IMG/VR virus record: IMGVR_UViG_3300021560_000017
Strand: one strand, 5' to 3'
Origin: an uncultured virus (IMG/VR IMGVR_UViG_3300021560_000017)
Taxonomy: Duplodnaviria; Heunggongvirae; Uroviricota; Caudoviricetes
DNA: 64,000 nt
Positions within the stretch are counted from its first letter, which is position 1. The number at the start of each line of letters is the position of its first letter. This document shows positions 1 to 64,000 of this stretch, piece after piece. The notes beneath the pieces are model-generated. The model had not been told where the DNA came from, ran no database searches, and worked only from the letters and a program-made list of their open reading frames with translations. A program made the translations under genes and the position numbers.

Positions 1-294
1 ATGGATGAGGCTACCCGTCGCGGTGCGATCTGCGCTGCGTGCCCGTTGAAGGTGCGCTGGAATGAACCTGTCGAGGGCTGCCCGGGTTGTCAGGTGTATG
101 TCGAAGAGGCCGAATCCATGTTGGTCAAGATCCGCGCTAACAAATCGGCGGGAAACCAGCTCTCAGGACTGGCATGCACAGTAGCTGGGCACGATCTTGA
201 AACCGCGTGCTGGCTGGAAGAAGCTGGGCTGCGACACAGGCGAAATTACGAAGGGCAGTTACCACAACATTGCTGGATGCACGATTTGTTATGA
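1..294 (+). CDS. Cys-rich hypothetical protein (probably 5'-truncated by the window edge)
   Basis: ORF with CxxC motifs (CAAC, CPGC, HCW); its stop overlaps the next start (ATGA). Confidence 0.5.
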   Translation: MDEATRRGAICAACPLKVRWNEPVEGCPGCQVYVEEAESMLVKIRANKSAGNQLSGLACTVAGHDLETACWLEEAGLRHRRNYEGQLPQHCWMHDLL

Positions 295-530
295 GTAGGA
301 GTCACGGATGGAAACCGAAGCTCACTTACACGGTGGGCCTGAACGTAACACAGGAACACTGGGATTCGATCTTCAAAAAGCGGTGGTGGTGCTCGGTGCA
401 TAAGCGCGAGGCTACGCATACCAAAAAGAACGGAGATGTTTGTTGTGATCCCACTCTAGGAGGAATTCTTATGCCTTGCCGCGTAATCCCCTTGACGAAT
501 AAATGTGGAAGCAGTAGAAGTTCGAGCTGA
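291..530 (+). CDS. small Cys/His hypothetical protein
   Basis: ATG at 291 overlaps the upstream TGA; WWCSVH...CCDP...MPC. Confidence 0.45.
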   Translation: MSRSHGWKPKLTYTVGLNVTQEHWDSIFKKRWWCSVHKREATHTKKNGDVCCDPTLGGILMPCRVIPLTNKCGSSRSSS

Positions 531-536
531 GTTAAC

Positions 537-1220
537 ATGCCATTTGGCCCTTCTCCCGCTCAGCCAGCAGGAGCACCATCGGCAGGGCCGAAACAACCGC
601 GAGATCACTTCGCGGAATACGTCAACCGAAACGCTTACATCCCGATGTGGTTGCACCCAGATCTGGCTGCGGGTGTTCTTCAGCACTTCGGTAGAGACGG
701 ATCAGCACTTGTGCATCCGCATCCCGGGTCGGTCGGCTTTCCTGACGGGCAACCTCAAGGCATGCAGGCTGGCGGTGCCGTCGCACCACAGGTCGGAGTG
801 GGCAGACGCGGAGACGTTTCACCTCAACCACCGACTGGGCCTGCATCCATCGCGGCGGCTGCTACAGCAGCTGCTCCGCTTGCTGGAATGCCTGTTCGTC
901 CCGTTCTCAGTGCGCAAGGAGCGGCTGGTCGCTCGATCTTTGGTGGCGGGCCTATTGGCACAGGCGGCCCCGCGCAACAGCAACCAGCATTTGTGCAGAG
1001 CGGCGCGGTGATGGACGGCAGGGGCGGCGCGGGCCGTGTGCCCGGGCAGCCAGTCCCCGCCAGTCAGAAGGAAGGTCACGACACGGTGCACGCGATGCTC
1101 GACCCGGGCGAACTGGTGGCCAACCAGAAGCAGCTGCGCGGAATACAGGTCAGGCCGGGCAAAGGACATCTTCTACGATCAGACCAAAAGAAGGCGATCA
1201 AGAATGCCTCTCGAAAGTAA
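537..1220 (+). CDS. Gly/Pro-rich putative virion protein with xxGG and 'DTVHAMLDPGELV' motifs
   Basis: MQAGGAV, plus a D-x-V-x-A-M-L-x-P-G-E-x-V motif of the kind seen in tape-measure/internal virion proteins; upstream of the portal. Confidence 0.55.
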   Translation: MPFGPSPAQPAGAPSAGPKQPRDHFAEYVNRNAYIPMWLHPDLAAGVLQHFGRDGSALVHPHPGSVGFPDGQPQGMQAGGAVAPQVGVGRRGDVSPQPPTGPASIAAAATAAAPLAGMPVRPVLSAQGAAGRSIFGGGPIGTGGPAQQQPAFVQSGAVMDGRGGAGRVPGQPVPASQKEGHDTVHAMLDPGELVANQKQLRGIQVRPGKGHLLRSDQKKAIKNASRK

Positions 1221-1401
1221 AGCGCAGGGCCGATTCCTTAACTGGAAATTTGGCCACGATTGGGTAAAGCGACATCACTTTGGTGGCAGCCAGAAAGGTC
1301 TTCCGCAGCACGTAAAGAAGCAAGGCGGCGGCGTCATCGCCGACATCGGTAAACAGAAGGATCACATGACCTTCAAACAGATGGGGATCAAACATGGCTA
1401 A
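1204..1401 (+). CDS. small basic phage protein (MPLESKAQGRF...LPQHVK)
   Basis: ATG at 1204; MPxxSKAQxR...LPxxVK pattern common in small phage proteins; KQGGGVI motif. Confidence 0.55.
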   Translation: MPLESKAQGRFLNWKFGHDWVKRHHFGGSQKGLPQHVKKQGGGVIADIGKQKDHMTFKQMGIKHG

Positions 1402-1888
1402 ACTATCAACTGCAGCGCGGCAAAAACTGCCGAGTTCGTCCTTCGCACTGCCCGGGAAAGGGACAGGCAAAGGCGGCAAAGGAAGCGGATCATATCCAAT
1501 TCCAGACCCAAGCCACGCGAGGAACGCGCTCAGTCGCGTATCCGCGCACGGCACACCATCGGAGAAAGCAACCGTGAGAGCAAAAGTGCACAAAAAGTTC
1601 CCAAGCATCGGTAAGAAACAATTCGGCGGCACGGTCACACCGAAACTCGGCGGTTCAATGACGCCGCGATTACCGAAAGCACCAACGCTCATGGGCGCGC
1701 CGCGCGCGCCACGGCCGAAGCCGCTCGCGCCGCGTGTGCCCGGACGTCTGTCGAGCACCGCTGGCATGAAGTCGGGTGGTGTTAAGGGCTACCGTCACGG
1801 CGGCGTTGTCAGAGGATCTGGAGATCCAAAACCAGCAACCTGCGGGAACCTATCTGGGCCGAAAGGCGGCGTCGGCCCATTCAAATAA
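1394..1888 (+). CDS. basic phage protein (AKLSTAARQKLPSSSFALP...YPIPDPSHARNAL family)
   Basis: recognisable LPxSxFA...YPIPDxxHARNALxRV domain found in head modules; several xxGG motifs. Confidence 0.7.
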   Translation: MAKLSTAARQKLPSSSFALPGKGTGKGGKGSGSYPIPDPSHARNALSRVSAHGTPSEKATVRAKVHKKFPSIGKKQFGGTVTPKLGGSMTPRLPKAPTLMGAPRAPRPKPLAPRVPGRLSSTAGMKSGGVKGYRHGGVVRGSGDPKPATCGNLSGPKGGVGPFK

Positions 1889-2194
1889 GGAGGACACACA
1901 TGGCAAAAGCACTGGCTGGAGTTAAATACAAAGGGATGAGTTCGCAGCGCGGCAGCGAGCGACCTCACACGAAAGGCACTGCCAAGGGCGGCGGCCGAGC
2001 AGGCCCACCGATGGTGGATGTCGGCAGCAAAGCAGGCGCGAAAAAGCTCGTGCAACCGCAGCGGAAAGCTCGTGGTGGCAGGTTCACTGCATTTGGATCT
2101 GTCTCGGAGCGGCACAGTCATTCTGGCCCGTCCGATCATCCCACGATTGGAAGCCCATCGAACCGCAAAGGCGGCGTCGGCCCATTCAAATAAG
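1862..2194 (+). repeat. 28-bp exact direct repeat AAAGGCGGCGTCGGCCCATTCAAATAAG (1862-1889, 2167-2194)
   Basis: read directly; encodes the identical C-terminus KGGVGPFK-stop of two adjacent genes. Confidence 0.95.
1900..2193 (+). CDS. small basic Gly/Lys-rich protein
   Basis: SD AGGAGG before ATG; shares its C-terminus with the upstream gene. Confidence 0.75.
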   Translation: MAKALAGVKYKGMSSQRGSERPHTKGTAKGGGRAGPPMVDVGSKAGAKKLVQPQRKARGGRFTAFGSVSERHSHSGPSDHPTIGSPSNRKGGVGPFK

Positions 2195-2211
2195 TCGGTC
2201 GTCACGCTGGT

Positions 2212-4677
2212 ATGGCCGCATCTTTTACCAGCCTTGTCGCTAGCCCGGGCTCTCCCGAAATCAAGGGCACTGGCGTCAATGTCCCCAACATCGAGAAGGA
2301 CACGCTCAAGGTACGCAACCCAGCGATTCTCGACGGCTCTCAGGCATGGAGTGTCTACGTCAGTCTGGAGACGAGTAACAGGAATCGCACCTCGGTTAAC
2401 AGCGAGTTAGACGCGCGTTACTTCGGCAAGCAACCGCACGACAATGAGGCGCTGAGAGCGGCCAATCAGGGCTGGCGCAGTAATTTCCCGACGCTCGCGC
2501 TCGCTGGCATGATCAATCAGGTCGTCGGCCGACTGGTGTCTGTCATTGATAATCTGCGTACGCTGACGAACTCGAAGCTGCGCTACGGCGACGAGAAGGT
2601 TAAGGCCGACATGGAGGAGAAGACGCGCAAGTTTCAGGATGGCGTCACCCAGACCATACGGCGTTGGCGCGGGTGGCGCGCACTGGTCACGTCCATCTGC
2701 AAGGAGATCGTGCTGATCGGCTATGCATGTCCTGCCAGCGTCGATCAGTTCGAATGGCGGCCGCGTTTCTACCGCAGTGACAATGCGTTCATCGCAGAGG
2801 GCAGCGCACAATACCCAGAGAGCGTCCAGACGGCTGGTTTCAAGCAGTCAGTGCTGATCCACGAACAGTTCGATTACATTTCTAAGAGCAGGGACGAGGA
2901 CGGCGAGGTAAATGAGGCGGAAAGCCGCGACATCGCGGAGGTCGCAGGCTGGAATGTGGAGGCCGTTGTTGATGCTCTGAATAACTCGATGCCCAAGCAG
3001 CCCACACGGGATGCAAACGCCAATGCCGCACGCGTTTACCAAGACATGGCGCGTGAGATTAACTTGGGAATGAGTTACCAGACTGGCTCGAAAGTGGTTG
3101 ACTGGGCGATCCTGCTCGCGCAGGAAACCGACACTGGGAAGGTTTCGAAATTCGTCATCAATCGGAACCAGTCACACCAGACGCTGTTCCAGAAGCACAG
3201 CCTGTTCGATTCGATGGCGGATTGCATTCACCTGTTCACGCTGGAGCCCGGGAACCTCGCCTACTACGGCTCCAAAGGCATGGGCCGCACGCTGGTGAAC
3301 ATCACGACCGCGATGGATGTGGCGGCCAACGACGCCGTCGATGCCTTCCGTCTGAGCGGGCTCAAGACGCTGATCGCGGATGCCAAGGGCGGAATCAACG
3401 CGCAGATCCGCGTGACCAATCCGTTCGTTCAGGTCACGACCGACGCGCAGCTGGGTGAACAGGATTTCCAATTCAAGGCTGAGAATTTTGTGGTGCTTTA
3501 TTCAAAGCTCGGCGACATCGCGCAGCTGGCGGCAGGCGAGTACCTGCCTAACCAGTTGTCGGAGACTAAGCCGGGCAAGGATCGCACGGCTACCGAGGAA
3601 ATGATCGACCGCCAGCGCGAGGTCGAGGCGCAACAGGCGTTTGTCGCGCGTTTCCTCGGTCAATTCTACGACATGATCTTCCCGATGCAGAAGCGCCTGC
3701 TCGATCCAGACAGCCCTGACGAGGAGGCGCAGAAGCTGCAGCAGATGCTCCTCAAGGAGGGGCTCACCCGTGCAGAGATCGAAGAGCTGCGGATGACCCC
3801 GTGCGTCGAATCGATTCAGGATCTGGCGCAGATCGCATGGCAGCAGATCTCCAGTCTCTACATGATCTACAAGGGCAATCCGTTCGTCGATCAGATCAAG
3901 CTGCTCAAGAAGGACATCGCCGCGCGCAGTTCACCGCAGATCGCCGACGAGCTGGTGCTGCCCGATGGAGTAGATCCAACCAGTGCCGCCGAGAACAGGC
4001 GCTTGCAGGTACTGGAATCGGCCGCGATGCAACTGGGAGATCCCGTGGAGGTCGGCCCGCGCGACATGGACAAGGTGCATCTGGACGTGATCGACATGCA
4101 AACGCAGCAGGCGATCCCGGGCATCATCGCCAAGGTACGACAAGGCGGCCCAGAGCTGGAAGGCATCATCAGAAACCTGCAGCTGCTCTCGGCCCACGCC
4201 GCGATGCACATCCAATCTTGGGAGATCAAATCTGGCAAGGAAGCGATCCAGCAAATCGCACCTTACAAGCAGAAGCAGCAGCAGTTTGAGAACCTTCTCA
4301 AACAAGGCGCGGCCGAGCTGCAACGTTTCAGGACGAAGCAGGCGCAGGCGATGCAGAAGGCACAGGCGCAGGGAGGGAACGGACAGCAGCCGCCCATTGG
4401 AATGCCAGAGCACATCCTCAAGATCACGAGCAGCCTCGATTACAAGAGCGCGCCTGACGACATCAAGCGCCAGATCGAGGCAGCAGCTGGGTTTAGGCCG
4501 AGCACGCAGGGCGCGATTAACGCCGCCATGATCAGAGGTCAGGCTGGGGCTCAGCCTCCACAGACTGGACAGATGGGGCGGGTGCCTTTGGGCTTCCAAC
4601 CACCGATTGGATTCAAACCGACGCCGCCTCCAGCCCCAGCGCCGCCACCAGCACCACCGATGCCAGCGCGTGCGTGA
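2212..4677 (+). CDS. portal protein (podovirus type) with Gln/Pro-rich C-terminal extension
   Basis: 821 aa, helical; YYGSKGMG and RTATEE motifs typical of portals; precedes scaffold and capsid. Confidence 0.75.
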   Translation: MAASFTSLVASPGSPEIKGTGVNVPNIEKDTLKVRNPAILDGSQAWSVYVSLETSNRNRTSVNSELDARYFGKQPHDNEALRAANQGWRSNFPTLALAGMINQVVGRLVSVIDNLRTLTNSKLRYGDEKVKADMEEKTRKFQDGVTQTIRRWRGWRALVTSICKEIVLIGYACPASVDQFEWRPRFYRSDNAFIAEGSAQYPESVQTAGFKQSVLIHEQFDYISKSRDEDGEVNEAESRDIAEVAGWNVEAVVDALNNSMPKQPTRDANANAARVYQDMAREINLGMSYQTGSKVVDWAILLAQETDTGKVSKFVINRNQSHQTLFQKHSLFDSMADCIHLFTLEPGNLAYYGSKGMGRTLVNITTAMDVAANDAVDAFRLSGLKTLIADAKGGINAQIRVTNPFVQVTTDAQLGEQDFQFKAENFVVLYSKLGDIAQLAAGEYLPNQLSETKPGKDRTATEEMIDRQREVEAQQAFVARFLGQFYDMIFPMQKRLLDPDSPDEEAQKLQQMLLKEGLTRAEIEELRMTPCVESIQDLAQIAWQQISSLYMIYKGNPFVDQIKLLKKDIAARSSPQIADELVLPDGVDPTSAAENRRLQVLESAAMQLGDPVEVGPRDMDKVHLDVIDMQTQQAIPGIIAKVRQGGPELEGIIRNLQLLSAHAAMHIQSWEIKSGKEAIQQIAPYKQKQQQFENLLKQGAAELQRFRTKQAQAMQKAQAQGGNGQQPPIGMPEHILKITSSLDYKSAPDDIKRQIEAAAGFRPSTQGAINAAMIRGQAGAQPPQTGQMGRVPLGFQPPIGFKPTPPPAPAPPPAPPMPARA

Positions 4678-4922
4678 TGCCGTTTGATCACTTGAAGAAA
4701 ACGTTTATAGCTAGCTCGATGCCGTTTAGCGTCGAGGTCTCAGAGCACACCAAGTTGATGACGCTCTGCTCGTGGCTGCACAACGAAATCAAACAGCGCA
4801 AGGATCGGCTGGCGTTACTGGAAGGCTGGTCAAAAGAAAAGCTCGAAGGCTACGAACAGGGCTTGATTGACATGGCACTCGACGTTAAGAATGAAATCAA
4901 GAAGCTGGATAAAAAGGAATGA
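4674..4922 (+). CDS. hypothetical protein
   Basis: translationally coupled (GTGA) ORF. Confidence 0.55.
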   Translation: MMPFDHLKKTFIASSMPFSVEVSEHTKLMTLCSWLHNEIKQRKDRLALLEGWSKEKLEGYEQGLIDMALDVKNEIKKLDKKE

Positions 4923-5188
4923 CTCCAGAGAATTGCACGAGCCTGCACGGGTTCCTGCTGGCGATCCCACTGATCGAGGAGCTGCATAAAATGCGGCCGC
5001 CACTCGGCGGCGCTGGGATGGAGGAAACTTACGGGATCTCTAAAAAGCGCGAGGGCTACGAAGCGTGCATGGCTAATATTCTTGCTTTAGCCAACCAAGG
5101 CGTCGGCGCGCCGATCACGTCCCCTTTCATAGATGTACTTCAACACGATCAACCAGTCACTGAACCACCAATAGGGGCACCAGCATGA
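4919..5188 (+). CDS. hypothetical protein (post-portal small protein)
   Basis: ATGA coupling, SD AAGGA. Confidence 0.6.
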   Translation: MTPENCTSLHGFLLAIPLIEELHKMRPPLGGAGMEETYGISKKREGYEACMANILALANQGVGAPITSPFIDVLQHDQPVTEPPIGAPA

Positions 5189-5481
5189 TATCCACCACCA
5201 CTGAATCACCAGATCTCGGACTAAAAGGCAAAGGCGTTGAGCCGCCATCAATCCCGTCAATTGACAAAGCGCTCAAGCAATACGTACTCGATGAGGACGC
5301 AGAGACGCGAGCGTCACTCAAAGCTGGTGAGTCGGCCGACAAACTGTGCGATGAGATGCATAAGCACGCCGACAAGCTGCGCAAGCCCGACGGGTCACTG
5401 GTCTACAAACACGAGGATCGTGTGGTATCGATCACCTTGGGGAACGAAAAGCTGAAGGTGAAGAAAATCGGGGAGAAGTAA
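5185..5481 (+). CDS. hypothetical protein
   Basis: ATGA coupling. Confidence 0.6.
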   Translation: MISTTTESPDLGLKGKGVEPPSIPSIDKALKQYVLDEDAETRASLKAGESADKLCDEMHKHADKLRKPDGSLVYKHEDRVVSITLGNEKLKVKKIGEK

Positions 5482-5483
5482 AC

Positions 5484-6836
5484 ATGCAGATGAGCACCGA
5501 GCAGTCGGAAGCCGAGGCCGCAAAAGCGGCTGAAGCCGACTCCGCAGCTATGGACAAGCTGATGACGGAGACGCTCGATCAGGCACCGCCGCCACCCGAA
5601 ACAGAGCAGCCGCCGCCTGAGACTGAACAGCCACCGCCGCCCGAAACAGAGCAGCCGCCGCCACCGCCACCGCCAGCTGAGACTGAACAGCCGCCCAAGC
5701 CGCCAGAAGGCGAGCAACCGCCACCGCCAGCGGAAGAGCCCGATGAATTCCTGCGGGATCTTCAGAGCAACAAGTACGATCTCCCTGTTGGTTCTACCAA
5801 GAAAGCCCAAGAGGTTAACAAGATCCTGCGCCAGCAGGCGACAGATCGGCACCGCATGTTCCGCACGGTGAGCGTCGAGAAGGACGGGCTGGAAAAAAGC
5901 GTTCAGGATCTTCAAGGCCAACTGGCGACCGCGAAAAAAGCTGCCGAGGAACTGGAACGCTACCGTCCGATTGTCGAGCAGCTGGCGATAGAACAAGATC
6001 CCAAGCTCAACGCCACTTACACCAATCGATTGAGGTCGCTGGAAACTGGGGTCATGGCCAACCTGCGCACATGGGGACTGGAAGAGCCGACCATCAAATA
6101 CATCATGCAGAACGGTGGGCCAGCTTACTTCTCAAAGGACACCACTTCATTTGTCCCAGCGCAAGCTGAGAACGCTGATCCGAATGCGCCAGCAGTTCGC
6201 ATGACGCACAAGCAATTCTGGGATGACAGGATCATGCGACAGCTCGATGACGAGCAGCAGAAGACCTTGGGCCGCGCCTTCGATGACGAGGGGCGTCTGA
6301 GGGACAATCACGCAGCTGAGCTGCGGAGCAGGCTGGCGAATCGCGATCAATACTTCAAAGATCTGCAGGCAACACAGGAACGCAACGAACAGAGTTTCAA
6401 GGCTGAGTGCCTAAAAGAGCTGACCGCGCAACGTGAGGCGCTGGGAGATCTGGCGAAACCGCAGGCGATCCCAACTGGCGCAACACCAGCGCAGAAACAG
6501 CGAGCCGAAGCCTTCAACGCGGCACTGGCTACGGCGGAGGCTAACTTCGACAGCTCGTTCATCGAGACCACGCCGAAGGCACTGGTCGAAAAGAACCTTG
6601 GCCGCCTTCTGCTGCCAAACATGAAGATGCTCCTCGCTCAGAAGGACGAGATCATCGCTGAGAAAGACGCGCAGTACGCGGCGCTGGAGAAAAAGTGGAA
6701 CGCGAGCCTGAAGGCCGCGAACACATCAAATAGACAGTCGGTGCAGCAGCAGCCGAGCAAACCTTTAACTGGAATCGAAACTGAGAAAAACGACGGCAGA
6801 CGGATGGAGATGTTGATGGAGCAGCTCCCCGGGTAG
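5484..6836 (+). CDS. capsid scaffolding protein
   Basis: acidic Pro-rich N-terminus followed by coiled coils; between portal and capsid. Confidence 0.65.
   Translation: MQMSTEQSEAEAAKAAEADSAAMDKLMTETLDQAPPPPETEQPPPETEQPPPPETEQPPPPPPPAETEQPPKPPEGEQPPPPAEEPDEFLRDLQSNKYDLPVGSTKKAQEVNKILRQQATDRHRMFRTVSVEKDGLEKSVQDLQGQLATAKKAAEELERYRPIVEQLAIEQDPKLNATYTNRLRSLETGVMANLRTWGLEEPTIKYIMQNGGPAYFSKDTTSFVPAQAENADPNAPAVRMTHKQFWDDRIMRQLDDEQQKTLGRAFDDEGRLRDNHAAELRSRLANRDQYFKDLQATQERNEQSFKAECLKELTAQREALGDLAKPQAIPTGATPAQKQRAEAFNAALATAEANFDSSFIETTPKALVEKNLGRLLLPNMKMLLAQKDEIIAEKDAQYAALEKKWNASLKAANTSNRQSVQQQPSKPLTGIETEKNDGRRMEMLMEQLPG
5586..5730 (+). repeat. tandem repeat encoding (P)PPPETEQ units
   Basis: alternating DNA units ...CCCGAAACAGAGCAG and ...CTGAGACTGAACAG. 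Confidence 0.85.
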
Positions 6837-6843
6837 GAGACAC

Positions 6844-7593
6844 ATGAACCTGAACAAAATTGTAAAAGCAACGATCAAGAGCCACGGCGAGAACGCGCCA
6901 ACGCATTTCGGCTTTAAGAAAGCGACATTGGATGGCTACATGCGGACTGGTAAGTGGCCGCTCAAGCTAATCAACCAAATCCTCACTGAACAAATGGGGG
7001 CCGTGGGCGCAATGGAAGCTGAGCAGCCGCCACTCGCTCCGTCTGAGCACCTGTTCCCTGACGCTCAGCCAGCTCCAATCGGGCCAGCATTTATGCAGGA
7101 GTCAGTGCAACCTCCTCTTCCGCCAGAACCGCCGCCGACGGTATTGGAGCTGGGACTTGTCCAGCAGCGGCTCAACGAAGTCGCCAAGTACATCCAAGGC
7201 ACCATCGATTTTTACATCAGGCAATACGGCAGCCGCATCACCATGCTTGAAAAGCAGTACCAAATGCTCAGTCAGGCTGCAATGCGTTCAGCTGGGCTTG
7301 GGAACGTCTCACTCGCGCGACCTGATGCGGGTGTCCCAGTCGATCAATGGTTCACCACGAATCCAAACGCAGGCGCGCCACTTGGGGCTGGGCCGTATGC
7401 CCAGCCACGGATGGGTAATGCTTTGGACACTGGTATCGCGCCGACAAGGGAAATGGTGGAGGCGCAGGCCAACATGACCACGCTTGAAGGCGTGCCTGTG
7501 CCCAACGCGCAGCAGGCGCATCCAGCGTTCTACGATCCGAACGCGAAGCCATTCGGTTTCGGCTGGAACGTGCCGCGCCCACCGCGCAGGTAA
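6844..7593 (+). CDS. hypothetical protein with possible N-terminal HTH
   Basis: SD AGGAG; N-terminus resembles an HTH (PTHFGFKKATLDGYMRTGKWP). Confidence 0.55.
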   Translation: MNLNKIVKATIKSHGENAPTHFGFKKATLDGYMRTGKWPLKLINQILTEQMGAVGAMEAEQPPLAPSEHLFPDAQPAPIGPAFMQESVQPPLPPEPPPTVLELGLVQQRLNEVAKYIQGTIDFYIRQYGSRITMLEKQYQMLSQAAMRSAGLGNVSLARPDAGVPVDQWFTTNPNAGAPLGAGPYAQPRMGNALDTGIAPTREMVEAQANMTTLEGVPVPNAQQAHPAFYDPNAKPFGFGWNVPRPPRR

Positions 7594-7601
7594 AATTTCG
7601 C

Positions 7602-7631
7602 TTGACGAATTCTTTAGTAGGGGCGTAACGT
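7602..7631 (+). promoter_or_regulatory. sigma70-like promoter for the major capsid gene
   Basis: TTGACG-18 nt-TAACGT in the intergenic region. Confidence 0.55.
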
Positions 7632-7639
7632 CCGTCCCA

Positions 7640-7780
7640 GCCAGACATCAGCCACGGCTGGTGTGAACAGATCAACGGCTAACATGGCGGCCGTTGAAGC
7701 CCTGTACTCGCGGGCGTCGAAAGCCAGTTAAGGCTTAAGGGGTTGCAGACGGAAGGTCATCCCACCTCGTTTAACCCTAA
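7640..7780 (+). ncRNA. putative structured 5' leader (five consecutive hairpins) of the capsid mRNA
   Basis: stems 7645-7664, 7672-7697 (TCAACGGC/GCCGTTGA), 7699-7715, 7721-7736, 7739-7778. Confidence 0.45.
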
Positions 7781-7808
7781 CTCAAAACCTTAACAGAAAG
7801 ATAACACA

Positions 7809-9026
7809 ATGGCTTATCCCAGCGACATGATCACACCGTCGCAGGTAGTGGACTTGGCCAACAAAGATGCGAACAGGCTCGTCGGCCCAGTCGCAGAATT
7901 TGTTGTGAGGCGCGAGCCCTACTCGAACACGGTGAGTTCTGGAACGCTGCCAAATGTGTCTACCCTCGTTAGGTCAGTAGTTGCCGAGCGTGCGCTCCCA
8001 GCTGCTTCCCTAGCGCGTCCAGTCTTTGTCCCTGACGAACAGATCTGCGGACAAGCGGGCGGCACCACGCAGGTTGGCACGACGGAGTTCCAGTACCAGC
8101 TCAAGACGTTGCGCGAGCGCGGCCCGAAGGTCTGCGTCAAGACAACGAGAACCGCGTGGGCATCTTCCTACCCCGCGATCATCAACTCACTCAAGGAAGC
8201 GATCAAGGAGGTCACTGGTGCGGACATCCGCGCGGCGTACCTCGATCAAGGCGGCTGCAAACTCGTAGCCGATTCAACGGGTGCCTTCACCCAAGACTTC
8301 GCGGGCGACGTGAACGCAGTGGGAACCCTGTTCCCCAACCGCGTCCCCGATTCACCGATGTCGTTCCGTGGCTTGGAATACACGGCGACGTTCATGCGTG
8401 AAACGTTGCAGGTTGACCCCTACGACGGCGAAGACAGTGAAGGCGGCATGCTCTGTATCGCGTCTCAGGATTCGATCCAACTCTTCCGCGATGAGCTGGA
8501 CATCCGCGAGGACATCCGTGCGCTGACGACAGGCCGTTACGCGCTGGGTGAAAACACGATCCAAGGCTACAAATTTCAAGGGCCGTATCATGGCATTGGC
8601 TGGGGCATCGATCCTCGGCCACTGCGCTGCACCACGCTGAACACACAGGTGATCGGCGGCGTGACGTATCTGAACCCAGTCCTGCTGGAGCCATACGTTG
8701 CGGTGCAAGTCTCGACGGGCTTCGCGGCTCGTCCGAACCCTGCATGGATCGGCGCGACGTACGAGTTCATGTGGCTGATCGGGAAGAACGGTTTCCGCCG
8801 TTTGACCCCTGAGAGCTACAAGATCCCGGGCTTCGACTTCAGCGCGCCCATCAGCAACAACGGTCTCCAGTTCCGCCAGCTCATCGACGCTGACGCGAAT
8901 TTCTGGGGAGATTTCGGCCAGCATATTTACGAAATCGCACGAGCTTTTAAACCAGAGCACCCGCACGCGATTTGCGGAATTCTCTACAAGCGGCCGACGG
9001 CCAGCTTGGCACTCTCACCAGCCTAA
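7809..9026 (+). CDS. major capsid protein
   Basis: 405 aa after the scaffold, with its own promoter and an A-rich RBS; composition compatible with an HK97-fold capsid. Confidence 0.75.
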   Translation: MAYPSDMITPSQVVDLANKDANRLVGPVAEFVVRREPYSNTVSSGTLPNVSTLVRSVVAERALPAASLARPVFVPDEQICGQAGGTTQVGTTEFQYQLKTLRERGPKVCVKTTRTAWASSYPAIINSLKEAIKEVTGADIRAAYLDQGGCKLVADSTGAFTQDFAGDVNAVGTLFPNRVPDSPMSFRGLEYTATFMRETLQVDPYDGEDSEGGMLCIASQDSIQLFRDELDIREDIRALTTGRYALGENTIQGYKFQGPYHGIGWGIDPRPLRCTTLNTQVIGGVTYLNPVLLEPYVAVQVSTGFAARPNPAWIGATYEFMWLIGKNGFRRLTPESYKIPGFDFSAPISNNGLQFRQLIDADANFWGDFGQHIYEIARAFKPEHPHAICGILYKRPTASLALSPA

Positions 9027-9054
9027 CAAGGCAAAGGAGGAAAAGGAAAACCAT

Positions 9055-9807
9055 ATGGGTACCGAACAAGAAACCAAATACACTGAAGAGGAACTTCAGG
9101 AACACACCGTTGCCGAACTCAAGGAGATCGCGCAATCGGAGGATGTGAACATCAACTCCCACGCCACAAAGGATGAGATCGTCAGTGCGATCATGGAACA
9201 CCAGTCGCAGGAAGCCACCGAGCCAGAGGGTGCGGAAGGCTTCGCGCCGATGGGCATCATGGGTATTGAGCCCGCCGCAGAGCCGATCATCAATCCGTTG
9301 CTGACGGGGCCAATCAACCCGCTGCCTCTGGCAGACATCGTGGCTGATCTTTACGGCATCGGCAGGGAATACCTGATCAGGCTTAGTGACATTGTGGGGC
9401 TCGGCGCAAACCTGCAGGGCAACCTGCTGCTCGATTACGCCCCGCCCGGCGCAATCATGGAGCTGGTCAGGATCAAGCACAGCCAGTCAGTGGCGGGCCC
9501 GGGCATCACGGCCTGCACGGCACAGCTAAGCGACGGCGTCCCGAATACATACGGATCTCCGTTCGACGTGTTCCAAGCGGTATCACCGACGGCACTGGCG
9601 ACAGTGCAGCCGACGAGCGGCAACGTCATGGCGTTCAACGCGCCGACGGCCATCTACCTGACCCTGATTGCAACAGGCGCGAACCTTGGCTTGGCCACGG
9701 CAGGCGCGATCAGTGTCTGGGCGCGGTATAAGCTGGCGGCCGACGCCAACCCACCGCACGGATGGGATGCCACAATTCAGACGCCGCGTGTGGTGCCACC
9801 GTACTAA
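9055..9807 (+). CDS. Rho-N/HeH-like domain fused to a beta-rich capsid decoration-like domain
   Basis: TVAELKEIAQSEDVNINSHATKDEIVSAI fits the Rho_N/HeH pattern; strong SD AAGGAGG. Confidence 0.6.
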   Translation: MGTEQETKYTEEELQEHTVAELKEIAQSEDVNINSHATKDEIVSAIMEHQSQEATEPEGAEGFAPMGIMGIEPAAEPIINPLLTGPINPLPLADIVADLYGIGREYLIRLSDIVGLGANLQGNLLLDYAPPGAIMELVRIKHSQSVAGPGITACTAQLSDGVPNTYGSPFDVFQAVSPTALATVQPTSGNVMAFNAPTAIYLTLIATGANLGLATAGAISVWARYKLAADANPPHGWDATIQTPRVVPPY

Positions 9808-9839
9808 AGAAGTCAGTAACAGATAGCCAACCCAACAAA

Positions 9840-9877
9840 GCCCATGCTCTGGGGGTCTTAAAAACCCCCAGAGGGGC
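9840..9877 (+). terminator. strong hairpin (terminator or processing site)
   Basis: CTCTGGGGGT-7 nt-ACCCCCAGAG, intergenic; no U-tract. Confidence 0.5.
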
Positions 9878-9895
9878 GCAACTAGGAGATAAATT

Positions 9896-10216
9896 ATGGC
9901 AGGATTCTACACACCAACTGGTGGAGCATCGCCCACCTACAGGTCAGGGATCAGACTCAAACGCGACAGGTGCTTCTCGGAGTTCCTGACACCGAAAGGC
10001 GGTTCGACACCGTTTCTGGTTCAGGCACAGAAAAACCTCGGCATCACTCCAGTGGGAGTGACGGCCGCCAATTTGCCCGCGTCACCCCAACTCGGACAAG
10101 AAGCGGTTGTCACCGACGCAACAGCACCAGCGTGGGGCGTAGCAGTAGTAGGAGGAGGAGCGCTGTTCGCACTGGTCACTTGGAACGGGACAGCTTGGAC
10201 AGTGATCGGTAAGTAA
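9896..10216 (+). CDS. small virion structural protein
   Basis: SD AGGAG; LPASPQLGQEAVVTD...WNGTAWTV motif typical of head/fibre proteins. Confidence 0.65.
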   Translation: MAGFYTPTGGASPTYRSGIRLKRDRCFSEFLTPKGGSTPFLVQAQKNLGITPVGVTAANLPASPQLGQEAVVTDATAPAWGVAVVGGGALFALVTWNGTAWTVIGK

Positions 10217-10233
10217 CAAGAGGGGAGGACGAA

Positions 10234-10542
10234 ATGACGTTCCCTCGAAACATACTGTTCAAGAAAGTCAAGCTCACTGGCGCTGGCACGACCACGATCA
10301 GCGGAACGCTTTACCTGTGCGCGGCATATCTGTTTGTCGGCACGGCGGGTCTCACGCTGGTGATGCAGGATAAAGATCCTTCTGGGCCAAGTCCCTTCTA
10401 TAATCCTGCCGCGCCAGCGGTGACGACCAGTCCCACTTCGATCCTGACAGGGTTCAATCTGTTACCGATGATTGGTGGGATCGATATCATCGCCACAGGC
10501 ACAGGCGTTGCGACAGTGTGGTTGGTCTACGCCCAGAACTAA
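10234..10542 (+). CDS. small beta-rich virion protein
   Basis: SD GGAGG; structural-module context. Confidence 0.6.
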   Translation: MTFPRNILFKKVKLTGAGTTTISGTLYLCAAYLFVGTAGLTLVMQDKDPSGPSPFYNPAAPAVTTSPTSILTGFNLLPMIGGIDIIATGTGVATVWLVYAQN

Positions 10543-10545
10543 TGC

Positions 10546-11943
10546 ATGAGCGACGACGAACTGCTGATGATGCTCGGCGGGGTTACCGCTCTTGGCGCGG
10601 GCGGGCCGCCAGCACTTCCGTTCCTTCTTGATACGTTAGTCGGTTACTGGAAGCTGGACGACACGAGCGGCAGCAGCCCCCTCATCGACAGCATTGGGCC
10701 AAACGCATTTGGTGGCCCTAATGCAGGAAATCCTGTCGCGGGGATCATCAATAGCGGACAGTACATCATTAGTGGTGGTTTCGAAGCGAGCAACAAGCCG
10801 ACGTTGCAACCCCCAGCCGACTTCAGCTTCTCAGTGTGGGCGAGAGTTGATGATATTAGCAATCCCCATGTGGTGTTCTCTAAAGGAGACGCCAGTCTTA
10901 CGCCAGCGTGGGATTTCCTTTTTATGAGCGGAACGGGTGGGTTCCAGTGGCAGGTTGATGACGCCCACAGTGTTTTGACCCCAGCTCCTCCAGTGGCTGG
11001 TTCATGGCATCATTACATAGTTTGGTACGATTCAGTAGCACAGATAATTGGCATAAGGGTTGACGACGCCGCTACTTTCACTGCGGCTGGCGTTCCTCAT
11101 AATATCACGGCGTCTATGTTAGTTTTGGGAGCGGCAAGCAGCGGGGGCAGCCTATTTTATAATTGGAATGGTGTAATCGATGAACTCGGTTTCTGGTGGA
11201 GACTGCTTAATGCCGCCGAAAAAACCAAGCTGTATAATAACGGCGCAGGAACACCTCTCTCAGCTTTCTTACGATCCACGAGCCCGCAGCTATTAAACAC
11301 TCTGATCTCATACTGGACATTAGACGCGTTTCCAGCTGGGCAAGCCCCCGACAGCTGGGGTTCAAACCTGTTGAGTGTTTCTGGGGCTGTCACGTCAGCG
11401 GCAGGCAAGATAAACAACGCGGCCAGTTTCGCGGGCGGCGGAACTCTTTATGTTACCAATAACGCTTCGGTTCAAGTTACCAGTGATTTTACGCTCGCCT
11501 GCTGGGTAAACCTGAACGCTCAAGTAAACCAAGGCATAGTCGGGAAATGGGGGTCACCCGCTGCGAATGCTGATTATTTGATCGGTTATGTTGGCGGGAG
11601 CGGATTTTATTTCACGGTCGCCAACTCGGCCAGCTCGGTTAATACCAGCGCACTTTTCCCAAACATCCCGAACGGCGGCTGGCACCTCATCGTAGCATGG
11701 TATGACTCTACTGATCAGAAGGTCAGGCTGCGCCTTGATGATGCCAATACCTTTGTCGCTCCCACGGGGGGTGCACTAACACAGGGAACCGCTTCTTTCA
11801 CCATTGGCTCGGCTGACAGCGGAGTAGCACCAATGAGCGGGCTGATCGATGAAGTAGGCTTCTGGAAACGCAAACTCACCGCAGCGGAGATGACACAGCT
11901 TTACGGAGGAGGCGCAGGATTTCCATTCAAGTCTTTTCGATGA
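10546..11943 (+). CDS. tandem LamG/concanavalin-A-like domain virion protein
   Basis: two copies of L(V/I)xYWxLD...FSFSVW/FTLACW...WHH/WHL...GxIDExGFWxRxL. Confidence 0.85.
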   Translation: MSDDELLMMLGGVTALGAGGPPALPFLLDTLVGYWKLDDTSGSSPLIDSIGPNAFGGPNAGNPVAGIINSGQYIISGGFEASNKPTLQPPADFSFSVWARVDDISNPHVVFSKGDASLTPAWDFLFMSGTGGFQWQVDDAHSVLTPAPPVAGSWHHYIVWYDSVAQIIGIRVDDAATFTAAGVPHNITASMLVLGAASSGGSLFYNWNGVIDELGFWWRLLNAAEKTKLYNNGAGTPLSAFLRSTSPQLLNTLISYWTLDAFPAGQAPDSWGSNLLSVSGAVTSAAGKINNAASFAGGGTLYVTNNASVQVTSDFTLACWVNLNAQVNQGIVGKWGSPAANADYLIGYVGGSGFYFTVANSASSVNTSALFPNIPNGGWHLIVAWYDSTDQKVRLRLDDANTFVAPTGGALTQGTASFTIGSADSGVAPMSGLIDEVGFWKRKLTAAEMTQLYGGGAGFPFKSFR

Positions 11944-11953
11944 GGATAAAACT

Positions 11954-12166
11954 ATGAAAGTACTAAAAATAACAGTCAGGGATTTTCGTGGACGGCCTCC
12001 CAACACTGGACAGGAACACGCGATGGCGTGGCTCACTGTGCAAGGGGTCGTGCTGGATGAATCTGATACGATGACGTACGCTGAAGCGCTGGCTTTGTGG
12101 AACGAAAGGCACCCAGACTACCCGGGGGACTCGGCCGAGGATTGCGCGTTCGAAACTTCACCATAG
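11954..12166 (+). CDS. hypothetical protein
   Basis: SD GAGG; 70-aa ORF. Confidence 0.5.
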   Translation: MKVLKITVRDFRGRPPNTGQEHAMAWLTVQGVVLDESDTMTYAEALALWNERHPDYPGDSAEDCAFETSP

Positions 12167-12168
12167 AT

Positions 12169-12543
12169 GTGTCAAACGGCAACGGATCACAGACTCTATT
12201 TCGATACTACGGCAATCGGTTGTCGATGTCGCAAGCCAGTGCTACCAGCGACGGCTGGCTAAGCAAGGACGACTGGAACAGGTTCAATGCGGGCGGCGGT
12301 GGTGGAGGCACGGGGCCGCAGGGGCCGCCCGGGCCACAGGGGCCAGCTGGGCCGCAGGGGCCGCAGGGGCCGCAAGGGCCAGCAGGCGTATTCACGGTGC
12401 CGATAACTTTCGCGGGCCACTGGCGGGTCAAGTCCGACGGCACTTTTCAGTTATGGAATCCAGATCAATCGCTGTGGCACACGCTACAGGTGCGCGGGGC
12501 GGCGGGCGCTGAATACATCACCGTTGGAGCGGGCGAAACATGA
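12169..12543 (+). CDS. collagen-repeat fibre protein
   Basis: (GPQ/GPP/GPA)x8 and [14 protein letters not shown] fibre motif; GTG at 12169 is the likely start. Confidence 0.75.
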
Positions 12544-14636
12544 GACTTCCACTGGATAAACCACAGGATGTTCCGTGGGTGGTAGGCGCGATCTTTGCAT
12601 TCATCTTTATTGCCTCGCTATTTAGTCAGACCGCTACGGTCACGGTCAATCAGACGACCAAGGTGACACAACCGCCTGTCGGTTTACTGACACTGGATGG
12701 CGCAACCAATTTCGGTATCAGTCGTGGCACGGGCGATCCAAATGGCATCATCACTGCGAACCTCGGCAGTTTGTATCTCGATCTGAATGGCCAACTCTGG
12801 CTGAAGCTCAGTGGCACTGGTAACACGGGCTGGACAGACTTGACCTTGAGCGGCGGCGGCGGCGAAACGCAGAACTACATTTACAACAACGGCCTTGCTC
12901 CTCCGCAGTCTGGGCAGATCAGGTTTGATAGCACCACCTACTCAGCGGTAGCGAACCTGTTTATCAATTACACCACCAACGACAACGCGAACATCAAGAA
13001 TTATATCCTGACGCGTCTCGTGAACGGGGTGGCGCTCTACGTCCAGAACTATTCTAATGCATCTCAGTGGGTGACATTCAAAATTACTGGAACGCCGACC
13101 GACAATTCTACTTACGCCACGGTTCCAGCCGTCTACACCAACTCTTCTGGCACCGCGCTTAATAACAACCAGCGCACGATGGTCACACCTGAATACGGGT
13201 CAGGCGGAGTGACCAGCTTTAACGGCCGCACAGGCGCGGTGGTTCCAGTGAGCGGCGATTACTCGACGTTCTACGAGCCAGTGCTTGGCAACCCTGCTGC
13301 CAATGGTTACGTGCTGTCATCGACCACGGCGGGTGTGCGTTCATGGATCGCAGCTGGCACAGGTGGCGGCTCAGTGAGCATCACGGCGACTGCTCCGATT
13401 GTGGTGACTCCCAGCCCGCTCACAGGGACAGGCACGATCTCGATCACTGGCTACAATAACGCCAACTGGGACACGGCTTACGCTACAGCCAAAACATGGG
13501 ACGGCGGCTCGACAGGACTCATTGCCGCGACAGGGCGCACCAGTCTCGGTCTTGTGATCGGAACGAACGTGCAGGCGTGGGACGCCGATCTCGACGCGCT
13601 CGGCGCGCTTACTGGAACGAACACGATCTACTATCGATCAGGGACGAGCGCGTGGTCACCTGTCACGATGGGATCGAACATGACTTTCTCTGGTGGAGTT
13701 CTTAACGCGACCGCTGGCGGAGCGGGCACCGTGACCAGCGTTGCGGTTGGCAATCTCGCCCCGCTCTTCACTTCCAGCGTAGCTAATCCCACGTCGGCCG
13801 CGTCGATCACGTACTCGCTTACGAACACAACGGGCGGGCACCAGTTCCTCGGCAATAACACAGGCGCGGCTGGCGCGCCGTCCTATGTTCAGCCAGCATT
13901 CACCGACATCAGCGGCACGGCCACTGACGCACAGGTGCCAGACAACCTTACGCTCAATGCCATAATCAATCTGACTAGCAATGGCTTTGTCAAGACCAGT
14001 GGCGGACTTGGCACGCTCTCGGTTGATTCCAACACTTATCTGACGGGTAACCAGACGATCACATTGACGGGTGACGTCACTGGGAGCGGGACAACGAGCA
14101 TCGCTACCACCGTAACGAAACGCATCTTCAGTAACGGCAGCAGCGCGCAGCAGACAGGGTTCGTCGGCGACACTTACCTGACTGGCAGCAATGTCATTGT
14201 GCCTGCGGGAACTTTCGCGGTAGGGGGCACCTATCACTGCGTCTTTGACATGACCAAGACGGGTGCGGGCGTAAGCGGCATCGTAATCAACATTCGGATT
14301 GGAACCACTGGCAGCAGCGCTGACACGACGGTGCAATCGTTTAGTTTCGGTAGTGGAACCGCCGTCGCGGACACAGGCACATTCGACGTGCTGATAAACG
14401 TTCGCGCATCAGGCGCAACCGCCACGATAGCGTCGGTGGCGAGGTGCGCTCACAATCTCGCTGCTACGGGACTGACCAGCACTGGCGCAGCTGGCGTCGC
14501 GGTTCTCAGTAACACTACTTCAGGCACCACGTTTAATTCCGCGACCGCAACAAACATGGGCATCTCCTTTCAGGGTGGCGTATCTTTCGCAGGCACAGCT
14601 AATGTTGTTCAAGCCACTTACACTTCACCACAATGA
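12540..14636 (+). CDS. tail fibre protein
   Basis: Thr/Gly/Ser-rich; VTSFNGRTGAV, GRTSLGLVIGTNVQAWDADL and TITLTGDVTGSG fibre motifs. Confidence 0.8.
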   Translation: MRLPLDKPQDVPWVVGAIFAFIFIASLFSQTATVTVNQTTKVTQPPVGLLTLDGATNFGISRGTGDPNGIITANLGSLYLDLNGQLWLKLSGTGNTGWTDLTLSGGGGETQNYIYNNGLAPPQSGQIRFDSTTYSAVANLFINYTTNDNANIKNYILTRLVNGVALYVQNYSNASQWVTFKITGTPTDNSTYATVPAVYTNSSGTALNNNQRTMVTPEYGSGGVTSFNGRTGAVVPVSGDYSTFYEPVLGNPAANGYVLSSTTAGVRSWIAAGTGGGSVSITATAPIVVTPSPLTGTGTISITGYNNANWDTAYATAKTWDGGSTGLIAATGRTSLGLVIGTNVQAWDADLDALGALTGTNTIYYRSGTSAWSPVTMGSNMTFSGGVLNATAGGAGTVTSVAVGNLAPLFTSSVANPTSAASITYSLTNTTGGHQFLGNNTGAAGAPSYVQPAFTDISGTATDAQVPDNLTLNAIINLTSNGFVKTSGGLGTLSVDSNTYLTGNQTITLTGDVTGSGTTSIATTVTKRIFSNGSSAQQTGFVGDTYLTGSNVIVPAGTFAVGGTYHCVFDMTKTGAGVSGIVINIRIGTTGSSADTTVQSFSFGSGTAVADTGTFDVLINVRASGATATIASVARCAHNLAATGLTSTGAAGVAVLSNTTSGTTFNSATATNMGISFQGGVSFAGTANVVQATYTSPQ

Positions 14637-14872
14637 TGAAAGAACGTTCCACCATTGATATCGTCGTGATCCTGATGACTTCTGCGGTGGGCATTGTCCT
14701 GCTTACCGCCACAGTGGGAGTCATTATCGGAAAGATTATTCACCCAGAGGTTGATACCAGTAGAGCTGCTGAAATGATCGCAAATGTTGTTACCACATTG
14801 GTAGGCGCACTGGTAGGTTTTATCGGCGGCAGAGCACAAGGTAAATACGAAGCAAAAAACGGAGGCTCCTAA
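14633..14872 (+). CDS. putative holin
   Basis: 79 aa, two hydrophobic helices, basic C-terminus, near the endolysin. Confidence 0.55.
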   Translation: MMKERSTIDIVVILMTSAVGIVLLTATVGVIIGKIIHPEVDTSRAAEMIANVVTTLVGALVGFIGGRAQGKYEAKNGGS

Positions 14873-15187
14873 ATGAAAGAATTACTCACTACACTGGCAA
14901 GCGGGGATAACTTCTCCAAGATTCTGCTCGTCATAGTCCTACTCGTCACGGGCGGCAACTTCTTCAAGATCGGTAACCAAGGCGATGAAACCCGAAGCGA
15001 GGTGGAAAAGTTTCACTTGGAAACCAGACAGCAGATCAAGCTGATCTACAATTACCAGCAGCACTACATCGATCTCATCAAAGGAATTAAGAGAGACAAC
15101 AATAAAATGCTAACGCACTTCGGGCTTGCTCCCAGCGACATTCCCGATCCGCCGCCGCTGCAACCGTTACCAACACCATACCCATGA
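14873..15187 (+). CDS. membrane-anchored coiled-coil lysis accessory protein (holin/spanin-like)
   Basis: one TM segment, coiled coil and Pro-rich tail; directly before the endolysin. Confidence 0.45.
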   Translation: MKELLTTLASGDNFSKILLVIVLLVTGGNFFKIGNQGDETRSEVEKFHLETRQQIKLIYNYQQHYIDLIKGIKRDNNKMLTHFGLAPSDIPDPPPLQPLPTPYP

Positions 15188-16224
15188 AAATCGCGATTAG
15201 TTCAGGACACGGCCAGAAAATTCAGGGCGCAAGCGCTATCATTAATGAGGTCACCGAAGCTCGCAGGGTGGTGAGCGCGGTGACCAAGGATCTGCGCGAG
15301 CGGAAGGCGACTGTGGTTGAATTCCACGACAACACTTCCACTACGCAGGCGACGAACATCAACACCATTGTGGCGTGGCACAACGCGCAGACCCGCGATC
15401 TTGATGTCTCGATCCATTTCAATCACTCAGGCGGCGGCACTGTTGATCGTGCGATTGGGACTGAATGCCTCTTTGCCACTCAGCAGGCGCTCGCTGCTCG
15501 CGTGTCCAAAGCCATAGCTCAAAGCGCAGGTTTGTTAGATCGAGGGGCCAAAAAGAGAACAGATCTCGCTTTCCTTTCGCGCACAACCAAGCCAGCCATA
15601 CTGGTCGAGGTCTGCTTCGTGAATTCACGCGAGGACGTTCGCCTGTATCAGGCTTACTTCAATAACATCTGCACGGCCATTGGCGGCGCGATCATGGGAG
15701 CATCCACGCCGAGCGTGCCGCGCCCACCAGAGGGCGGTGCTGCCACTGAGGGAGGTGCCAATCTGGAACACATGACCAAGATCGGGAGCGTGGATATCCA
15801 GCGGGCATACAACGGAGGTTACATCCGATTCGTTTCCATCCTCGATGTCTGTAACGATGGCGTCGGCCCGAAGCGCCCAGAAGATCCGCATCAGCAGGCG
15901 CAAACCACCTATCGTCCGTTCCTCAACGCCGACCTTGACAAGTACATCGTGATCCCGAATAAAGTCAGGCTGGCCGTGAAACCAACCGTCATCGGATGCA
16001 TGGGGCGGATTACCCATCTGCCTACAAGGCAATGGAGCTGGGCGGTAACAGGCACCACGGGGCCAGACAATAAGACGGGGGAGGCGTCCCACATTCTCGC
16101 CAAGCTCGTCTTTCCCAATGCGCGTCCTGATTTTGGCGACAAGAAGGCGGATTATTTTTACGAATTTTGGCCCGGCATCCCCGCCGTCGTTGACGGCAAG
16201 CAATACCAGCTGGTGCCAGCTTAG
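15184..16224 (+). CDS. endolysin: N-acetylmuramoyl-L-alanine amidase (Amidase_3) plus C-terminal GH75-like domain
   Basis: ISSGHG...E...SIHFN...PAILVEVCFV Zn-amidase motifs; C-terminal DVCNDG..DP..Q..T..LNA...YIVIP...GEAS. Confidence 0.85.
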   Translation: MKIAISSGHGQKIQGASAIINEVTEARRVVSAVTKDLRERKATVVEFHDNTSTTQATNINTIVAWHNAQTRDLDVSIHFNHSGGGTVDRAIGTECLFATQQALAARVSKAIAQSAGLLDRGAKKRTDLAFLSRTTKPAILVEVCFVNSREDVRLYQAYFNNICTAIGGAIMGASTPSVPRPPEGGAATEGGANLEHMTKIGSVDIQRAYNGGYIRFVSILDVCNDGVGPKRPEDPHQQAQTTYRPFLNADLDKYIVIPNKVRLAVKPTVIGCMGRITHLPTRQWSWAVTGTTGPDNKTGEASHILAKLVFPNARPDFGDKKADYFYEFWPGIPAVVDGKQYQLVPA

Positions 16225-16239
16225 AAGGAGGTGACCAGC

Positions 16240-16347
16240 ATGGCGAAGAAGAAAATGAACTCGAAGAAGTCCAAGACCCTGAAGAAAAAAGCTAAGGGTA
16301 AGAAATCCAAGAAGGCAAAGGTGGGTGTGAGAGCCGCAGTGGGTTGA
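16240..16347 (+). CDS. 35-aa Lys-rich basic peptide (not in the ORF track)
   Basis: perfect SD AAGGAGGT; MAKKKMNSKKSKTLKKKAKGKKSKKAKVGVRAAVG. Confidence 0.65.
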   Translation: MAKKKMNSKKSKTLKKKAKGKKSKKAKVGVRAAVG

Positions 16348-16365
16348 ACGCTGCGGCTTCTGTCT
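16332..16365. terminator. hairpin terminator between convergent genes
   Basis: AGCCGCAG-11 nt-CTGCGGCT followed by TCTGTCTGTT. Confidence 0.55.
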
Positions 16366-16366
16366 G

Positions 16367-16909
16367 TTAGGCTGGCTGCGCCTTGCTCTGAAGGCGCTTG
16401 ATCGAGCGCCTGATCTTCCTGAGCGCAGTGGCGGCTCGTTTGGTTCGTGTTATCCAGCGCTTCTCGCGCGCCAGTAACTGAGCCAGCTTGAAGTCATCAG
16501 TCCGTCGATGGGCTGCGCGTTCTGCGGCACGCGCAGTGCGATCCTGAGCGGGGCGCAGCAGCTTTCCCTCCAGCCAGCCACGCCTGACGACCTCCTTGAT
16601 CATGCGCAGCTCCATCCGCGCATGAGTGCGGCTGTGCGGCCGCTCGTCTGGATGACGCCTGCTGTGGCAGAAGTGGCTAAGCAGATGAATGACTCCATGC
16701 CATCCATGCTGCGGATTGACCACCATCTCGCCGCGCCTGATCCATGTGTAGCGGTTACCGCTCGTGACCCTGACAGGGCCACGGAACGTCCGCTTCATGC
16801 CGAAGCGATACAGTCGCTTGGCTGCAGCGACTGCCTCGTCAGCAGTCAGCGGCGGGATTGGCTTGGGCCATGCCTCATTCACTCTTACATACCAGTCAGC
16901 GATAGTCAT
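16367..16909 (-). CDS. basic hypothetical protein with HxxxH (IHLLSH) motif
   Basis: SD AAGGAGGT; SprT-like pattern lacking the catalytic Glu. Confidence 0.6.
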   Translation of the reverse strand: MTIADWYVRVNEAWPKPIPPLTADEAVAAAKRLYRFGMKRTFRGPVRVTSGNRYTWIRRGEMVVNPQHGWHGVIHLLSHFCHSRRHPDERPHSRTHARMELRMIKEVVRRGWLEGKLLRPAQDRTARAAERAAHRRTDDFKLAQLLAREKRWITRTKRAATALRKIRRSIKRLQSKAQPA

Positions 16910-17262
16910 TTCTTCACCTCCTTTCTGGCTTTGCGTCGCTCCGCCCTTGCCTTGCGCTTGGCTGCCTTATGAGCCTGCGCCGACTCCCACATCAGCTGCC
17001 GATAGAGACGGCTTGCTGCGATACTGAAACGCTTCTTGCGTCTCTTCTCACGCATCGTTATTGTCCCGTTGAAGTAGATCTCGAAGACAAGGTGTGGATT
17101 GACACGATGCCCTACCCCGTTGTCGTTGACGGCGACTCGGCGGTAGGGCTTCTTTATTCTTGGCCGCTTGCACGCACAATCCTGCTCGACTTGCTCGTTG
17201 TGGGGGCAGCGCTCGTCACGCGGGTTGTGCCATTCTTTAACTGAACCTATTACTGTTTGCAT
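16906..17262 (-). CDS. basic hypothetical protein
   Basis: coupled to the downstream gene. Confidence 0.55.
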   Translation of the reverse strand: MQTVIGSVKEWHNPRDERCPHNEQVEQDCACKRPRIKKPYRRVAVNDNGVGHRVNPHLVFEIYFNGTITMREKRRKKRFSIAASRLYRQLMWESAQAHKAAKRKARAERRKARKEVKK

Positions 17263-17505
17263 GTATACAATTTAGCAGATTCAAAAATCGTGTTTTTGGA
17301 ATAACACGCCTTTTCGGGGTTAGCCTAACGAATCTCCCTAGCTAAAACTTTTTTGAAATTTCTTGTTGACGCGTTTTTGGCCCGCGGAAGAAATCGCTAG
17401 AAAAACAGGAATGCACAGCATTTGTGCAAGATTTCCCGTTTAATATTTGTAGGCGTTTTTTAAACGAAATTGACAGCTGACTGGAATCGGTAGATCATCC
17501 CAAGC
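17263..17505. promoter_or_regulatory. AT-rich divergent control region
   Basis: TTGACG at 17366, TTGACA at 17470, palindrome GCACAGCATTTGTGC 17413-17427. Confidence 0.55.
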
Positions 17506-19377
17506 GTGGCCATTTCCGCCGACGCGCTGTTACGCCTGATCAGGCAGTCCTCGCTGCAGCAGCAGCCCGCGTTTCAAACCCTCGACAAGCTCAAACAGGA
17601 TCACACTAACACGCCCAAAGGTGAGGATATCTCGATCCCTCCGCGTTACAGGGGCGGAGGAACTGTCAGGGTTCCGTATTCGTTTCTGAGGCGGCCAGCG
17701 ATCCATGCGGAAGAGGGCTACATCTCGGAGAAAGGCGATTCGTCAGATTTTGGTTACGACAGTGCCGAGATTGAGCCGCCTGATATCACTGGCGGCGACT
17801 ACAATCCACCCGAAGGCAACGTTGGGCCTAACGAGTTAGCGAATCCGCCAGAGCACCCAAACTTCCCTGAAGGCGGAGGAGGCCCACCTGAAGGAGGAGG
17901 CGGCCCACCAGAGGGAGGCGGCACGGGCCCGCCCAGCGGTGGTGGGAGCGGCGGTGGTGGCGGTGGCGGTGATGGGGGCGGCGGTGGTGGCGGTGGCGGT
18001 TTCCCGCACGGCCGTGAGCCGGGCATCGGCCCGCCTCCCAGAGGTTTTCATCAGTTTCCACTTGGCGGCACAGCTGGCCCGCATCACATGGGCGGCCCGC
18101 ACTTAGGCGGCCCGCGCATCGCTCCGCGCGTTGGCCCAGACGTTCCGCGCATTCCTCTCCGTATCGGCCCAGCCATGCAAGGCGGCGGCGTAACGGGAAG
18201 CGATCAGATTCAGGCGTACCTTCAGAATCTGTTTTCGCCACAGGCAAGCGCAGAGGGACACCAACCCGCTCGCGGTGCAATGACTGGCCGTCAGGCGATG
18301 GCCCCAGACGCGACTTTCCAATACGGCGGCATGAGTCAGCGCCAGCGACAGATGGCGTACCAGCGTTTGATGGACGAGCTGCAGCCGCAAGGGTATCAGG
18401 AAGGCGGCACGACAGAGAGCGAGGTGCGTGAGCACGGCGCTCAGGTTGTCCCGCGCCAGAGCGCCCAGAATGTGGCACTGGTTGGAATGCGGCCGCAGGC
18501 ACCGCGAGTGCCTGAGTATCTACGCAATTGGGACATGCGCCCCGCCGTGAACGCGCCACTCGATTACTCGCACGTTGCGCAGTTTTACGGCGGCCAGAAT
18601 TTGCCGCAGATGAACATGCTAACTGATCGAATCATGTCGGTGCCTTCGCGTGATCGATACGGCGAGCCGATACCGCCGCAGTGGGCTGAGCCCACACCGA
18701 TCCCTTACGATCAATCGATCCCGATCACTCAGAATGATCTGAATCAAGCTATCAGCTTTGAAGGAGGCGGCGTCACTGATGAAGTGCCCACGCTTCCGCC
18801 GCAAATGATTTACGCGCCTGAGCAGCGGCCGAGGCCGACACCGATCCCGTTCCCGACGCCAGATCCAACCCACTGGTTGCACCAGTGGAAACGCGATAAC
18901 CAGATGGGAGCGTTCGATCTTGGCTTTCAGGGAGGCGGCGTCACGTACCCGGGCATCATGCTCGATCAGGCTGGCCTTCCCACGCTCAGCGGATCTCAGG
19001 CACCGCAGCAGCAGGCGTCCAACGTCGCAGGCGAACCGAGTAAGAAGAGACAGGCACCGCAGCAACCGCAGCAGCAAGGGCCGAAGCATTACGAGTTTGG
19101 GCCAGCTGACTTCTTCTATAGTGCGCCGCTCATGCGCAGGGTGATGGAACAGCAAGCCGCGCAGGCTATGCAGGAGAAGGCGCAACAACCCAATGTCGCG
19201 GCAAAGGACGGCGGCGTGATCCCGAAAGAATTCATGCGATGGCTGGCAGGCGGCGGCGTCATCGACAAATTCACGCCTGATCATCATCTCATGTTCGCGC
19301 TCGGCCAGAAATACGCGCTGAGCCCGAAGCAGACAGCGAAACGGTTGAAGGACAGCGCAAACCTGATGCCGCCATGA
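17506..19377 (+). CDS. low-complexity Gly/Pro/Gln protein with about eight xxGGx[VIT] motifs (putative internal virion protein)
   Basis: 623-aa ORF; YRGGGTV, MQGGGVT, FQYGGM, YQEGGTT, FEGGGVT, FQGGGVT, AKDGGVI, LAGGGVI. Confidence 0.65.
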   Translation: MAISADALLRLIRQSSLQQQPAFQTLDKLKQDHTNTPKGEDISIPPRYRGGGTVRVPYSFLRRPAIHAEEGYISEKGDSSDFGYDSAEIEPPDITGGDYNPPEGNVGPNELANPPEHPNFPEGGGGPPEGGGGPPEGGGTGPPSGGGSGGGGGGGDGGGGGGGGGFPHGREPGIGPPPRGFHQFPLGGTAGPHHMGGPHLGGPRIAPRVGPDVPRIPLRIGPAMQGGGVTGSDQIQAYLQNLFSPQASAEGHQPARGAMTGRQAMAPDATFQYGGMSQRQRQMAYQRLMDELQPQGYQEGGTTESEVREHGAQVVPRQSAQNVALVGMRPQAPRVPEYLRNWDMRPAVNAPLDYSHVAQFYGGQNLPQMNMLTDRIMSVPSRDRYGEPIPPQWAEPTPIPYDQSIPITQNDLNQAISFEGGGVTDEVPTLPPQMIYAPEQRPRPTPIPFPTPDPTHWLHQWKRDNQMGAFDLGFQGGGVTYPGIMLDQAGLPTLSGSQAPQQQASNVAGEPSKKRQAPQQPQQQGPKHYEFGPADFFYSAPLMRRVMEQQAAQAMQEKAQQPNVAAKDGGVIPKEFMRWLAGGGVIDKFTPDHHLMFALGQKYALSPKQTAKRLKDSANLMPP

Positions 19378-19832
19378 GCCTGCCGCAATTCCCGCACGCC
19401 AGCGAGGAGTTCAAGCGGAAGAACAGGCAGCTGTTCACCACCATCGACGAGGGAAAAGGTGTCTTCGCCAAGGGCACGCTCGGTCAGGTACTGCTGGAGC
19501 CCGAAGATCCGCCGCCGACCAGAGCGGAACTCAGAAACGAAAAGGAGTTACAGGATCAGATCGCGGGCTTCCTTAATAGGCATAACGTGGTCGTCATCAG
19601 ATCCAGAATGGACAGGGAGACCTCAAACAATGTAGGAACGCCAGATCTGATCTTTGCTATTAAGGGGATCGCGGTGGGCATGGAATGCAAGATGCCAACG
19701 AAGAAGCTCACAAAGGCGCAGGCCGACATGATGCGGCAGATGACCGCGAACGGCTGGCGCTGCTTCACCGTTTTCGGCTACGACGAGGCCGTCCAGATCA
19801 TCAATAAAATATTTCTGGAATCTTTGGCTTGA
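19374..19832 (+). CDS. VRR-NUC / PD-(D/E)XK endonuclease
   Basis: EKELQDQI...GTPDL...MECK...LTKAQ. Confidence 0.8.
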   Translation: MSLPQFPHASEEFKRKNRQLFTTIDEGKGVFAKGTLGQVLLEPEDPPPTRAELRNEKELQDQIAGFLNRHNVVVIRSRMDRETSNNVGTPDLIFAIKGIAVGMECKMPTKKLTKAQADMMRQMTANGWRCFTVFGYDEAVQIINKIFLESLA

Positions 19833-19863
19833 CATCCCGTATACGTCTACGCGAAACGTATAC
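19829..19863 (+). promoter_or_regulatory. promoter (-35 TTGACA) with inverted-repeat operator
   Basis: GTATACGT (19839-46) and ACGTATAC (19856-63) just before the ATG. Confidence 0.55.
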
Positions 19864-19865
19864 AA

Positions 19866-20108
19866 ATGGGACGAAGACCTGAAGGAATAGCCCACACTCC
19901 CAGATCCACCATCGAGGTCTCACCCATTGTGCGAAAGGCGATCAAAGTAATCGCCAAAAAGCGCAAGGTGCGAATTAAGGTGGCGTCTGATTTACTCCTG
20001 CGCTTTGCGATCCCTTACGAGGACACCGTCTTCAAAAACGACTCCAGCGGGGGCAAATCCACACTGGAGTCCAACAATCCAAACACCACGAGAAAAACTA
20101 CCAAATGA
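19866..20108 (+). CDS. small DNA-binding protein (ribbon-helix-helix-like)
   Basis: STIEVSPIVRKAIKVIAKKRKVRIKVASDLLLRFAI fits a beta-alpha-alpha pattern. Confidence 0.5.
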   Translation: MGRRPEGIAHTPRSTIEVSPIVRKAIKVIAKKRKVRIKVASDLLLRFAIPYEDTVFKNDSSGGKSTLESNNPNTTRKTTK

Positions 20109-21091
20109 ACACCGAACGTGCAATAACCGTCCGCGACGAGAACCGATTTGAATTCTCACCAGCTTTGCAGCAGCTGGCCGAAAACATCGCGAAATCCACC
20201 ATCATCCCCAGAGAATTCCAAGGCAACCCAGCCAACTGCCTGATCGCACTTGAACTGGCGCACCGAATCAGCGCCGGGATTCTGGCGACCATGCAATCGA
20301 TGTATATTGTGCACGGCAAACCCAGCTGGAGCGGCCAGTTCATTATCGGGTGCGTCAACAACACGAGGCGGTTCAGTCCGCTGCGCTTCCATTTCAACGA
20401 GGCCAAAGACGAGTGCTACGCGTTCGCACAGGACTCTGAAGGCAATGAACTGATCGGGCCCACAGCCTCAGTCGCGATGGCGAAAGCCGAAGGCTGGTAT
20501 CAGAACAACAAGAAGTGGCAGACCATGACCCAGCTCATGCTGATGTATCGCAGCGGCACGTTCTTCGGCCGTGTGTTCTGCCCTGACGTCCTGCTCGGAA
20601 TGCGCGAGCAATACGAAGTGATCGAGGCCGAAGCCGTCGAGATCAAGCAACCACAGATCGAGACGCACACCAAAGATATGGTTGCGGATGCTGGCGTCGG
20701 GGCTTCTCAAGCTGAAACCGAAACTGCCCCTGCGGCGGCCCAACAAACGCCCCCACCCGACGCCGCTCCGCAATCTCCTCCTCCGAAGAAGACAGTGAAA
20801 AAAAAACTTCAGGTCAAACCAGAAGCCCCGCCGCCGAAAACCGAAGCCCCTTTGATTGAGACCAAAGTCGGGCCTAACAGGTTGTTACTCCAGCAACGGC
20901 TGTCTGTCGGCGGCTACAATGAGATCCAGTTTCTGGAGCTGGCCAATTATCAGGGCTGGCTGGGTAGGAACAAGACGTGGGCAACGATGGATCAGGTGCC
21001 AGACGAGATGTTCGAGGTGTTCCTGCAGCCAGAGGAATGGCCGACGGTTCAGAAGCAGCTGGAAGCAATGCCGCGACACACCAAGGATTAA
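20105..21091 (+). CDS. RecT/Red-beta-like single-strand annealing protein
   Basis: IPREFQGNPANCLIALE...MQSMYIVHGKPSW...MLMYRS...PDVLLGM. Confidence 0.8.
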   Translation: MNTERAITVRDENRFEFSPALQQLAENIAKSTIIPREFQGNPANCLIALELAHRISAGILATMQSMYIVHGKPSWSGQFIIGCVNNTRRFSPLRFHFNEAKDECYAFAQDSEGNELIGPTASVAMAKAEGWYQNNKKWQTMTQLMLMYRSGTFFGRVFCPDVLLGMREQYEVIEAEAVEIKQPQIETHTKDMVADAGVGASQAETETAPAAAQQTPPPDAAPQSPPPKKTVKKKLQVKPEAPPPKTEAPLIETKVGPNRLLLQQRLSVGGYNEIQFLELANYQGWLGRNKTWATMDQVPDEMFEVFLQPEEWPTVQKQLEAMPRHTKD

Positions 21092-21092
21092 A

Positions 21093-21335
21093 ATGGAACA
21101 CTGTCGCAGCTGTGGTGCGGACGTGATCTGGGTGGTCACGACCAACGGCAAACGCATGCCCGTGGACGCCAAGCCGTCGGACATTGGCAACCTGACATTA
21201 CACCCAGTGGAAGACGAAGGCCCGCCCGTAGCCATGTATCACACAACGCGCCTTTCAGGCACATCGTATTACATCAGCCACTTCGCTACCTGCCCGCAGT
21301 CGAAGAGGTGGAAGAAGAAACATGGCGCTGCTTAA
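21093..21335 (+). CDS. zinc-ribbon phage protein
   Basis: CRSCGADVIW...GKRMPVD...SHFATCP. Confidence 0.75.
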   Translation: MEHCRSCGADVIWVVTTNGKRMPVDAKPSDIGNLTLHPVEDEGPPVAMYHTTRLSGTSYYISHFATCPQSKRWKKKHGAA

Positions 21336-21765
21336 TTACACAACCAGCGTCAGCTGCACGCGCACAGTGGCGGAGATCCAAGCCAAGCTGGCAAAGGCTG
21401 GCGCGCATCAGATCCTGCAGGAATTCGCCGACGGCGTTGTGACGGCGCTCTCGTTCAAGATCAACACGCGCTGGGGCGAGATGGCATTCAGGCTGCCTGC
21501 CAACATCCAAGCTGTGCGCGAGGTGTTGCAGCGGCAGTTCCCGCGCAGCCGCAGCGCGTGGCAGGGAACGAAGTCGGCCGACGTCGGCTGGCGGATCTTG
21601 AAAGACTGGATCGAAGCGCAGCTGGCGCTGATCGAGACTGGCATGGTGACAGTGGAACAGGTGTTCCTACCTTACCTGCAGGATAACAAAGGTGTTACCG
21701 TTTATGAGGCGCTGGAGCTGAAACGATTTAACGGACTAACACTGGAGGATAAGAAGAATGCCTAA
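21322..21765 (+). CDS. conserved phage hypothetical protein
   Basis: LLNYTT...EIQAKL...WRILKDWIEAQLALI...QVFLPY family pattern. Confidence 0.75.
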   Translation: MALLNYTTSVSCTRTVAEIQAKLAKAGAHQILQEFADGVVTALSFKINTRWGEMAFRLPANIQAVREVLQRQFPRSRSAWQGTKSADVGWRILKDWIEAQLALIETGMVTVEQVFLPYLQDNKGVTVYEALELKRFNGLTLEDKKNA

Positions 21766-22030
21766 ACACAACCACACGTTCATACCTGAGTTTCGATGCC
21801 TGAAATGCAACTACAGAATGGATTGCACAACCGAGGCTTACGGTAACTCAGTGCCAAAGGCTGGCGATATTTCAATGTGCATGATGTGCGGACATCTGAT
21901 GATCTTCAAAGAGGACTTGACCGTGCGCGACCTGACTCACGAGGAAAACGAACAAGCTAAGTCTGATCCCAACGTCATTTATGCCGACATCGTGCGCGCT
22001 GGTGTCGTAGCCAATAAACCAAAGCGATGA
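21758..22030 (+). CDS. Cys-rich hypothetical protein
   Basis: CLKC...PKAGDISMCMMCG. Confidence 0.65.
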   Translation: MPKHNHTFIPEFRCLKCNYRMDCTTEAYGNSVPKAGDISMCMMCGHLMIFKEDLTVRDLTHEENEQAKSDPNVIYADIVRAGVVANKPKR

Positions 22031-22251
22031 GCGCCGAAGACGTCAGGGTAAAACTGCAGGGGCTCGCGAAGCACATCGAGAGTGTAGTCGGGAAAAGTCC
22101 TGAGACGCACTTTGCGCTGCTGGTGTTCACGCCCGACAAGAGCGGCCAGACTAAATGCGAGTACGTGAGTAACGGGAACCGAGAAGACATCTGGCGCTCA
22201 GTCGGCGAATGGCTGATGCATACCAACCCCAAGCCGTACGGAGACTCGTGA
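22027..22251 (+). CDS. hypothetical protein
   Basis: FALLVF...YVSNGNRED motif; coupled. Confidence 0.65.
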   Translation: MSAEDVRVKLQGLAKHIESVVGKSPETHFALLVFTPDKSGQTKCEYVSNGNREDIWRSVGEWLMHTNPKPYGDS

Positions 22252-22439
22252 GATTCATGCTTCGCTACACTGGAATCTGCCTGTGCTTTACGACGTTGTT
22301 TATGGTCGGCAGCGTCTGGTGGGCGCTCGTGCGCTACAATGATTGGCAATGGCCGTGGATGGTGTGGCTCATTGCCGCGCAGATTACAATTGATCGGATC
22401 GGTCACCAACTGGGTTTTTATGAAACTGTCAAACATTGA
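22248..22439 (+). CDS. small membrane protein
   Basis: hydrophobic segments; GTGA coupling. Confidence 0.4.
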   Translation: MRFMLRYTGICLCFTTLFMVGSVWWALVRYNDWQWPWMVWLIAAQITIDRIGHQLGFYETVKH

Positions 22440-22983
22440 GCGAAAGCTGATCATGCTGGCGCTGGATAAAGGCGCTGAAGCTGGCGAAGTAGCTACGGCC
22501 GCGCTCAAGGTGATCGAATCATTCCGCAAACGCTACGAGTCAGGCGTCGCGCTGATCAAGGACATGGAAGGCGACGGCGCGCTCAGTGACGTGGCAGACA
22601 TCTTGAGGAAAGCTACACAGCCGCAACCAGAGCCGTATCCGTTCATGGGAGCATCACGCACACGGCCCTTTGGACAGACACCGCCCAACCCGTATCAGCC
22701 GCGCCCGTGGCCCAGTGACAACTGGCAGGACATCATGCAGGAGGCGCAGCGGCGCGCGCGCGAACGCATGGGCAGAGCGCAGCAATCCTACGAGGATTAC
22801 ATGGCTGGCATGCGCCAGCAGTATCAGCAACAGGCGCAGTATCAGGCCAACGCGTTCCAGCAGGCAGAATGGGCGCGCCAGCAGCAGGCCACCCAGCCGC
22901 CACCGCAGGAGCCCAACGTCGTCCCGACACCACCAAAACCGAAGAAGGGATGGTTTCGGCAGATCATTGAGGATCTGACATGA
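22420..22983 (+). CDS. hypothetical protein (Gln-rich C-terminal half)
   Basis: ORF coupled to the exonuclease gene. Confidence 0.6.
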   Translation: MKLSNIERKLIMLALDKGAEAGEVATAALKVIESFRKRYESGVALIKDMEGDGALSDVADILRKATQPQPEPYPFMGASRTRPFGQTPPNPYQPRPWPSDNWQDIMQEAQRRARERMGRAQQSYEDYMAGMRQQYQQQAQYQANAFQQAEWARQQQATQPPPQEPNVVPTPPKPKKGWFRQIIEDLT

Positions 22984-24077
22984 GAGCATCGGACGCTTAC
23001 GCACTGTCCTTGTGCCCGGGCAAGGCGCGCATGGAACGCGGCCTGAAGGACATCGACACGGCCGAGTCACGCCAAGGCACGCGGCTGGCTGGCTACCGCG
23101 CGCACCCAGAATGGGAACGCAAACTCCTTGTGCCAGAAGAACAGGATCTCCTCCGCATCGCGGAATATCTGGAGAAGCGCGCTCTGGGGATCATTAACCT
23201 GAAAGGTGGATATATCGAGAAGCGTGAAGTGGCTACCGAATGGGGTGACGGTCTTGTTACTGGGCACCCAGATCTGATACATATTTACCCTGAGTTAGAC
23301 GCAAGTATAATTATCGACGACAAGTTTGGCTGGCTCCCAGTGCAGCCTGCCGACGTCAACCTGCAGCTACGCTGCTACGCCATTATGGCCCCGACGTCCG
23401 AGGTTTACGTGGCGATCTCACAGCCGCGCCTGCCCGTCGCCGATAGGCTTACGCTGGCTCTTTACCGTGAGACCGATGGCACCAAGGGTAAAGCCAAGGC
23501 GCAAATCGTGGACATCCTCCGCGCCAGCGAAGATCCTGAAGCGCCGCTGCATGCAGGCGAAGAGCAATGCCGATTCTGCAAGGCGCGCGCGATCTGCCCA
23601 GCGTTGCGCGAAGCTGTTACCAACGAACTGGTGCCGTTTCAAGACGACGTGGCTCCGGAGTTTTCAAAGCGAGCCATGCTCGCACGAGTGGAAGCGCGCC
23701 TCGCGCAGGCGAGCGATACCCAAATGGGCGCATTATTGCGAGCTTGTGCGCTGGCGCGTCTCGTGAGTGATCCGCTGGGCGACGAGATCCGCAAACGCAT
23801 TCGCGCTGGCGGGATGAAAGGTTACTCGCTGGCCAAGGAGTTCGATGTGCGGGAGATCGCCGATGCGCGCGGCGCGATCTCTCTACTGGTATTGAGCCGC
23901 CTGTTTACACGGCAGGAGATCCTCGATCTGTGCGATCTGTCCTTCAGGAAAATCGAGCTGGCAGTCAGAGAGAAACACAAGCTCAGCGCCAAGGAAGCGA
24001 AGGAAGAGATCAACAAGGTGCTCGCCAGCGTTACCGAAAAGGAGACACGGAGACCGAGAATTTTACCACCCAGATAG
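22980..24077 (+). CDS. Cas4-like / DUF2800 PD-(D/E)XK exonuclease
   Basis: LCPG...GHPD...IIDDKFG...NLQLRCY...QCRFCKARAICP; partner of the annealase. Confidence 0.8.
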   Translation: MRASDAYALSLCPGKARMERGLKDIDTAESRQGTRLAGYRAHPEWERKLLVPEEQDLLRIAEYLEKRALGIINLKGGYIEKREVATEWGDGLVTGHPDLIHIYPELDASIIIDDKFGWLPVQPADVNLQLRCYAIMAPTSEVYVAISQPRLPVADRLTLALYRETDGTKGKAKAQIVDILRASEDPEAPLHAGEEQCRFCKARAICPALREAVTNELVPFQDDVAPEFSKRAMLARVEARLAQASDTQMGALLRACALARLVSDPLGDEIRKRIRAGGMKGYSLAKEFDVREIADARGAISLLVLSRLFTRQEILDLCDLSFRKIELAVREKHKLSAKEAKEEINKVLASVTEKETRRPRILPPR

Positions 24078-24154
24078 ACAGCATTTGTGCAATGGTCTGG
24101 GGAATCAAAGATGAGTATTTCGAGAAAGTATATCCACACCAACAAAGGAGAAAA

Positions 24155-24469
24155 ATGAGCAGAGGTTATGAAGGCCCGACAGAAGGCGGCTTAGCCACCG
24201 CACCCCAAAGAGAACCAGAGATACTCAACGCCCGCAACTCGTTATCCCACGAGGTAGACGAGTTACACGAATGTTTGCATGTGTTATTCGGCCGAATCGC
24301 GCCTGCGCTCGCACAGCCAGAGCGTCCCCCGAATGTACCCACCGACGGGAAAGCACCGCCAACAAAAATCTACCAGTCGCAGCTGGCTACGCAGTTTGTC
24401 CCGATGATGGACAAGTTGCGTCTGATGATCTCTGAGGTTCAGCGCGTCTGCGACGCCGTCGAAATATGA
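24155..24469 (+). CDS. hypothetical coiled-coil protein
   Basis: SD AAGGAG. Confidence 0.6.
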   Translation: MSRGYEGPTEGGLATAPQREPEILNARNSLSHEVDELHECLHVLFGRIAPALAQPERPPNVPTDGKAPPTKIYQSQLATQFVPMMDKLRLMISEVQRVCDAVEI

Positions 24470-24831
24470 ACGCGATCAAACAACACATCCCAGATTTCTG
24501 CGAGGGCTTCGAAAAAGCGCTCGTCGAGTTTAATACGCTGGAGGAACTGCTGGCTATCGACTTCGTGAAGAAGTTTTCCACCTTCCCGAAATTCCACCAG
24601 TTCAGCATGAACGACGGCCACATGATCGCCGAGTATCGCGGCGGCCGCGAGTGGTGGGTAGTTGGCAGGATCAGGGAGCCCGTGGAGGGTCTACCTGCGT
24701 GGAATCACGGGATCTACGAGATCTGGGATAAGAACGAGCCGAAGGAGGTCTCAGGCAGGGACGTCGCGTGGTCGTGCGGCGACAGCATCAAGCTGCGTGA
24801 CGGCACCGTAGTTAGACGGAGGAATCCATGA
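24466..24831 (+). CDS. hypothetical protein
   Basis: coupled ORF; WWVVG motif. Confidence 0.6.
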   Translation: MNAIKQHIPDFCEGFEKALVEFNTLEELLAIDFVKKFSTFPKFHQFSMNDGHMIAEYRGGREWWVVGRIREPVEGLPAWNHGIYEIWDKNEPKEVSGRDVAWSCGDSIKLRDGTVVRRRNP

Positions 24832-25067
24832 GCCACGAGACACCTGAGCATTCTGGTTACAGGGACACTGTGAGCGGCCCAGCTCCTGCGCAGAAAAATG
24901 GAGAGGCGTCGCCGTCCGTTCCAAAACAAGTCATTCGCAACTCTTTCACCACACAGGAGGAGCGCCGCAAGATTCGTGCGGTTGTCGAACAAATCGTGCG
25001 CGAGGCTTACGTCAAAGGCTACGAGGATTCCCACCGCGCATGGATGAAAGGATTGCAAGTAACATGA
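24828..25067 (+). CDS. hypothetical protein
   Basis: SD GGAGG; coupled. Confidence 0.5.
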   Translation: MSHETPEHSGYRDTVSGPAPAQKNGEASPSVPKQVIRNSFTTQEERRKIRAVVEQIVREAYVKGYEDSHRAWMKGLQVT

Positions 25068-25267
25068 CCGACACCCAGTTATTCGAGTTCATTGAAAGCA
25101 AGGGCGTCCAGATCTGGCCCCAGCGCAAGAGCAAGCACGGCCCGATCATGTGCTGGTGGGTGCAAAACCCGTCCCCTTTCTTCCAGACGTCGTCGCCGTC
25201 GCTACGCGTGGCGCTGCAGAATCTAAAAAAGGTCGCCGATGAAGTGGATTCCAAGCAGTCAGATTGA
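25064..25267 (+). CDS. hypothetical protein
   Basis: ATGA coupling. Confidence 0.45.
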   Translation: MTDTQLFEFIESKGVQIWPQRKSKHGPIMCWWVQNPSPFFQTSSPSLRVALQNLKKVADEVDSKQSD

Positions 25268-25514
25268 GCCCAGTGCGATTAGAGGCGTTGTAAGCGGTCG
25301 CTTCGGCGGATCTGTCATGTTCGTCTATTACTCGCGAGCGCTGCGCCACTGGGAATGGGTTTACGCTGGCGGCGCGGAACGGATCGAGGAACCGCCAGAA
25401 TTGTTTCTCGATCCTGACTGGGCGGCCGCGCATCCGCGCACTTCTCCAGTCGTTAGGCCAGAGAGAAAAACGATCCGTCGCAAGAAATCTGCACAATTGT
25501 TGCTTGAACTCTGA
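25239..25514 (+). CDS. hypothetical protein
   Basis: ORF in the operon. Confidence 0.45.
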   Translation: MKWIPSSQIEPSAIRGVVSGRFGGSVMFVYYSRALRHWEWVYAGGAERIEEPPELFLDPDWAAAHPRTSPVVRPERKTIRRKKSAQLLLEL

Positions 25515-25568
25515 ACACAACCAGCGCATTCTTTTCTTTCGTTTATGTCGCGAGGCCACGATGCAATT

Positions 25569-25679
25569 TTACCTCCAACCTTCAGTTCGATGGTCGAGTA
25601 CGCCGCAGCAGGGACACAGCCTTTCTGCGGACGGCCTCGCAACCGTCACTCGACTATCGAACTGAGCGCTGGCGGGTAA
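25569..25679 (+). ncRNA. putative structured RNA/ssDNA element (18-bp stem closing a three-way junction)
   Basis: TCAGTTCGATGGTCGAGT (25582-99) pairs with ACTCGACTATCGAACTGA (25648-65), one G-U; inner hairpins CCGCAG/CTGCGG and GACGG/CCGTC. Confidence 0.55.
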
Positions 25680-25685
25680 TGCGCC

Positions 25686-27368
25686 GTGGGCATACTGAAA
25701 GTACGTCCACCGCCCGCATCGGGCCCAAAGCTCAAAGTTAGAGACGAGCCCCTTCCTTCACGTAACAGTCACCCAGCCCGCGAATTTCAGCGCGAGCAGC
25801 AAGGTTGGAGCGGCCAAAAACCGATCAGGCAGAAGTCGCCGACTGGGAAAGCAGTAGACGTCCACAGGACGCCGCCCCATTCAGTCGAAGCAGAGCAAGG
25901 CATACTTGGATCGATAGCGATGGACTGCCAACAATACCAGCATTTCGATGTGCTGGCGGAAGTAGCTGGCTCGATCCAACCTTGGTTTTTCCATGTTCCC
26001 GCTCACAAGACGATCTATGAGACCATGCTGTCGTTCTACAAAAACGGCACTCAGATTGATCTCATCACTTTCTGTCAGATTCTCGAAGACCGAAAGCTGC
26101 TTGCTGGTGTAGGTGGCCGCCAGTTCGTCACAAGTCTCTGGACGTTCGTCCCGACGGCCGCCAACGTGCAGTATTACGTTGAGATCGTGCGCGACAAGTT
26201 CATCCTGCGCGAGACTATTGCCACAGGCACGCACATCGTTCAGGCAGCGTATGGCGCGCAGGACGATGAGGCGGCCGACATTTTGGCCGACTTCAGCGTC
26301 AAGATTGATCGGATCAAACTCCATGCTGGATGGACGAACGGCGTAAAGCCATTGGGATCGGATGAGCTGGAAAGTCTGGTAGATAAACCAGATCCGAACA
26401 GTCTTGTTGGCAGTCGCTGGTTATGTCGCGGCGGCAATTGTCTCTGGTCTGGCGGTGCTGGTTACGGGAAAAGTACCCTAATCGTGCAGTTCGCGGTGCA
26501 CTGGGCTAATGGCCTGCGCTGTTTCGGGGTTAGGCCAGTGCGGCCGCTGAAGAGCCTGATCATCCAGAGTGAGAATGACGACTTTGATGTCTCCGAGCAG
26601 TACAACGGCGTTCTTAAAGGCACCCAGCTGGACGACGAGGGCCGCCAGACTGTTCGCAAGAACCTGACCTTCGTCCGAGTCGAGGCAAAGAGCGGCAACG
26701 CCTTCCTAGCCCAGCTGGAGAAGTTCCTTAACCTGTATCGGCCCGACATGGTATGGATCGATCCGCTCTTCGCTTTCGCGGGCTGTGACCTGATGAACGC
26801 GGAACGCACTGGCTATTTCCTGCGTGAGGGTTTGTTTCCAATGTTCGTGAAATTCCAGTGCGGCGGCAACATCGTGCACCACATCGCCAAGCCACCAAAG
26901 GAGGAGAAGGCTGAGAAGGCGTCGATTGATTATCAGTATCTGGCGTTCGGATCGTCGGAGATCCAGAACGCGTTCAGGGCCGTCAACACACTTCAGCCGA
27001 TCAGCTTCGCGGAGCAAATCTACAAGCTCGTCTTTTCAAAACGCGGCCGACGCGCGCGCGCCAAGACACTGGACGGCAATTTGACTTCACAGATCTATCT
27101 GCAGCAATCAGATGACCCAACCATGATCTACTGGAATCAGGTCGCGGAGCCCGAAAAACCCGATAAGAAAGTTCAGGTCAAGTACACCGCCGACGAGCAC
27201 ATCCTCGGTTTTATGAGCGTGGCGCACGGGTGGAAAACCAGTGTGCTCCAGCGGCACGTAAAAGCTGAAACTGGGATGGCCCCTGCGACCTTCTACCGGA
27301 TGTGGCTCGAACTCCAGAAGGCCCAAAAAATCAGGGTGAACGAGGACAATGAATGGTTCAAAGTGTGA
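25686..27368 (+). CDS. replication protein: DnaB N-terminal domain fused to RepA/AAA_25-type SF4 helicase
   Basis: PPHSVEAEQGILGS...HKTIY...VPTAANVQYY; Walker A GGAGYGKST; QSEN; Walker B VWIDP; IVHH. Confidence 0.85.
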   Translation: MGILKVRPPPASGPKLKVRDEPLPSRNSHPAREFQREQQGWSGQKPIRQKSPTGKAVDVHRTPPHSVEAEQGILGSIAMDCQQYQHFDVLAEVAGSIQPWFFHVPAHKTIYETMLSFYKNGTQIDLITFCQILEDRKLLAGVGGRQFVTSLWTFVPTAANVQYYVEIVRDKFILRETIATGTHIVQAAYGAQDDEAADILADFSVKIDRIKLHAGWTNGVKPLGSDELESLVDKPDPNSLVGSRWLCRGGNCLWSGGAGYGKSTLIVQFAVHWANGLRCFGVRPVRPLKSLIIQSENDDFDVSEQYNGVLKGTQLDDEGRQTVRKNLTFVRVEAKSGNAFLAQLEKFLNLYRPDMVWIDPLFAFAGCDLMNAERTGYFLREGLFPMFVKFQCGGNIVHHIAKPPKEEKAEKASIDYQYLAFGSSEIQNAFRAVNTLQPISFAEQIYKLVFSKRGRRARAKTLDGNLTSQIYLQQSDDPTMIYWNQVAEPEKPDKKVQVKYTADEHILGFMSVAHGWKTSVLQRHVKAETGMAPATFYRMWLELQKAQKIRVNEDNEWFKV

Positions 27369-27497
27369 CTTACTCTCATCACTCTCATCACTATCACGGC
27401 AGTATTTCTGATAGCTACTCTCACGCCTACCCCTTACAGGGGGTAAGGCGATAGTGAGAGTTTTGGTTGCTATCATCCCGCGAGAGTGAGAGTGAAT
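27369..27497. repeat. iteron-like ACTCTCA/ACTATCA repeats around a hairpin (putative replication origin)
   Basis: direct and inverted copies (27372, 27381, 27390, 27417; GTGAGAGT 27454; GAGAGTGAGAGTGA 27482) directly after the helicase gene. Confidence 0.55.
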
Positions 27498-27502
27498 TGG
27501 CT

Positions 27503-27916
27503 ATGAACCAAACGCAGGATTACCAAAGTAAACTCCGCGATCCGCGCTGGCAGCGACGGCGGCTAGAGAAAATGGAAGCTGCTGGCTGGCAATGCGAGAT
27601 CTGCAGCGATACCGATACCGAACTGCATGTCCATCATCCGTGGTATGAAAAGGAGCGAGAGCCGTGGGATTATCCGCTCGAATTCTTGCGCTGCCTGTGC
27701 AGCCACTGCCATGATCTGGCGCATCTACCTGTTGAAAAAGTCATCGCCTTCGCTCAGCGCCTGCTCGATCAACGGCAGCAGCGCGTGCGCCCACCCGATT
27801 CAGCACGCAGGCAGACAGACTTGATTATTGAGGTGCTCAAGTTTGCGGATGAGCCCGATCTGATCACCGCGCTACAGCAATTTGTGATACGGATTCAAGC
27901 GCCTCAAGGCCCGTAA
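27503..27916 (+). CDS. HNH endonuclease-like protein
   Basis: YQSKLRDPRWQRRR...CEIC...LHVHH...LCSHCH. Confidence 0.8.
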   Translation: MNQTQDYQSKLRDPRWQRRRLEKMEAAGWQCEICSDTDTELHVHHPWYEKEREPWDYPLEFLRCLCSHCHDLAHLPVEKVIAFAQRLLDQRQQRVRPPDSARRQTDLIIEVLKFADEPDLITALQQFVIRIQAPQGP

Positions 27917-28019
27917 ACGCGTCCAGAGCGTTTTCCGTTGTCCTGACTCAATCGCTGGATAAAACGCGCCGCTGGGCTCAAGGGCGGCGTGGGAATCGGC
28001 CACGTAGTAGCGCCTCGGC

Positions 28020-28448
28020 TTATTGAACCGCACCAGATATTCGGCCAGCATTTTGATTCTCTCGCTCATTGATCAGTGCCTCGATCTTGGCCACCATCGC
28101 GGCGTGCATCGCCTCGGCCTGTTCTCGGTTCCCGCTGCAACGCTCCGTAAAGAGCGGTTCCCTAAAATATTTGCGGCCCAAGAATTCCTTGGGTTCCTTC
28201 AGGTATTTGAACGCCATCGTCTCCCACAGGAGCGGCGGCCCTTGGCGCATCATGTTGTAATCGAGCCCCAGAAAGATCGTCGACACCATGTATTCTGGCG
28301 CTTCTTCAGTGCCGCCGAAGTGTTCCTGTTTGACGACGAAATCGCCTGTCTCCATCCACATGGCCCACGTTAGCAGATCGGGCTCAGGCACAACCTTGCC
28401 GTCAGGGCGGACGATGTAGCGTCCAGTTGGATTATTGGAAGTAGCCAC
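28020..28448 (-). CDS. conserved phage hypothetical protein
   Basis: VSTIFLGLD...PLLWETMAF...AEAMH family pattern. Confidence 0.7.
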   Translation of the reverse strand: MATSNNPTGRYIVRPDGKVVPEPDLLTWAMWMETGDFVVKQEHFGGTEEAPEYMVSTIFLGLDYNMMRQGPPLLWETMAFKYLKEPKEFLGRKYFREPLFTERCSGNREQAEAMHAAMVAKIEALINERENQNAGRISGAVQ

Positions 28449-28522
28449 TGCAGAACGCCTTTGCCCAGATTGTCCCGATCAGCGCGCCAATGGCAGCCCA
28501 GAACGCGAGTTCGAGCAGGCGG

Positions 28523-28957
28523 TTAAGGGGGATCTTCATTGTTGGAGGGTTTCGGGCGTGGCCCTTGCTTCAGCAGTTTGCGAAATTCGGAATATGGCAT
28601 CTTGCCGCGCTGCAGCGCCACGTTGAGTCCATAGTTTTTGAGCGGCTCAGCGGTGTCGTCCTCGCGCTTGTCCACGAATTTGACCGTGATCTTTTGCACC
28701 TTCATCTCGATCAGGTAGGTGATCATTTGCTCCAGCTGCTCAGCGACCTTGATCCAGCCCTCGGTGGTGCCATCCGCTGGGAACTCGATGAACGGCCGCG
28801 CCTCCTGATGGAAGACCATTGGAATCATGTCGTACTCCATGACGGTGGCGTTGAGATCCTTCTCCTTGGCGTAGGCTTCGGCGTCCACGGCCGACTCGAA
28901 GAAAATCGGCTTGAGCACAACAGCCCCGTCCGCTGGGAGTGGCGCGTAAATCTTCAC
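28523..28957 (-). CDS. hypothetical protein
   Basis: ORF in the minus-strand operon. Confidence 0.55.
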   Translation of the reverse strand: MKIYAPLPADGAVVLKPIFFESAVDAEAYAKEKDLNATVMEYDMIPMVFHQEARPFIEFPADGTTEGWIKVAEQLEQMITYLIEMKVQKITVKFVDKREDDTAEPLKNYGLNVALQRGKMPYSEFRKLLKQGPRPKPSNNEDPP

Positions 28958-28958
28958 T

Positions 28959-29186
28959 TTATTTGAGTCCCACGGGCGGCGCGGCTGGTACGGGGAGCAG
29001 GATCTTTTTCAGCTCAGCAGCTTCCTTGGCTTGCGCCTGCCTGTGCGCTTTCCAGCGCTTATTGGCATTCTGTCGCATCAATTCGCGGCGCTTCTCAGTG
29101 CCTTTGCCAGCCTGACCGCCTTTAGATCCGATCTGCCGATACCACCTACGCACGGCTTCGGGAATGTCTTTTTTGGTCTTTGGCAT
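28959..29186 (-). CDS. small basic protein with IGSKGG motif
   Basis: YRQIGSKGG...ANKRW pattern. Confidence 0.6.
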   Translation of the reverse strand: MPKTKKDIPEAVRRWYRQIGSKGGQAGKGTEKRRELMRQNANKRWKAHRQAQAKEAAELKKILLPVPAAPPVGLK

Positions 29187-29302
29187 GGCTTTTTCTTAGC
29201 ACAGAAGGTGTGCTTGCGTCAAACGGGACGCCCAGTTTCCGAGCGATGGCGGCCGCGTTTTTCCTGAGCCGCCCACTTCGGTTTGTCGTCGTGTGGCTCC
29301 TG

Positions 29303-29677
29303 TTATGGTGAGGTCGTTTCATAGAGGGTGAGCCTGTAGAGTGGAGTTTCGCGGGCGTGGGAGATTGGATCTTTCATCTGCCTGTGCTCGCCAGTCTTGT
29401 AGATGATCTTCTGCGCGAGAAGTGAATTGATCAAGCCGCCCCAAGCATTGTGATGCTTCGGATGCCCGCACGTCTTCACACAGTGGAATCGAATGTCTTC
29501 GCCAACGAAGTCCACAGTCCAGCGGAGCCGCCGCACCGAAGCGACGCAGCACGCCAGCCACTGCTCGTTGTGGCTGAGCACGCGCTTAATTCCTTCATCG
29601 CGGCCGCCCCGTCCGCCAGCGGAACTGGATCTGAACAGATCGGGCTGATCGCCGTCACTGTTCTTTTTGCGTTTCAC
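29303..29677 (-). CDS. conserved phage hypothetical protein (winged-helix-like)
   Basis: GRDEGI...FVGEDIR...PKHHNAWGG...SHAR. Confidence 0.65.
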   Translation of the reverse strand: MKRKKNSDGDQPDLFRSSSAGGRGGRDEGIKRVLSHNEQWLACCVASVRRLRWTVDFVGEDIRFHCVKTCGHPKHHNAWGGLINSLLAQKIIYKTGEHRQMKDPISHARETPLYRLTLYETTSP

Positions 29678-29943
29678 AGATCCATGTCCTTGAGGTAGCG
29701 ATTGAGATCCTTTTCCAGCGTACCCCGCAGTGACTTCAGGACGGCCGTAGCGGTGTCGCTCGTGCCGTCCCGATAGTCCATCCTGCGGATCGCAGCTTTC
29801 TTCAACCGATAGCCAATCTGGCCGCCAGTGAGTTTGGTGTGCCTCTGGATGCAGCGCGTGGAGAATCCGAGCGAGCCCAAAAAGGCGCACTCGAAGTCGT
29901 CGGCGATGTCGAAGAAGTTAACTGGCCGAGGCTTAGCTTTCAT
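29674..29943 (-). CDS. putative HTH DNA-binding protein
   Basis: LGFSTRCIQRHTKLTGGQIGYRL fits an HTH pattern. Confidence 0.5.
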   Translation of the reverse strand: MKAKPRPVNFFDIADDFECAFLGSLGFSTRCIQRHTKLTGGQIGYRLKKAAIRRMDYRDGTSDTATAVLKSLRGTLEKDLNRYLKDMDL

Positions 29944-30491
29944 TCGCCTCCCATCAGCTCGTTGAACTCTGCCTGATGCTCTGGCAACGCTGGCGTGCCC
30001 ACGTTATCGACCAATCGTTTGGCGACTGGTTTAGTGAGTTTGCCACGCTTCCATTCGATTGCGGCGCGATCCTCAATCGCGGCCACCATGCCGCGCGCGC
30101 TGCGGGTTCGAACCGCAAAATACGCTAGCGCCATCGGATCGTTCTTCATCCCCTTCATGCTCAGGAGCCTGACGCCGAATGCGCCCTGACCCATGCCGCC
30201 TCCAGCGATGCACAGAGCGATCTCGTTGGGCCGCTTTGGCTCCAGACGATGGTAGTTGTCGAAGTAAAACTTCGTCACCAGAATCGTGCAGACGCCTTTG
30301 CGGCGCAGATGTTTTTCTGCGGCGTGCCAGCATCTCCTGATCTCGTCGGTGAAGAGCGCGACCTCGGCCTTGGTTGGTTTGACGGCAGTCAGAATCCCGA
30401 AGGCGATCTCGCGATACGTCAGACGGTAATTCCCGTTCTCGAACGACAGGCGCAGAAATTGCGCCAGCCGCTTTGGCTTTAGGACGTACAT
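29940..30491 (-). CDS. hypothetical protein
   Basis: ORF in the operon. Confidence 0.55.
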   Translation of the reverse strand: MYVLKPKRLAQFLRLSFENGNYRLTYREIAFGILTAVKPTKAEVALFTDEIRRCWHAAEKHLRRKGVCTILVTKFYFDNYHRLEPKRPNEIALCIAGGGMGQGAFGVRLLSMKGMKNDPMALAYFAVRTRSARGMVAAIEDRAAIEWKRGKLTKPVAKRLVDNVGTPALPEHQAEFNELMGGE

Positions 30492-30495
30492 GGCT

Positions 30496-31122
30496 TTAGG
30501 AGAGGAGTAGCCCCGCAGACTCACGCAGGAGCGCGTCCGAGAGAAGTTTCTTTGCCTTGTTGAGTCGGCGCATGGCGTCGTTGCTTCCGCCATCCTTGTC
30601 GGGATGAAGTTTCACCGACAGCACTCGGAACCCAGTGTTGATGATCCTGTCGGCCAGCTCCAGCACCAGTTCGTTCTCTTCTTTGACTGGCTGGCGCTTG
30701 ACCTCGAATGGTTTCACCTCCTTGACCTCGTCATCGACGATCTGTCGGTAACGATCACGCGGTCGATTGACGTCCACGACGTGCGGTGCCGTGACACTGC
30801 GCAGCGTTGGCAGTTTCGTCCCAGCCGTGGTAGTTGGCCGCTTCAGTGATTTGCGGTAGGTAATATACTCCAGCCGCTGACTTCGCCTGATGCTGGGAAA
30901 CGTCTTGTCACAGAAGCGCGCGAATTCCTTCCCGCCATTGTCCCCCTTGTCGAATGTCAGCCGCAGCTGGATGAAGAGTTCGCCCAGCTTGTGATAATGG
31001 ACGCGCCGTAGCTGCTCCATCGAACTGTAGCGCTTTGCGTTCGCCTCTTGGATTTCCTCCACGATGGCTTCGCGCGTGCGCTGTAGATCTCCTGCTTTGT
31101 CTACTGATAATGCTTTGTTCAT
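30496..31122 (-). CDS. protein with C-terminal J-domain-like (HPD) motif
   Basis: GFRVLSVKLHPDKDGGSNDAMRRLNKAK. Confidence 0.7.
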   Translation of the reverse strand: MNKALSVDKAGDLQRTREAIVEEIQEANAKRYSSMEQLRRVHYHKLGELFIQLRLTFDKGDNGGKEFARFCDKTFPSIRRSQRLEYITYRKSLKRPTTTAGTKLPTLRSVTAPHVVDVNRPRDRYRQIVDDEVKEVKPFEVKRQPVKEENELVLELADRIINTGFRVLSVKLHPDKDGGSNDAMRRLNKAKKLLSDALLRESAGLLLS

Positions 31123-31155
31123 TTTGTTTTTTGGTGTGGTTTTTTAGTGTTTTGG

Positions 31156-31545
31156 TTACGGCAATTTCAGCGCAGTCATAGTTCCACGTAGAACTTTTGC
31201 TGCGACGAGGATTGCCTTTGCCGCGTCTCCGAGGGGATCAGCCGCCTCCACAACTGGCGCGTGAGCACCGTTAAGGAGCGACTGCTTTTTCAGCTTGCGC
31301 CGAAGCGCCCAGCTTTCCTTTGCCGCTTTCGACATCTTCTTTTTGAAAGCCGCCTGTTTAGCGTAGCGCCGACGATACTCTGGATCGTCAGACGGGTAGC
31401 TGTGCTTGCGCTTCTTCGGCCTGAAGTTTCGGCTGGTGTCCCAGCCTTTGCCGCTGTGGGAGCGGATCTTGTGCATCCGCAGCCCCTTCACGCGATCAAA
31501 CGATTTCTCGCACTTGTCGCATTGGAATGTGAGCAGCGCTGGCAT
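31156..31545 (-). CDS. C2H2 zinc-finger basic protein
   Basis: FQCDKCEKSFDRVKGLRMHKIRSH. Confidence 0.7.
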   Translation of the reverse strand: MPALLTFQCDKCEKSFDRVKGLRMHKIRSHSGKGWDTSRNFRPKKRKHSYPSDDPEYRRRYAKQAAFKKKMSKAAKESWALRRKLKKQSLLNGAHAPVVEAADPLGDAAKAILVAAKVLRGTMTALKLP

Positions 31546-31805
31546 TACACAACCCCCGCTGCCACTTTACCGATCAGACCGACGAGCCTGCTTTCGAGCC
31601 CGCTGATGTGACCGAGGATGTTGGGGACGTCGATCTCGTGGCCGAGCGTGCCCAGCTGTTCGTCTTCGAGCAGGAGTGAGAGCAGGCGCGCCTTGTCGCG
31701 CGCGTTCAGTGTGAGACCATGTTCTTTCGCGGTCTTCCACTTTGCGGTCAGCTCATCGATTTCCTGTCGTCGTTTGATTATTTCTTCTGCAGTTAGTGGT
31801 TTCAT
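31545..31805 (-). CDS. hypothetical protein
   Basis: first gene behind the repeated promoter motif. Confidence 0.55.
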   Translation of the reverse strand: MKPLTAEEIIKRRQEIDELTAKWKTAKEHGLTLNARDKARLLSLLLEDEQLGTLGHEIDVPNILGHISGLESRLVGLIGKVAAGVV

Positions 31806-31840
31806 AAGTGATACGTATACATGAGCACAGGTGCTGTCAA

Positions 31841-32749
31841 CTAATTTTCTGGATATTCCAAAACCATCCCGTAATTGTTGACGCCTTGTGGGATGACGAC
31901 GCCTTCCTTGAGTTTCAGTTTGTTGTTCTTTCTGAACGCGCTGTAGTCAACGTGATGGTGCCAGCGGTTGAAGCGCCAGACGACCTTCGCCACGTCTGGA
32001 TGCATGGTCGCTAGCATCTTCGATTTCTCCAGAGTCCCTTCCTTCTCGTAAAACTCGGCGGTGTTGCCGCCGCGCACCTTGCGGGTAGTCGCCTTGTCGG
32101 CGAGGAACGCCTGAAAGTTGATCGTGCAGTAGCCGTCTTTCAGCGCGCGCAGCGAGAGATCCGTGTCTTCATTGTAGCGGCCGCGCCAGCGAAACGGCAG
32201 ATCGTTGTCGATGAGCAGGCAGCTGTAGATCCGCGTGTTGAGAATGTAGGGCGGCCACGATTCCTTGCGTTGACAGAACTTCACGTAGTTGAAGCCAGCG
32301 ATGCCGATGTTCTCGTAGCGATCCACGAAGTCCTCGGCCGCCGCGAAAATGGCACCTGTCTCGCTGACGGCGTTCAGGTTGTAGCCAGCGCGGACGAAGT
32401 AATAAATGTTGTCGTCCATGACCCAGTGGCGTTTCGGCCGCAGCGCGCCCTTCCAAGCGTTGGCGGCGAGGTGCCATGCGTAGTTGCGCGCTGGCCCCGG
32501 GCCCAGCGACTTGAGGTCTCCCAGATCATCGCACGTCTCGTAAGCGTCCTTGTAACGCTCTGGCAGGGTCACCAGCTCGACATTGATGTTCCTCGGATAT
32601 TCGCCCGCCATCGCGGCTTTGTAACGGTCGTACTCGGTATCCTCCACGATCACGGTGTAGGGAACGTCCATCTTGTTCAGAGCGCGCATGGTATGGCGCT
32701 GGGCCCAACGTCCCTTCGAGACAATGAAGATCGGATATCGCGGCTGCAT
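31841..32749 (-). CDS. GT-A glycosyltransferase, TAGT/GREB1-like (phage DNA-modification type)
   Basis: YPIFIVSKGR...GPARN...HWVMDDNI...NTRIYSCLLI...WRGRYNEDTDLSLR...GGNT. Confidence 0.8.
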   Translation of the reverse strand: MQPRYPIFIVSKGRWAQRHTMRALNKMDVPYTVIVEDTEYDRYKAAMAGEYPRNINVELVTLPERYKDAYETCDDLGDLKSLGPGPARNYAWHLAANAWKGALRPKRHWVMDDNIYYFVRAGYNLNAVSETGAIFAAAEDFVDRYENIGIAGFNYVKFCQRKESWPPYILNTRIYSCLLIDNDLPFRWRGRYNEDTDLSLRALKDGYCTINFQAFLADKATTRKVRGGNTAEFYEKEGTLEKSKMLATMHPDVAKVVWRFNRWHHHVDYSAFRKNNKLKLKEGVVIPQGVNNYGMVLEYPEN

Positions 32750-32777
32750 TTTCGGATTTGGTTTCTGCCCGGACTCT

Positions 32778-33053
32778 TTAGTGTGGGGAATTTTGAGCTA
32801 CCTTGAACATCGACGTATCCCCTGCTTGGACTCGCCTCGCGATCTCCTTCAGATCGGCTGGGATGTCGTCGTCGAGCATATCGGCCGTGTATCGCAGCAT
32901 CGCTGGCAGCCGCGCCAGCATCAGCGCGGGAGCCTGCACGGAGAAGCCCATCCCGTGCTCGCCGTCGAGAATGATGAGCACCGCGCCTGAAGCCTTAGCC
33001 TTCTCCCGTGCCTCGGTGAGAAGATCGTCGTATTTACCTTTTCCTATTGCCAT
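32778..33053 (-). CDS. conserved phage hypothetical protein
   Basis: GKGKYDD...G.GFSVQ pattern. Confidence 0.65.
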   Translation of the reverse strand: MAIGKGKYDDLLTEAREKAKASGAVLIILDGEHGMGFSVQAPALMLARLPAMLRYTADMLDDDIPADLKEIARRVQAGDTSMFKVAQNSPH

Positions 33054-33324
33054 TTTGTTCCTTCCATTTTTGTTCCCAGCATTTGTCTGTTGGCTTTTTC
33101 AAGAAGCCGATCCTGTAAAAAAGATTGAGCTGAAAATTGCGCGAGCCGCGACAGAGCCGCTCAGGTTTCCCAGTGTTCTCATTGATCGCGTTGCTCCCAG
33201 TGGAATGACAGAGCCGCGACGTTTTGAGTGACGCCGTCTCCAGATAGCCGCGCAGATGCGCGTATGGCGATCCCTCGCGCCACGGGCACGTCGCACACAT
33301 CTCTTTGTTGACTGGCTGGCTCAT
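33034..33324 (-). CDS. Cys-rich protein (CxxCPW...CH...CRG)
   Basis: metal-binding motif spacing. Confidence 0.6.
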   Translation of the reverse strand: MSQPVNKEMCATCPWREGSPYAHLRGYLETASLKTSRLCHSTGSNAINENTGKPERLCRGSRNFQLNLFYRIGFLKKPTDKCWEQKWKEQNGNRKR

Positions 33325-33560
33325 TCTGTGGGTGAAGTTTCCCTAACTTGAACATCCCATTTGCGCGGCCTGAATGCGTTGCCACACGGGACGTGTTGCT
33401 CAGCGCCGTCGGCGAACGTCAGCCAGACCGATCCGTAAACGAAGCTGGGCGGCCCTACCAGCGTGACTTTGGTTACCCGCTTCCACGGATCGCCGTCGTT
33501 GAATCTAACGTCCTTGTGGAGCCACCAGCGCTCGTAGCGCGCCTGATAATTGGTCTTCAT
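33321..33560 (-). CDS. hypothetical protein
   Basis: coupled ORF. Confidence 0.5.
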   Translation of the reverse strand: MKTNYQARYERWWLHKDVRFNDGDPWKRVTKVTLVGPPSFVYGSVWLTFADGAEQHVPCGNAFRPRKWDVQVRETSPTE

Positions 33561-33808
33561 TTCTTCTCGTCCTTCCAGACTGGGTACTTGACCCCGCGCG
33601 CGAATGTCGGATGCCAGATCGCCTTGGTAGCTTTCGTCACGTTCTGACCGATCTTCTTCCCGAAGTCCTGTAGATCCGCTTCGCTCGCAAAGCGCACGAT
33701 GATCTTGGCATAGGGCTCCTTCTTGCCCTGAATGAATTCAGGCATGCCCTGCCAGTGCTTCTCCCAATCACGCTCGACTGGGAGAAGCTCGTCACTGTTG
33801 CCGCTCAT
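33557..33808 (-). CDS. 'WxGMPEF' protein, a frequent neighbour of phage TAGT glycosyltransferases
   Basis: WQGMPEF...IVRF...DF...IGQ...IWHP; association recalled from memory. Confidence 0.65.
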   Translation of the reverse strand: MSGNSDELLPVERDWEKHWQGMPEFIQGKKEPYAKIIVRFASEADLQDFGKKIGQNVTKATKAIWHPTFARGVKYPVWKDEKK

Positions 33809-34086
33809 TGGTCTTTGTCTGGCAGCCAGTTGAAGTAGAACCGTGGGCCGTGCTGGAATTCCAGCGAACCCCTTTGGCCTGTCTTCCTGTCTTTAACGAC
33901 AACGAACGGGGCCATGAAGCCGATCACTTCGAACTGCTCCAGTAGTTGCGCCTTGTCCCAGATTTGGCCATGCTTCTTTTCCAGCTCGGCCCGCTCGGAC
34001 ATCGGCGCGTTTAATTCAGCCTGTCTTACTCGTCTTGCCTGCTCTGTGGTGTCTTCGTTTTGCATATTCATCTGGTTGCTGCCCAC
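33805..34086 (-). CDS. conserved hypothetical protein
   Basis: GQIWD...FEVIGFMAPFVVV...GSLEFQHGPRFYF. Confidence 0.7.
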   Translation of the reverse strand: MGSNQMNMQNEDTTEQARRVRQAELNAPMSERAELEKKHGQIWDKAQLLEQFEVIGFMAPFVVVKDRKTGQRGSLEFQHGPRFYFNWLPDKDQ

Positions 34087-34114
34087 GCTCGCGCAGGGGC
34101 AGCGTATCAGACGA

Positions 34115-34423
34115 CTACAGTCGTTTGGTTCCTAACGGGTTGACACATCCGCCGCAGTACATGCCCAGATGCGGGTAGTCTGGCCCTTTCATTGCGCCGC
34201 GAGCGTGTGCCAGCTCGTGATGCAGTGCAGCCTCAATTTGCTGCGGGTTCATGCGACGGGTTTTGATCTTGATCGTCTTGTTCTCCGTGTCGGTGACGCC
34301 CATGATTGCGCCCAGAACGAATCCGGGCGTCTCCGCGTCTTCACAATACGGCACGAATCGCACGGTGTAGCCTTCTGCGCGGATCTCGCGCAGCCAGCGC
34401 CGTGCTTTCTTGGTGAGCTTCAT
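34115..34423 (-). CDS. small HExxH metallopeptidase-like protein
   Basis: ALHHELAH; SD AAGGAGGT. Confidence 0.65.
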   Translation of the reverse strand: MKLTKKARRWLREIRAEGYTVRFVPYCEDAETPGFVLGAIMGVTDTENKTIKIKTRRMNPQQIEAALHHELAHARGAMKGPDYPHLGMYCGGCVNPLGTKRL

Positions 34424-34460
34424 TCGGCTTCACCTCCTTTCTGTAACGGCCCCTTTGGGG

Positions 34461-34886
34461 TCATAGTGGTGTCTCTGGTTTAATCCCGTTGTAAGGCAAA
34501 AATTTCGGGTGGTCATCGCGCACGTCATCCAGTCTGTAGCGCCCATGCCGCTCATCCAGAATCTCCGAAGCCTCTAGGTAGAGGTATTTCGGGACGAGCA
34601 GAATGTGGTCAGCGTGGAACGTGCGAAAGCCACTGAAGCGACAGGGGATGCCCTTCTCCTTCAGCTTGGCAATGATGTAGCCCAGCTTTGGGTAGTTCGT
34701 CCGCCTGCATAAGGTTTCCCATGTGCCCGTCGGCTTGCGCTTTGCGCCCGTCCGCTTGCGCTTCACATGTACAACGCGCGGTTTCCTTGGCGGAGGGTAA
34801 GTCTTGCCTGTTCGCGGATCTGTCCACGGAATGCCCGCGTCATGGCAGACCATCCTCGCCACGTTGTAAAGAGGATCGTCTCTCAT
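34461..34886 (-). CDS. hypothetical protein
   Basis: SD GAGG; coupled. Confidence 0.5.
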   Translation of the reverse strand: MRDDPLYNVARMVCHDAGIPWTDPRTGKTYPPPRKPRVVHVKRKRTGAKRKPTGTWETLCRRTNYPKLGYIIAKLKEKGIPCRFSGFRTFHADHILLVPKYLYLEASEILDERHGRYRLDDVRDDHPKFLPYNGIKPETPL

Positions 34887-35140
34887 TTGGCGGCACCTCG
34901 CTTTGCGCCCGCCAGCAGGCAGTCGCTGTAGGACTCCAGATTCTTGAGCCCGCCGATGCGCTGGTTGAGCAGCGCCACCACGGCCGTTGGCTCTGGATCG
35001 TAGCCTTCGTTTGCCGACATCATCTCGTCGCAAAGCGCCTCCAAATCCAGCGCCAAACTTTCGACGCGATCCTCGCGGTAGACGCCAGCATTTTCCAGCA
35101 TCCGCCGCGCCTGCAGTAGCCACATCGGTATTGCGCTCAT
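34883..35140 (-). CDS. hypothetical protein
   Basis: coupled ORF. Confidence 0.5.
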   Translation of the reverse strand: MSAIPMWLLQARRMLENAGVYREDRVESLALDLEALCDEMMSANEGYDPEPTAVVALLNQRIGGLKNLESYSDCLLAGAKRGAAK

Positions 35141-35727
35141 TCCTGTGGCCCTTCTGCTTGAAAGATCGCGCCTTTGGCAACCTCGATGGCAAGATTCTGC
35201 GGATCGTTTTTGCGTGGCACAAGCCCGCGCGCCTGCATGTGGCATTTCTCTGGCACGTAATCCAGCAGCATTTTCACTGCTGCCAGCAACGCTGGCGCAG
35301 CGGCCTCCAGCCGCTGTTTCTTGCGAAGCGCAACGCGATCACGCTCAAGCTGATCCCGCTCATCCTGCTCCTTCTTATCGAAGTCGCGATACGCCTGCTC
35401 GATGTTGATCTCAGCAAACGCACGCGCGATCAGAGGCGCATTGCATTTCGCACTCGCTTTCAGGCGCTTGGTGCTGAACGGTTGCGGACTAATGCCTTCA
35501 GGCGGATTCACGTAGAGGATGTCCTTATCCACCACATCCAGATTACTGGCTCGCACAGCTTTGCCGTCATAAGTCGGATGCAGCCAGAAGTGATAGCGGT
35601 TGCCCGCTGGATCATTCCAGTGCACCCAGATCGTGTCTGTGCGCCGTCCTTGATAACGCGAGCCGATGTGTTGCACCTCGGCCGTGATGTTGCTCATGTT
35701 TTTTGGTTTCATTGGTTTTGGTTGCAT
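35137..35727 (-). CDS. hypothetical protein with AAAPALLAA motif
   Basis: LxAAAPxLL motif common in phage early proteins. Confidence 0.6.
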   Translation of the reverse strand: MQPKPMKPKNMSNITAEVQHIGSRYQGRRTDTIWVHWNDPAGNRYHFWLHPTYDGKAVRASNLDVVDKDILYVNPPEGISPQPFSTKRLKASAKCNAPLIARAFAEINIEQAYRDFDKKEQDERDQLERDRVALRKKQRLEAAAPALLAAVKMLLDYVPEKCHMQARGLVPRKNDPQNLAIEVAKGAIFQAEGPQE

Positions 35728-35771
35728 ATTGCTGGAGCCGCCTTTCGACGGCCCCAGACGCACGCAACCAA

Positions 35772-36563
35772 CTAATTGAGGGAGTTGATGCCCGTGTAGT
35801 TATCGAACAGCCCGTGCATGGCCAACGTCCGATTGGGGAGGCCAGTCAAGGAACCCTCCTTGAAGACCTCGGTGAAGCAGTTCATCAGCGACCACACATT
35901 GCGCGGCGCGAATTCCTCGTGACGCGGCTTGCGCCAGTCAGTGAGGATTTTCGGGATTTGCGTCGAGCAGCAGGCACCGACATCCAACGCTCGGATCACC
36001 AAATCGTGGGCGTCGCGATCCACCAGCTCGGTGTTCTTATACGCCTCGATCCGACGATCCTGATTGTGCCAGTGTTGCTGCAGCTGGCCGATCCCACGCT
36101 GGACAACGAAGGGCATGTCACGGTAGATGAAGACCGTGTGCTTGCGGAACACCTTGACCTCGCCGCTGAAGGAGAGGTTGTCGCAGACGAACACCTTCGC
36201 GCCAGCGACCATGCCAGCGGGAAAGGTCTTGTCATGCGAGTTGCGGAGCCCCAGAATCCACGAGTAATCGTCGTGTTGCGCGCCGTTCTGGATCTGGTAG
36301 AGCCCGAAGTAGCGTGCACCGTTGTGGGACAAGCTGTGCGCTTCGCCAGTAACTTTGAGGTTGTTATTGCGGAGCGCCAGTTCCACCTGATCGATGAGCG
36401 CCGTGTGTGGGATTGGCACCCACGTTGACGTCCGATCAGGAGTTGGCACCTCAGAGAGCGCCGCGCGATTCACCGCATGAGCGCCACAATGGAGTGTGAG
36501 TTTGCGACTGATATCCTCCCGCACAGTGTCGGGAGCCGTTACTATCATTGGTTGGTTTTCCAT
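35772..36563 (-). CDS. DUF932 family protein
   Basis: WVPIPH...LGLRNSHDK...FVCDNL...RKHT...WSLMNCFTE. Confidence 0.8.
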   Translation of the reverse strand: MENQPMIVTAPDTVREDISRKLTLHCGAHAVNRAALSEVPTPDRTSTWVPIPHTALIDQVELALRNNNLKVTGEAHSLSHNGARYFGLYQIQNGAQHDDYSWILGLRNSHDKTFPAGMVAGAKVFVCDNLSFSGEVKVFRKHTVFIYRDMPFVVQRGIGQLQQHWHNQDRRIEAYKNTELVDRDAHDLVIRALDVGACCSTQIPKILTDWRKPRHEEFAPRNVWSLMNCFTEVFKEGSLTGLPNRTLAMHGLFDNYTGINSLN

Positions 36564-36623
36564 ATCTTTGTATGCGTAAGATGCACCCATGCACAGATGC
36601 TGTCAACAAGAAAAAGCAAAAAA

Positions 36624-36974
36624 TTATAATTTTTTTTTCGACCGTTTTGGGGTGCATTCGTGAAGCGGGAAAACGAACGCGATCAGCTTGCCGCATCTGG
36701 GGCAATGGCCTAACGAGCGCCTGCGCTTGCTGCGCTGCATCTTCGATTTGTCTTGGCCCGCTTCGACTTTGCTGAGCGCCACTAGATGCGTGCAGTTGCG
36801 GCACGGCCGCGAATAGCGTTTGACTGCGCCTTCCCTGATCATCGTCATCGTGACGCCGCAATCGTCGGCGCTGTGAAGCGAGCTGCCACATTTCCAGCAG
36901 CGCTCGTCCAGCAGATGCGGTACGCCACACCACGACTTGCCAGTCTCAGGATTAAAAACGTGTTCGACTTTCAT
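36624..36974 (-). CDS. multi-CxxC zinc-binding protein
   Basis: CWKC, CRNC, CPRC. Confidence 0.5.
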   Translation of the reverse strand: MKVEHVFNPETGKSWCGVPHLLDERCWKCGSSLHSADDCGVTMTMIREGAVKRYSRPCRNCTHLVALSKVEAGQDKSKMQRSKRRRSLGHCPRCGKLIAFVFPLHECTPKRSKKKL

Positions 36975-37213
36975 TTCGGCCAGCCGAGATCCCTTCCGCA
37001 CACCGAGCACCAGCCCGCGCGCTTGATATGCGTGCCGCACGCTAAGCACCGCGAGCATTGAGACGACGACGAAGGGCAGGTAGTAACCTCACGCTCCTGC
37101 GCGTCTGCGAGATCAGCCGCACTTCCTTCGCCGTCGCTCAAATCTTCGTCCCGCTCAGTGTCATGGTTCTCGATCCACTGATCGGGAGTTTCAGAATACC
37201 CGCCGTTAATCAT
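36971..37213 (-). CDS. small zinc-ribbon protein
   Basis: CLACG...CSVCG; SD GGAGG. Confidence 0.45.
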   Translation of the reverse strand: MINGGYSETPDQWIENHDTERDEDLSDGEGSAADLADAQEREVTTCPSSSSQCSRCLACGTHIKRAGWCSVCGRDLGWPK

Positions 37214-37706
37214 GCGACGGCCCTCCATCGGGATTTGATGCTTCAAAGGAAGTGTCCCAATCAGCTTTGGCCTTGGTAAACGGCGGCCTGTCCACGGCCG
37301 TGCAGCCAGTCAGGCGAGCGGGCTCCTGCTTGTCAGGTTCACGGTACACGTTCGCCAGTTCGCGCTTCGCAGCGCCCAGCTGTGCGTTCAGCTCTGCGAT
37401 CCGTTCGCGGATCGGGTTGGCCTTATTCTCTCGTTCCTCATCGAGAATAAAGTAAGGCGCGCCGTGCACGCCCCAGTAGCGCTTGACCCACGGCCCCTCG
37501 GCGTTCCTGTTTGGTACGCCATCCTTGGTCAGCTTGTATTTAGGCCAGACGTAGTAACGCTCAGGGTGATCGTCGCGCGCGAATCGGCGAAGATCTTCCG
37601 ACAGATCCTGCCTGATCACGAACGCCCACTGATCAGTAACGTCGCGCCCAGTGGCGTACTCGACGATCCTGATCTGGCCTTTGATGTTTGGTTCTCCGTT
37701 ATACAT
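37206..37706 (-). CDS. hypothetical protein
   Basis: 166-aa ORF. Confidence 0.55.
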   Translation of the reverse strand: MYNGEPNIKGQIRIVEYATGRDVTDQWAFVIRQDLSEDLRRFARDDHPERYYVWPKYKLTKDGVPNRNAEGPWVKRYWGVHGAPYFILDEERENKANPIRERIAELNAQLGAAKRELANVYREPDKQEPARLTGCTAVDRPPFTKAKADWDTSFEASNPDGGPSHD

Positions 37707-37905
37707 GATGCGTTTCTTTCTTTTCTAAACTGCATTCTCCTTGCTGCTGGCAGAACGTGGTGTTGCAGCCAGCGCACTGGAGATGGTTGTGTCCGTAGAC
37801 GTCGAAAATGTTGAAGGCATCGTAGCCGCACTGCGGACAGGTGATTACGAGGGCAGGGCATGCCCGCCCCCGATTATCTACGACTGTGGTTTGCTTGGTT
37901 GTCAT
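37699..37905 (-). CDS. small zinc-ribbon protein
   Basis: CPQC...HLQCAGC. Confidence 0.55.
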   Translation of the reverse strand: MTTKQTTVVDNRGRACPALVITCPQCGYDAFNIFDVYGHNHLQCAGCNTTFCQQQGECSLEKKETHHV

Positions 37906-38104
37906 GTTGTGATTCCTGTGTTGTTCGCTCGTGTATTTCTTTCAGAAGGCGCGCCGTTTCATCTGTGTCGCGGCCGACCTTGCTGACCCAGTTCCCGATT
38001 GCCCAAATGACCGCTATGAGCGCAGCTCCAGCGGCTAAATTCGGATCGATGAGGAACGTCAGGCTGACTGCCATTATCAGGCACCAACCCATGCACGATT
38101 TCAT
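37874..38104 (-). CDS. small membrane protein
   Basis: two hydrophobic segments; SD AAGGAG. Confidence 0.5.
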   Translation of the reverse strand: MKSCMGWCLIMAVSLTFLIDPNLAAGAALIAVIWAIGNWVSKVGRDTDETARLLKEIHERTTQESQHDNQANHSRR

Positions 38105-38109
38105 TTTAA

Positions 38110-38355
38110 TTACTCCTTTGGTGAAACTACGACTTTGTAGGCAGCCGCGAGATCTTTCGCCGTCGCGTCGTCCACTCGATCCAGCACCCGATGCTCTCGG
38201 TTGCCAGCTGAGAAGACACTGATCGCGCCGCTCAGCTTTTCGATGACGTAGGCGAACTTGCCGTTGCCCTCGTCCCGCTGGGTGAAGTTGATGATGATGT
38301 TGTTATTTCTTTTCATTTGGTTGCTCTTCTTCTGTTGGTTTGGTTGGGTCTGCAT
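38110..38355 (-). CDS. hypothetical protein
   Basis: ORF in the operon. Confidence 0.5.
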   Translation of the reverse strand: MQTQPNQQKKSNQMKRNNNIIINFTQRDEGNGKFAYVIEKLSGAISVFSAGNREHRVLDRVDDATAKDLAAAYKVVVSPKE

Positions 38356-38542
38356 TCATGGGCGGCGCAGGCCAATAGCCTTCACTGCCTTTGCGGACGC
38401 ACGGCCCTTTTTCTTTAGGCGGGGGCGCACCCACGATTGCGCGGATGCGATCCTTAAATTCCTCTGTGCTCATATGATCTTTCATTGCATACATACCTTG
38501 CATGAATGCGCAGCTGCTGTCAATCATTTTTGTTGCTGCCAT
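38303..38542 (-). CDS. hypothetical protein
   Basis: ORF in the operon. Confidence 0.4.
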   Translation of the reverse strand: MAATKMIDSSCAFMQGMYAMKDHMSTEEFKDRIRAIVGAPPPKEKGPCVRKGSEGYWPAPPMNADPTKPTEEEQPNEKK

Positions 38543-38585
38543 AATTGCTGGGCCGCCCGTGAGGGCAAGCCCAGCTATGCGGCGG

Positions 38586-38810
38586 CTACTTGCGGTCACG
38601 CGGGCAGTTACCCGCGAACCGCGAGAGCGCGGATCTGAAGATCTCGACTTCGGCCTCCAGACGTTTGCGCTTTGCCTTCTCGGCCTTGGGCGTCATCGAG
38701 TCATCCGCGCGCAGTCTCAGCCACTGCATGCGCAGATAGATCGAGTTCTTGATCGCCGTCTTGGCGTACTTCGCCTCGGTTGATGTGAAATTGACCTGTT
38801 CCATTGCCAT
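38586..38810 (-). CDS. hypothetical protein
   Basis: SD AAGGAGGT. Confidence 0.55.
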   Translation of the reverse strand: MAMEQVNFTSTEAKYAKTAIKNSIYLRMQWLRLRADDSMTPKAEKAKRKRLEAEVEIFRSALSRFAGNCPRDRK

Positions 38811-38811
38811 G

Positions 38812-39261
38812 CTACTTCACCTCCTTTTCGTCGTATTCCTTGGCAGCCTGTTCAGCCGCCTCGATTACATCTCTGGGGTTCAGTTTGCCTGCCTTGACGA
38901 GGATCTCTATCGCCTCGTCCTTGAAGCCTATGAGGTCTGCCTGCTTCAATCTCTCATTGAGCGTGGGTGTGACCTCCTTCAGCGCCCGCAGGAGCGTGCT
39001 GGGACAGTCTTTCAGGAACTTGCGCTGACTGAACCTGCCAGCACTGAGTCCGTGCAGCCTGAAGTCATCAAGGATGCGCTCCTCGGTCACAGTCAGGCGC
39101 AAACCTGCAGGCCACACAACTTGTGCGCGCCAGTCGTATTTGTGGCGCTTGTCAGGCTTCGGATTCTGAACATCATGCTTGAGCACGTAGATCCCGTTGG
39201 GCTTGAGCCCAAATTCCCTGCGCAGATCCGCATCCAATGCCATTGATTGTTTCTGGCCCAT
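38812..39261 (-). CDS. hypothetical protein
   Basis: SD AAGGAGG. Confidence 0.6.
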   Translation of the reverse strand: MGQKQSMALDADLRREFGLKPNGIYVLKHDVQNPKPDKRHKYDWRAQVVWPAGLRLTVTEERILDDFRLHGLSAGRFSQRKFLKDCPSTLLRALKEVTPTLNERLKQADLIGFKDEAIEILVKAGKLNPRDVIEAAEQAAKEYDEKEVK

Positions 39262-39263
39262 GA

Positions 39264-39701
39264 TTATTTGCCCTCCTTGACGTGACCGCCGTCGTTCAGC
39301 TTGTTAGCCAGCTCCATCGCGGCGGTGACAGCAGGCCCGCCTTGCGGCGGGATCTGGTGGATCGCTTTGATCAGCGCGTTTCTGTCCTCTGCCAGCCGAT
39401 CTGATTCCTCCTCGTGATCCCTGATCCGCTCGATCAGGGCGCGGTGAGCGATGACCAGCTCGCGCACGGTGAATTCGCGCTTGGCGTTCTTGCCATTGAT
39501 GACCTCTGACAGCGCCGTGGGCTGGGCCGCCTCGACGAAGAAGTTGTCTGGATCAATGCGATCCTCTGCCTTCTGAAACTCGTAGTGCTCCAGATAATTG
39601 TCCGCAATTGAATACCCAGTCTCGGCCGCGTCAGTGACCCACTGGTCGTACTCTTTGTCCACGCTCGTCTGAGCGTTTGGTTGCCATGTGCCTTCGATCA
39701 T
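39264..39701 (-). CDS. acidic hypothetical protein
   Basis: ORF in the operon. Confidence 0.55.
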   Translation of the reverse strand: MIEGTWQPNAQTSVDKEYDQWVTDAAETGYSIADNYLEHYEFQKAEDRIDPDNFFVEAAQPTALSEVINGKNAKREFTVRELVIAHRALIERIRDHEEESDRLAEDRNALIKAIHQIPPQGGPAVTAAMELANKLNDGGHVKEGK

Positions 39702-39702
39702 C

Positions 39703-40518
39703 TTAGCGGCCCTCCCCTGTGTGATTGATTGCACTGTGCGCATCCATGAATGCTTGCCGATCATTTGGGAATGCGAGCAGATCCTTCAGCGCATTGTGCA
39801 GCTTGCGTATGTGACCTTCCTTGACCTCATTCAGGTTCTCCAGACTGGCATTGATATTGCGGACGTTCTGGACTGTGCGCCGCCCAGCCTCGACCTGAAT
39901 ACGAAGCGCCTCGACGGCCCGCTCACTGCGAGCGGCCGCGATCACTTCGATGATGCCCATGTCGTAGACCGCGTCAGGATTCGCGCCAGACCTGATCAGC
40001 TGGGCCTTGGCCAGCTCGAACTCGTCGCGCTGCTCAGGCGTCACTGAGACCACATTCTGGCCTAGCGGCGTCTTGTAGCCATCGGCGATGGCCTTTTCGA
40101 TTTGCTCGTAGGCTTTGGGATCGAGATCCACCTGATGGAACACCCGATCACTGGGCCCGTTGATGAACATCTTGGGCACACGCGGGTTGGGCAGATCGCC
40201 GCCCTTGGCCCTGTCGGCCTCGTAGCGACGCTCACCATCATGCAGCGCCTTGACCAGCTTGAGCGCCTGCACGGCCGTCTCCAATTGGCCGCCACGCTCG
40301 ATTGCGATCTTCTGATACTCGGTGGCCAGCTTGTTGTTGCTGCCAGCCTCCAGCCCGTTGAGCCAGAGGTTTTCCAGCACTGCGCCGATCATCCTGTCCT
40401 TAGTTGATTGGTTGTAGCCGTCGGTGCGCTGGATCTGATTGATCCGCTCGAAGGCTTTGTTGGTTTGAGTGTATCCGCTAGTAGGAGCGGGTTGTTGGTT
40501 TGTATTGGTTGGTTGCAT
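39703..40518 (-). CDS. coiled-coil hypothetical early protein
   Basis: first gene after a promoter copy. Confidence 0.65.
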   Translation of the reverse strand: MQPTNTNQQPAPTSGYTQTNKAFERINQIQRTDGYNQSTKDRMIGAVLENLWLNGLEAGSNNKLATEYQKIAIERGGQLETAVQALKLVKALHDGERRYEADRAKGGDLPNPRVPKMFINGPSDRVFHQVDLDPKAYEQIEKAIADGYKTPLGQNVVSVTPEQRDEFELAKAQLIRSGANPDAVYDMGIIEVIAAARSERAVEALRIQVEAGRRTVQNVRNINASLENLNEVKEGHIRKLHNALKDLLAFPNDRQAFMDAHSAINHTGEGR

Positions 40519-40555
40519 ATTGATATCCTAATCGATAAACAGCTGCTGTCTATAA

Positions 40556-40999
40556 TTATTTTGAAGTTTTTTTCAGGATCTTTGCGATGTCGTTCACGAT
40601 GTTTTCTGGCCCTGTCATCTCGGCCAGCTCGAACACGCGCTGGATCTCATCTAGTGTGTCCTGCGCGATGTTGAACCGATTCAGCCATGCTTCTGCCTCT
40701 TGGCGGCGCTTGGGGATCACGACGTTGCGCAGATGCTGGTTAGAGCGCCGCAATGCGTCACGCTCTTTGATCAGGAAATCCAGCTGGGGCGTGATCGCTT
40801 CCTTCTCAATGACAGTGATGTGATCGCTGCCCAAGTTGTGGATCAGATCCTCCTGAGTAAAGCCGCACTTCTCGCACGGTTGCCCAGTGATGCCCAGATA
40901 CCCGTGCGTGGGTGTCTTGGTGGTTTTCTTCAGTTCGTACTCGACTGTTTGCCCTGCTACGCGGGCCGCGTTATTATTGGTGTCTTCTGCTGGTTGCAT
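40556..40999 (-). CDS. hypothetical early protein
   Basis: shares the AARVAGQ leader with the 41047-41718 gene. Confidence 0.55.
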   Translation of the reverse strand: MQPAEDTNNNAARVAGQTVEYELKKTTKTPTHGYLGITGQPCEKCGFTQEDLIHNLGSDHITVIEKEAITPQLDFLIKERDALRRSNQHLRNVVIPKRRQEAEAWLNRFNIAQDTLDEIQRVFELAEMTGPENIVNDIAKILKKTSK

Positions 41000-41693
41000 A
41001 CTGCTGGGGTCAGCGCATGAGGGCGCTGGCCCCAGTTTGCAAGCAATCAATCGTAATCTGCGTCGGTGATCGTCACTGGCGCGATCTTCTCACTGAGCGC
41101 CTTGATCTGTGTGCTCAACGTTTCCTGTTGCGTCACCAGTTCATCGATCTGTTTGACCAACGCCTCATTCTCAGGCGTCATCTGCAGGAGCGCGTTCATA
41201 TAGGCAGTGTCCCGTCGGCCGTTTGCGCGCCGCACCCATGCCTTGCCGCTGGTGCGATAGCCTCGGCCGCCAGCTACGAGCCCAGTGACTGTGACCTTCT
41301 CTAGTCGAGTGTCCTTGGCATAGCCAGAGCGCAGGAACGCTTCGAACTTCTTGAAGACTCGCGCCTTCTCGCGCACTGGCGCATCGATGGACGCCTTGGC
41401 ATTCTCCAAGCTTTGTGCAGTGCGATCCTTGCCTCGGAGCGTGAACTGCCACTCGTTATCCCGCTCGTTGTATTTGATCTCAATCGGCCCATCGACAGAC
41501 GGGTACTGAATCGCGATCTGATCCTGTCGCAGTTCCCAGCGCCAGTCATCGTCGGCCATTGCGGCCTGTGCGTCCTTGAGCTGGGTATCGGTCATCAGCC
41601 GTGTGGCTACGACCTCGTTGTCAGGATTGCGCAACGCGTACCACGCCTTGCGCTCTTCGGGGGTATCGATTTGCCCTGCTACGCGGGCCGCGT
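40948..41693. repeat. 24-bp exact direct repeat TTTGCCCTGCTACGCGGGCCGCGT (40948-71, 41670-93)
   Basis: read directly. Confidence 0.9.
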
Positions 41694-41718
41694 CTTTGTT
41701 GGTTGCATTGGTTGTCAT
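41047..41718 (-). CDS. hypothetical early protein
   Basis: SD GAGGAG; promoter copy upstream. Confidence 0.65.
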   Translation of the reverse strand: MTTNATNKDAARVAGQIDTPEERKAWYALRNPDNEVVATRLMTDTQLKDAQAAMADDDWRWELRQDQIAIQYPSVDGPIEIKYNERDNEWQFTLRGKDRTAQSLENAKASIDAPVREKARVFKKFEAFLRSGYAKDTRLEKVTVTGLVAGGRGYRTSGKAWVRRANGRRDTAYMNALLQMTPENEALVKQIDELVTQQETLSTQIKALSEKIAPVTITDADYD

Positions 41719-41758
41719 AATTGTGACTCCTCGTTTAATAAACAGCTGCTGTCAATAG

Positions 41759-42013
41759 TTAATTCCTCAATGGATCTGATGTGTGGTTAAGTGCCCAGCG
41801 ATATCCGCATCCCTGACCGCAAAAACGGTTGTCGCCGTAGGTGCCGTAAAGCCGTTTGTCGCCAGCTTTGCGCCACCGATATAGCCATAGTTCGCGCCTG
41901 CAATACAGGCAATGCGGCCGCTTCCCTGCTGGCGCTGCCTTGGCGCTGGCGCGCAGATCCCGATCAGCCTTGCGCTCCGATGCTATACGCGATTTGATTT
42001 CCTCTGGTGTCAT
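41759..42013 (-). CDS. Cys-rich (CxxC...FCxxxC) protein
   Basis: SD AGGAGGT. Confidence 0.55.
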   Translation of the reverse strand: MTPEEIKSRIASERKADRDLRASAKAAPAGKRPHCLYCRRELWLYRWRKAGDKRLYGTYGDNRFCGQGCGYRWALNHTSDPLRN

Positions 42014-42276
42014 TATCGCACCTCCTGAATGGCTTCGATGAGCGCAAGCACGTCTTTGTCCTTGGTGTATTCATCTGGGAAATCCAGCGAGCTAGATCCC
42101 ATGATGTTAAGCGCGGCCATCTCAACGCCAGCCTCGTGCGCTTTAGACACGAAGAAGTCATTGTAGTCCTGTGGCCCACGGATCACGCGGGTGATGCGGC
42201 CGCCGTGTGTGCCGTCGTATTTCACGACCAGCTTACCGTTCTCGATGGTGAGAAAAAATGAGGTTGCTGCTTTCAT
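42013..42276 (-). CDS. hypothetical protein
   Basis: SD GGAGG; SSSLDFPDEY motif. Confidence 0.55.
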   Translation of the reverse strand: MKAATSFFLTIENGKLVVKYDGTHGGRITRVIRGPQDYNDFFVSKAHEAGVEMAALNIMGSSSLDFPDEYTKDKDVLALIEAIQEVR

Positions 42277-42277
42277 G

Positions 42278-42691
42278 TTATTTGTCCTCCACTTTCTGGA
42301 TGATGCAGCAGAACGGGCCGTTGTAGCATTTGAATGCCCAGCGTACGCCCTGCTTGTCCACCTTGATCTGCTTTGGGAGCCTGCCACTGCCACGGGTGCA
42401 GCCCGCGAAGTTGTAGCCAGCGTTGCGCATGTCGCGCCATGTGCCGCGTTTGATGCTCTTGATGGTCGAGTGCTCGCGCACATCCACGACCTCGTCATTG
42501 CGTCGGATTACTCTGAACTTGCGCCCCTTGAATGTGGCGCTGGTCTCTAGCATGTCGTCGCACGCTTGGGCGAGAGTTTTGTTCTCATCGAAGCCGACGT
42601 AATCAACCCAGTTATCCCCTTTGCTGTTGTATTCCTGAATCCAGAGGCGACCACGCGATCCCTCTGCCGTTGTCTCTTTGGTTGCTTGCAT
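42278..42691 (-). CDS. hypothetical early protein
   Basis: first gene of the leftward block. Confidence 0.55.
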   Translation of the reverse strand: MQATKETTAEGSRGRLWIQEYNSKGDNWVDYVGFDENKTLAQACDDMLETSATFKGRKFRVIRRNDEVVDVREHSTIKSIKRGTWRDMRNAGYNFAGCTRGSGRLPKQIKVDKQGVRWAFKCYNGPFCCIIQKVEDK

Positions 42692-42778
42692 ACAATACCA
42701 ATACCAGATGCGGAGCAGCTGTCTACAATTATTTTCAACTTTTTTTCTGGCCTGTTTGTGGCATTCATATTGTCTTTC

Positions 42779-43051
42779 ATGGCCCTACGCGATCAGGCCC
42801 GAATACAGCCAGAAGGCAAACGCAAGGCCACTTATCCAGCCAATCACAAAGCCGCGATGCAAGTCCCATTGGGCGGTTCATCCTGCATCAGTTGCGCCCA
42901 CTACGTGAAGAAGAGCGGCAAGGGCAAAGACAAGCACCTGTGTTCAAGTGAACATTTCGCCCGCTGGCACGGATCTCATGTCATTCCGCTCCCGCCAGAC
43001 CAATACTGCAGCGACTGGTACGAGCCAGCCCAGAAACTGCAAAGGCCATGA
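42779..43051 (+). CDS. small Cys-rich protein
   Basis: SCISCAHY...C...YCSDWY. Confidence 0.6.
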   Translation: MALRDQARIQPEGKRKATYPANHKAAMQVPLGGSSCISCAHYVKKSGKGKDKHLCSSEHFARWHGSHVIPLPPDQYCSDWYEPAQKLQRP

Positions 43052-43293
43052 TCTACAAAATATTGCAGGCAAACTCAATCGAGGATCTCTCTCACGCCGT
43101 CAATCAAGCCTGTGCGCATGATTGGATTCCAGCAGGCGGACTCATCGCCTATTACGTGAGCGGATTGCGCCTTACCTTCGCTCAGGCACTCATGTCGTAT
43201 GATTCGCTCCCTCCAGCTTCAGGAACAGCTGCTGCTGAACCTCATCCAGCGCAGATTCAAGCTGACAACGAAGACGAGCGGAGCACACGATGA
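43048..43293 (+). CDS. DUF1737-like protein
   Basis: YKIL...LSHAVN...WIPAGG...FAQAL. Confidence 0.6.
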   Translation: MIYKILQANSIEDLSHAVNQACAHDWIPAGGLIAYYVSGLRLTFAQALMSYDSLPPASGTAAAEPHPAQIQADNEDERSTR

Positions 43294-43385
43294 GCAACAT
43301 ACCAAATGGAACTCGCGCGTTCTGGATCGGCCTTCTCATTGCCGCTATCATCGTTCTGGCAATCGTCATCCTCCTGCAAATGTAG
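43290..43385 (+). CDS. 31-aa single-TM peptide
   Basis: ATGA coupling; FWIGLLIAAIIVLAIVILL. Confidence 0.45.
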   Translation: MSNIPNGTRAFWIGLLIAAIIVLAIVILLQM

Positions 43386-43389
43386 GCAC

Positions 43390-43620
43390 ATGCGCCTGAT
43401 AGACATTCTCACTGAAGCGGAGATCCAGCGCGCAATTGATCTGTATTCGTCTGCCCCGCGCGAAGCTTTCGCAGCCCAGTGCGCCGAAACGATCATTGCC
43501 CCTGTCATTGAACGCATCAATTCAAAGACTGGGCAAGAAAACGATCCACGCTATCTCGCCTATGTCATCCTGAACGCCTGCATGCAAAACAAAAGCCTCT
43601 TATCCAAAACTCGCTTATGA
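43390..43620 (+). CDS. hypothetical protein
   Basis: IN.KTGQENDPRYLAY motif. Confidence 0.6.
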   Translation: MRLIDILTEAEIQRAIDLYSSAPREAFAAQCAETIIAPVIERINSKTGQENDPRYLAYVILNACMQNKSLLSKTRL

Positions 43621-43790
43621 TCATTCACATCCCACTCAAAGATGGCGTTTCACTCCCTGAACTGGGCCGCATCATCCGCATCTGGCACGATAACAAATGG
43701 CAGGCTGCAGTCCGTATCGCCGACGAAAACTATTTCGTCGGTCTCACAATGAGTCTCGACACCAATGTCATCGAGCTGCTTCATTCTTGA
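43617..43790 (+). CDS. hypothetical 57-aa protein
   Basis: ATGA coupling. Confidence 0.4.
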   Translation: MIIHIPLKDGVSLPELGRIIRIWHDNKWQAAVRIADENYFVGLTMSLDTNVIELLHS

Positions 43791-44229
43791 TCTCGCTCAG
43801 CTGCTGTGGAAATAAATTCATCTCATGCCCCTCTACCAAGGCCAAAAAGCTTTAGCTTCTCCACGCGCTTTCGGCCTCACTAAACGTGATGTTTCCGCCG
43901 TCCAACAACTCGCCTCTTCCCAGTTCCTTAAATATCTCCAAGCCATCGCAGCTCAACACGACCAAAACCCCACCAATGCCCAAATACAAACGCCTCCCTC
44001 ATACAGAAAAACACGCCAGAATTGCCCGCGCTCTCGCCACGATCCTTCCAACTCCGATTGCCCTCAAAACCATCCCGAAACTTCCAACCTCAATTGCTCC
44101 TGCAAACCTCCACAGCCTCAACAATCCACAGCGATTCGCGCCGCGCGCTCGCATGAATTGTCACGGGCTCGGCCGCGCAAACGATCAGCCGACCAACGTT
44201 ATTTGAAGCCAAATGACCGAGAATAAGAG

Positions 44230-44620
44230 TTTGCACGCGGATCGCGTAATCCGATGTCAAATGGCGCAGCTCGGCCGAAACGCGAAAATGGCCTCATTTT
44301 GAGGCCACGGGCTGGCCTCATTTTGATACACACGTTTTACACGTATACGTTTCGCGCGGCGTAAAGCGCTGGAGAGCCCAGCGTTACGCGAGCTTCTTAC
44401 GCAAGCGATACCATTATTTATGACCGTTATTGTCTGATGTTGTCAGCCGCTTCGGCCGAGAAACCTGTAGTCGCAGGACTTGACAACGCCGCCAAAAGGA
44501 TGGTCACCCTCCACGGGCTTGGGATGGCCCCCCACCCGCCGCCATGCCTCGACGCCCCGGCCCACGCGCGCGCTCAGTTTTCGTCTACGGCGTAATCAGG
44601 AGAAGGGAGTGCCACAATTT
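44230..44620. other. palindrome-rich non-coding region at a C-rich to G-rich skew switch (candidate genome end or packaging site)
   Basis: TGGCCTCATTTTGA twice (44289, 44313), inverted TGGCCTCA/TGAGGCCA, ACGTATACGT 44341-50. Confidence 0.4.
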
Positions 44621-44675
44621 TTATACAGAAAACCACTCTTGCGGATCTTCTCAAGTGGGGGGATGGTAAAAAAAA

Positions 44676-44993
44676 ATGCAACGGCGAACATGCGCGGTAA
44701 AAGGGTGCAGGAATCTTGGGGAGTATAAAGGCATCAGGAGAGGAAAAAGGGAATATCGGAGGGTATGCGCAAAGCATCGCGGGAAGGCGCAGCGGCCGTA
44801 TCAGGCGGCGTATCAGGCAATACGTCAACGGAGTCGGCCGACGTCGCGGCGACGGTTGGAGAATAGTCGGTGTGAGAAATGCGGGAGTGAAACGCGATGC
44901 GAGAGGCATCGGATCAATCCTGCGTTGGGTTATCGGCGCGGGAACGTCAAGGTACTCTGTCCGCCGTGTCATCGAGCGGAGAATCAGAGCTGA
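44676..44993 (+). CDS. HNH endonuclease
   Basis: CAVKGC...CAKH...CEKCG...ERHRI...GNVKVLCPPCH. Confidence 0.7.
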   Translation: MQRRTCAVKGCRNLGEYKGIRRGKREYRRVCAKHRGKAQRPYQAAYQAIRQRSRPTSRRRLENSRCEKCGSETRCERHRINPALGYRRGNVKVLCPPCHRAENQS

Positions 44994-45244
44994 TCTGTGG
45001 CGTTTTGGGTTTGGATCATGGCGTCGGCGAATTTCCAAGCGAGGCGGGAAGTGGCTAGGGGATTTTTGAGATCTTTTTCGCGGCCAGAGGCGAGGATGCC
45101 ATTGAGAGCGGAGGAAGCGAAGTAAGCGCGGAGGCCAGAATTTTTGGGTTGCTGGGGATCGAGTTGAGGCGATGGCGGAGGAGGAAGGTCAACTGGAGTA
45201 TCGACTGCGGCGACGGGCGGATTAGGAGTGGTAGGAGTAGGCAT
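44984..45244 (-). CDS. conserved phage protein ('LRDYFAAKAM' family)
   Basis: LRAYFASSALNGILA...AWKFADAM. Confidence 0.65.
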   Translation of the reverse strand: MPTPTTPNPPVAAVDTPVDLPPPPSPQLDPQQPKNSGLRAYFASSALNGILASGREKDLKNPLATSRLAWKFADAMIQTQNATDQL

Positions 45245-45380
45245 GGATTGGAGTGTGTCGTGAAAAAAGATTTAATTCAAGACACGGTTTTTGTCGAAGA
45301 AGCGCTCTGACAGGGGAACGACTTGTAGGAAGGAGGCGGCAGTATCCTACAAGTGTAACGGGCTGCGTCGTAGAAGGTGT

Positions 45381-45608
45381 ATGAGAGAGAAGATGTTAAT
45401 GACACAAGCGGAAGCGGACATGGCGGAGAACAATTGGAATTCGAGTTGCGGAGGGTTTGATTACATAGCGATGCGGCATCCAGCGGACAAAAGGATAGAT
45501 GAGATGTGGGAGAGAGAGCGGCTGGCGGCCCGTTTGCAAGTGCGTGCATCAATCCCAGTCAATGCCTTAACCACAGGGAGAGAGAGCGGGCCGCCAGCTT
45601 GTAGTTGA
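45381..45608 (+). CDS. hypothetical protein
   Basis: short ORF with SD-like AAGG. Confidence 0.3.
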   Translation: MREKMLMTQAEADMAENNWNSSCGGFDYIAMRHPADKRIDEMWERERLAARLQVRASIPVNALTTGRESGPPACS

Positions 45609-45730
45609 AATTGGAAGGTGAAGAATTCTTTATTAATTGTCAAGATTTGGTGGGTAAAGGAGGGGAATAGGCACTAAATGTGGGGAAAAAGGGTTGCAAA
45701 GCTAAGGAATTGGTGAGAGAAGAGGGGGCG

Positions 45731-46222
45731 GTGAATACCGCGCGCGACTTACCTGCTAGTCCGTATGGGAGTCCGCCGATTTATCTGCCGTTTAGTGCGG
45801 TAGACGCGCCGCTGCAACAAAATCCGAGCGCATTTGCGACGAGCACAGGGTTAGCGTGGGCGTGGTATCCGTTTGCGCCGATAACGGAGGCTGGCTGGAA
45901 TCAGTGGCTGGAGCCCGTGATAGCGCCGCAGCCCAGTCCGTATTGTGAGCTGATCAATTATCGGATGCCGAGCCACACGCAGGACATAATCATCCCGTTT
46001 TTGGTGGAGAAGGTGAGTCCAGTGATATTGTTAAGCGGGCCGATGATAGTGAACGTGGTGGACGCTGAACCGTTGACGGGGTTGAGTTTCACGGTGTTTA
46101 ACATCAGCACGGCTTTAATAGCGATCCAGTTAAACGCGCTTTTGCCCGATCCAGACACTGGGCCAGTGGCGGGCGGGCTGAGCAACTACTATTTCAGGGC
46201 GTTTGCACAGGTGGCGGGATGA
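45731..46222 (+). CDS. putative tail/virion protein
   Basis: beta-rich; first gene of the tail block. Confidence 0.55.
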   Translation: MNTARDLPASPYGSPPIYLPFSAVDAPLQQNPSAFATSTGLAWAWYPFAPITEAGWNQWLEPVIAPQPSPYCELINYRMPSHTQDIIIPFLVEKVSPVILLSGPMIVNVVDAEPLTGLSFTVFNISTALIAIQLNALLPDPDTGPVAGGLSNYYFRAFAQVAG

Positions 46223-46265
46223 GAACGTGCAAGTCGATGAATTTTACTTTGTAGTTGAAACGTTT

Positions 46266-48515
46266 ATGGGCCAAACAGCTCTCTACGAAGCCTTCGCCCA
46301 GAGCGATCTGGACATGAAGGGGTTCAACATAATCAATTGTCCATCGATAACAGGAGGAGGAGGAGTGAATCCGAACAATTTCCCGCCAGTAGCGAACCAG
46401 TTCATCAACCAGTATAACAGTTCCACGGGGAACTTTGGTGCGCGGCGGCCAGTGTTAGTGGACGCGAATGATTGGCCGAGCCCAGTTGGGAACGCTGGGA
46501 AATTTTTGAAGGTAGTGAGCGCAGGGGCGACGCCCGACGTGGCGACGTACGGGTGGGACGCGCCGAGCGTCACGGGGTTCAGCGGATTTATCAACGTGAA
46601 AGATCCGCCGTATAATTGTGTGGGGAACGGGACGACGGATGACACGGCTGGGTTGCAGGCGGCGATAGCGGCGGCTGCGGGGCCGGGGAATCCGTCAGCG
46701 GCCCCCGGGCCCCCAGCGCCCCCGCAGGGCGGCGGCAAAGTGCTCTACTTTCCCAAAGGCGTCTATCGCACGACGCAGAAACTCGCGCCCTCTGGGCCGA
46801 TCTCGATATTGGGCGACGGCCCTTACGCCTCGATCATCCAGATGGATCTGAACGTGACGCCCGCAGGCGCGGTTCTGGATCTTAGCGCCGCCAGCGGGAG
46901 CACGGTGAAAGACATCGGCTTTAGCGGGAGTTTGTACAAGGCGGTCAGTACGACGCCGCAGATTCCAGTGCGCCACGGGATATTCGCCAATGGCGCGAAC
47001 GCGATTGTGATCGACAATTGCATTGTTTATTACTGCCTTGGGGTTGGGATCGCGTTTGATTTCTGCCAGCTGACCTATGTGCGCAACTGCACGATTGCGT
47101 ATTGCGGGAGTTTCGGGCTCACTGGGTATTTCTGTCCTCGGATGATCATACGGGGGAACACGATCCAGAACTGTCAGGAGTCAGGGATCGCGATAGTCAA
47201 TTCCCAGCAGTCAACGATCACTGGGAACCAGATCACTTCGTGTGCGCCGTATGGCTACGGGTTGCTGGCTGGCGACTCGGATAACTCGCAGATAACAGGG
47301 AACATTGTGCAGCAGTGCGCGGTGGGCGTGTTACTGGCGACGAGCGCGACGCGGGCGCAGGGCGCGAACTGGGATCAGCTTTATTCTTACGGCTACACGT
47401 TCACTGGGAACACGGTTGTAAGAAACTACTACGGTGGTGTTCAGGTGATGTGGGCGCACGGGTTCAAGATCACTGGGAACGTGATCTCGGACAACGGTCA
47501 GGGCGGGAGCGACGGCACGAAGGGTCAGACGATTGAGTGGGGGCTGATGGTGCCGATAGCTAGCGCTGGGACTGGGTATCAGGTTGGCGACGTGGTGCAG
47601 CTCGATCCGAACAATCCCGTTGGCACGACCAATCCAGCTTTGGCTGTGGTGACACGGGTGGCGACGAGCCCCAGCGGCGCGATTTTCCCTGAAGGCTTGA
47701 TGCTGCTCGCGACTGGGACTTACGCGAGCGCGTGGCCGACAGATCCCGTTAACGTGGTGGGCGGACACGGGAGCGGCGCGAAATGCATTTACTCTGGGAG
47801 CAAGATCGCGGCGGCTGGGAGCGGTTACTCGGTAGGGCAGGCGGTGCGGCACAACATCAACATCAACGGTGTCGCTTACTCGCCAGTGCGGGCAATCATC
47901 ACGGGCGTTGGGGCTGGCGGCGCGGTGACCAGTTACGTTATCACGGATGGGGGCGGTTACTTTAACACGAGTTACGGGACGCTGACGATGGTGGGCGACG
48001 CGTACACGCCGCAGATGGGGAACATCAACGGGCTGCCCGGGTTGATCGTGGATTCGGGCGTAGGGACGGGGGCGGGCCCGGGCTCTGGGCTCGACGGCCC
48101 CGATCTTCCCGACGCTGGGAGCGGCTTCATCCTGAGTCCCAACTGGGGCTTGCGCTATTCGGGCCTGTATAATTCTGGCGCTGGCACGACGGCGAACCTC
48201 GCGCTCTACCACCAGATCAGGAACGGCGTGATCAGCGGCAACGTCATCGATCACTGTCTGAGCGGGTGCGGGTTCCTGAACTTGGGATCGAGCGGAACGG
48301 ACAGGGCTGGGAATTTGGTTATGAGCGGGAACGCGCTGATTAACAACCTGACGGCGCTGAGCGGCGGGACGGTGGCGACTGGCGGCGTGATCACGCTGGA
48401 CGGCAACTACAACATCGGCGGCACGTCGATTTTCCAGACAGATGTGAACGTCGGGGGCACGCATTATTTCTCGCCGCTGAACATCATAGCGGCGGGGCCG
48501 GGGATCTTCGAATAG
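46266..48515 (+). CDS. tailspike / depolymerase with right-handed beta-helix (pectate-lyase-like)
   Basis: INVKDPPYNCVGNGTTDDTAGLQAAI, VLYFPKGVY, repeated (I/F)TGNxI/V PbH1 repeats. Confidence 0.85.
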   Translation: MGQTALYEAFAQSDLDMKGFNIINCPSITGGGGVNPNNFPPVANQFINQYNSSTGNFGARRPVLVDANDWPSPVGNAGKFLKVVSAGATPDVATYGWDAPSVTGFSGFINVKDPPYNCVGNGTTDDTAGLQAAIAAAAGPGNPSAAPGPPAPPQGGGKVLYFPKGVYRTTQKLAPSGPISILGDGPYASIIQMDLNVTPAGAVLDLSAASGSTVKDIGFSGSLYKAVSTTPQIPVRHGIFANGANAIVIDNCIVYYCLGVGIAFDFCQLTYVRNCTIAYCGSFGLTGYFCPRMIIRGNTIQNCQESGIAIVNSQQSTITGNQITSCAPYGYGLLAGDSDNSQITGNIVQQCAVGVLLATSATRAQGANWDQLYSYGYTFTGNTVVRNYYGGVQVMWAHGFKITGNVISDNGQGGSDGTKGQTIEWGLMVPIASAGTGYQVGDVVQLDPNNPVGTTNPALAVVTRVATSPSGAIFPEGLMLLATGTYASAWPTDPVNVVGGHGSGAKCIYSGSKIAAAGSGYSVGQAVRHNININGVAYSPVRAIITGVGAGGAVTSYVITDGGGYFNTSYGTLTMVGDAYTPQMGNINGLPGLIVDSGVGTGAGPGSGLDGPDLPDAGSGFILSPNWGLRYSGLYNSGAGTTANLALYHQIRNGVISGNVIDHCLSGCGFLNLGSSGTDRAGNLVMSGNALINNLTALSGGTVATGGVITLDGNYNIGGTSIFQTDVNVGGTHYFSPLNIIAAGPGIFE

Positions 48516-48551
48516 AGCGGGCAGGCAGCAGCAAAGGAGAAGTGAAAAAAC

Positions 48552-48953
48552 ATGAACGGAAACGCGGGTGCAGGCAACGACGAACTTGGTGGAGCTGGCG
48601 GCGATATCGATCTGGGACAGCCGCAGCCAGCGGGGATGGCGGACATGCCGACGGGCGGCGGAGCAGCGCCGCCGAGCGGGCCGATCTACCCCTCAGTGAT
48701 GCTGAGCGGGGACGAGAGTCTGGGTAAGATCCCAGATTCTGGCCGCGCGATTATCAATCATAGTGTCATCTCGCGACGCGTCCACACGCCAGAGCACGGG
48801 CCGCACAAAGGCAAAAAGCGTCACGAGGTCGAACTCCATCTCAAGTCGATTCGTCCAATCAGGGGCTACAAGAAAGCGCCGAGCAAATCGAAGCGGAGCG
48901 ACGACGAAGTGGCGATGAAAAAGTTAATGGGCGACGAAGGCGGGGAGGAGTGA
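48552..48953 (+). CDS. hypothetical protein
   Basis: SD AAGGAG; 133 aa. Confidence 0.6.
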   Translation: MNGNAGAGNDELGGAGGDIDLGQPQPAGMADMPTGGGAAPPSGPIYPSVMLSGDESLGKIPDSGRAIINHSVISRRVHTPEHGPHKGKKRHEVELHLKSIRPIRGYKKAPSKSKRSDDEVAMKKLMGDEGGEE

Positions 48954-48957
48954 ACTC

Positions 48958-51813
48958 TTGCGCGTCTACGATATCTTTGCCGAAGCGTCGGAGTACCTCG
49001 GCACCAACGACCAGACGCATGTCTTCAGGACGTGCACGCGGGCGACTGAATATCTGGCGGCCAAAGGCGACTGGGACGTTTTAAAGGGCTACGTCGATCT
49101 TCCAGTGCAGCACCATAATCTGGTGGTTCTGCCGCGACAGGTTGAGACGCCGCTCAAATGGACGATTGACGGTGTCCCAGCATTTTCGCGTGACAGGCTT
49201 TACGAGTTCACGCTGAACGGATTTGGGAGTAACGGCGGCGGACAGGATCGCACGGAGACCTCATGGGAAGATCGCGGGTTCGTTCCGTTCATGGTGCTGC
49301 CGTCGGCAAACGGCTTCGGATTTTTCAAGGTGACCGTGAGCTACAGTCCGCGCAACGCTGGGCGGAAAGTTTATATCGCGGGCAAAGTCGCAGCTTTCGG
49401 CGGCACAGAGGTAACAGAGACGCTCACGATCAGCGCGAACCAGTGGGTCACCTCGACCTACGAGTATTCAGAAGTCACCGAGATAAACAAGGATGTTACT
49501 CACGACTACGTAGGCATCTACATTCACGAGACGCCGCCGCAGCAGCTTCCGCCTTTCGGGCCAACAGATATGACTCCGCCGTCGGATTCACCCGACGCGT
49601 TGCACATGCCGCTGATGGCACCCAACTCTGGCAGTTACCGTTACCCGCTCCGAGTGATTATCGAAACGGCCGACCGAATCGACGGGCTCACTTTAATGTA
49701 CACGCTCGACGGCACCGATCCGACGGTGACCAACGGTATTCCGATTGGCGGTTGGGCTGGCGAAGTCGTTGTTACCCAGTCCCCGCAGGTAGTCAAAGCG
49801 TGCGAAGTTTTGAACGGCGTCGCGGGGCCGATCAAGGCAAACACTTACACGGTGACGGGTGGTGGCATCCTTAACCTGCCTATCATCAGGCCCGACTCAG
49901 GTCGTTACCCGTTGCCGTTGCTTGTGGCGATAGACGCCGTCGATCCCAACACGGGGATCACGCTGATGTACACGACTGACGGGTCAGATCCTTCGCTAAC
50001 TAACGGCATACCAGTCGCTGGCTGGCACGCCGAACTGACGATCAGCGCGTATCCAGCGGTAGTTAAAGCGTGCGAGATCGAGCGGAACAATCTGGCTGGG
50101 CCGATTGCAGGCGTAGCCTACGGACTCAACCCGCCGATCATCCAGCCGCCTTCGGGCTCGTACCAGTTTCCGCTGACGGCGAATATCTCGGCGCAGGATC
50201 AGTTGCCGCCGACCAACGTGGACGTTCCAGCTCCTGTTATCGGTCTGGTCTACACGATTGACGGGACTGACCCAAGTGCGACGAACGGGTTGCCAGTGCC
50301 TTCGGATGGGAACGTGATTATGACCACGGCTCCAGTTGTGCTCAAGGCGTGCCAGCTTCTTAGCGGTGTGGCGGGGCCGATTGCGCGCGCGGACTACTCG
50401 GCGGGGGTGCAACCGCCGCCCGGGCCCGATCCGACGCCCCCGCAACCCGTGCCGCCGACACCTCCGCAGTGGACTCTGCTCGCGATTTACTGGCCCTTGG
50501 AAACAAACCCAAAATACCGAATGGTTCGCATCAGCCAGATCGGGGTCAGGGCGCGGTTCCTGTTCCGCAGGAAGGTATTCAAGATCGATTCGATGGACGA
50601 TTTCATCCCGATCCAGTCGCAGCTGGGGTTCCTGACGATGGTGCAGGCGATTCAGGCGCTGCGCCGCAAGGATCTGGAGACAGCGAAAGCGCTGGCGGAC
50701 GCGGCCGTTGAGATCACCACTGACGCGCAGCGGGCGACAACTGGATTCATCGAGCTGGCGACCAACACGGAGGTTCAGGAAGCGCGCAATTACCAGATCT
50801 TCAACCGCGACTCGGTCATCGTGATGGACATCTTTGACGACATCGCAAAGATCATGGGCAACGTCGGCGAGAACGTGATCTTCGATACCACCACGACGGC
50901 GCTGGAGATCCTCTGTAACAAGGGACATTACGACGGGCTCACGGGCTACGTCGATATCACGACTGACGGCTGGCGTTACGTGACGTTGCCGCGTTTTGTC
51001 GATCAACCAGTGGCAATCGCGGTGAACGGGCGGCCAGCGTTCATGCGGAATAAGTGGAGCGAGTTCCACCTCAACGGCCCGGGCTCCGACGAATACGGCG
51101 GCCAGCACATGGGCGGCGCTCAATTTGGCAGCTGGTACGGTCACAGCGGGAGCGGCCGCTGGGGACAGATCCACGCATGGGACAGCGTCGGCGTTGTCTG
51201 CACAATCGCTCCGCTCGCGGCCGTGTCGCAGTTGGTCGCGATCCCAGACACCATTAACGATAACGGCAAAACGCTGCGGATCTACGGTTACGACGAGACT
51301 GGCAAACGGATCTTCGACTCACAGGGCGACGGCTACACGGTAGTGTGCAACAAGAACAAGCTCGTCCCGAACATCAACACCGATCAGAAGATCGCGCGCA
51401 TCGAGCGCATCACGCGGCAGTCCAGCAACGGATTCGTTAGGCTGTACGCCTTTGACGCCGCGCAGCAGACAACTTCGGTGCTTCTCGGTTATTATTATCC
51501 AGACGAGACCGAGCCGACTTATTTCAGGATCAAACTGCCAATCGACGCGCGCTGGATTCGGCTGCGCTATCGCAAACGCACCTACAAAGTGACCAGCATC
51601 TGGCAGCCGCTGCACCTGTTCTCGCGCACGGCAATTATCACGATGGTGCGGGCGCTGAAGCTGCTCGATACAGATCCCGCAGCTGCGGAGCAGATGGAGC
51701 AGAAGGCGGTGAAGTATCTGGATGACGATCAGAAGGCGCGCAACCCGGGCGAATCCTTCCAGCTGCAGTTCAACGAGGATTGCGGATGGAATTCCAACTT
51801 TATCCTTTCGTGA
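48958..51813 (+). CDS. head-tail adaptor-like protein, internally duplicated, with three Fn3-associated (CHB_HEX_C-like) repeats inserted
   Basis: two homologous halves; three PxSGxY..PL...YTxDGxDP...NG repeats; immediately before the nozzle. Confidence 0.65.
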   Translation: MRVYDIFAEASEYLGTNDQTHVFRTCTRATEYLAAKGDWDVLKGYVDLPVQHHNLVVLPRQVETPLKWTIDGVPAFSRDRLYEFTLNGFGSNGGGQDRTETSWEDRGFVPFMVLPSANGFGFFKVTVSYSPRNAGRKVYIAGKVAAFGGTEVTETLTISANQWVTSTYEYSEVTEINKDVTHDYVGIYIHETPPQQLPPFGPTDMTPPSDSPDALHMPLMAPNSGSYRYPLRVIIETADRIDGLTLMYTLDGTDPTVTNGIPIGGWAGEVVVTQSPQVVKACEVLNGVAGPIKANTYTVTGGGILNLPIIRPDSGRYPLPLLVAIDAVDPNTGITLMYTTDGSDPSLTNGIPVAGWHAELTISAYPAVVKACEIERNNLAGPIAGVAYGLNPPIIQPPSGSYQFPLTANISAQDQLPPTNVDVPAPVIGLVYTIDGTDPSATNGLPVPSDGNVIMTTAPVVLKACQLLSGVAGPIARADYSAGVQPPPGPDPTPPQPVPPTPPQWTLLAIYWPLETNPKYRMVRISQIGVRARFLFRRKVFKIDSMDDFIPIQSQLGFLTMVQAIQALRRKDLETAKALADAAVEITTDAQRATTGFIELATNTEVQEARNYQIFNRDSVIVMDIFDDIAKIMGNVGENVIFDTTTTALEILCNKGHYDGLTGYVDITTDGWRYVTLPRFVDQPVAIAVNGRPAFMRNKWSEFHLNGPGSDEYGGQHMGGAQFGSWYGHSGSGRWGQIHAWDSVGVVCTIAPLAAVSQLVAIPDTINDNGKTLRIYGYDETGKRIFDSQGDGYTVVCNKNKLVPNINTDQKIARIERITRQSSNGFVRLYAFDAAQQTTSVLLGYYYPDETEPTYFRIKLPIDARWIRLRYRKRTYKVTSIWQPLHLFSRTAIITMVRALKLLDTDPAAAEQMEQKAVKYLDDDQKARNPGESFQLQFNEDCGWNSNFILS

Positions 51814-51816
51814 ACC

Positions 51817-53802
51817 ATGCCACAGACTCTGACTCCGCCAGTCGAAGACGGCCCGTGGGCAAAGGGCGTTGACTCATATCTCGAACCGACGCAAGTCCAG
51901 AAGAGTTTCTACCGCACGGGCATCAATATAAGTAATAGGGGGGGGATTGTCCGCACGCGCCCGGGCTTCAGCATCATTCGCGTCACAGCAAACGGCGGAC
52001 AAACACTGATCGGCCAGCCGCGCGGGCTCACGGTGTTCACGGACGGCGATAACAACACGTTTCTGGTGATCGCGATTGGCCCAAGTATTTACTACCTGAA
52101 AGCTCCATTCACGGGCGACTGGACGAGGATAAGCAATCTCAGTTTCACGGGACAAGGGCCAGTATGTTTTGTCCGTTGCGTGCAGAGCGTGACCGAAGCC
52201 GACGACGGCACGCTGACTGACATCGATCCCATCCCGATGATCATTATTCAGGATGGCGTGTCGCGGGCAGCGTACTGGGACGGCAAAAATTCAAGGCACC
52301 TCGATCCAGCCAAGAAAGATCCGTACAAAGGGCCGAGCGAAACACCGATTGGTCTCTGGGGCGAATGGAGCGGCAACCGTTACTGGGTGGCCAACGGATC
52401 AAGGATAAGAGCCTCGAATCTGCTCAACCCGTTAAAATTCACCGAGGAAGATCTGCTGGAGGAAGGCGGGTTCCTCCAGTTCCCGAACACGATCACTGGA
52501 GTCAGTAACACCGCCGATTTCCGCGCGATGCTGGTGTTCACGGATCTTACCACTTCGACGCTGCAGACATCGATCACAGACAGGACGCAGTGGGCGACCA
52601 CAGCTGGATTTCAGGTGGTGGTCTTTTACGGAATCGGCTGCGTCGGCGGCAATGCCATCGCCACGCAATGGGGGCTCAAATGGTGGTACAGCCACGACGG
52701 GCTGATGAGCTTGGACGAAGGCTTGCGCGCCTATCAGAGTTCGAAGGTCACTTACAGGGATCGCGAGATGGCGGCCAGCAAAGAGAACATTGCCAATGAT
52801 TTCAAAGACAACATTGCGATGGGCGCTGACGAGAACCTTCTCTTCGTCTCCGTGCCGAGCGGCGACCGATACAACGCGCACACATGGGTGATGGATGAAG
52901 CGCCACTGGATACGCTGACCTACTGGGGCTACTTCGGCCTGCCGTCATGGAGCGGGATCTGGGAAGGCATTCGGCCAGTGGCATGGTTTACAGCGCCAGT
53001 TGACGGCGTGCACAGGACTTTTTGCCTGAGTCAGGATTATCCGTTTGGCAGCGATCCGAACGTCACTCCGATGCAGAACAACGTCTGGGAATGCGTTGTC
53101 GGCGCGCGGATGGACAGGACGATTGACAGTCAAAATCGGATCATAACAAAGCCGATTCTTTGCCAGCTGGAGACCAAGCTGATCGGATACGACGGCAACT
53201 ACAAATTCTTTCGCTTCGCCGAGATCTACATCGATAACATCGAAGGCGAGGTCTTTTTGGAGGTGTTTTATGCGCCAAGGCGCGGCGGTTACAAACGGGT
53301 TCTGCACAAGCAAATTGTGTCGAGCGACTGGGATCTCGTGAATCTTGAGACCTATCACATGCCGTGGCTATGCCAGAGCGCGAACGATTTCCTCTTTTAC
53401 GCAACGCGGCCACAGGCGCGGGTGGTGCGGACAATTTCCGAGGCGAAAAGCTACACGACTCCGAACAGTGGCGACGACGTTTACCAGAGCGTTCAGACGA
53501 GCGCCAATGTGCCATTCCCACGCCAGAAGGACTACGCGTTCTCGCTGTTACTGCAATGGACTGGAAGAATGTCGGTGTCCAGTGTCCGCATGTATTTCGA
53601 CGCGGAAGAGCAGGAAGTCGAAGGCATTGCCGAGGTAGACGAGACGACTGACAGGTTTCTGATTATGAACGGGGCGTGCATCGTCGCTGCTCCGCCAAAG
53701 CATGACTACCTCATCGATCCAAACTCTTTTGACTTCAATAGCAACACGATGACTGGCGCATTCCCGATCTGGATTGATCCAATCTATCAAACGATGAAAT
53801 AG
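51817..53802 (+). CDS. tail nozzle / stabilization protein (P22 gp10 / T7 gp12-like beta-propeller)
   Basis: 661 aa, beta-rich; N...RGG.VRTRPGF N-terminal motif; GIGCVG; synteny. Confidence 0.7.
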   Translation: MPQTLTPPVEDGPWAKGVDSYLEPTQVQKSFYRTGINISNRGGIVRTRPGFSIIRVTANGGQTLIGQPRGLTVFTDGDNNTFLVIAIGPSIYYLKAPFTGDWTRISNLSFTGQGPVCFVRCVQSVTEADDGTLTDIDPIPMIIIQDGVSRAAYWDGKNSRHLDPAKKDPYKGPSETPIGLWGEWSGNRYWVANGSRIRASNLLNPLKFTEEDLLEEGGFLQFPNTITGVSNTADFRAMLVFTDLTTSTLQTSITDRTQWATTAGFQVVVFYGIGCVGGNAIATQWGLKWWYSHDGLMSLDEGLRAYQSSKVTYRDREMAASKENIANDFKDNIAMGADENLLFVSVPSGDRYNAHTWVMDEAPLDTLTYWGYFGLPSWSGIWEGIRPVAWFTAPVDGVHRTFCLSQDYPFGSDPNVTPMQNNVWECVVGARMDRTIDSQNRIITKPILCQLETKLIGYDGNYKFFRFAEIYIDNIEGEVFLEVFYAPRRGGYKRVLHKQIVSSDWDLVNLETYHMPWLCQSANDFLFYATRPQARVVRTISEAKSYTTPNSGDDVYQSVQTSANVPFPRQKDYAFSLLLQWTGRMSVSSVRMYFDAEEQEVEGIAEVDETTDRFLIMNGACIVAAPPKHDYLIDPNSFDFNSNTMTGAFPIWIDPIYQTMK

Positions 53803-53804
53803 CC

Positions 53805-55004
53805 ATGTCCACGCCTCTACAGATAACACTCATCGCGGGCACACTTCCGCCGAGCTGTGTCTACAATCCCCAGACCTTCCTGAATGCCATCGCCGCGCAA
53901 ATAAGGGGGACAATCCCAGCTGGCAACGTGATATGGGGACAACTGGGCGGCAGTGAGCCGACTGCGCCGCTGCAGGGCAACGGGGCCACGTCGGGGCTTT
54001 GGTTTGGGAACCCAGATCCCACCAACGACAGCATCTGGAACCAGTGGAACGCTGACATCCCAGAGAATAGTAACACTGGCAAATACATGCCGATCCCGCT
54101 GGTCTGCGGTCAGTATGTGTCTGGAAACATCGTCGTGACGGAGTTCCTGTGCGGCGCGACTGACGGTTCTTTCAAGATCATCACCCCAGATAAAAGCGGG
54201 ACGATGGCGCTACTGGACGATCTCGTTCAGGCGCTGGGCAACCAGTCATACAGCGACACCACTACCTCTGTATCATGGAAGAATCGCCAGCCCATTTACA
54301 TCACTCTCTATGGCAACACTGTGATCGCCGCGCCGACTGACGCGACGGACGGCCAGATCATGGATTTCTACGTCGAGAACAACAGCGGCACGACAGATTG
54401 GACGATAGATTTCCCGACCGTGTTCTGGCCGCAGGGAACGGCGCAACCGCAGCCGCCATTCACGGTTCCTCATGTCGCTGGGAATCGTGTCATCTCGCAC
54501 TTTCGAATCTTTTTCGCTGGCAACCTTCTTCTGGGTCAAGTGATCGCTCACGGAATCACTACCACCCCAGCTGCTGGCTCGCCACCGCAGGCATATCAAA
54601 TAGCCACTACCGTGCAGGCAGGGAACAAGCCTAACAGGAGGAACATCGTTGGCTCGAAGACCTTCATCTGGGTGCAAACCGACTTCGATCTGATCGGGAA
54701 CGATTCACAAGGCACGCCGCCGCCGCCGAGGCTTCTCGTTTCAAACTGGCATCTGGTAAAGAACGGCATCGGCGCGACGATCAGTAGGGTACTGACCACA
54801 GGCAATAACATCTACGTCTACTCAGCGGACAATTTCATCGATACGGACGTAGTGACGCTGAAATACACTGGAAACGACATCAAGTCGATAGCCAACGTCG
54901 CGATGGATGCTTGGCCTGCTCCAGTAACCGTCCCGCTCGTCAACGTTGCCGCGCCGAGTGCGCAGGGCGGCGGCGGAGGTCTGTTCAATCATTATCTGGA
55001 CTAA
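53805..55004 (+). CDS. tail appendage protein, paralog A (C-terminal SwmB-like Ig domain)
   Basis: homologous to the next gene; VTLKYTGNDIKSIANVAM. Confidence 0.65.
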   Translation: MSTPLQITLIAGTLPPSCVYNPQTFLNAIAAQIRGTIPAGNVIWGQLGGSEPTAPLQGNGATSGLWFGNPDPTNDSIWNQWNADIPENSNTGKYMPIPLVCGQYVSGNIVVTEFLCGATDGSFKIITPDKSGTMALLDDLVQALGNQSYSDTTTSVSWKNRQPIYITLYGNTVIAAPTDATDGQIMDFYVENNSGTTDWTIDFPTVFWPQGTAQPQPPFTVPHVAGNRVISHFRIFFAGNLLLGQVIAHGITTTPAAGSPPQAYQIATTVQAGNKPNRRNIVGSKTFIWVQTDFDLIGNDSQGTPPPPRLLVSNWHLVKNGIGATISRVLTTGNNIYVYSADNFIDTDVVTLKYTGNDIKSIANVAMDAWPAPVTVPLVNVAAPSAQGGGGGLFNHYLD

Positions 55005-55006
55005 AC

Positions 55007-56161
55007 ATGGCAGTACCTGAAACAAACGCGCCTTTCCCGATCATCCTGATCCATGCCACGCTTCCAGCTGGAGCGACCTACAATCCGCAAAGCTACCTGA
55101 ACGCGGTTGTCGAGCGGCTATTGATGAACACCAACGGAGGATTGGCATTCGGCCAGTTGGGTGGCGGCAAGCCTCAAGGCGTAATGCCAGAGGATGGATT
55201 GTGGTTTGGCGATCCCTACGGCAACACTGGTGTATTCCAGAAATGGAACTCTGACCTCGGCCAATACATCCCCGCGCTGATGGCTTGCGGTCAGTACGTC
55301 GATGACAACGTGCGGGAAAGCTCGTTCATATGCGGGGCGACAAAGAACCAAAAGATCATAACGCCAGACAAGGCGGGCACGATGATGCTTTTGGATGACG
55401 ATCCGCAAAACCTCGGCCTGCAGACATTCGGCGGCAGCACATCAATCCATCCCGACTGGACTACCCATCAGGCAGTCTATTTCACATTGGATGCGACTGC
55501 GCCAGCGGACACTTCTTTCACGATCAATGCTGATCCCAATGCCAAGGACGGGCAGACGCTGGATTTCTTCATCGAGACTCCAGCGATGGTTCCATTTGGG
55601 ACAGGCCACGCGTTTCATCTCACTTGGCCGTACGTCCTATGGAATAACGGCTTGGCAGCTGGAGCTACAGATCCGAGTCCAATAGTAGACGTCAACACCC
55701 GCGTGCTCGACCACTTCCAGCTTCATCAGGTTGGCAACATCCTCTGGGGCGAGGTCATCGGCAAGAACTACCAGATAGCTACAGGCACCCATCTGGTCAT
55801 CGTGACGTTCTTGGAAGCCAATGCGCTGGTCGGCTCGAACAGGATCGACGTTAACATGAGCGGGAACTTGACGGGCGGCACTTTGGATAAGACCAAGTGG
55901 ATCGTGATGAAAAACGGGAACGCTCAGAATGTGCTCGATGCCACGGCAAACGGCGATTTCGTTTTCATCCATATCGACAACGCTTTAAAGCGCGGGAATC
56001 AGGTCACCGTTCAGTACACTGGCAACGATTTGAAATCGATCTCCAACATTGCGGTTGCGCCATTTGGGCCTGTGGATGTGACGGTTGAAACCACCAATGG
56101 AGGAGTCCACGGCCCGGGCACCAACGGAGGGCCGACACACATTCCGATAAACCCACCATGA
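55007..56161 (+). CDS. tail appendage protein, paralog B
   Basis: YNPQ, GLWFG, CGQYV, IITPDK, YTGND shared with paralog A. Confidence 0.65.
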   Translation: MAVPETNAPFPIILIHATLPAGATYNPQSYLNAVVERLLMNTNGGLAFGQLGGGKPQGVMPEDGLWFGDPYGNTGVFQKWNSDLGQYIPALMACGQYVDDNVRESSFICGATKNQKIITPDKAGTMMLLDDDPQNLGLQTFGGSTSIHPDWTTHQAVYFTLDATAPADTSFTINADPNAKDGQTLDFFIETPAMVPFGTGHAFHLTWPYVLWNNGLAAGATDPSPIVDVNTRVLDHFQLHQVGNILWGEVIGKNYQIATGTHLVIVTFLEANALVGSNRIDVNMSGNLTGGTLDKTKWIVMKNGNAQNVLDATANGDFVFIHIDNALKRGNQVTVQYTGNDLKSISNIAVAPFGPVDVTVETTNGGVHGPGTNGGPTHIPINPP

Positions 56162-56553
56162 GAGAGCACTTGAAATTTGGGCTGATAAAGACCGAGGAAG
56201 AGTTCAAAGAGCTGCAGCGCTTTGCTCAATCGTTCGATCACGAGGTTGGGCGCGACGCGATCCCGCCAATCTTCACTATCGAGCGCGGCGAGCACATGGT
56301 CGGTTACTACAACGTGATCCAGCATCCGATTGTGTGCCCAGCGATGAATCCTGCCGTCACCACTCCACGCGAATTTTTTGAAACGCTGATGTTCCTGAAG
56401 AACCATTACTGCCTCAACTCGATCAACGGGAAGTTCCCGCATGGCATGGGGCTGATGGCGGTGCAGACGAAGCTGCCACAGCATTTAAAAAATGCGTTTG
56501 AACGGGCAGGGTTCAGGAACACGAAAAAAGAAATCTGGCAGGCGCTACCTTAA
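56158..56553 (+). CDS. GNAT-fold-like protein (position of T7 gp13)
   Basis: FTIERGEHMVGY...AFERAGF; weak pattern plus synteny. Confidence 0.4.
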   Translation: MREHLKFGLIKTEEEFKELQRFAQSFDHEVGRDAIPPIFTIERGEHMVGYYNVIQHPIVCPAMNPAVTTPREFFETLMFLKNHYCLNSINGKFPHGMGLMAVQTKLPQHLKNAFERAGFRNTKKEIWQALP

Positions 56554-56557
56554 AATT

Positions 56558-57184
56558 ATGGGCAGTCTCTTTGGCGGCGGTGGCGGGAGCGTTCAATCTC
56601 CCAAGGCACCCAAGCCGATTCAGCTCGATGTAAACCAGCTGGAGCAGAATGCAGTCGCTGCAGATCAGGCTGGCTACGCTCAGGCCGACCAATACATGCA
56701 GCAGTATTACCCTGCCCTGTGGGACGCACAGCAGTCGATGATAAAGCAGGCTTACGAGGGGATCACTGGGCCTACTCCGCCCGCGCTGGAGAACACGTTT
56801 ATGAACGCCGCCAACATGCAGTCGATGTCGGCGCTGGGCGGCGGCGATCAGAGTTTCGGGCTCGGTAAAGGCAGTCTGGCGCGCAACGCTGCCGCAGCTA
56901 ACGTCGCGTCGAACGAGCAGGGCTATCGGGACTATAGCAGAGGGGTATTCGAGCAGCTCAACGCGCAGTTTGCGCCGCGCACGTTTGGGCTCACGCCAGA
57001 GGATGCTGCGAACGTCTTCACATTCAACAACAACCAGTACAATAACTACTTGGAGCAGCAATACGCGCTGCGGACTAACACCTACTTCCAGAACCAAGGA
57101 CTGGCGGCAGGACAGAGCGCGGCAGGCACAGGAATGCTGACGAGTCTCGCTGGATCGGTGATATCAGGGCTCATTATTTACTAA
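56558..57184 (+). CDS. pilot/ejection protein 1 (MGSLFGGGGG)
   Basis: Gly-rich N-terminus, Q/A/N-rich helices, hydrophobic C-terminus. Confidence 0.6.
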   Translation: MGSLFGGGGGSVQSPKAPKPIQLDVNQLEQNAVAADQAGYAQADQYMQQYYPALWDAQQSMIKQAYEGITGPTPPALENTFMNAANMQSMSALGGGDQSFGLGKGSLARNAAAANVASNEQGYRDYSRGVFEQLNAQFAPRTFGLTPEDAANVFTFNNNQYNNYLEQQYALRTNTYFQNQGLAAGQSAAGTGMLTSLAGSVISGLIIY

Positions 57185-57185
57185 A

Positions 57186-57962
57186 ATGATGACAAAACTG
57201 GAACAAACGACTGCAAGGCTGAGCGAATGGTTCGAGAGATTCGACCATCCAGTGGTGATGTGCTCCTTCGGTAAGGACTCGATGGTCATGCTGTTCATCA
57301 TTTTGAGAGTGATGGAGAAAAAACTGCCAGTGATATACCATTCCAACCCGTGGCAGCCGTGGAAGAACGACTGGGCGTGGAAGATGATCAAGGAATGGCA
57401 GCTTGAGGTCTACGATCCGCCACCGTACGCAAGCGGGATCAAGGTCAAAGAGGATCGGATCGAGATAGTCCACTGCTACCAGATCCGTGGGCACCCGCTT
57501 TATCTGCCTGTTAACATTTTGTCGCCTAACGGGCACTCGATGTGCGGGCTGAAGATGCTGGAGCGGCCGAAAGGAGTGATGGATTACCCGTGGAACCTGA
57601 TCCTGATCGGCCACAAATCGTGTGACGTCGATCCGTTTGACGGTCATATACCGCTCAAGATGGATCTGATCGAGCTGGAAGGCGCGCCGACCGTCGCTTT
57701 CCCGTTGCGTGAGTGGTCAGACGAAGAGCTGTGGGACTACATCGAAGCTCATCGGATACCGATCCAGTACGGGACGCGCTACATCGACCGCAAGGAGATC
57801 GAATACAAGGAATTTAACCCTGACTACATCGAATCATGCACGGCATGCATCGATCCGCGCAACCCAGCGAAGGTTCATTGTCCGTTGGTGAACCGCGAGA
57901 TTGATAATGTGTCTGGAAGGGTGCCAAGATTTGAAGGCAAGCCAAGTTACATAGGAGAATAA
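57186..57962 (+). CDS. PAPS-reductase-family (PP-loop) protein
   Basis: VMCSFGKDSMVM, IGHKSCD, FPLREWSDEELWDYI, C-terminal CTAC. Confidence 0.8.
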   Translation: MMTKLEQTTARLSEWFERFDHPVVMCSFGKDSMVMLFIILRVMEKKLPVIYHSNPWQPWKNDWAWKMIKEWQLEVYDPPPYASGIKVKEDRIEIVHCYQIRGHPLYLPVNILSPNGHSMCGLKMLERPKGVMDYPWNLILIGHKSCDVDPFDGHIPLKMDLIELEGAPTVAFPLREWSDEELWDYIEAHRIPIQYGTRYIDRKEIEYKEFNPDYIESCTACIDPRNPAKVHCPLVNREIDNVSGRVPRFEGKPSYIGE

Positions 57963-57966
57963 CAAG

Positions 57967-58803
57967 ATGGGTTCAATGTTTGGAGGAGGAGGTGGCGGCG
58001 GAAGCCCGCCTAGCCCGCCAAAACTGCGGCAGGTAGACACGAGTGTCGGCGGCCCGCTCTGGACTACGGCAGCCGACTTCGGACAGCAGTGGGCTAATTT
58101 GATGCGTGGCAGTTACGGATTAGGCCAGAGCACTGGGCCCGCGAGCTGGGAGGCGCAATACCTCGGCCCGGGCGCGCTCGCCATGATGGGGCAGGCGCGG
58201 CAGATGACCAACGCGCCCGGGACAATGCCAGAGATCCAAAACATTCTGAACACGGGGTTCGGCAAGCCAGAAACTGTCGGCGGCGTTCCGCAAGCTGGCT
58301 CCAAAGGCCGCGAATGGAACCTCGGAATGAGCCCTTTTGAGGTGTCACAGCAACTGGGCCAGCAATACAAAGCGCCATACGGCCAGCTGGAGCGTGCGCA
58401 GGGACTGGATCTCGCGCTGACAAAGCAATGGCAACCTCCAAATCTCACGTTGAGCGGCGCGGATCTGACGAACGTTGCGATGGGACAGGCGGCCGTGAAC
58501 CAGCAGCTGCAACAGCAAGCGTTGCAAGCCGCGCTGGCTGGTTCAAACGCGGCCGCGTCAGCGCAGGCAGCCGCACAGGCGTCCGAGTTTGGAGCGCTCG
58601 GAAAAGCAGGCTCAGGCGTCATCAACGCGTTCTTTCAAGGCAGCCCAGACCTAACATCAGGCGGCTATTACCAGCCCAGCATGTTTGGCGCTTTATTCGG
58701 CGGCGGCGGGAGCCCAGAGGGAATCGGCGGTGCCTACGACCCGGGCGTCGCCGACGCAGCTGCTGGCGGCGGCGGTAGCTTTCTTGGAACAGGAGGAGGA
58801 TAA
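57967..58803 (+). CDS. pilot/ejection protein 2 (MGSMFGGGGGG)
   Basis: SD AGGAG; N-terminus paralogous to the 56558 gene. Confidence 0.6.
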   Translation: MGSMFGGGGGGGSPPSPPKLRQVDTSVGGPLWTTAADFGQQWANLMRGSYGLGQSTGPASWEAQYLGPGALAMMGQARQMTNAPGTMPEIQNILNTGFGKPETVGGVPQAGSKGREWNLGMSPFEVSQQLGQQYKAPYGQLERAQGLDLALTKQWQPPNLTLSGADLTNVAMGQAAVNQQLQQQALQAALAGSNAAASAQAAAQASEFGALGKAGSGVINAFFQGSPDLTSGGYYQPSMFGALFGGGGSPEGIGGAYDPGVADAAAGGGGSFLGTGGG

Positions 58804-58806
58804 ACT

Positions 58807-59499
58807 ATGCCATTTGATGTGTTACCCAGTCATCACCTGATCATGCCAGCGGTCAGGTTCCCCGAAATTCCTTGGGGCGAATACGCACGGCTTGCATCCG
58901 AAAACGCGTGGAAAAAATACCAAGTCTTAATGAACGGGCTCGACGTCGTTCTGAAGGCGGCCGATCCAATGAACATCGCTGATCGGCGGCTGAAGATGTT
59001 GCAATACCAGTACCAATCGCAGCTGATGCCGATGGAGATCCAGCATTACAGGGAAACAGGATTTCCGATGCCGAAAAACGCGGCAGAAGCGATGTCCCAG
59101 CAGCAGTGGCTGAACAACGAAAGGCAGAGGCAATTCTTCAACGGCTACTCAGGTCGCGGCGGTAGCGCTGGCGATGTTGGGCATTACGCGGCCGATTCAG
59201 GCGACGGAGTGGACATTAAGAACCAGCAGACGGGAGAGGTCAGCAGGGTGGACGGTAACACGATGGTGACAGTCGGCAGGCCAACTGCCGAAGACGTGCA
59301 GGCAGGCCCGACAACGATCCACGGCCAGCCTGTTACCAGAACGGAGGTGGTGCCGACTGACACGGGCGAGTACAGGCAGATCCAGTACGGCCCGGGCTCT
59401 GGCGAAGGCACAGTCAATCCCGTGGACATTGGCGCGCCAGCCGCTGGCAGTTCGATTGTTGGCGGTGGCGATCAGTATGACGACACAGGAGGCCCATAA
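58807..59499 (+). CDS. internal virion protein
   Basis: SD AGGAGG; ejectosome synteny. Confidence 0.5.
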   Translation: MPFDVLPSHHLIMPAVRFPEIPWGEYARLASENAWKKYQVLMNGLDVVLKAADPMNIADRRLKMLQYQYQSQLMPMEIQHYRETGFPMPKNAAEAMSQQQWLNNERQRQFFNGYSGRGGSAGDVGHYAADSGDGVDIKNQQTGEVSRVDGNTMVTVGRPTAEDVQAGPTTIHGQPVTRTEVVPTDTGEYRQIQYGPGSGEGTVNPVDIGAPAAGSSIVGGGDQYDDTGGP

Positions 59500-61380
59500 A
59501 TGAATGGAGACGACGTAGCAGTACAAGAACCGTTGCAGGGGATTCAAGGCAACGTGGATTTGCCAGAACCGCAACCAGAGCAGCGACGTGGGCGCGGTGA
59601 AGGCCCGACGGCCGACATCAACCTTGAGTATTATGGCAGGAATTTCGGTGAAATGAATCACGCCGCGAACAACGGCCCAGACGGATCGCCGCTCGAAGAT
59701 TATCACGTCGCCATCAGCCCAAACGTCGCGAACGATCTCGGTCTGAAGCTCCACGACTGGGTATGGGTGGGGCCGCAGCTGCGCCAGTATGGTGACGTCA
59801 GCGCTATTGCGAACAAACAGGGCGGTTTCGACCGTTACACACACAACACCGTCGAGGTGCGCGATTACGCAGCCGACGGGAAGACGACGCTCCGAAAGGC
59901 GACGCCGAAAGAGGTTGAAGAGTACGCTCCACGAGGCGGAGGCGGCATGGATCTAAGCAGCCGTCCTTCCGCGCAGATGGCGTCGATGATGACTGGCAAA
60001 GCCCCGTCGCAGATCACTGCCGAAGATGTCAACAATTTCATTCAGCCGCAGATCGAGGGAATGAGTCGGGGACTGCTGGCTGGTGACATGACCGCAGCGG
60101 CGCTTCAGGGCGCTCAGGATCAGGGCGATCAGCCGTCGTTCATGCAGCCCGCCGAGGAGCCGGGCGCAATGGACGTGGCATCGAGCGGCATGGGCGGCGG
60201 CATGGATCTCATGGGAACTGGCGCTGGCGGCGGCGACATCATCAGCACCGATAGCGGCGGCCTAGTGCCTAATCCTGCTCACGCACAGCTAACGAACGTC
60301 AATAAAGCAACTGGTGCACGGGACTTCAATGGGGGCGCGCAAGTAGAAGGTGGACTCACTTATCATCCGAACACCGACACACTGGAATGGACAATCGGCG
60401 GCCGCCGTTTCATCAAGACTGGTGAGTACGGGAAAGTAATTAGTGCTCCGTCGGCGAAGATCGTACGTAACCCAGACACGGGCGAATACTATAATATGGC
60501 TACGGGCGTGCCCGTGAAGGTGCAGCTGCCCGGGCAGTCGCCAGCCTACAACGAGAACCTCACTCCAGAGGCGAACCTGAACCAGCTCTCACCGCAGGAT
60601 CGGATGACAGTGCAGATGTTTTCCACGTACCAACTGCCGCTGACCACGCGCTACGGCCGCATGAATCCTGAGTTTGCAAGATTGCGGCCCTACATCCAAG
60701 CTGCTAACCCGCACATCGATCCGCGCACCTACCAGATCCAGCAGCAGACCATGATGCAGATGGCCAGCGGCCAGAACGGTTCCGTCGGCCAGCGGCTCAA
60801 CTCGTGGAATCAATCGCTCATTCACGCGGGTGCACTCTGGCGTTTGTCGCAGGCGCTTCCAGAAGGGCCACTGCCAAAAGCGAACAGCGTCTGGAACTGG
60901 TTAAAGACCAACACTGGCTCTGAGCAGCAGACCAACTGGGAAACGGGCGCGCAACTGTTTGCTACAGAAGTCTCGCGCGCGTTCCAAGGTGGTGTTCCTG
61001 CGCAATCGGAGATCCAGCACATCATGGATCAACTGAAGGCGTCTGGTTCAAAGGCGCAGCTGCAGGGTAACATCAAGGATGTCATGGCGAAGTTCATCGA
61101 GGGCGGACTGGAAAGCATCAACTACGGCTACCAGCGCAACATGGGCAGCCGTTACGAGAATCTGATCTCGCCGCAAGCCGCAGCATCACTCAGCGAATTC
61201 GGCTACAAGAAGTTTGCCGACAGGGATCTGGCTCCAATCATGGGGAAAGCCGCGCCGAACCCAGCAGAGCAGCGTGCCGTTGATACCATCAACGCTCACA
61301 ACCAGAAATACCCGAAAGATCAGATTGAAATGACCCCAGAGAACATTAAGAAGTTGATGTTGATGCAACAAAGGCAATGA
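59500..61380 (+). CDS. internal virion/ejection protein, possible N-terminal 3D-like domain
   Basis: 626 aa; helical C-terminal half typical of DNA-transfer proteins. Confidence 0.55.
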   Translation: MNGDDVAVQEPLQGIQGNVDLPEPQPEQRRGRGEGPTADINLEYYGRNFGEMNHAANNGPDGSPLEDYHVAISPNVANDLGLKLHDWVWVGPQLRQYGDVSAIANKQGGFDRYTHNTVEVRDYAADGKTTLRKATPKEVEEYAPRGGGGMDLSSRPSAQMASMMTGKAPSQITAEDVNNFIQPQIEGMSRGLLAGDMTAAALQGAQDQGDQPSFMQPAEEPGAMDVASSGMGGGMDLMGTGAGGGDIISTDSGGLVPNPAHAQLTNVNKATGARDFNGGAQVEGGLTYHPNTDTLEWTIGGRRFIKTGEYGKVISAPSAKIVRNPDTGEYYNMATGVPVKVQLPGQSPAYNENLTPEANLNQLSPQDRMTVQMFSTYQLPLTTRYGRMNPEFARLRPYIQAANPHIDPRTYQIQQQTMMQMASGQNGSVGQRLNSWNQSLIHAGALWRLSQALPEGPLPKANSVWNWLKTNTGSEQQTNWETGAQLFATEVSRAFQGGVPAQSEIQHIMDQLKASGSKAQLQGNIKDVMAKFIEGGLESINYGYQRNMGSRYENLISPQAAASLSEFGYKKFADRDLAPIMGKAAPNPAEQRAVDTINAHNQKYPKDQIEMTPENIKKLMLMQQRQ

Positions 61381-61381
61381 G

Positions 61382-64000
61382 ATGCCTGAGCCTGATCTAT
61401 CGACGCTTTCGCGGGTGCCAACTGCTGGGGCGACTCCGCCAGTAGCGCCCCCTCCGACTCCGCCACCCGATCAGACAGCGCAGATTCCAGAAGACGATCT
61501 GAGTAACCTGACGCGGGAGCCAGACGTCAGTGGCCTAACGAGAGCGCCGAAGTCCGAAGAGCAGCTCAGGGACGACGCCTCGCATTTTCTCGGTCTGGTG
61601 CAGGAAGGCAGGCTGAACCTCGGCGACAATCTGCCCCAAGCAGGCCAGAATTTTAACGAAACGTGGAATCAAGTTAAACATTACTGGGGCACTCCCACCA
61701 GTTACGAATCGATGCTCGACGCTGAGCGGCAACTCGTAGGGCCAAAGGAAGGCAGGCATCGAGACTGGTTGGATCGCCAGTGGGAAGACGTCATATCACA
61801 GCTTCCGCAGATCGCTGGTCAGAAGATGCACGATCTTTATGACTGGACGATCAATCAGGAATACGAGAAGGCCAAGGCTGGTGGCTGGACGCCTTATCTG
61901 GAACAGAAGTATCAGGAAGCAAAGCAGGCATTGACGGCCCCCGCCGCGCAGCCGGGCGAACGGTTCCAGCCGGGCGCGCCCCTCGTCACTGGAGCGGCAA
62001 AATTCATCGGCGGCACGGCGGCGAACGCGATGGCTGCGTTCAACAACATGGTGGAGACACCGCCCGGGATGTGGGGCCGACCAGACTCTCCAGAGGAATG
62101 GAAAAAATACGAGGAGAATCAGGCCGAGAACAACGCGACGGCCGACTGGTTCAATGACAGGATCGGCAGGGCATCCTACGCTGCGGCGAAATCCACAGGC
62201 CAAGATCCAGACTCCCTTTGGTACAAGACATGGGAGCAGATCCCAGCGTTCACGGTTCCAGTTCCAATTGAGTTCGCTAAATCTGAGAGGGTGGCTGCCG
62301 CCGTCTCGCGCATGGCGCAGAAAGGCATTCCCGTAGCAAAGGTCGCCGCCGCGTATTCACCTGAGTTAATCGCTTCTGGTAGTCTGGTGCACACGGCAGC
62401 CACTGCACTGGGAGTTCCAACCAGCTTGCTCGGCTGGGGCGAAAGACTCGCTGGTGGTACTACGGTTTTTAAAACTTCGACCAGCATGACCGACACGCTG
62501 ATCAAGAAGCTCACTGGGCTCGACCGACCGACATTAGCCAAGAACATGCTCTACATGCTGCAGGCGCCGGGCGGTGTGCGCTCTGGCGAATGGATGCTGG
62601 AGCAAACCTCCAAAGAGATCGACGGGCTGAAGGCCGAGGCCCAGCACATGATGAGCAAGCTCGATGACAACGATCTTGCGGATATCGCCATGAAAGGGCC
62701 AGACGGCAACCCGCTTTATTCAGCCAACGATCTCAAGGGTGACGCCAAAGCAGTCAAGCTGAAGCTAGAAAAGATCGATGATCTGACTGACAAACTGGAC
62801 GAGATCAATAACCAGCTCAATTACCACAATCACAGGAACGAGGTTGCTTCTTTCATGGGTAACATGATTGGCAACACCACGACTGCCGCTCTCGTCGGAG
62901 GTGCATTTGGAGCGGTTAATGCGCCGACTGGTCAGGCTGGTCAGGGATTCTTCGAAGGTGCGGTTAATACCGCAGCAATCGGCGCGGCGTTCTCGCCTTT
63001 CGCTTCTGTCGCTGGAATGCACGATCTGCGGCTCAAATACGGCAAGCGCATGCTGATCCAGATGGGCTCACGCGGCTTCGATATGTCGTCACTGGCTGGA
63101 GTCCATCCTTACTGGGCAGATCAAGTCTTGATGGCAAACGGCTACGCTCACTCAATGGATGGCAGAATCAGGGTGATCGATCCAGCAACGCAGCCCAACG
63201 TGATTCCGACGTCCCCGATGATGACGCCAGAAGGAGTCAGGCAGATGCCAGCAAATGGTTTCATCTCCACCGACGGCAAAACGCTTTATCTTAACAAGAA
63301 CGCTCTCGGTCAGGGCACGGCTTACCACGAGCTGTCGCACCTGTTACAGCGTTACACTGGCCAGATGCTCAGGATGCATGCGCCAGACATCATGTTGCCA
63401 TTCGAGGAAGCGTACGCCGAGGCGTCAGGCGATCCGAAGTTCAGCATCCATGAAGATCCTGAAACGGTGCAGAAGGAGATGGACGCTGAAATCGGCAGGA
63501 TCGTGATGCAGCACACGCCAATTGAAACGTTTTTCGGCGGCGAACATCTGGGGGATGTGATGTCCCGAAAACTGAAGAGCGGCGATATGTTTGGCAAGAT
63601 CGGCCGCGCCGTCGTCAACTACCTCAATCCCGACAAGATCAAGTATGACGAGAAGCTGAATGCTCCTTACACACGGGAGCAGGTTGATCAGATGAGGCAG
63701 GCGTTGTTTGAGATGGGTAAGCGAGCGCAGGCGCGACAATACCTTGGGCCACCGATAGAGTATCCAGAGGGCCGAGGCCCGTGGCCGCCAGAACGTGAGG
63801 AACCCACCCCTGCAGGGCCGCCAGTCACAGGCGGCAAACCTGAAGTTCCTTCACCAGAAGTTCCTGAAGCGCCGCAGCACCCTGACTACCAAGCTGAATA
63901 CGACAAGGGCGCAGCGGCGGAACAGGCGCGGCAAGCGAATCCCAATACCAAGAAGGCACAGGCGGCGATAGATCGCGCTGGGATCGAGGCGGCCGCCAAG
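61382..64000 (+). CDS. large ejection/polyvalent protein, 3'-truncated (absent from the ORF track, consistent with no stop in the window)
   Basis: ATG at 61382; in-frame HExxH (AYHELSH) at 63326-63340. Confidence 0.7.
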   Translation, partial: MPEPDLSTLSRVPTAGATPPVAPPPTPPPDQTAQIPEDDLSNLTREPDVSGLTRAPKSEEQLRDDASHFLGLVQEGRLNLGDNLPQAGQNFNETWNQVKHYWGTPTSYESMLDAERQLVGPKEGRHRDWLDRQWEDVISQLPQIAGQKMHDLYDWTINQEYEKAKAGGWTPYLEQKYQEAKQALTAPAAQPGERFQPGAPLVTGAAKFIGGTAANAMAAFNNMVETPPGMWGRPDSPEEWKKYEENQAENNATADWFNDRIGRASYAAAKSTGQDPDSLWYKTWEQIPAFTVPVPIEFAKSERVAAAVSRMAQKGIPVAKVAAAYSPELIASGSLVHTAATALGVPTSLLGWGERLAGGTTVFKTSTSMTDTLIKKLTGLDRPTLAKNMLYMLQAPGGVRSGEWMLEQTSKEIDGLKAEAQHMMSKLDDNDLADIAMKGPDGNPLYSANDLKGDAKAVKLKLEKIDDLTDKLDEINNQLNYHNHRNEVASFMGNMIGNTTTAALVGGAFGAVNAPTGQAGQGFFEGAVNTAAIGAAFSPFASVAGMHDLRLKYGKRMLIQMGSRGFDMSSLAGVHPYWADQVLMANGYAHSMDGRIRVIDPATQPNVIPTSPMMTPEGVRQMPANGFISTDGKTLYLNKNALGQGTAYHELSHLLQRYTGQMLRMHAPDIMLPFEEAYAEASGDPKFSIHEDPETVQKEMDAEIGRIVMQHTPIETFFGGEHLGDVMSRKLKSGDMFGKIGRAVVNYLNPDKIKYDEKLNAPYTREQVDQMRQALFEMGKRAQARQYLGPPIEYPEGRGPWPPEREEPTPAGPPVTGGKPEVPSPEVPEAPQHPDYQAEYDKGAAAEQARQANPNTKKAQAAIDRAGIEAAAK

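Follow-up and report, generated by a model that had tools for sequence, protein, structure and literature searches.

Why should two enzyme genes sit among the virion protein genes of a phage, each directly followed by a gene for a Gly-rich protein? This question is raised by one locus of an uncultured Caudoviricetes virus (IMG/VR IMGVR_UViG_3300021560_000017), from which we analyzed a stretch of 64,000 nucleotides (the window). At its center are four tightly coupled plus-strand open reading frames (ORFs), A, B, C, and D, which together span positions 56158 to 58803. These four genes and their neighbors are as follows:

U1, 55004 to 56161, plus strand: upstream virion-module gene, 385 amino acids (aa) counted from the ATG at 55004
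A, 56158 to 56553, plus strand: small protein of 131 aa, with a weakly GNAT-like predicted fold
B, 56558 to 57184, plus strand: Gly/Gln-rich protein of 208 aa, starting at an internal ATG 4 nt past the stop of A
C, 57186 to 57962, plus strand: PP-loop ATP pyrophosphatase of the PAPS_reduct superfamily, 258 aa, starting 1 nt past the stop of B
D, 57967 to 58803, plus strand: Gly-rich protein of 278 aa with the motif MGSMFGGGGGGG, starting 4 nt past the stop of C
E, 58807 to 59499, plus strand: protein of 230 aa, member of the same gene string
F, 59500 to 61380, plus strand: candidate internal virion protein of 626 aa
G, 61382 to 64000, plus strand: protein of at least 872 aa, running off the end of the window

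The ORF order, the tight coupling, and the gaps of 1 to 4 nt given in the initial annotation were all reproduced. The stop codon of U1 overlaps the start codon of A (ATGA), and AGGAG precedes the start of D. U1 and the gene at 53805 to 55004 are paralogues, and by BLAST both matched the same protein in the related loci L001 and L002. U1 had no match to a Pfam or PHROG family, and B, D, E, F, and G had none in Pfam, PHROGs, or NCBIfam. The genes in the same slots of L001 share 46% identity with D and 34% identity with F, and E has weak homologues in the matching slot of both L001 and L002. In relatives, the slot of G is filled by giant proteins of 1,100 to 2,400 aa (at least 1,499 aa for the L001 counterpart), and the giant of locus L068 matched the PHROG family “virion structural protein” (E = 9.1e-13). 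G also carries an HExxH-type motif, HELSH, at 63326 to 63340. The initial annotation placed A to D inside an ejection module; this placement is made by analogy, as B, D, E, F, and G had no named match in the window that would anchor it.

Although divergent, C is a genuine PP-loop ATP pyrophosphatase, with CysD and FAD synthase as its closest matches. It matched Pfam PAPS_reduct (PF01507) at 31.3 bits (cut-off, 22.5), and a PDB profile search returned CysD (1zun; E = 1e-13). The AF2 model of the protein (pLDDT, 93.9) has a Rossmann-like PP-loop fold, matched by Foldseek at E = 2.6e-6. In VIA comparisons the model aligned with CysD (Z = 15.2; rmsd to 1zun_A of 2.9 over 159 aligned residues), FAD synthase (Z = 14.1), APS reductase (Z = 13.4), and TtuA (Z = 12.4). 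The PP-loop, SFGKDS, occupies residues 27 to 32 (57264 to 57281) and is of the canonical SxGKDS form, implying ATP alpha-beta cleavage as in CysD and the eukaryotic-type FAD synthase (FMN adenylyltransferase), the enzymes that gave the best fold and profile matches. The protein has four invariant Cys residues. C120 (57543 to 57545), within MCGLK, and C232 (57879 to 57881), within HCP, are invariant across the family, and the CxxC motif reads CTAC (residues 218 to 221; 57837 to 57848). A further segment, HKSCDVD, lies at 57612 to 57632.

The ECG(L/I)H C-terminal tail is the catalytic cysteine motif of CysH. As the initial annotation stated, C has SFGKDS and CxxC and lacks both a CC pair and a C-terminal ECG[LI]H. 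It differs on these two counts from the CysH PAPS/APS reductases, with which it shares its Pfam family and its fold; its CxxC pair resembles that of the Fe-S APS reductases. Against the CysH models of NCBIfam it scored 23.3 bits (NF002537; cut-off, 154) and 17.3 bits (TIGR02057; cut-off, 254.2), and against the CysD subfamily and equivalog models it reached 31.3 bits (cut-off, 195) and 27.8 bits (cut-off, 413). Besides falling far under these equivalog cut-offs, C departs from CysD and FAD synthase in an inserted beta-hairpin region (about residues 75 to 135) and a Cys-rich C-terminal part, and no CysN-type partner was seen among the window ORFs scanned, with ∼10 kb of the ∼75-kb contig lying beyond the window. 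The [4Fe-4S] PP-loop thiolases TtuA/NcsA and DndC offer a further comparison, as they share the PP-loop fold (Z = 12.4) and the Cys set of C is compatible with a cluster, but near C we saw no sulfur carrier, no desulfurase, and no DndA-, DndD-, or DndE-type partner. The DndC model TIGR03183 did not match C at E ≤ 0.01 (one relative reached 15.3 bits; cut-off, 290).

The C family is large and almost purely viral, with 179 homologues at E ≤ 1e-3, and the Atlas clusters nearest to C are 91 to 96% viral. Of 120 homologues, 119 retain the PP-loop and all have the pattern CxxC(8-14)CP; the CGL motif around C120 reads ECGLH in 2 of the 120, where it lies mid-protein.

The initial description of A as GNAT-like was weakly supported, by fold matches of low significance and not by any Pfam match. 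The family comprises 135 representative homologues, all of about 120 to 135 aa, and a GNAT Pfam match at E ≤ 0.01 was obtained for none of 77 members. With the AF2 model of A (pLDDT, 95.2), the top Foldseek matches were GNATs (best E = 9.3e-3; TM of about 0.3), the top BFVD match was a phage acetyltransferase (E = 7.6e-3), and the Atlas search returned a viral cluster (67% Acetyltransf_1) at a TM of 0.62. The best VIA match (Z = 5.3) aligned each of the two halves on its own. GNATs bind the pyrophosphate of acetyl-CoA through the motif Q/R-x-x-G-x-G/A, and A has no [QR]xxGx[GA]. Its confident model notwithstanding, A appears to resemble a GNAT weakly. It recalls the GNAT N-terminal acetyltransferases (RimI/J/L) and N-myristoyltransferase in this weak fold resemblance and in putative substrates that start with Met-Gly, and it is unlike them in having neither a Pfam match nor the acetyl-CoA motif. 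A commoner family of small upstream proteins, A3, was unrelated to A by hhalign.

The putative substrates B and D are alike in about 22 N-terminal residues only. B begins with MGSLFGGGGGS (56558 to 56590) and ends in a Gly/Ala-rich hydrophobic tail (about 57107 to 57181). It shares 57% identity with the protein encoded directly upstream of C in L001 and 33% with that of L002. This family has a conserved C-terminal tail, common to Bcep22 gp70 and Gervaise gp25, and the tail HMM did not pick up B itself. We regard B as a candidate internal or ejection virion protein. D begins with MGSMFGGGGGGGS (57967 to 58005) and repeats the motif internally as SMFGALFGGGGSP (58678 to 58716); the motif is thus not confined to the N-terminus. 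In a six-frame translation of the window, FGGGG occurs at three places only: the start of B, the start of D, and the internal site of D.

The context of C is not random. C lies among structural genes in every one of 80 viral loci, and all 26 dereplicated lineages examined have the order Gly/Ala-rich hydrophobic-tail protein, C, and large virion proteins. On this point the initial annotation was supported, as homologues of C keep one fixed slot among virion protein genes, even where the neighboring genes of the lineages no longer align. The tail-motif HMM gave 89 domain matches among 1,220 ORFs. In 81 of these matches the ORF is the one that ends immediately before C; the others are proteins of the same kind from loci lacking a called C, together with Bcep22 gp70 (E = 3.3e-5). 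In 16 of 76 loci, C is directly adjacent to a gene for a SET-domain protein methyltransferase, and 4 of 5 SET genes scanned were above the Pfam cut-off. Conserved synteny of this kind might come from co-expression alone.

MG N-termini, linked to this module in the initial annotation, are indeed enriched there. With gene starts taken crudely as the first start codon after a stop, MG starts were found in 21 of 112 ORFs near C and in 7 of 235 ORFs at other positions (Fisher P = 1.6e-6), and some loci encode up to five MGG proteins. Of the 17 lineages that encode a small upstream protein, 14 have MG proteins, compared with 0 of the 9 that lack it (P = 7e-5, for lineages that are not fully independent); the exceptions are L076, L077, and L080, where no MG protein was called. 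The slot preceding MG proteins is filled by at least two small-protein families, A and A3, which are unrelated to each other. C is retained in 12 of the 26 lineages without any MG protein. The MG termini go with the small upstream protein, not with C.

The order of gene types in the window (A-B-C-D-E-F-G) recurs in cultured Burkholderia and Ralstonia podophages. In Bcep22 and Gervaise, the genes encode an acyl-CoA N-acyltransferase, a virion protein, a PAPS reductase, a virion protein, and a DarB-like giant. These Bcep22-like (Lessievirus) and Gervaise-like Ralstonia podophage cassettes resemble the window in gene order and sizes and in the tail motif before the PP-loop enzyme (present in gp70, as above, and in Gervaise gp25 at E = 1e-5), but their sequence relation to the window genes is remote. 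The C-family HMM matched Bcep22 gp73 (24 bits) and Gervaise gp26 (21.5 bits) weakly, tblastn found nothing between C and gp73, and A had no detectable relation to Bcep22 gp69. The gp73 subfamily, found in 43 phage records, has the arrangement CC...CxxC, unlike the C120...CxxC...C232 of C. Encoded downstream of a GNAT gene, Gervaise gp25 has the tail motif and an MGGKGGG N-terminus; the N-terminus of Bcep22 gp70 is a hydrophobic segment in place of MG. The small protein of Gervaise, gp24, matched Pfam Acetyltransf_4 (E = 6.1e-3), and its JC1 counterpart, gp63, is described with a CDD RimL domain in the JC1 report (PMC9144972). Virion mass spectrometry of JC1, as listed in Table 6 of that report, includes gp64, gp67, gp68, and gp69. 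The acetyltransferase gp63 and the PAPS reductase gp65 are absent from the list (PMC9144972), which has 16 proteins only and which low-copy enzymes could escape.

The reading that we favor, tentatively and at somewhat less than an even chance, is that A to D form a conserved, virus-specific late-operon cassette of podovirus-like phages, whose enzymes are not packaged and mature internal virion proteins. Interleaved with internal (ejection) protein genes, A and C probably stay out of the virions of this phage and most likely mature virion proteins inside the infected cell, ahead of packaging. A, as a minimal GNAT-like enzyme, would acylate the Gly exposed by Met removal on B, and perhaps on D, with acetylation as the simplest case. 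C would hold ATP through its intact PP-loop and then adenylate some group; its four-Cys site may bind a metal or an Fe-S cluster, or may provide three ligands and a catalytic Cys120. The target of C is probably not an N-terminal Gly, and its one invariant neighbor is the tail-protein family encoded directly upstream. In a bolder version, which we consider quite unlikely, the phage would have its own N-terminal Gly acylation system for ejection proteins. Here A would modify MGG proteins, possibly with lipid, as a convergent counterpart to the myristoylation of entry proteins in eukaryotic viruses. C would be a dedicated PP-loop adenylyltransferase and would perform another, ATP-dependent modification on the neighboring tail-anchored channel-type protein.

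We weighed this maturation cassette against several other readings. A and C, with the SET protein where present, could enter the virion themselves and be ejected alongside the DNA, to act as early effectors of host takeover or counterdefense. Their genes lie between those of internal or ejected proteins, enzymes inside phage capsids have precedent (for example, P1 DarB, as cited in the JC1 report [PMC9144972]), and SET enzymes would target host proteins. Co-ejection, which the initial annotation had also raised, is nonetheless unlikely: it is disfavored by the JC1 virion list, with its flanking proteins and neither enzyme (PMC9144972, Table 6), by the need of C for ATP and, probably, for a metal cluster, and by the lack of a packaging mark. 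The published reading, in the reports on JC1 (PMC9144972), CSP3 (PMC10269572), and the pelagiphage HTVC034P cysH (PMC8477408), is that such enzymes are morons (“moron genes”) or auxiliary metabolic genes (AMGs). C would then serve CysH- or CysD-like sulfur assimilation, A would be a generic acetyltransferase tuning host metabolism or regulation, and their position would be incidental. Consistent with this, CysD is the best structural and sequence match of C. We nevertheless find the reading quite improbable given scores of 17 to 31 bits against NCBIfam CysH/CysD cut-offs of 154 to 413, the missing C-terminal ECG[LI]H, the missing CysN-type partner in the scanned window ORFs, and a family that is >90% viral; the fixed slot of C across diverged lineages also contrasts with the scattered placement expected of morons. 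Alternatively, C, possibly with A, may modify phage DNA or aid an antirestriction role of the giant in the manner of DndC or BrxP. PAPS_reduct includes both enzymes, C matched BrxP faintly (E = 2.2e-3) and one of its relatives matched DndC (E = 7e-3), and the downstream giant is annotated as DarB-like antirestriction in cultured analogues. Those matches are far under any threshold, however, with none of the Dnd partners nearby and no nucleic-acid-binding domain found in C, and the recognizable DNA-modification gene of the window is found 25 kb off, on the opposite strand, where it encodes a TET-associated glycosyltransferase (PF20691; E = 1.1e-38). We consider this reading rather unlikely.

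Two readings concern the Gly-rich proteins themselves. The initial annotation proposed that the two enzymes may modify the free N-terminal Gly of B and D, as by lipidation or ligation; in such a scheme C could, for instance, activate a carboxylate that A then transfers. The enrichment of MG starts, their link to the small upstream gene, and the multiple MGG proteins per module fit this proposal, and the GNAT superfamily includes N-terminal acyltransferases. The proposal became very unlikely, however, with the persistence of C in lineages without an MG protein, the short stretch that B and D share, and the internal copy of the motif in D; to our knowledge, moreover, PAPS_reduct-clade enzymes of known chemistry adenylate sulfate or phosphate, not fatty acids. 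Just as improbable is that A, and perhaps C, act without catalysis as assembly chaperones, holding the hydrophobic, Gly-rich internal proteins in solution up to packaging. The missing cofactor motifs of A, the unrelated families that share its slot before MG proteins, and the hydrophobic tails of the partner proteins would suit a chaperone, but the near-invariant PP-loop and Cys residues of C argue for catalysis, and the small protein of the analogues is annotated as a GNAT both in Gervaise (gp24, Acetyltransf_4) and in the JC1 report (gp63, RimL; PMC9144972).

The question is directly testable, since the cultured analogues JC1, Bcep22, and Gervaise have the same gene order. If the maturation cassette is real, “PAPS reductase / cysH” and “acetyltransferase” annotations as morons or AMGs would need revision in Burkholderia phages, Ralstonia phages, pelagiphages, and many metagenomic phages. 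Such a cassette would reveal an enzyme-driven maturation role, of which we found no description in the literature searched for it, in which ejection proteins are modified posttranslationally.

The window is divergent phage sequence with genes for an Amidase_3 endolysin (15184-16224, +, with a GH75 chitosanase-like C-terminal domain), RecT, a DnaB-type helicase, and tail-fiber and beta-helix tail-spike proteins. A 623-aa ORF (17506-19377, +) contains very long poly-Gly runs, and ARAGORN placed a tRNA-Ala(cgc) inside it on the opposite strand (18455-18544, -) that may be spurious. From 43.8 kb to the window end, every plausible gene lies on the + strand. Within this block, ORF coordinates confirmed the tightly coupled four-gene order described at 56158-58803 in the initial annotation:

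56158-56553, +, gene A, small protein of 131 aa
56558-57184, +, gene B, 208 aa, N-terminus MGSLFGGGGGS
57186-57962, +, gene C, PP-loop enzyme of 258 aa
57967-58803, +, gene D, 278 aa, N-terminus MGSMFGGGGGGGS

The start codon (ATG) of A overlaps the stop codon of the gene before it, the intergenic gaps are 4 nt (A/B), 1 nt (B/C), and 4 nt (C/D), and D is followed without notable gaps by E (230 aa), F (626 aa), and G (at least 872 aa, extending beyond the window edge). Promoter- and terminator-like sites in 51000-64000 did not exceed their frequency in shuffled sequence. Similarity between B and D is confined to the first ∼22 residues, and the N-terminal motif of D is repeated internally at 58678-58716. 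Upstream of A are two adjacent + strand paralogues (53805-55004, 399 aa; 55004-56161, 385 aa), both of which match one gene (5842-6978) of L001, a related viral locus. G carries an HExxH-type motif, AYHELSHLL (63326-63340, +), possibly a metalloprotease-like site, with no family match.

The PP-loop enzyme C scored above the Pfam PAPS_reduct threshold (31.3 versus 22.5 bits), and a profile of 30 homologues matched CysD (1zun, E 1e-13), CysH, and FAD synthase in the PDB. Its AlphaFold model (pLDDT 93.9) aligned best with CysD (Z 15.2), followed by FAD synthase (14.1), APS reductase (13.4), and TtuA (12.4). We rejected C as a CysD, CysH, or PAPS reductase orthologue based on scores far under the NCBIfam cutoffs, and the NCBIfam search gave no match between DndC and C at E<=0.01. 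SFGKDS, HKSxDxD, C120, C218xxC221, and C232-P are invariant or nearly so across the C family. Among 120 homologues, the PP-loop was present in 119 and CxxC(8-14)CP in all 120; a CC pair occurred in 10 and ECG[LI]H in 2, both of which carry ECGLH at the internal C120 site and not in the C-terminal tail. The invariant C120 lies within a CGL motif (57540-57554, +) that resembles the CysH catalytic tail motif even though it is mid-protein, possibly representing a relocated nucleophile. The four conserved Cys may bind a metal or a cluster. The CysD-type PP-loop of C is intact, and from established knowledge of the superfamily such a loop points to adenylyl transfer through cleavage of ATP between the alpha and beta phosphates rather than to PAPS reduction. 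We found no fused long forms of C, which is weak evidence.

The small protein A had no Pfam, PHROG, or NCBIfam match. A word-index search recovered only 2 homologous proteins; the full HMMER search yielded 135 representative homologues of ∼120 to 135 aa, and none of 77 aligned homologues matched a GNAT Pfam family. When the A model (pLDDT 95.2) was compared with the PDB using Foldseek, the top matches were weak and nearly all GNAT acetyltransferases (best E 9.3e-3, TM ∼0.3). VIA-align gave Z values of at most 5.3, with the two halves of A aligning separately onto GNAT halves. The best BFVD match was a phage acetyltransferase (E 7.6e-3), and the ESM Atlas neighbors were viral clusters of the same size, including one that was 67% Acetyltransf_1 (TM 0.62 over 120 residues). 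The acetyl-CoA motif of GNATs, [QR]xxGx[GA], is absent from the A sequence. Given the weak fold matches, the missing family match, and the missing cofactor motif, “GNAT-like” is a reasonable but unproven label for A. Alignments of the A family (A2 or A4) showed no relation by hhalign to the L077 GNAT, to Bcep22 gp69, or to A3, the commoner small-protein family upstream of C in related loci; the A3 profile itself gave only chance-level kinase matches in the PDB. An alphavirus capsid protease-like assignment, raised by comparing the A4 profile with the PDB, was rejected, as its E values (0.4 to 1) were not significant and the aligned His is missing in A of the window.

We detected 179 homologues of C at E<=1e-3 in a large protein collection, where the longest recorded contig for the protein cluster of C measures 74.8 kb, and the Atlas clusters nearest to C were 91 to 96% viral. 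Viral contigs yielded nothing when scanned with C as the lone query; the C family alignment (A1) was needed and located 80 viral loci. Only in the closest locus (66% identity) did BLAST recover a homologue for each of A, B, D, E, F, and G. Despite this lost similarity, the gene order around C is kept everywhere among the viral relatives.

Conserved gene order around C in related loci
1, ∼600- to 730-aa protein with weak PHROG “internal virion protein” and “head closure” matches
2, often a ∼220-aa protein plus a small protein of 110 to 147 aa
3, Gly-rich protein
4, C
5, at least one protein of 300 to 700 aa
6, giant protein of 1100 to 2400 aa (in L068, PHROG “virion structural protein,” E 9.1e-13)

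In these relatives, a Gly/Ala-rich hydrophobic C-terminal tail is always found on the protein directly upstream of C. An HMM of the tail produced 89 domain hits among 1220 ORFs, 81 of them to the ORF immediately preceding C; the remainder were proteins of this kind from loci without a called C, plus Bcep22 gp70. B of the window did not score with this HMM, and its family membership is based on BLAST identity to the L001 (57%) and L002 (33%) members. In 16 of 76 related viral loci, C lies next to a SET-domain gene that is absent from the window; four of five such genes scanned passed the Pfam cutoff. These genes include, among others:

L008, 5601-6011, SET-domain gene beside C
L019, 8807-9232, SET-domain gene beside C
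L063, 3686-4114, SET-domain gene beside C
L065, 6617-7000, SET-domain gene beside C

The gene after C in L002 (8789-9820) showed a sub-threshold Sulfotransfer_4 match (E 1.1e-3, 19.2 versus 22.8 bits) together with the residues GLPRCR, which recall a PAPS-binding loop; PDB sequences gave no backing for a sulfotransferase, and the gene had no relative in the other compared loci. Homologues of C also occurred at 8 loci on bacterial genome contigs, mostly metagenome-assembled genomes (MAGs) of Verrucomicrobiota, Blastocatellia, and Pyrinomonadaceae, which offer only a hint of the host groups. The contig L084 (231 kb, Pyrinomonadaceae MAG) carries a distant homologue (26% identity) in an apparent prophage structural region, and this acidobacterial locus is a possible clue to hosts.

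We dereplicated the loci at 80% identity of C into 26 lineages, using the 84 of 102 loci in which C was called and dropping the other 18; gene starts were called crudely. ORFs beginning Met-Gly (MG) were concentrated near C, at 21 of 112 ORFs within -1.5 to +3 kb compared with 7 of 235 in other positions (Fisher p 1.6e-6). As many as five MGG proteins surrounded C in loci found via A, and in L093 (8032-9225), L100 (8008-10064), and L107 (8020-9589) three or four small genes following C all start MGG and diverge afterwards. MG proteins adjoined C in 14 lineages, and a small upstream protein was present in 17 (A family in 4, A3 family, which hhalign found unrelated to A, in 9, and other kinds in 4). 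Across these lineages, which are related to one another, an MG protein was found in 14 of 17 with a small upstream protein versus 0 of 9 without one (one-sided Fisher p 7e-5). Hence it is the small upstream gene, rather than C, that the MG signature accompanies. The earlier proposal that both enzymes act on the free N-terminal Gly of B and D is compatible with the small protein but not with C, as 12 of the 26 lineages keep C yet have no MG protein.

Searches of 50,697 phage records by tblastn with C and four relatives brought up no cultured-phage protein closely related to C, returning Bacillus phage PAPS reductases at 21 to 26% identity, one Dulem virus match (E 2), or nothing. The gene order of the cassette is already annotated in cultured phages. 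In Burkholderia phage JC1, gp63 is an acetyltransferase (146 aa, RimL domain), followed by virion-associated gp64 (332 aa), the PAPS reductase gp65 (240 aa), gp66, virion-associated gp67 and gp68, and DarB-like gp69 (4515 aa) (PMC9144972). As annotated, Bcep22 and Ralstonia phage Gervaise share the JC1 order, and the Bcep22 gp73 subfamily spans 43 phage records. Sequence links from these phages to the window are weak: gp73 scored 24 bits with the C-family HMM, and Bcep22 gp69 showed no relation to A of the window. Directly after its acyltransferase gene, Gervaise encodes gp25, which starts MGGKGGG and has the tail motif as well (E 1e-5); unlike gp25, Bcep22 gp70 has a hydrophobic segment at its start. 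In Aeromonas phage phiA008, a 146-aa gene precedes an MGGGGG protein, a tail-motif protein, and a PP-loop gene.

The JC1 and CSP3 papers treat the acetyltransferase and PAPS reductase as morons (PMC9144972; PMC10269572), and a pelagiphage cysH was taken as a sulfur-cycling gene (PMC8477408). The equivalent reading of A and C as sulfur-metabolism morons is argued against by the fixed slot of C and the viral restriction of its family, by the loss of CysH and CysD hallmarks, and by neighbors that are protein-modifying enzymes (GNAT-like, SET). On these grounds we favor enzymes of virion-protein maturation over morons. Packaging of A and C as effectors is argued against by JC1 virion mass spectrometry, in which Table 6 includes gp64, gp67, gp68, and gp69 and lacks both enzymes, though only 16 proteins were detected in all (PMC9144972); we therefore lean toward enzymes that stay outside the particle. 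DNA modification is a possible role of the cassette that gains no support from the placement of the window's recognizable DNA-modification gene. That gene, a TET-associated glycosyltransferase (31841-32749, -; Pfam TAGT, PF20691, E 1.1e-38; PHROG beta-glucosyl-HMC-alpha-glucosyltransferase, E 1e-44), lies apart from the cassette on the opposite strand. The phage DNA probably contains hypermodified cytosine.

The enzyme superfamilies are known, and A and C each represent a new, uncharacterized subfamily. Neither a virion-protein maturation cassette of this kind nor the association of MG proteins with the small gene was described in the open-access literature that we searched. We tentatively propose that A and C may be enzymes that mature internal virion proteins and are not themselves packaged. 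On this reading, the GNAT-like small protein would be linked to Met-Gly N-termini, and C would be linked, through a putative adenylation, to the tail-bearing protein whose gene precedes its own.
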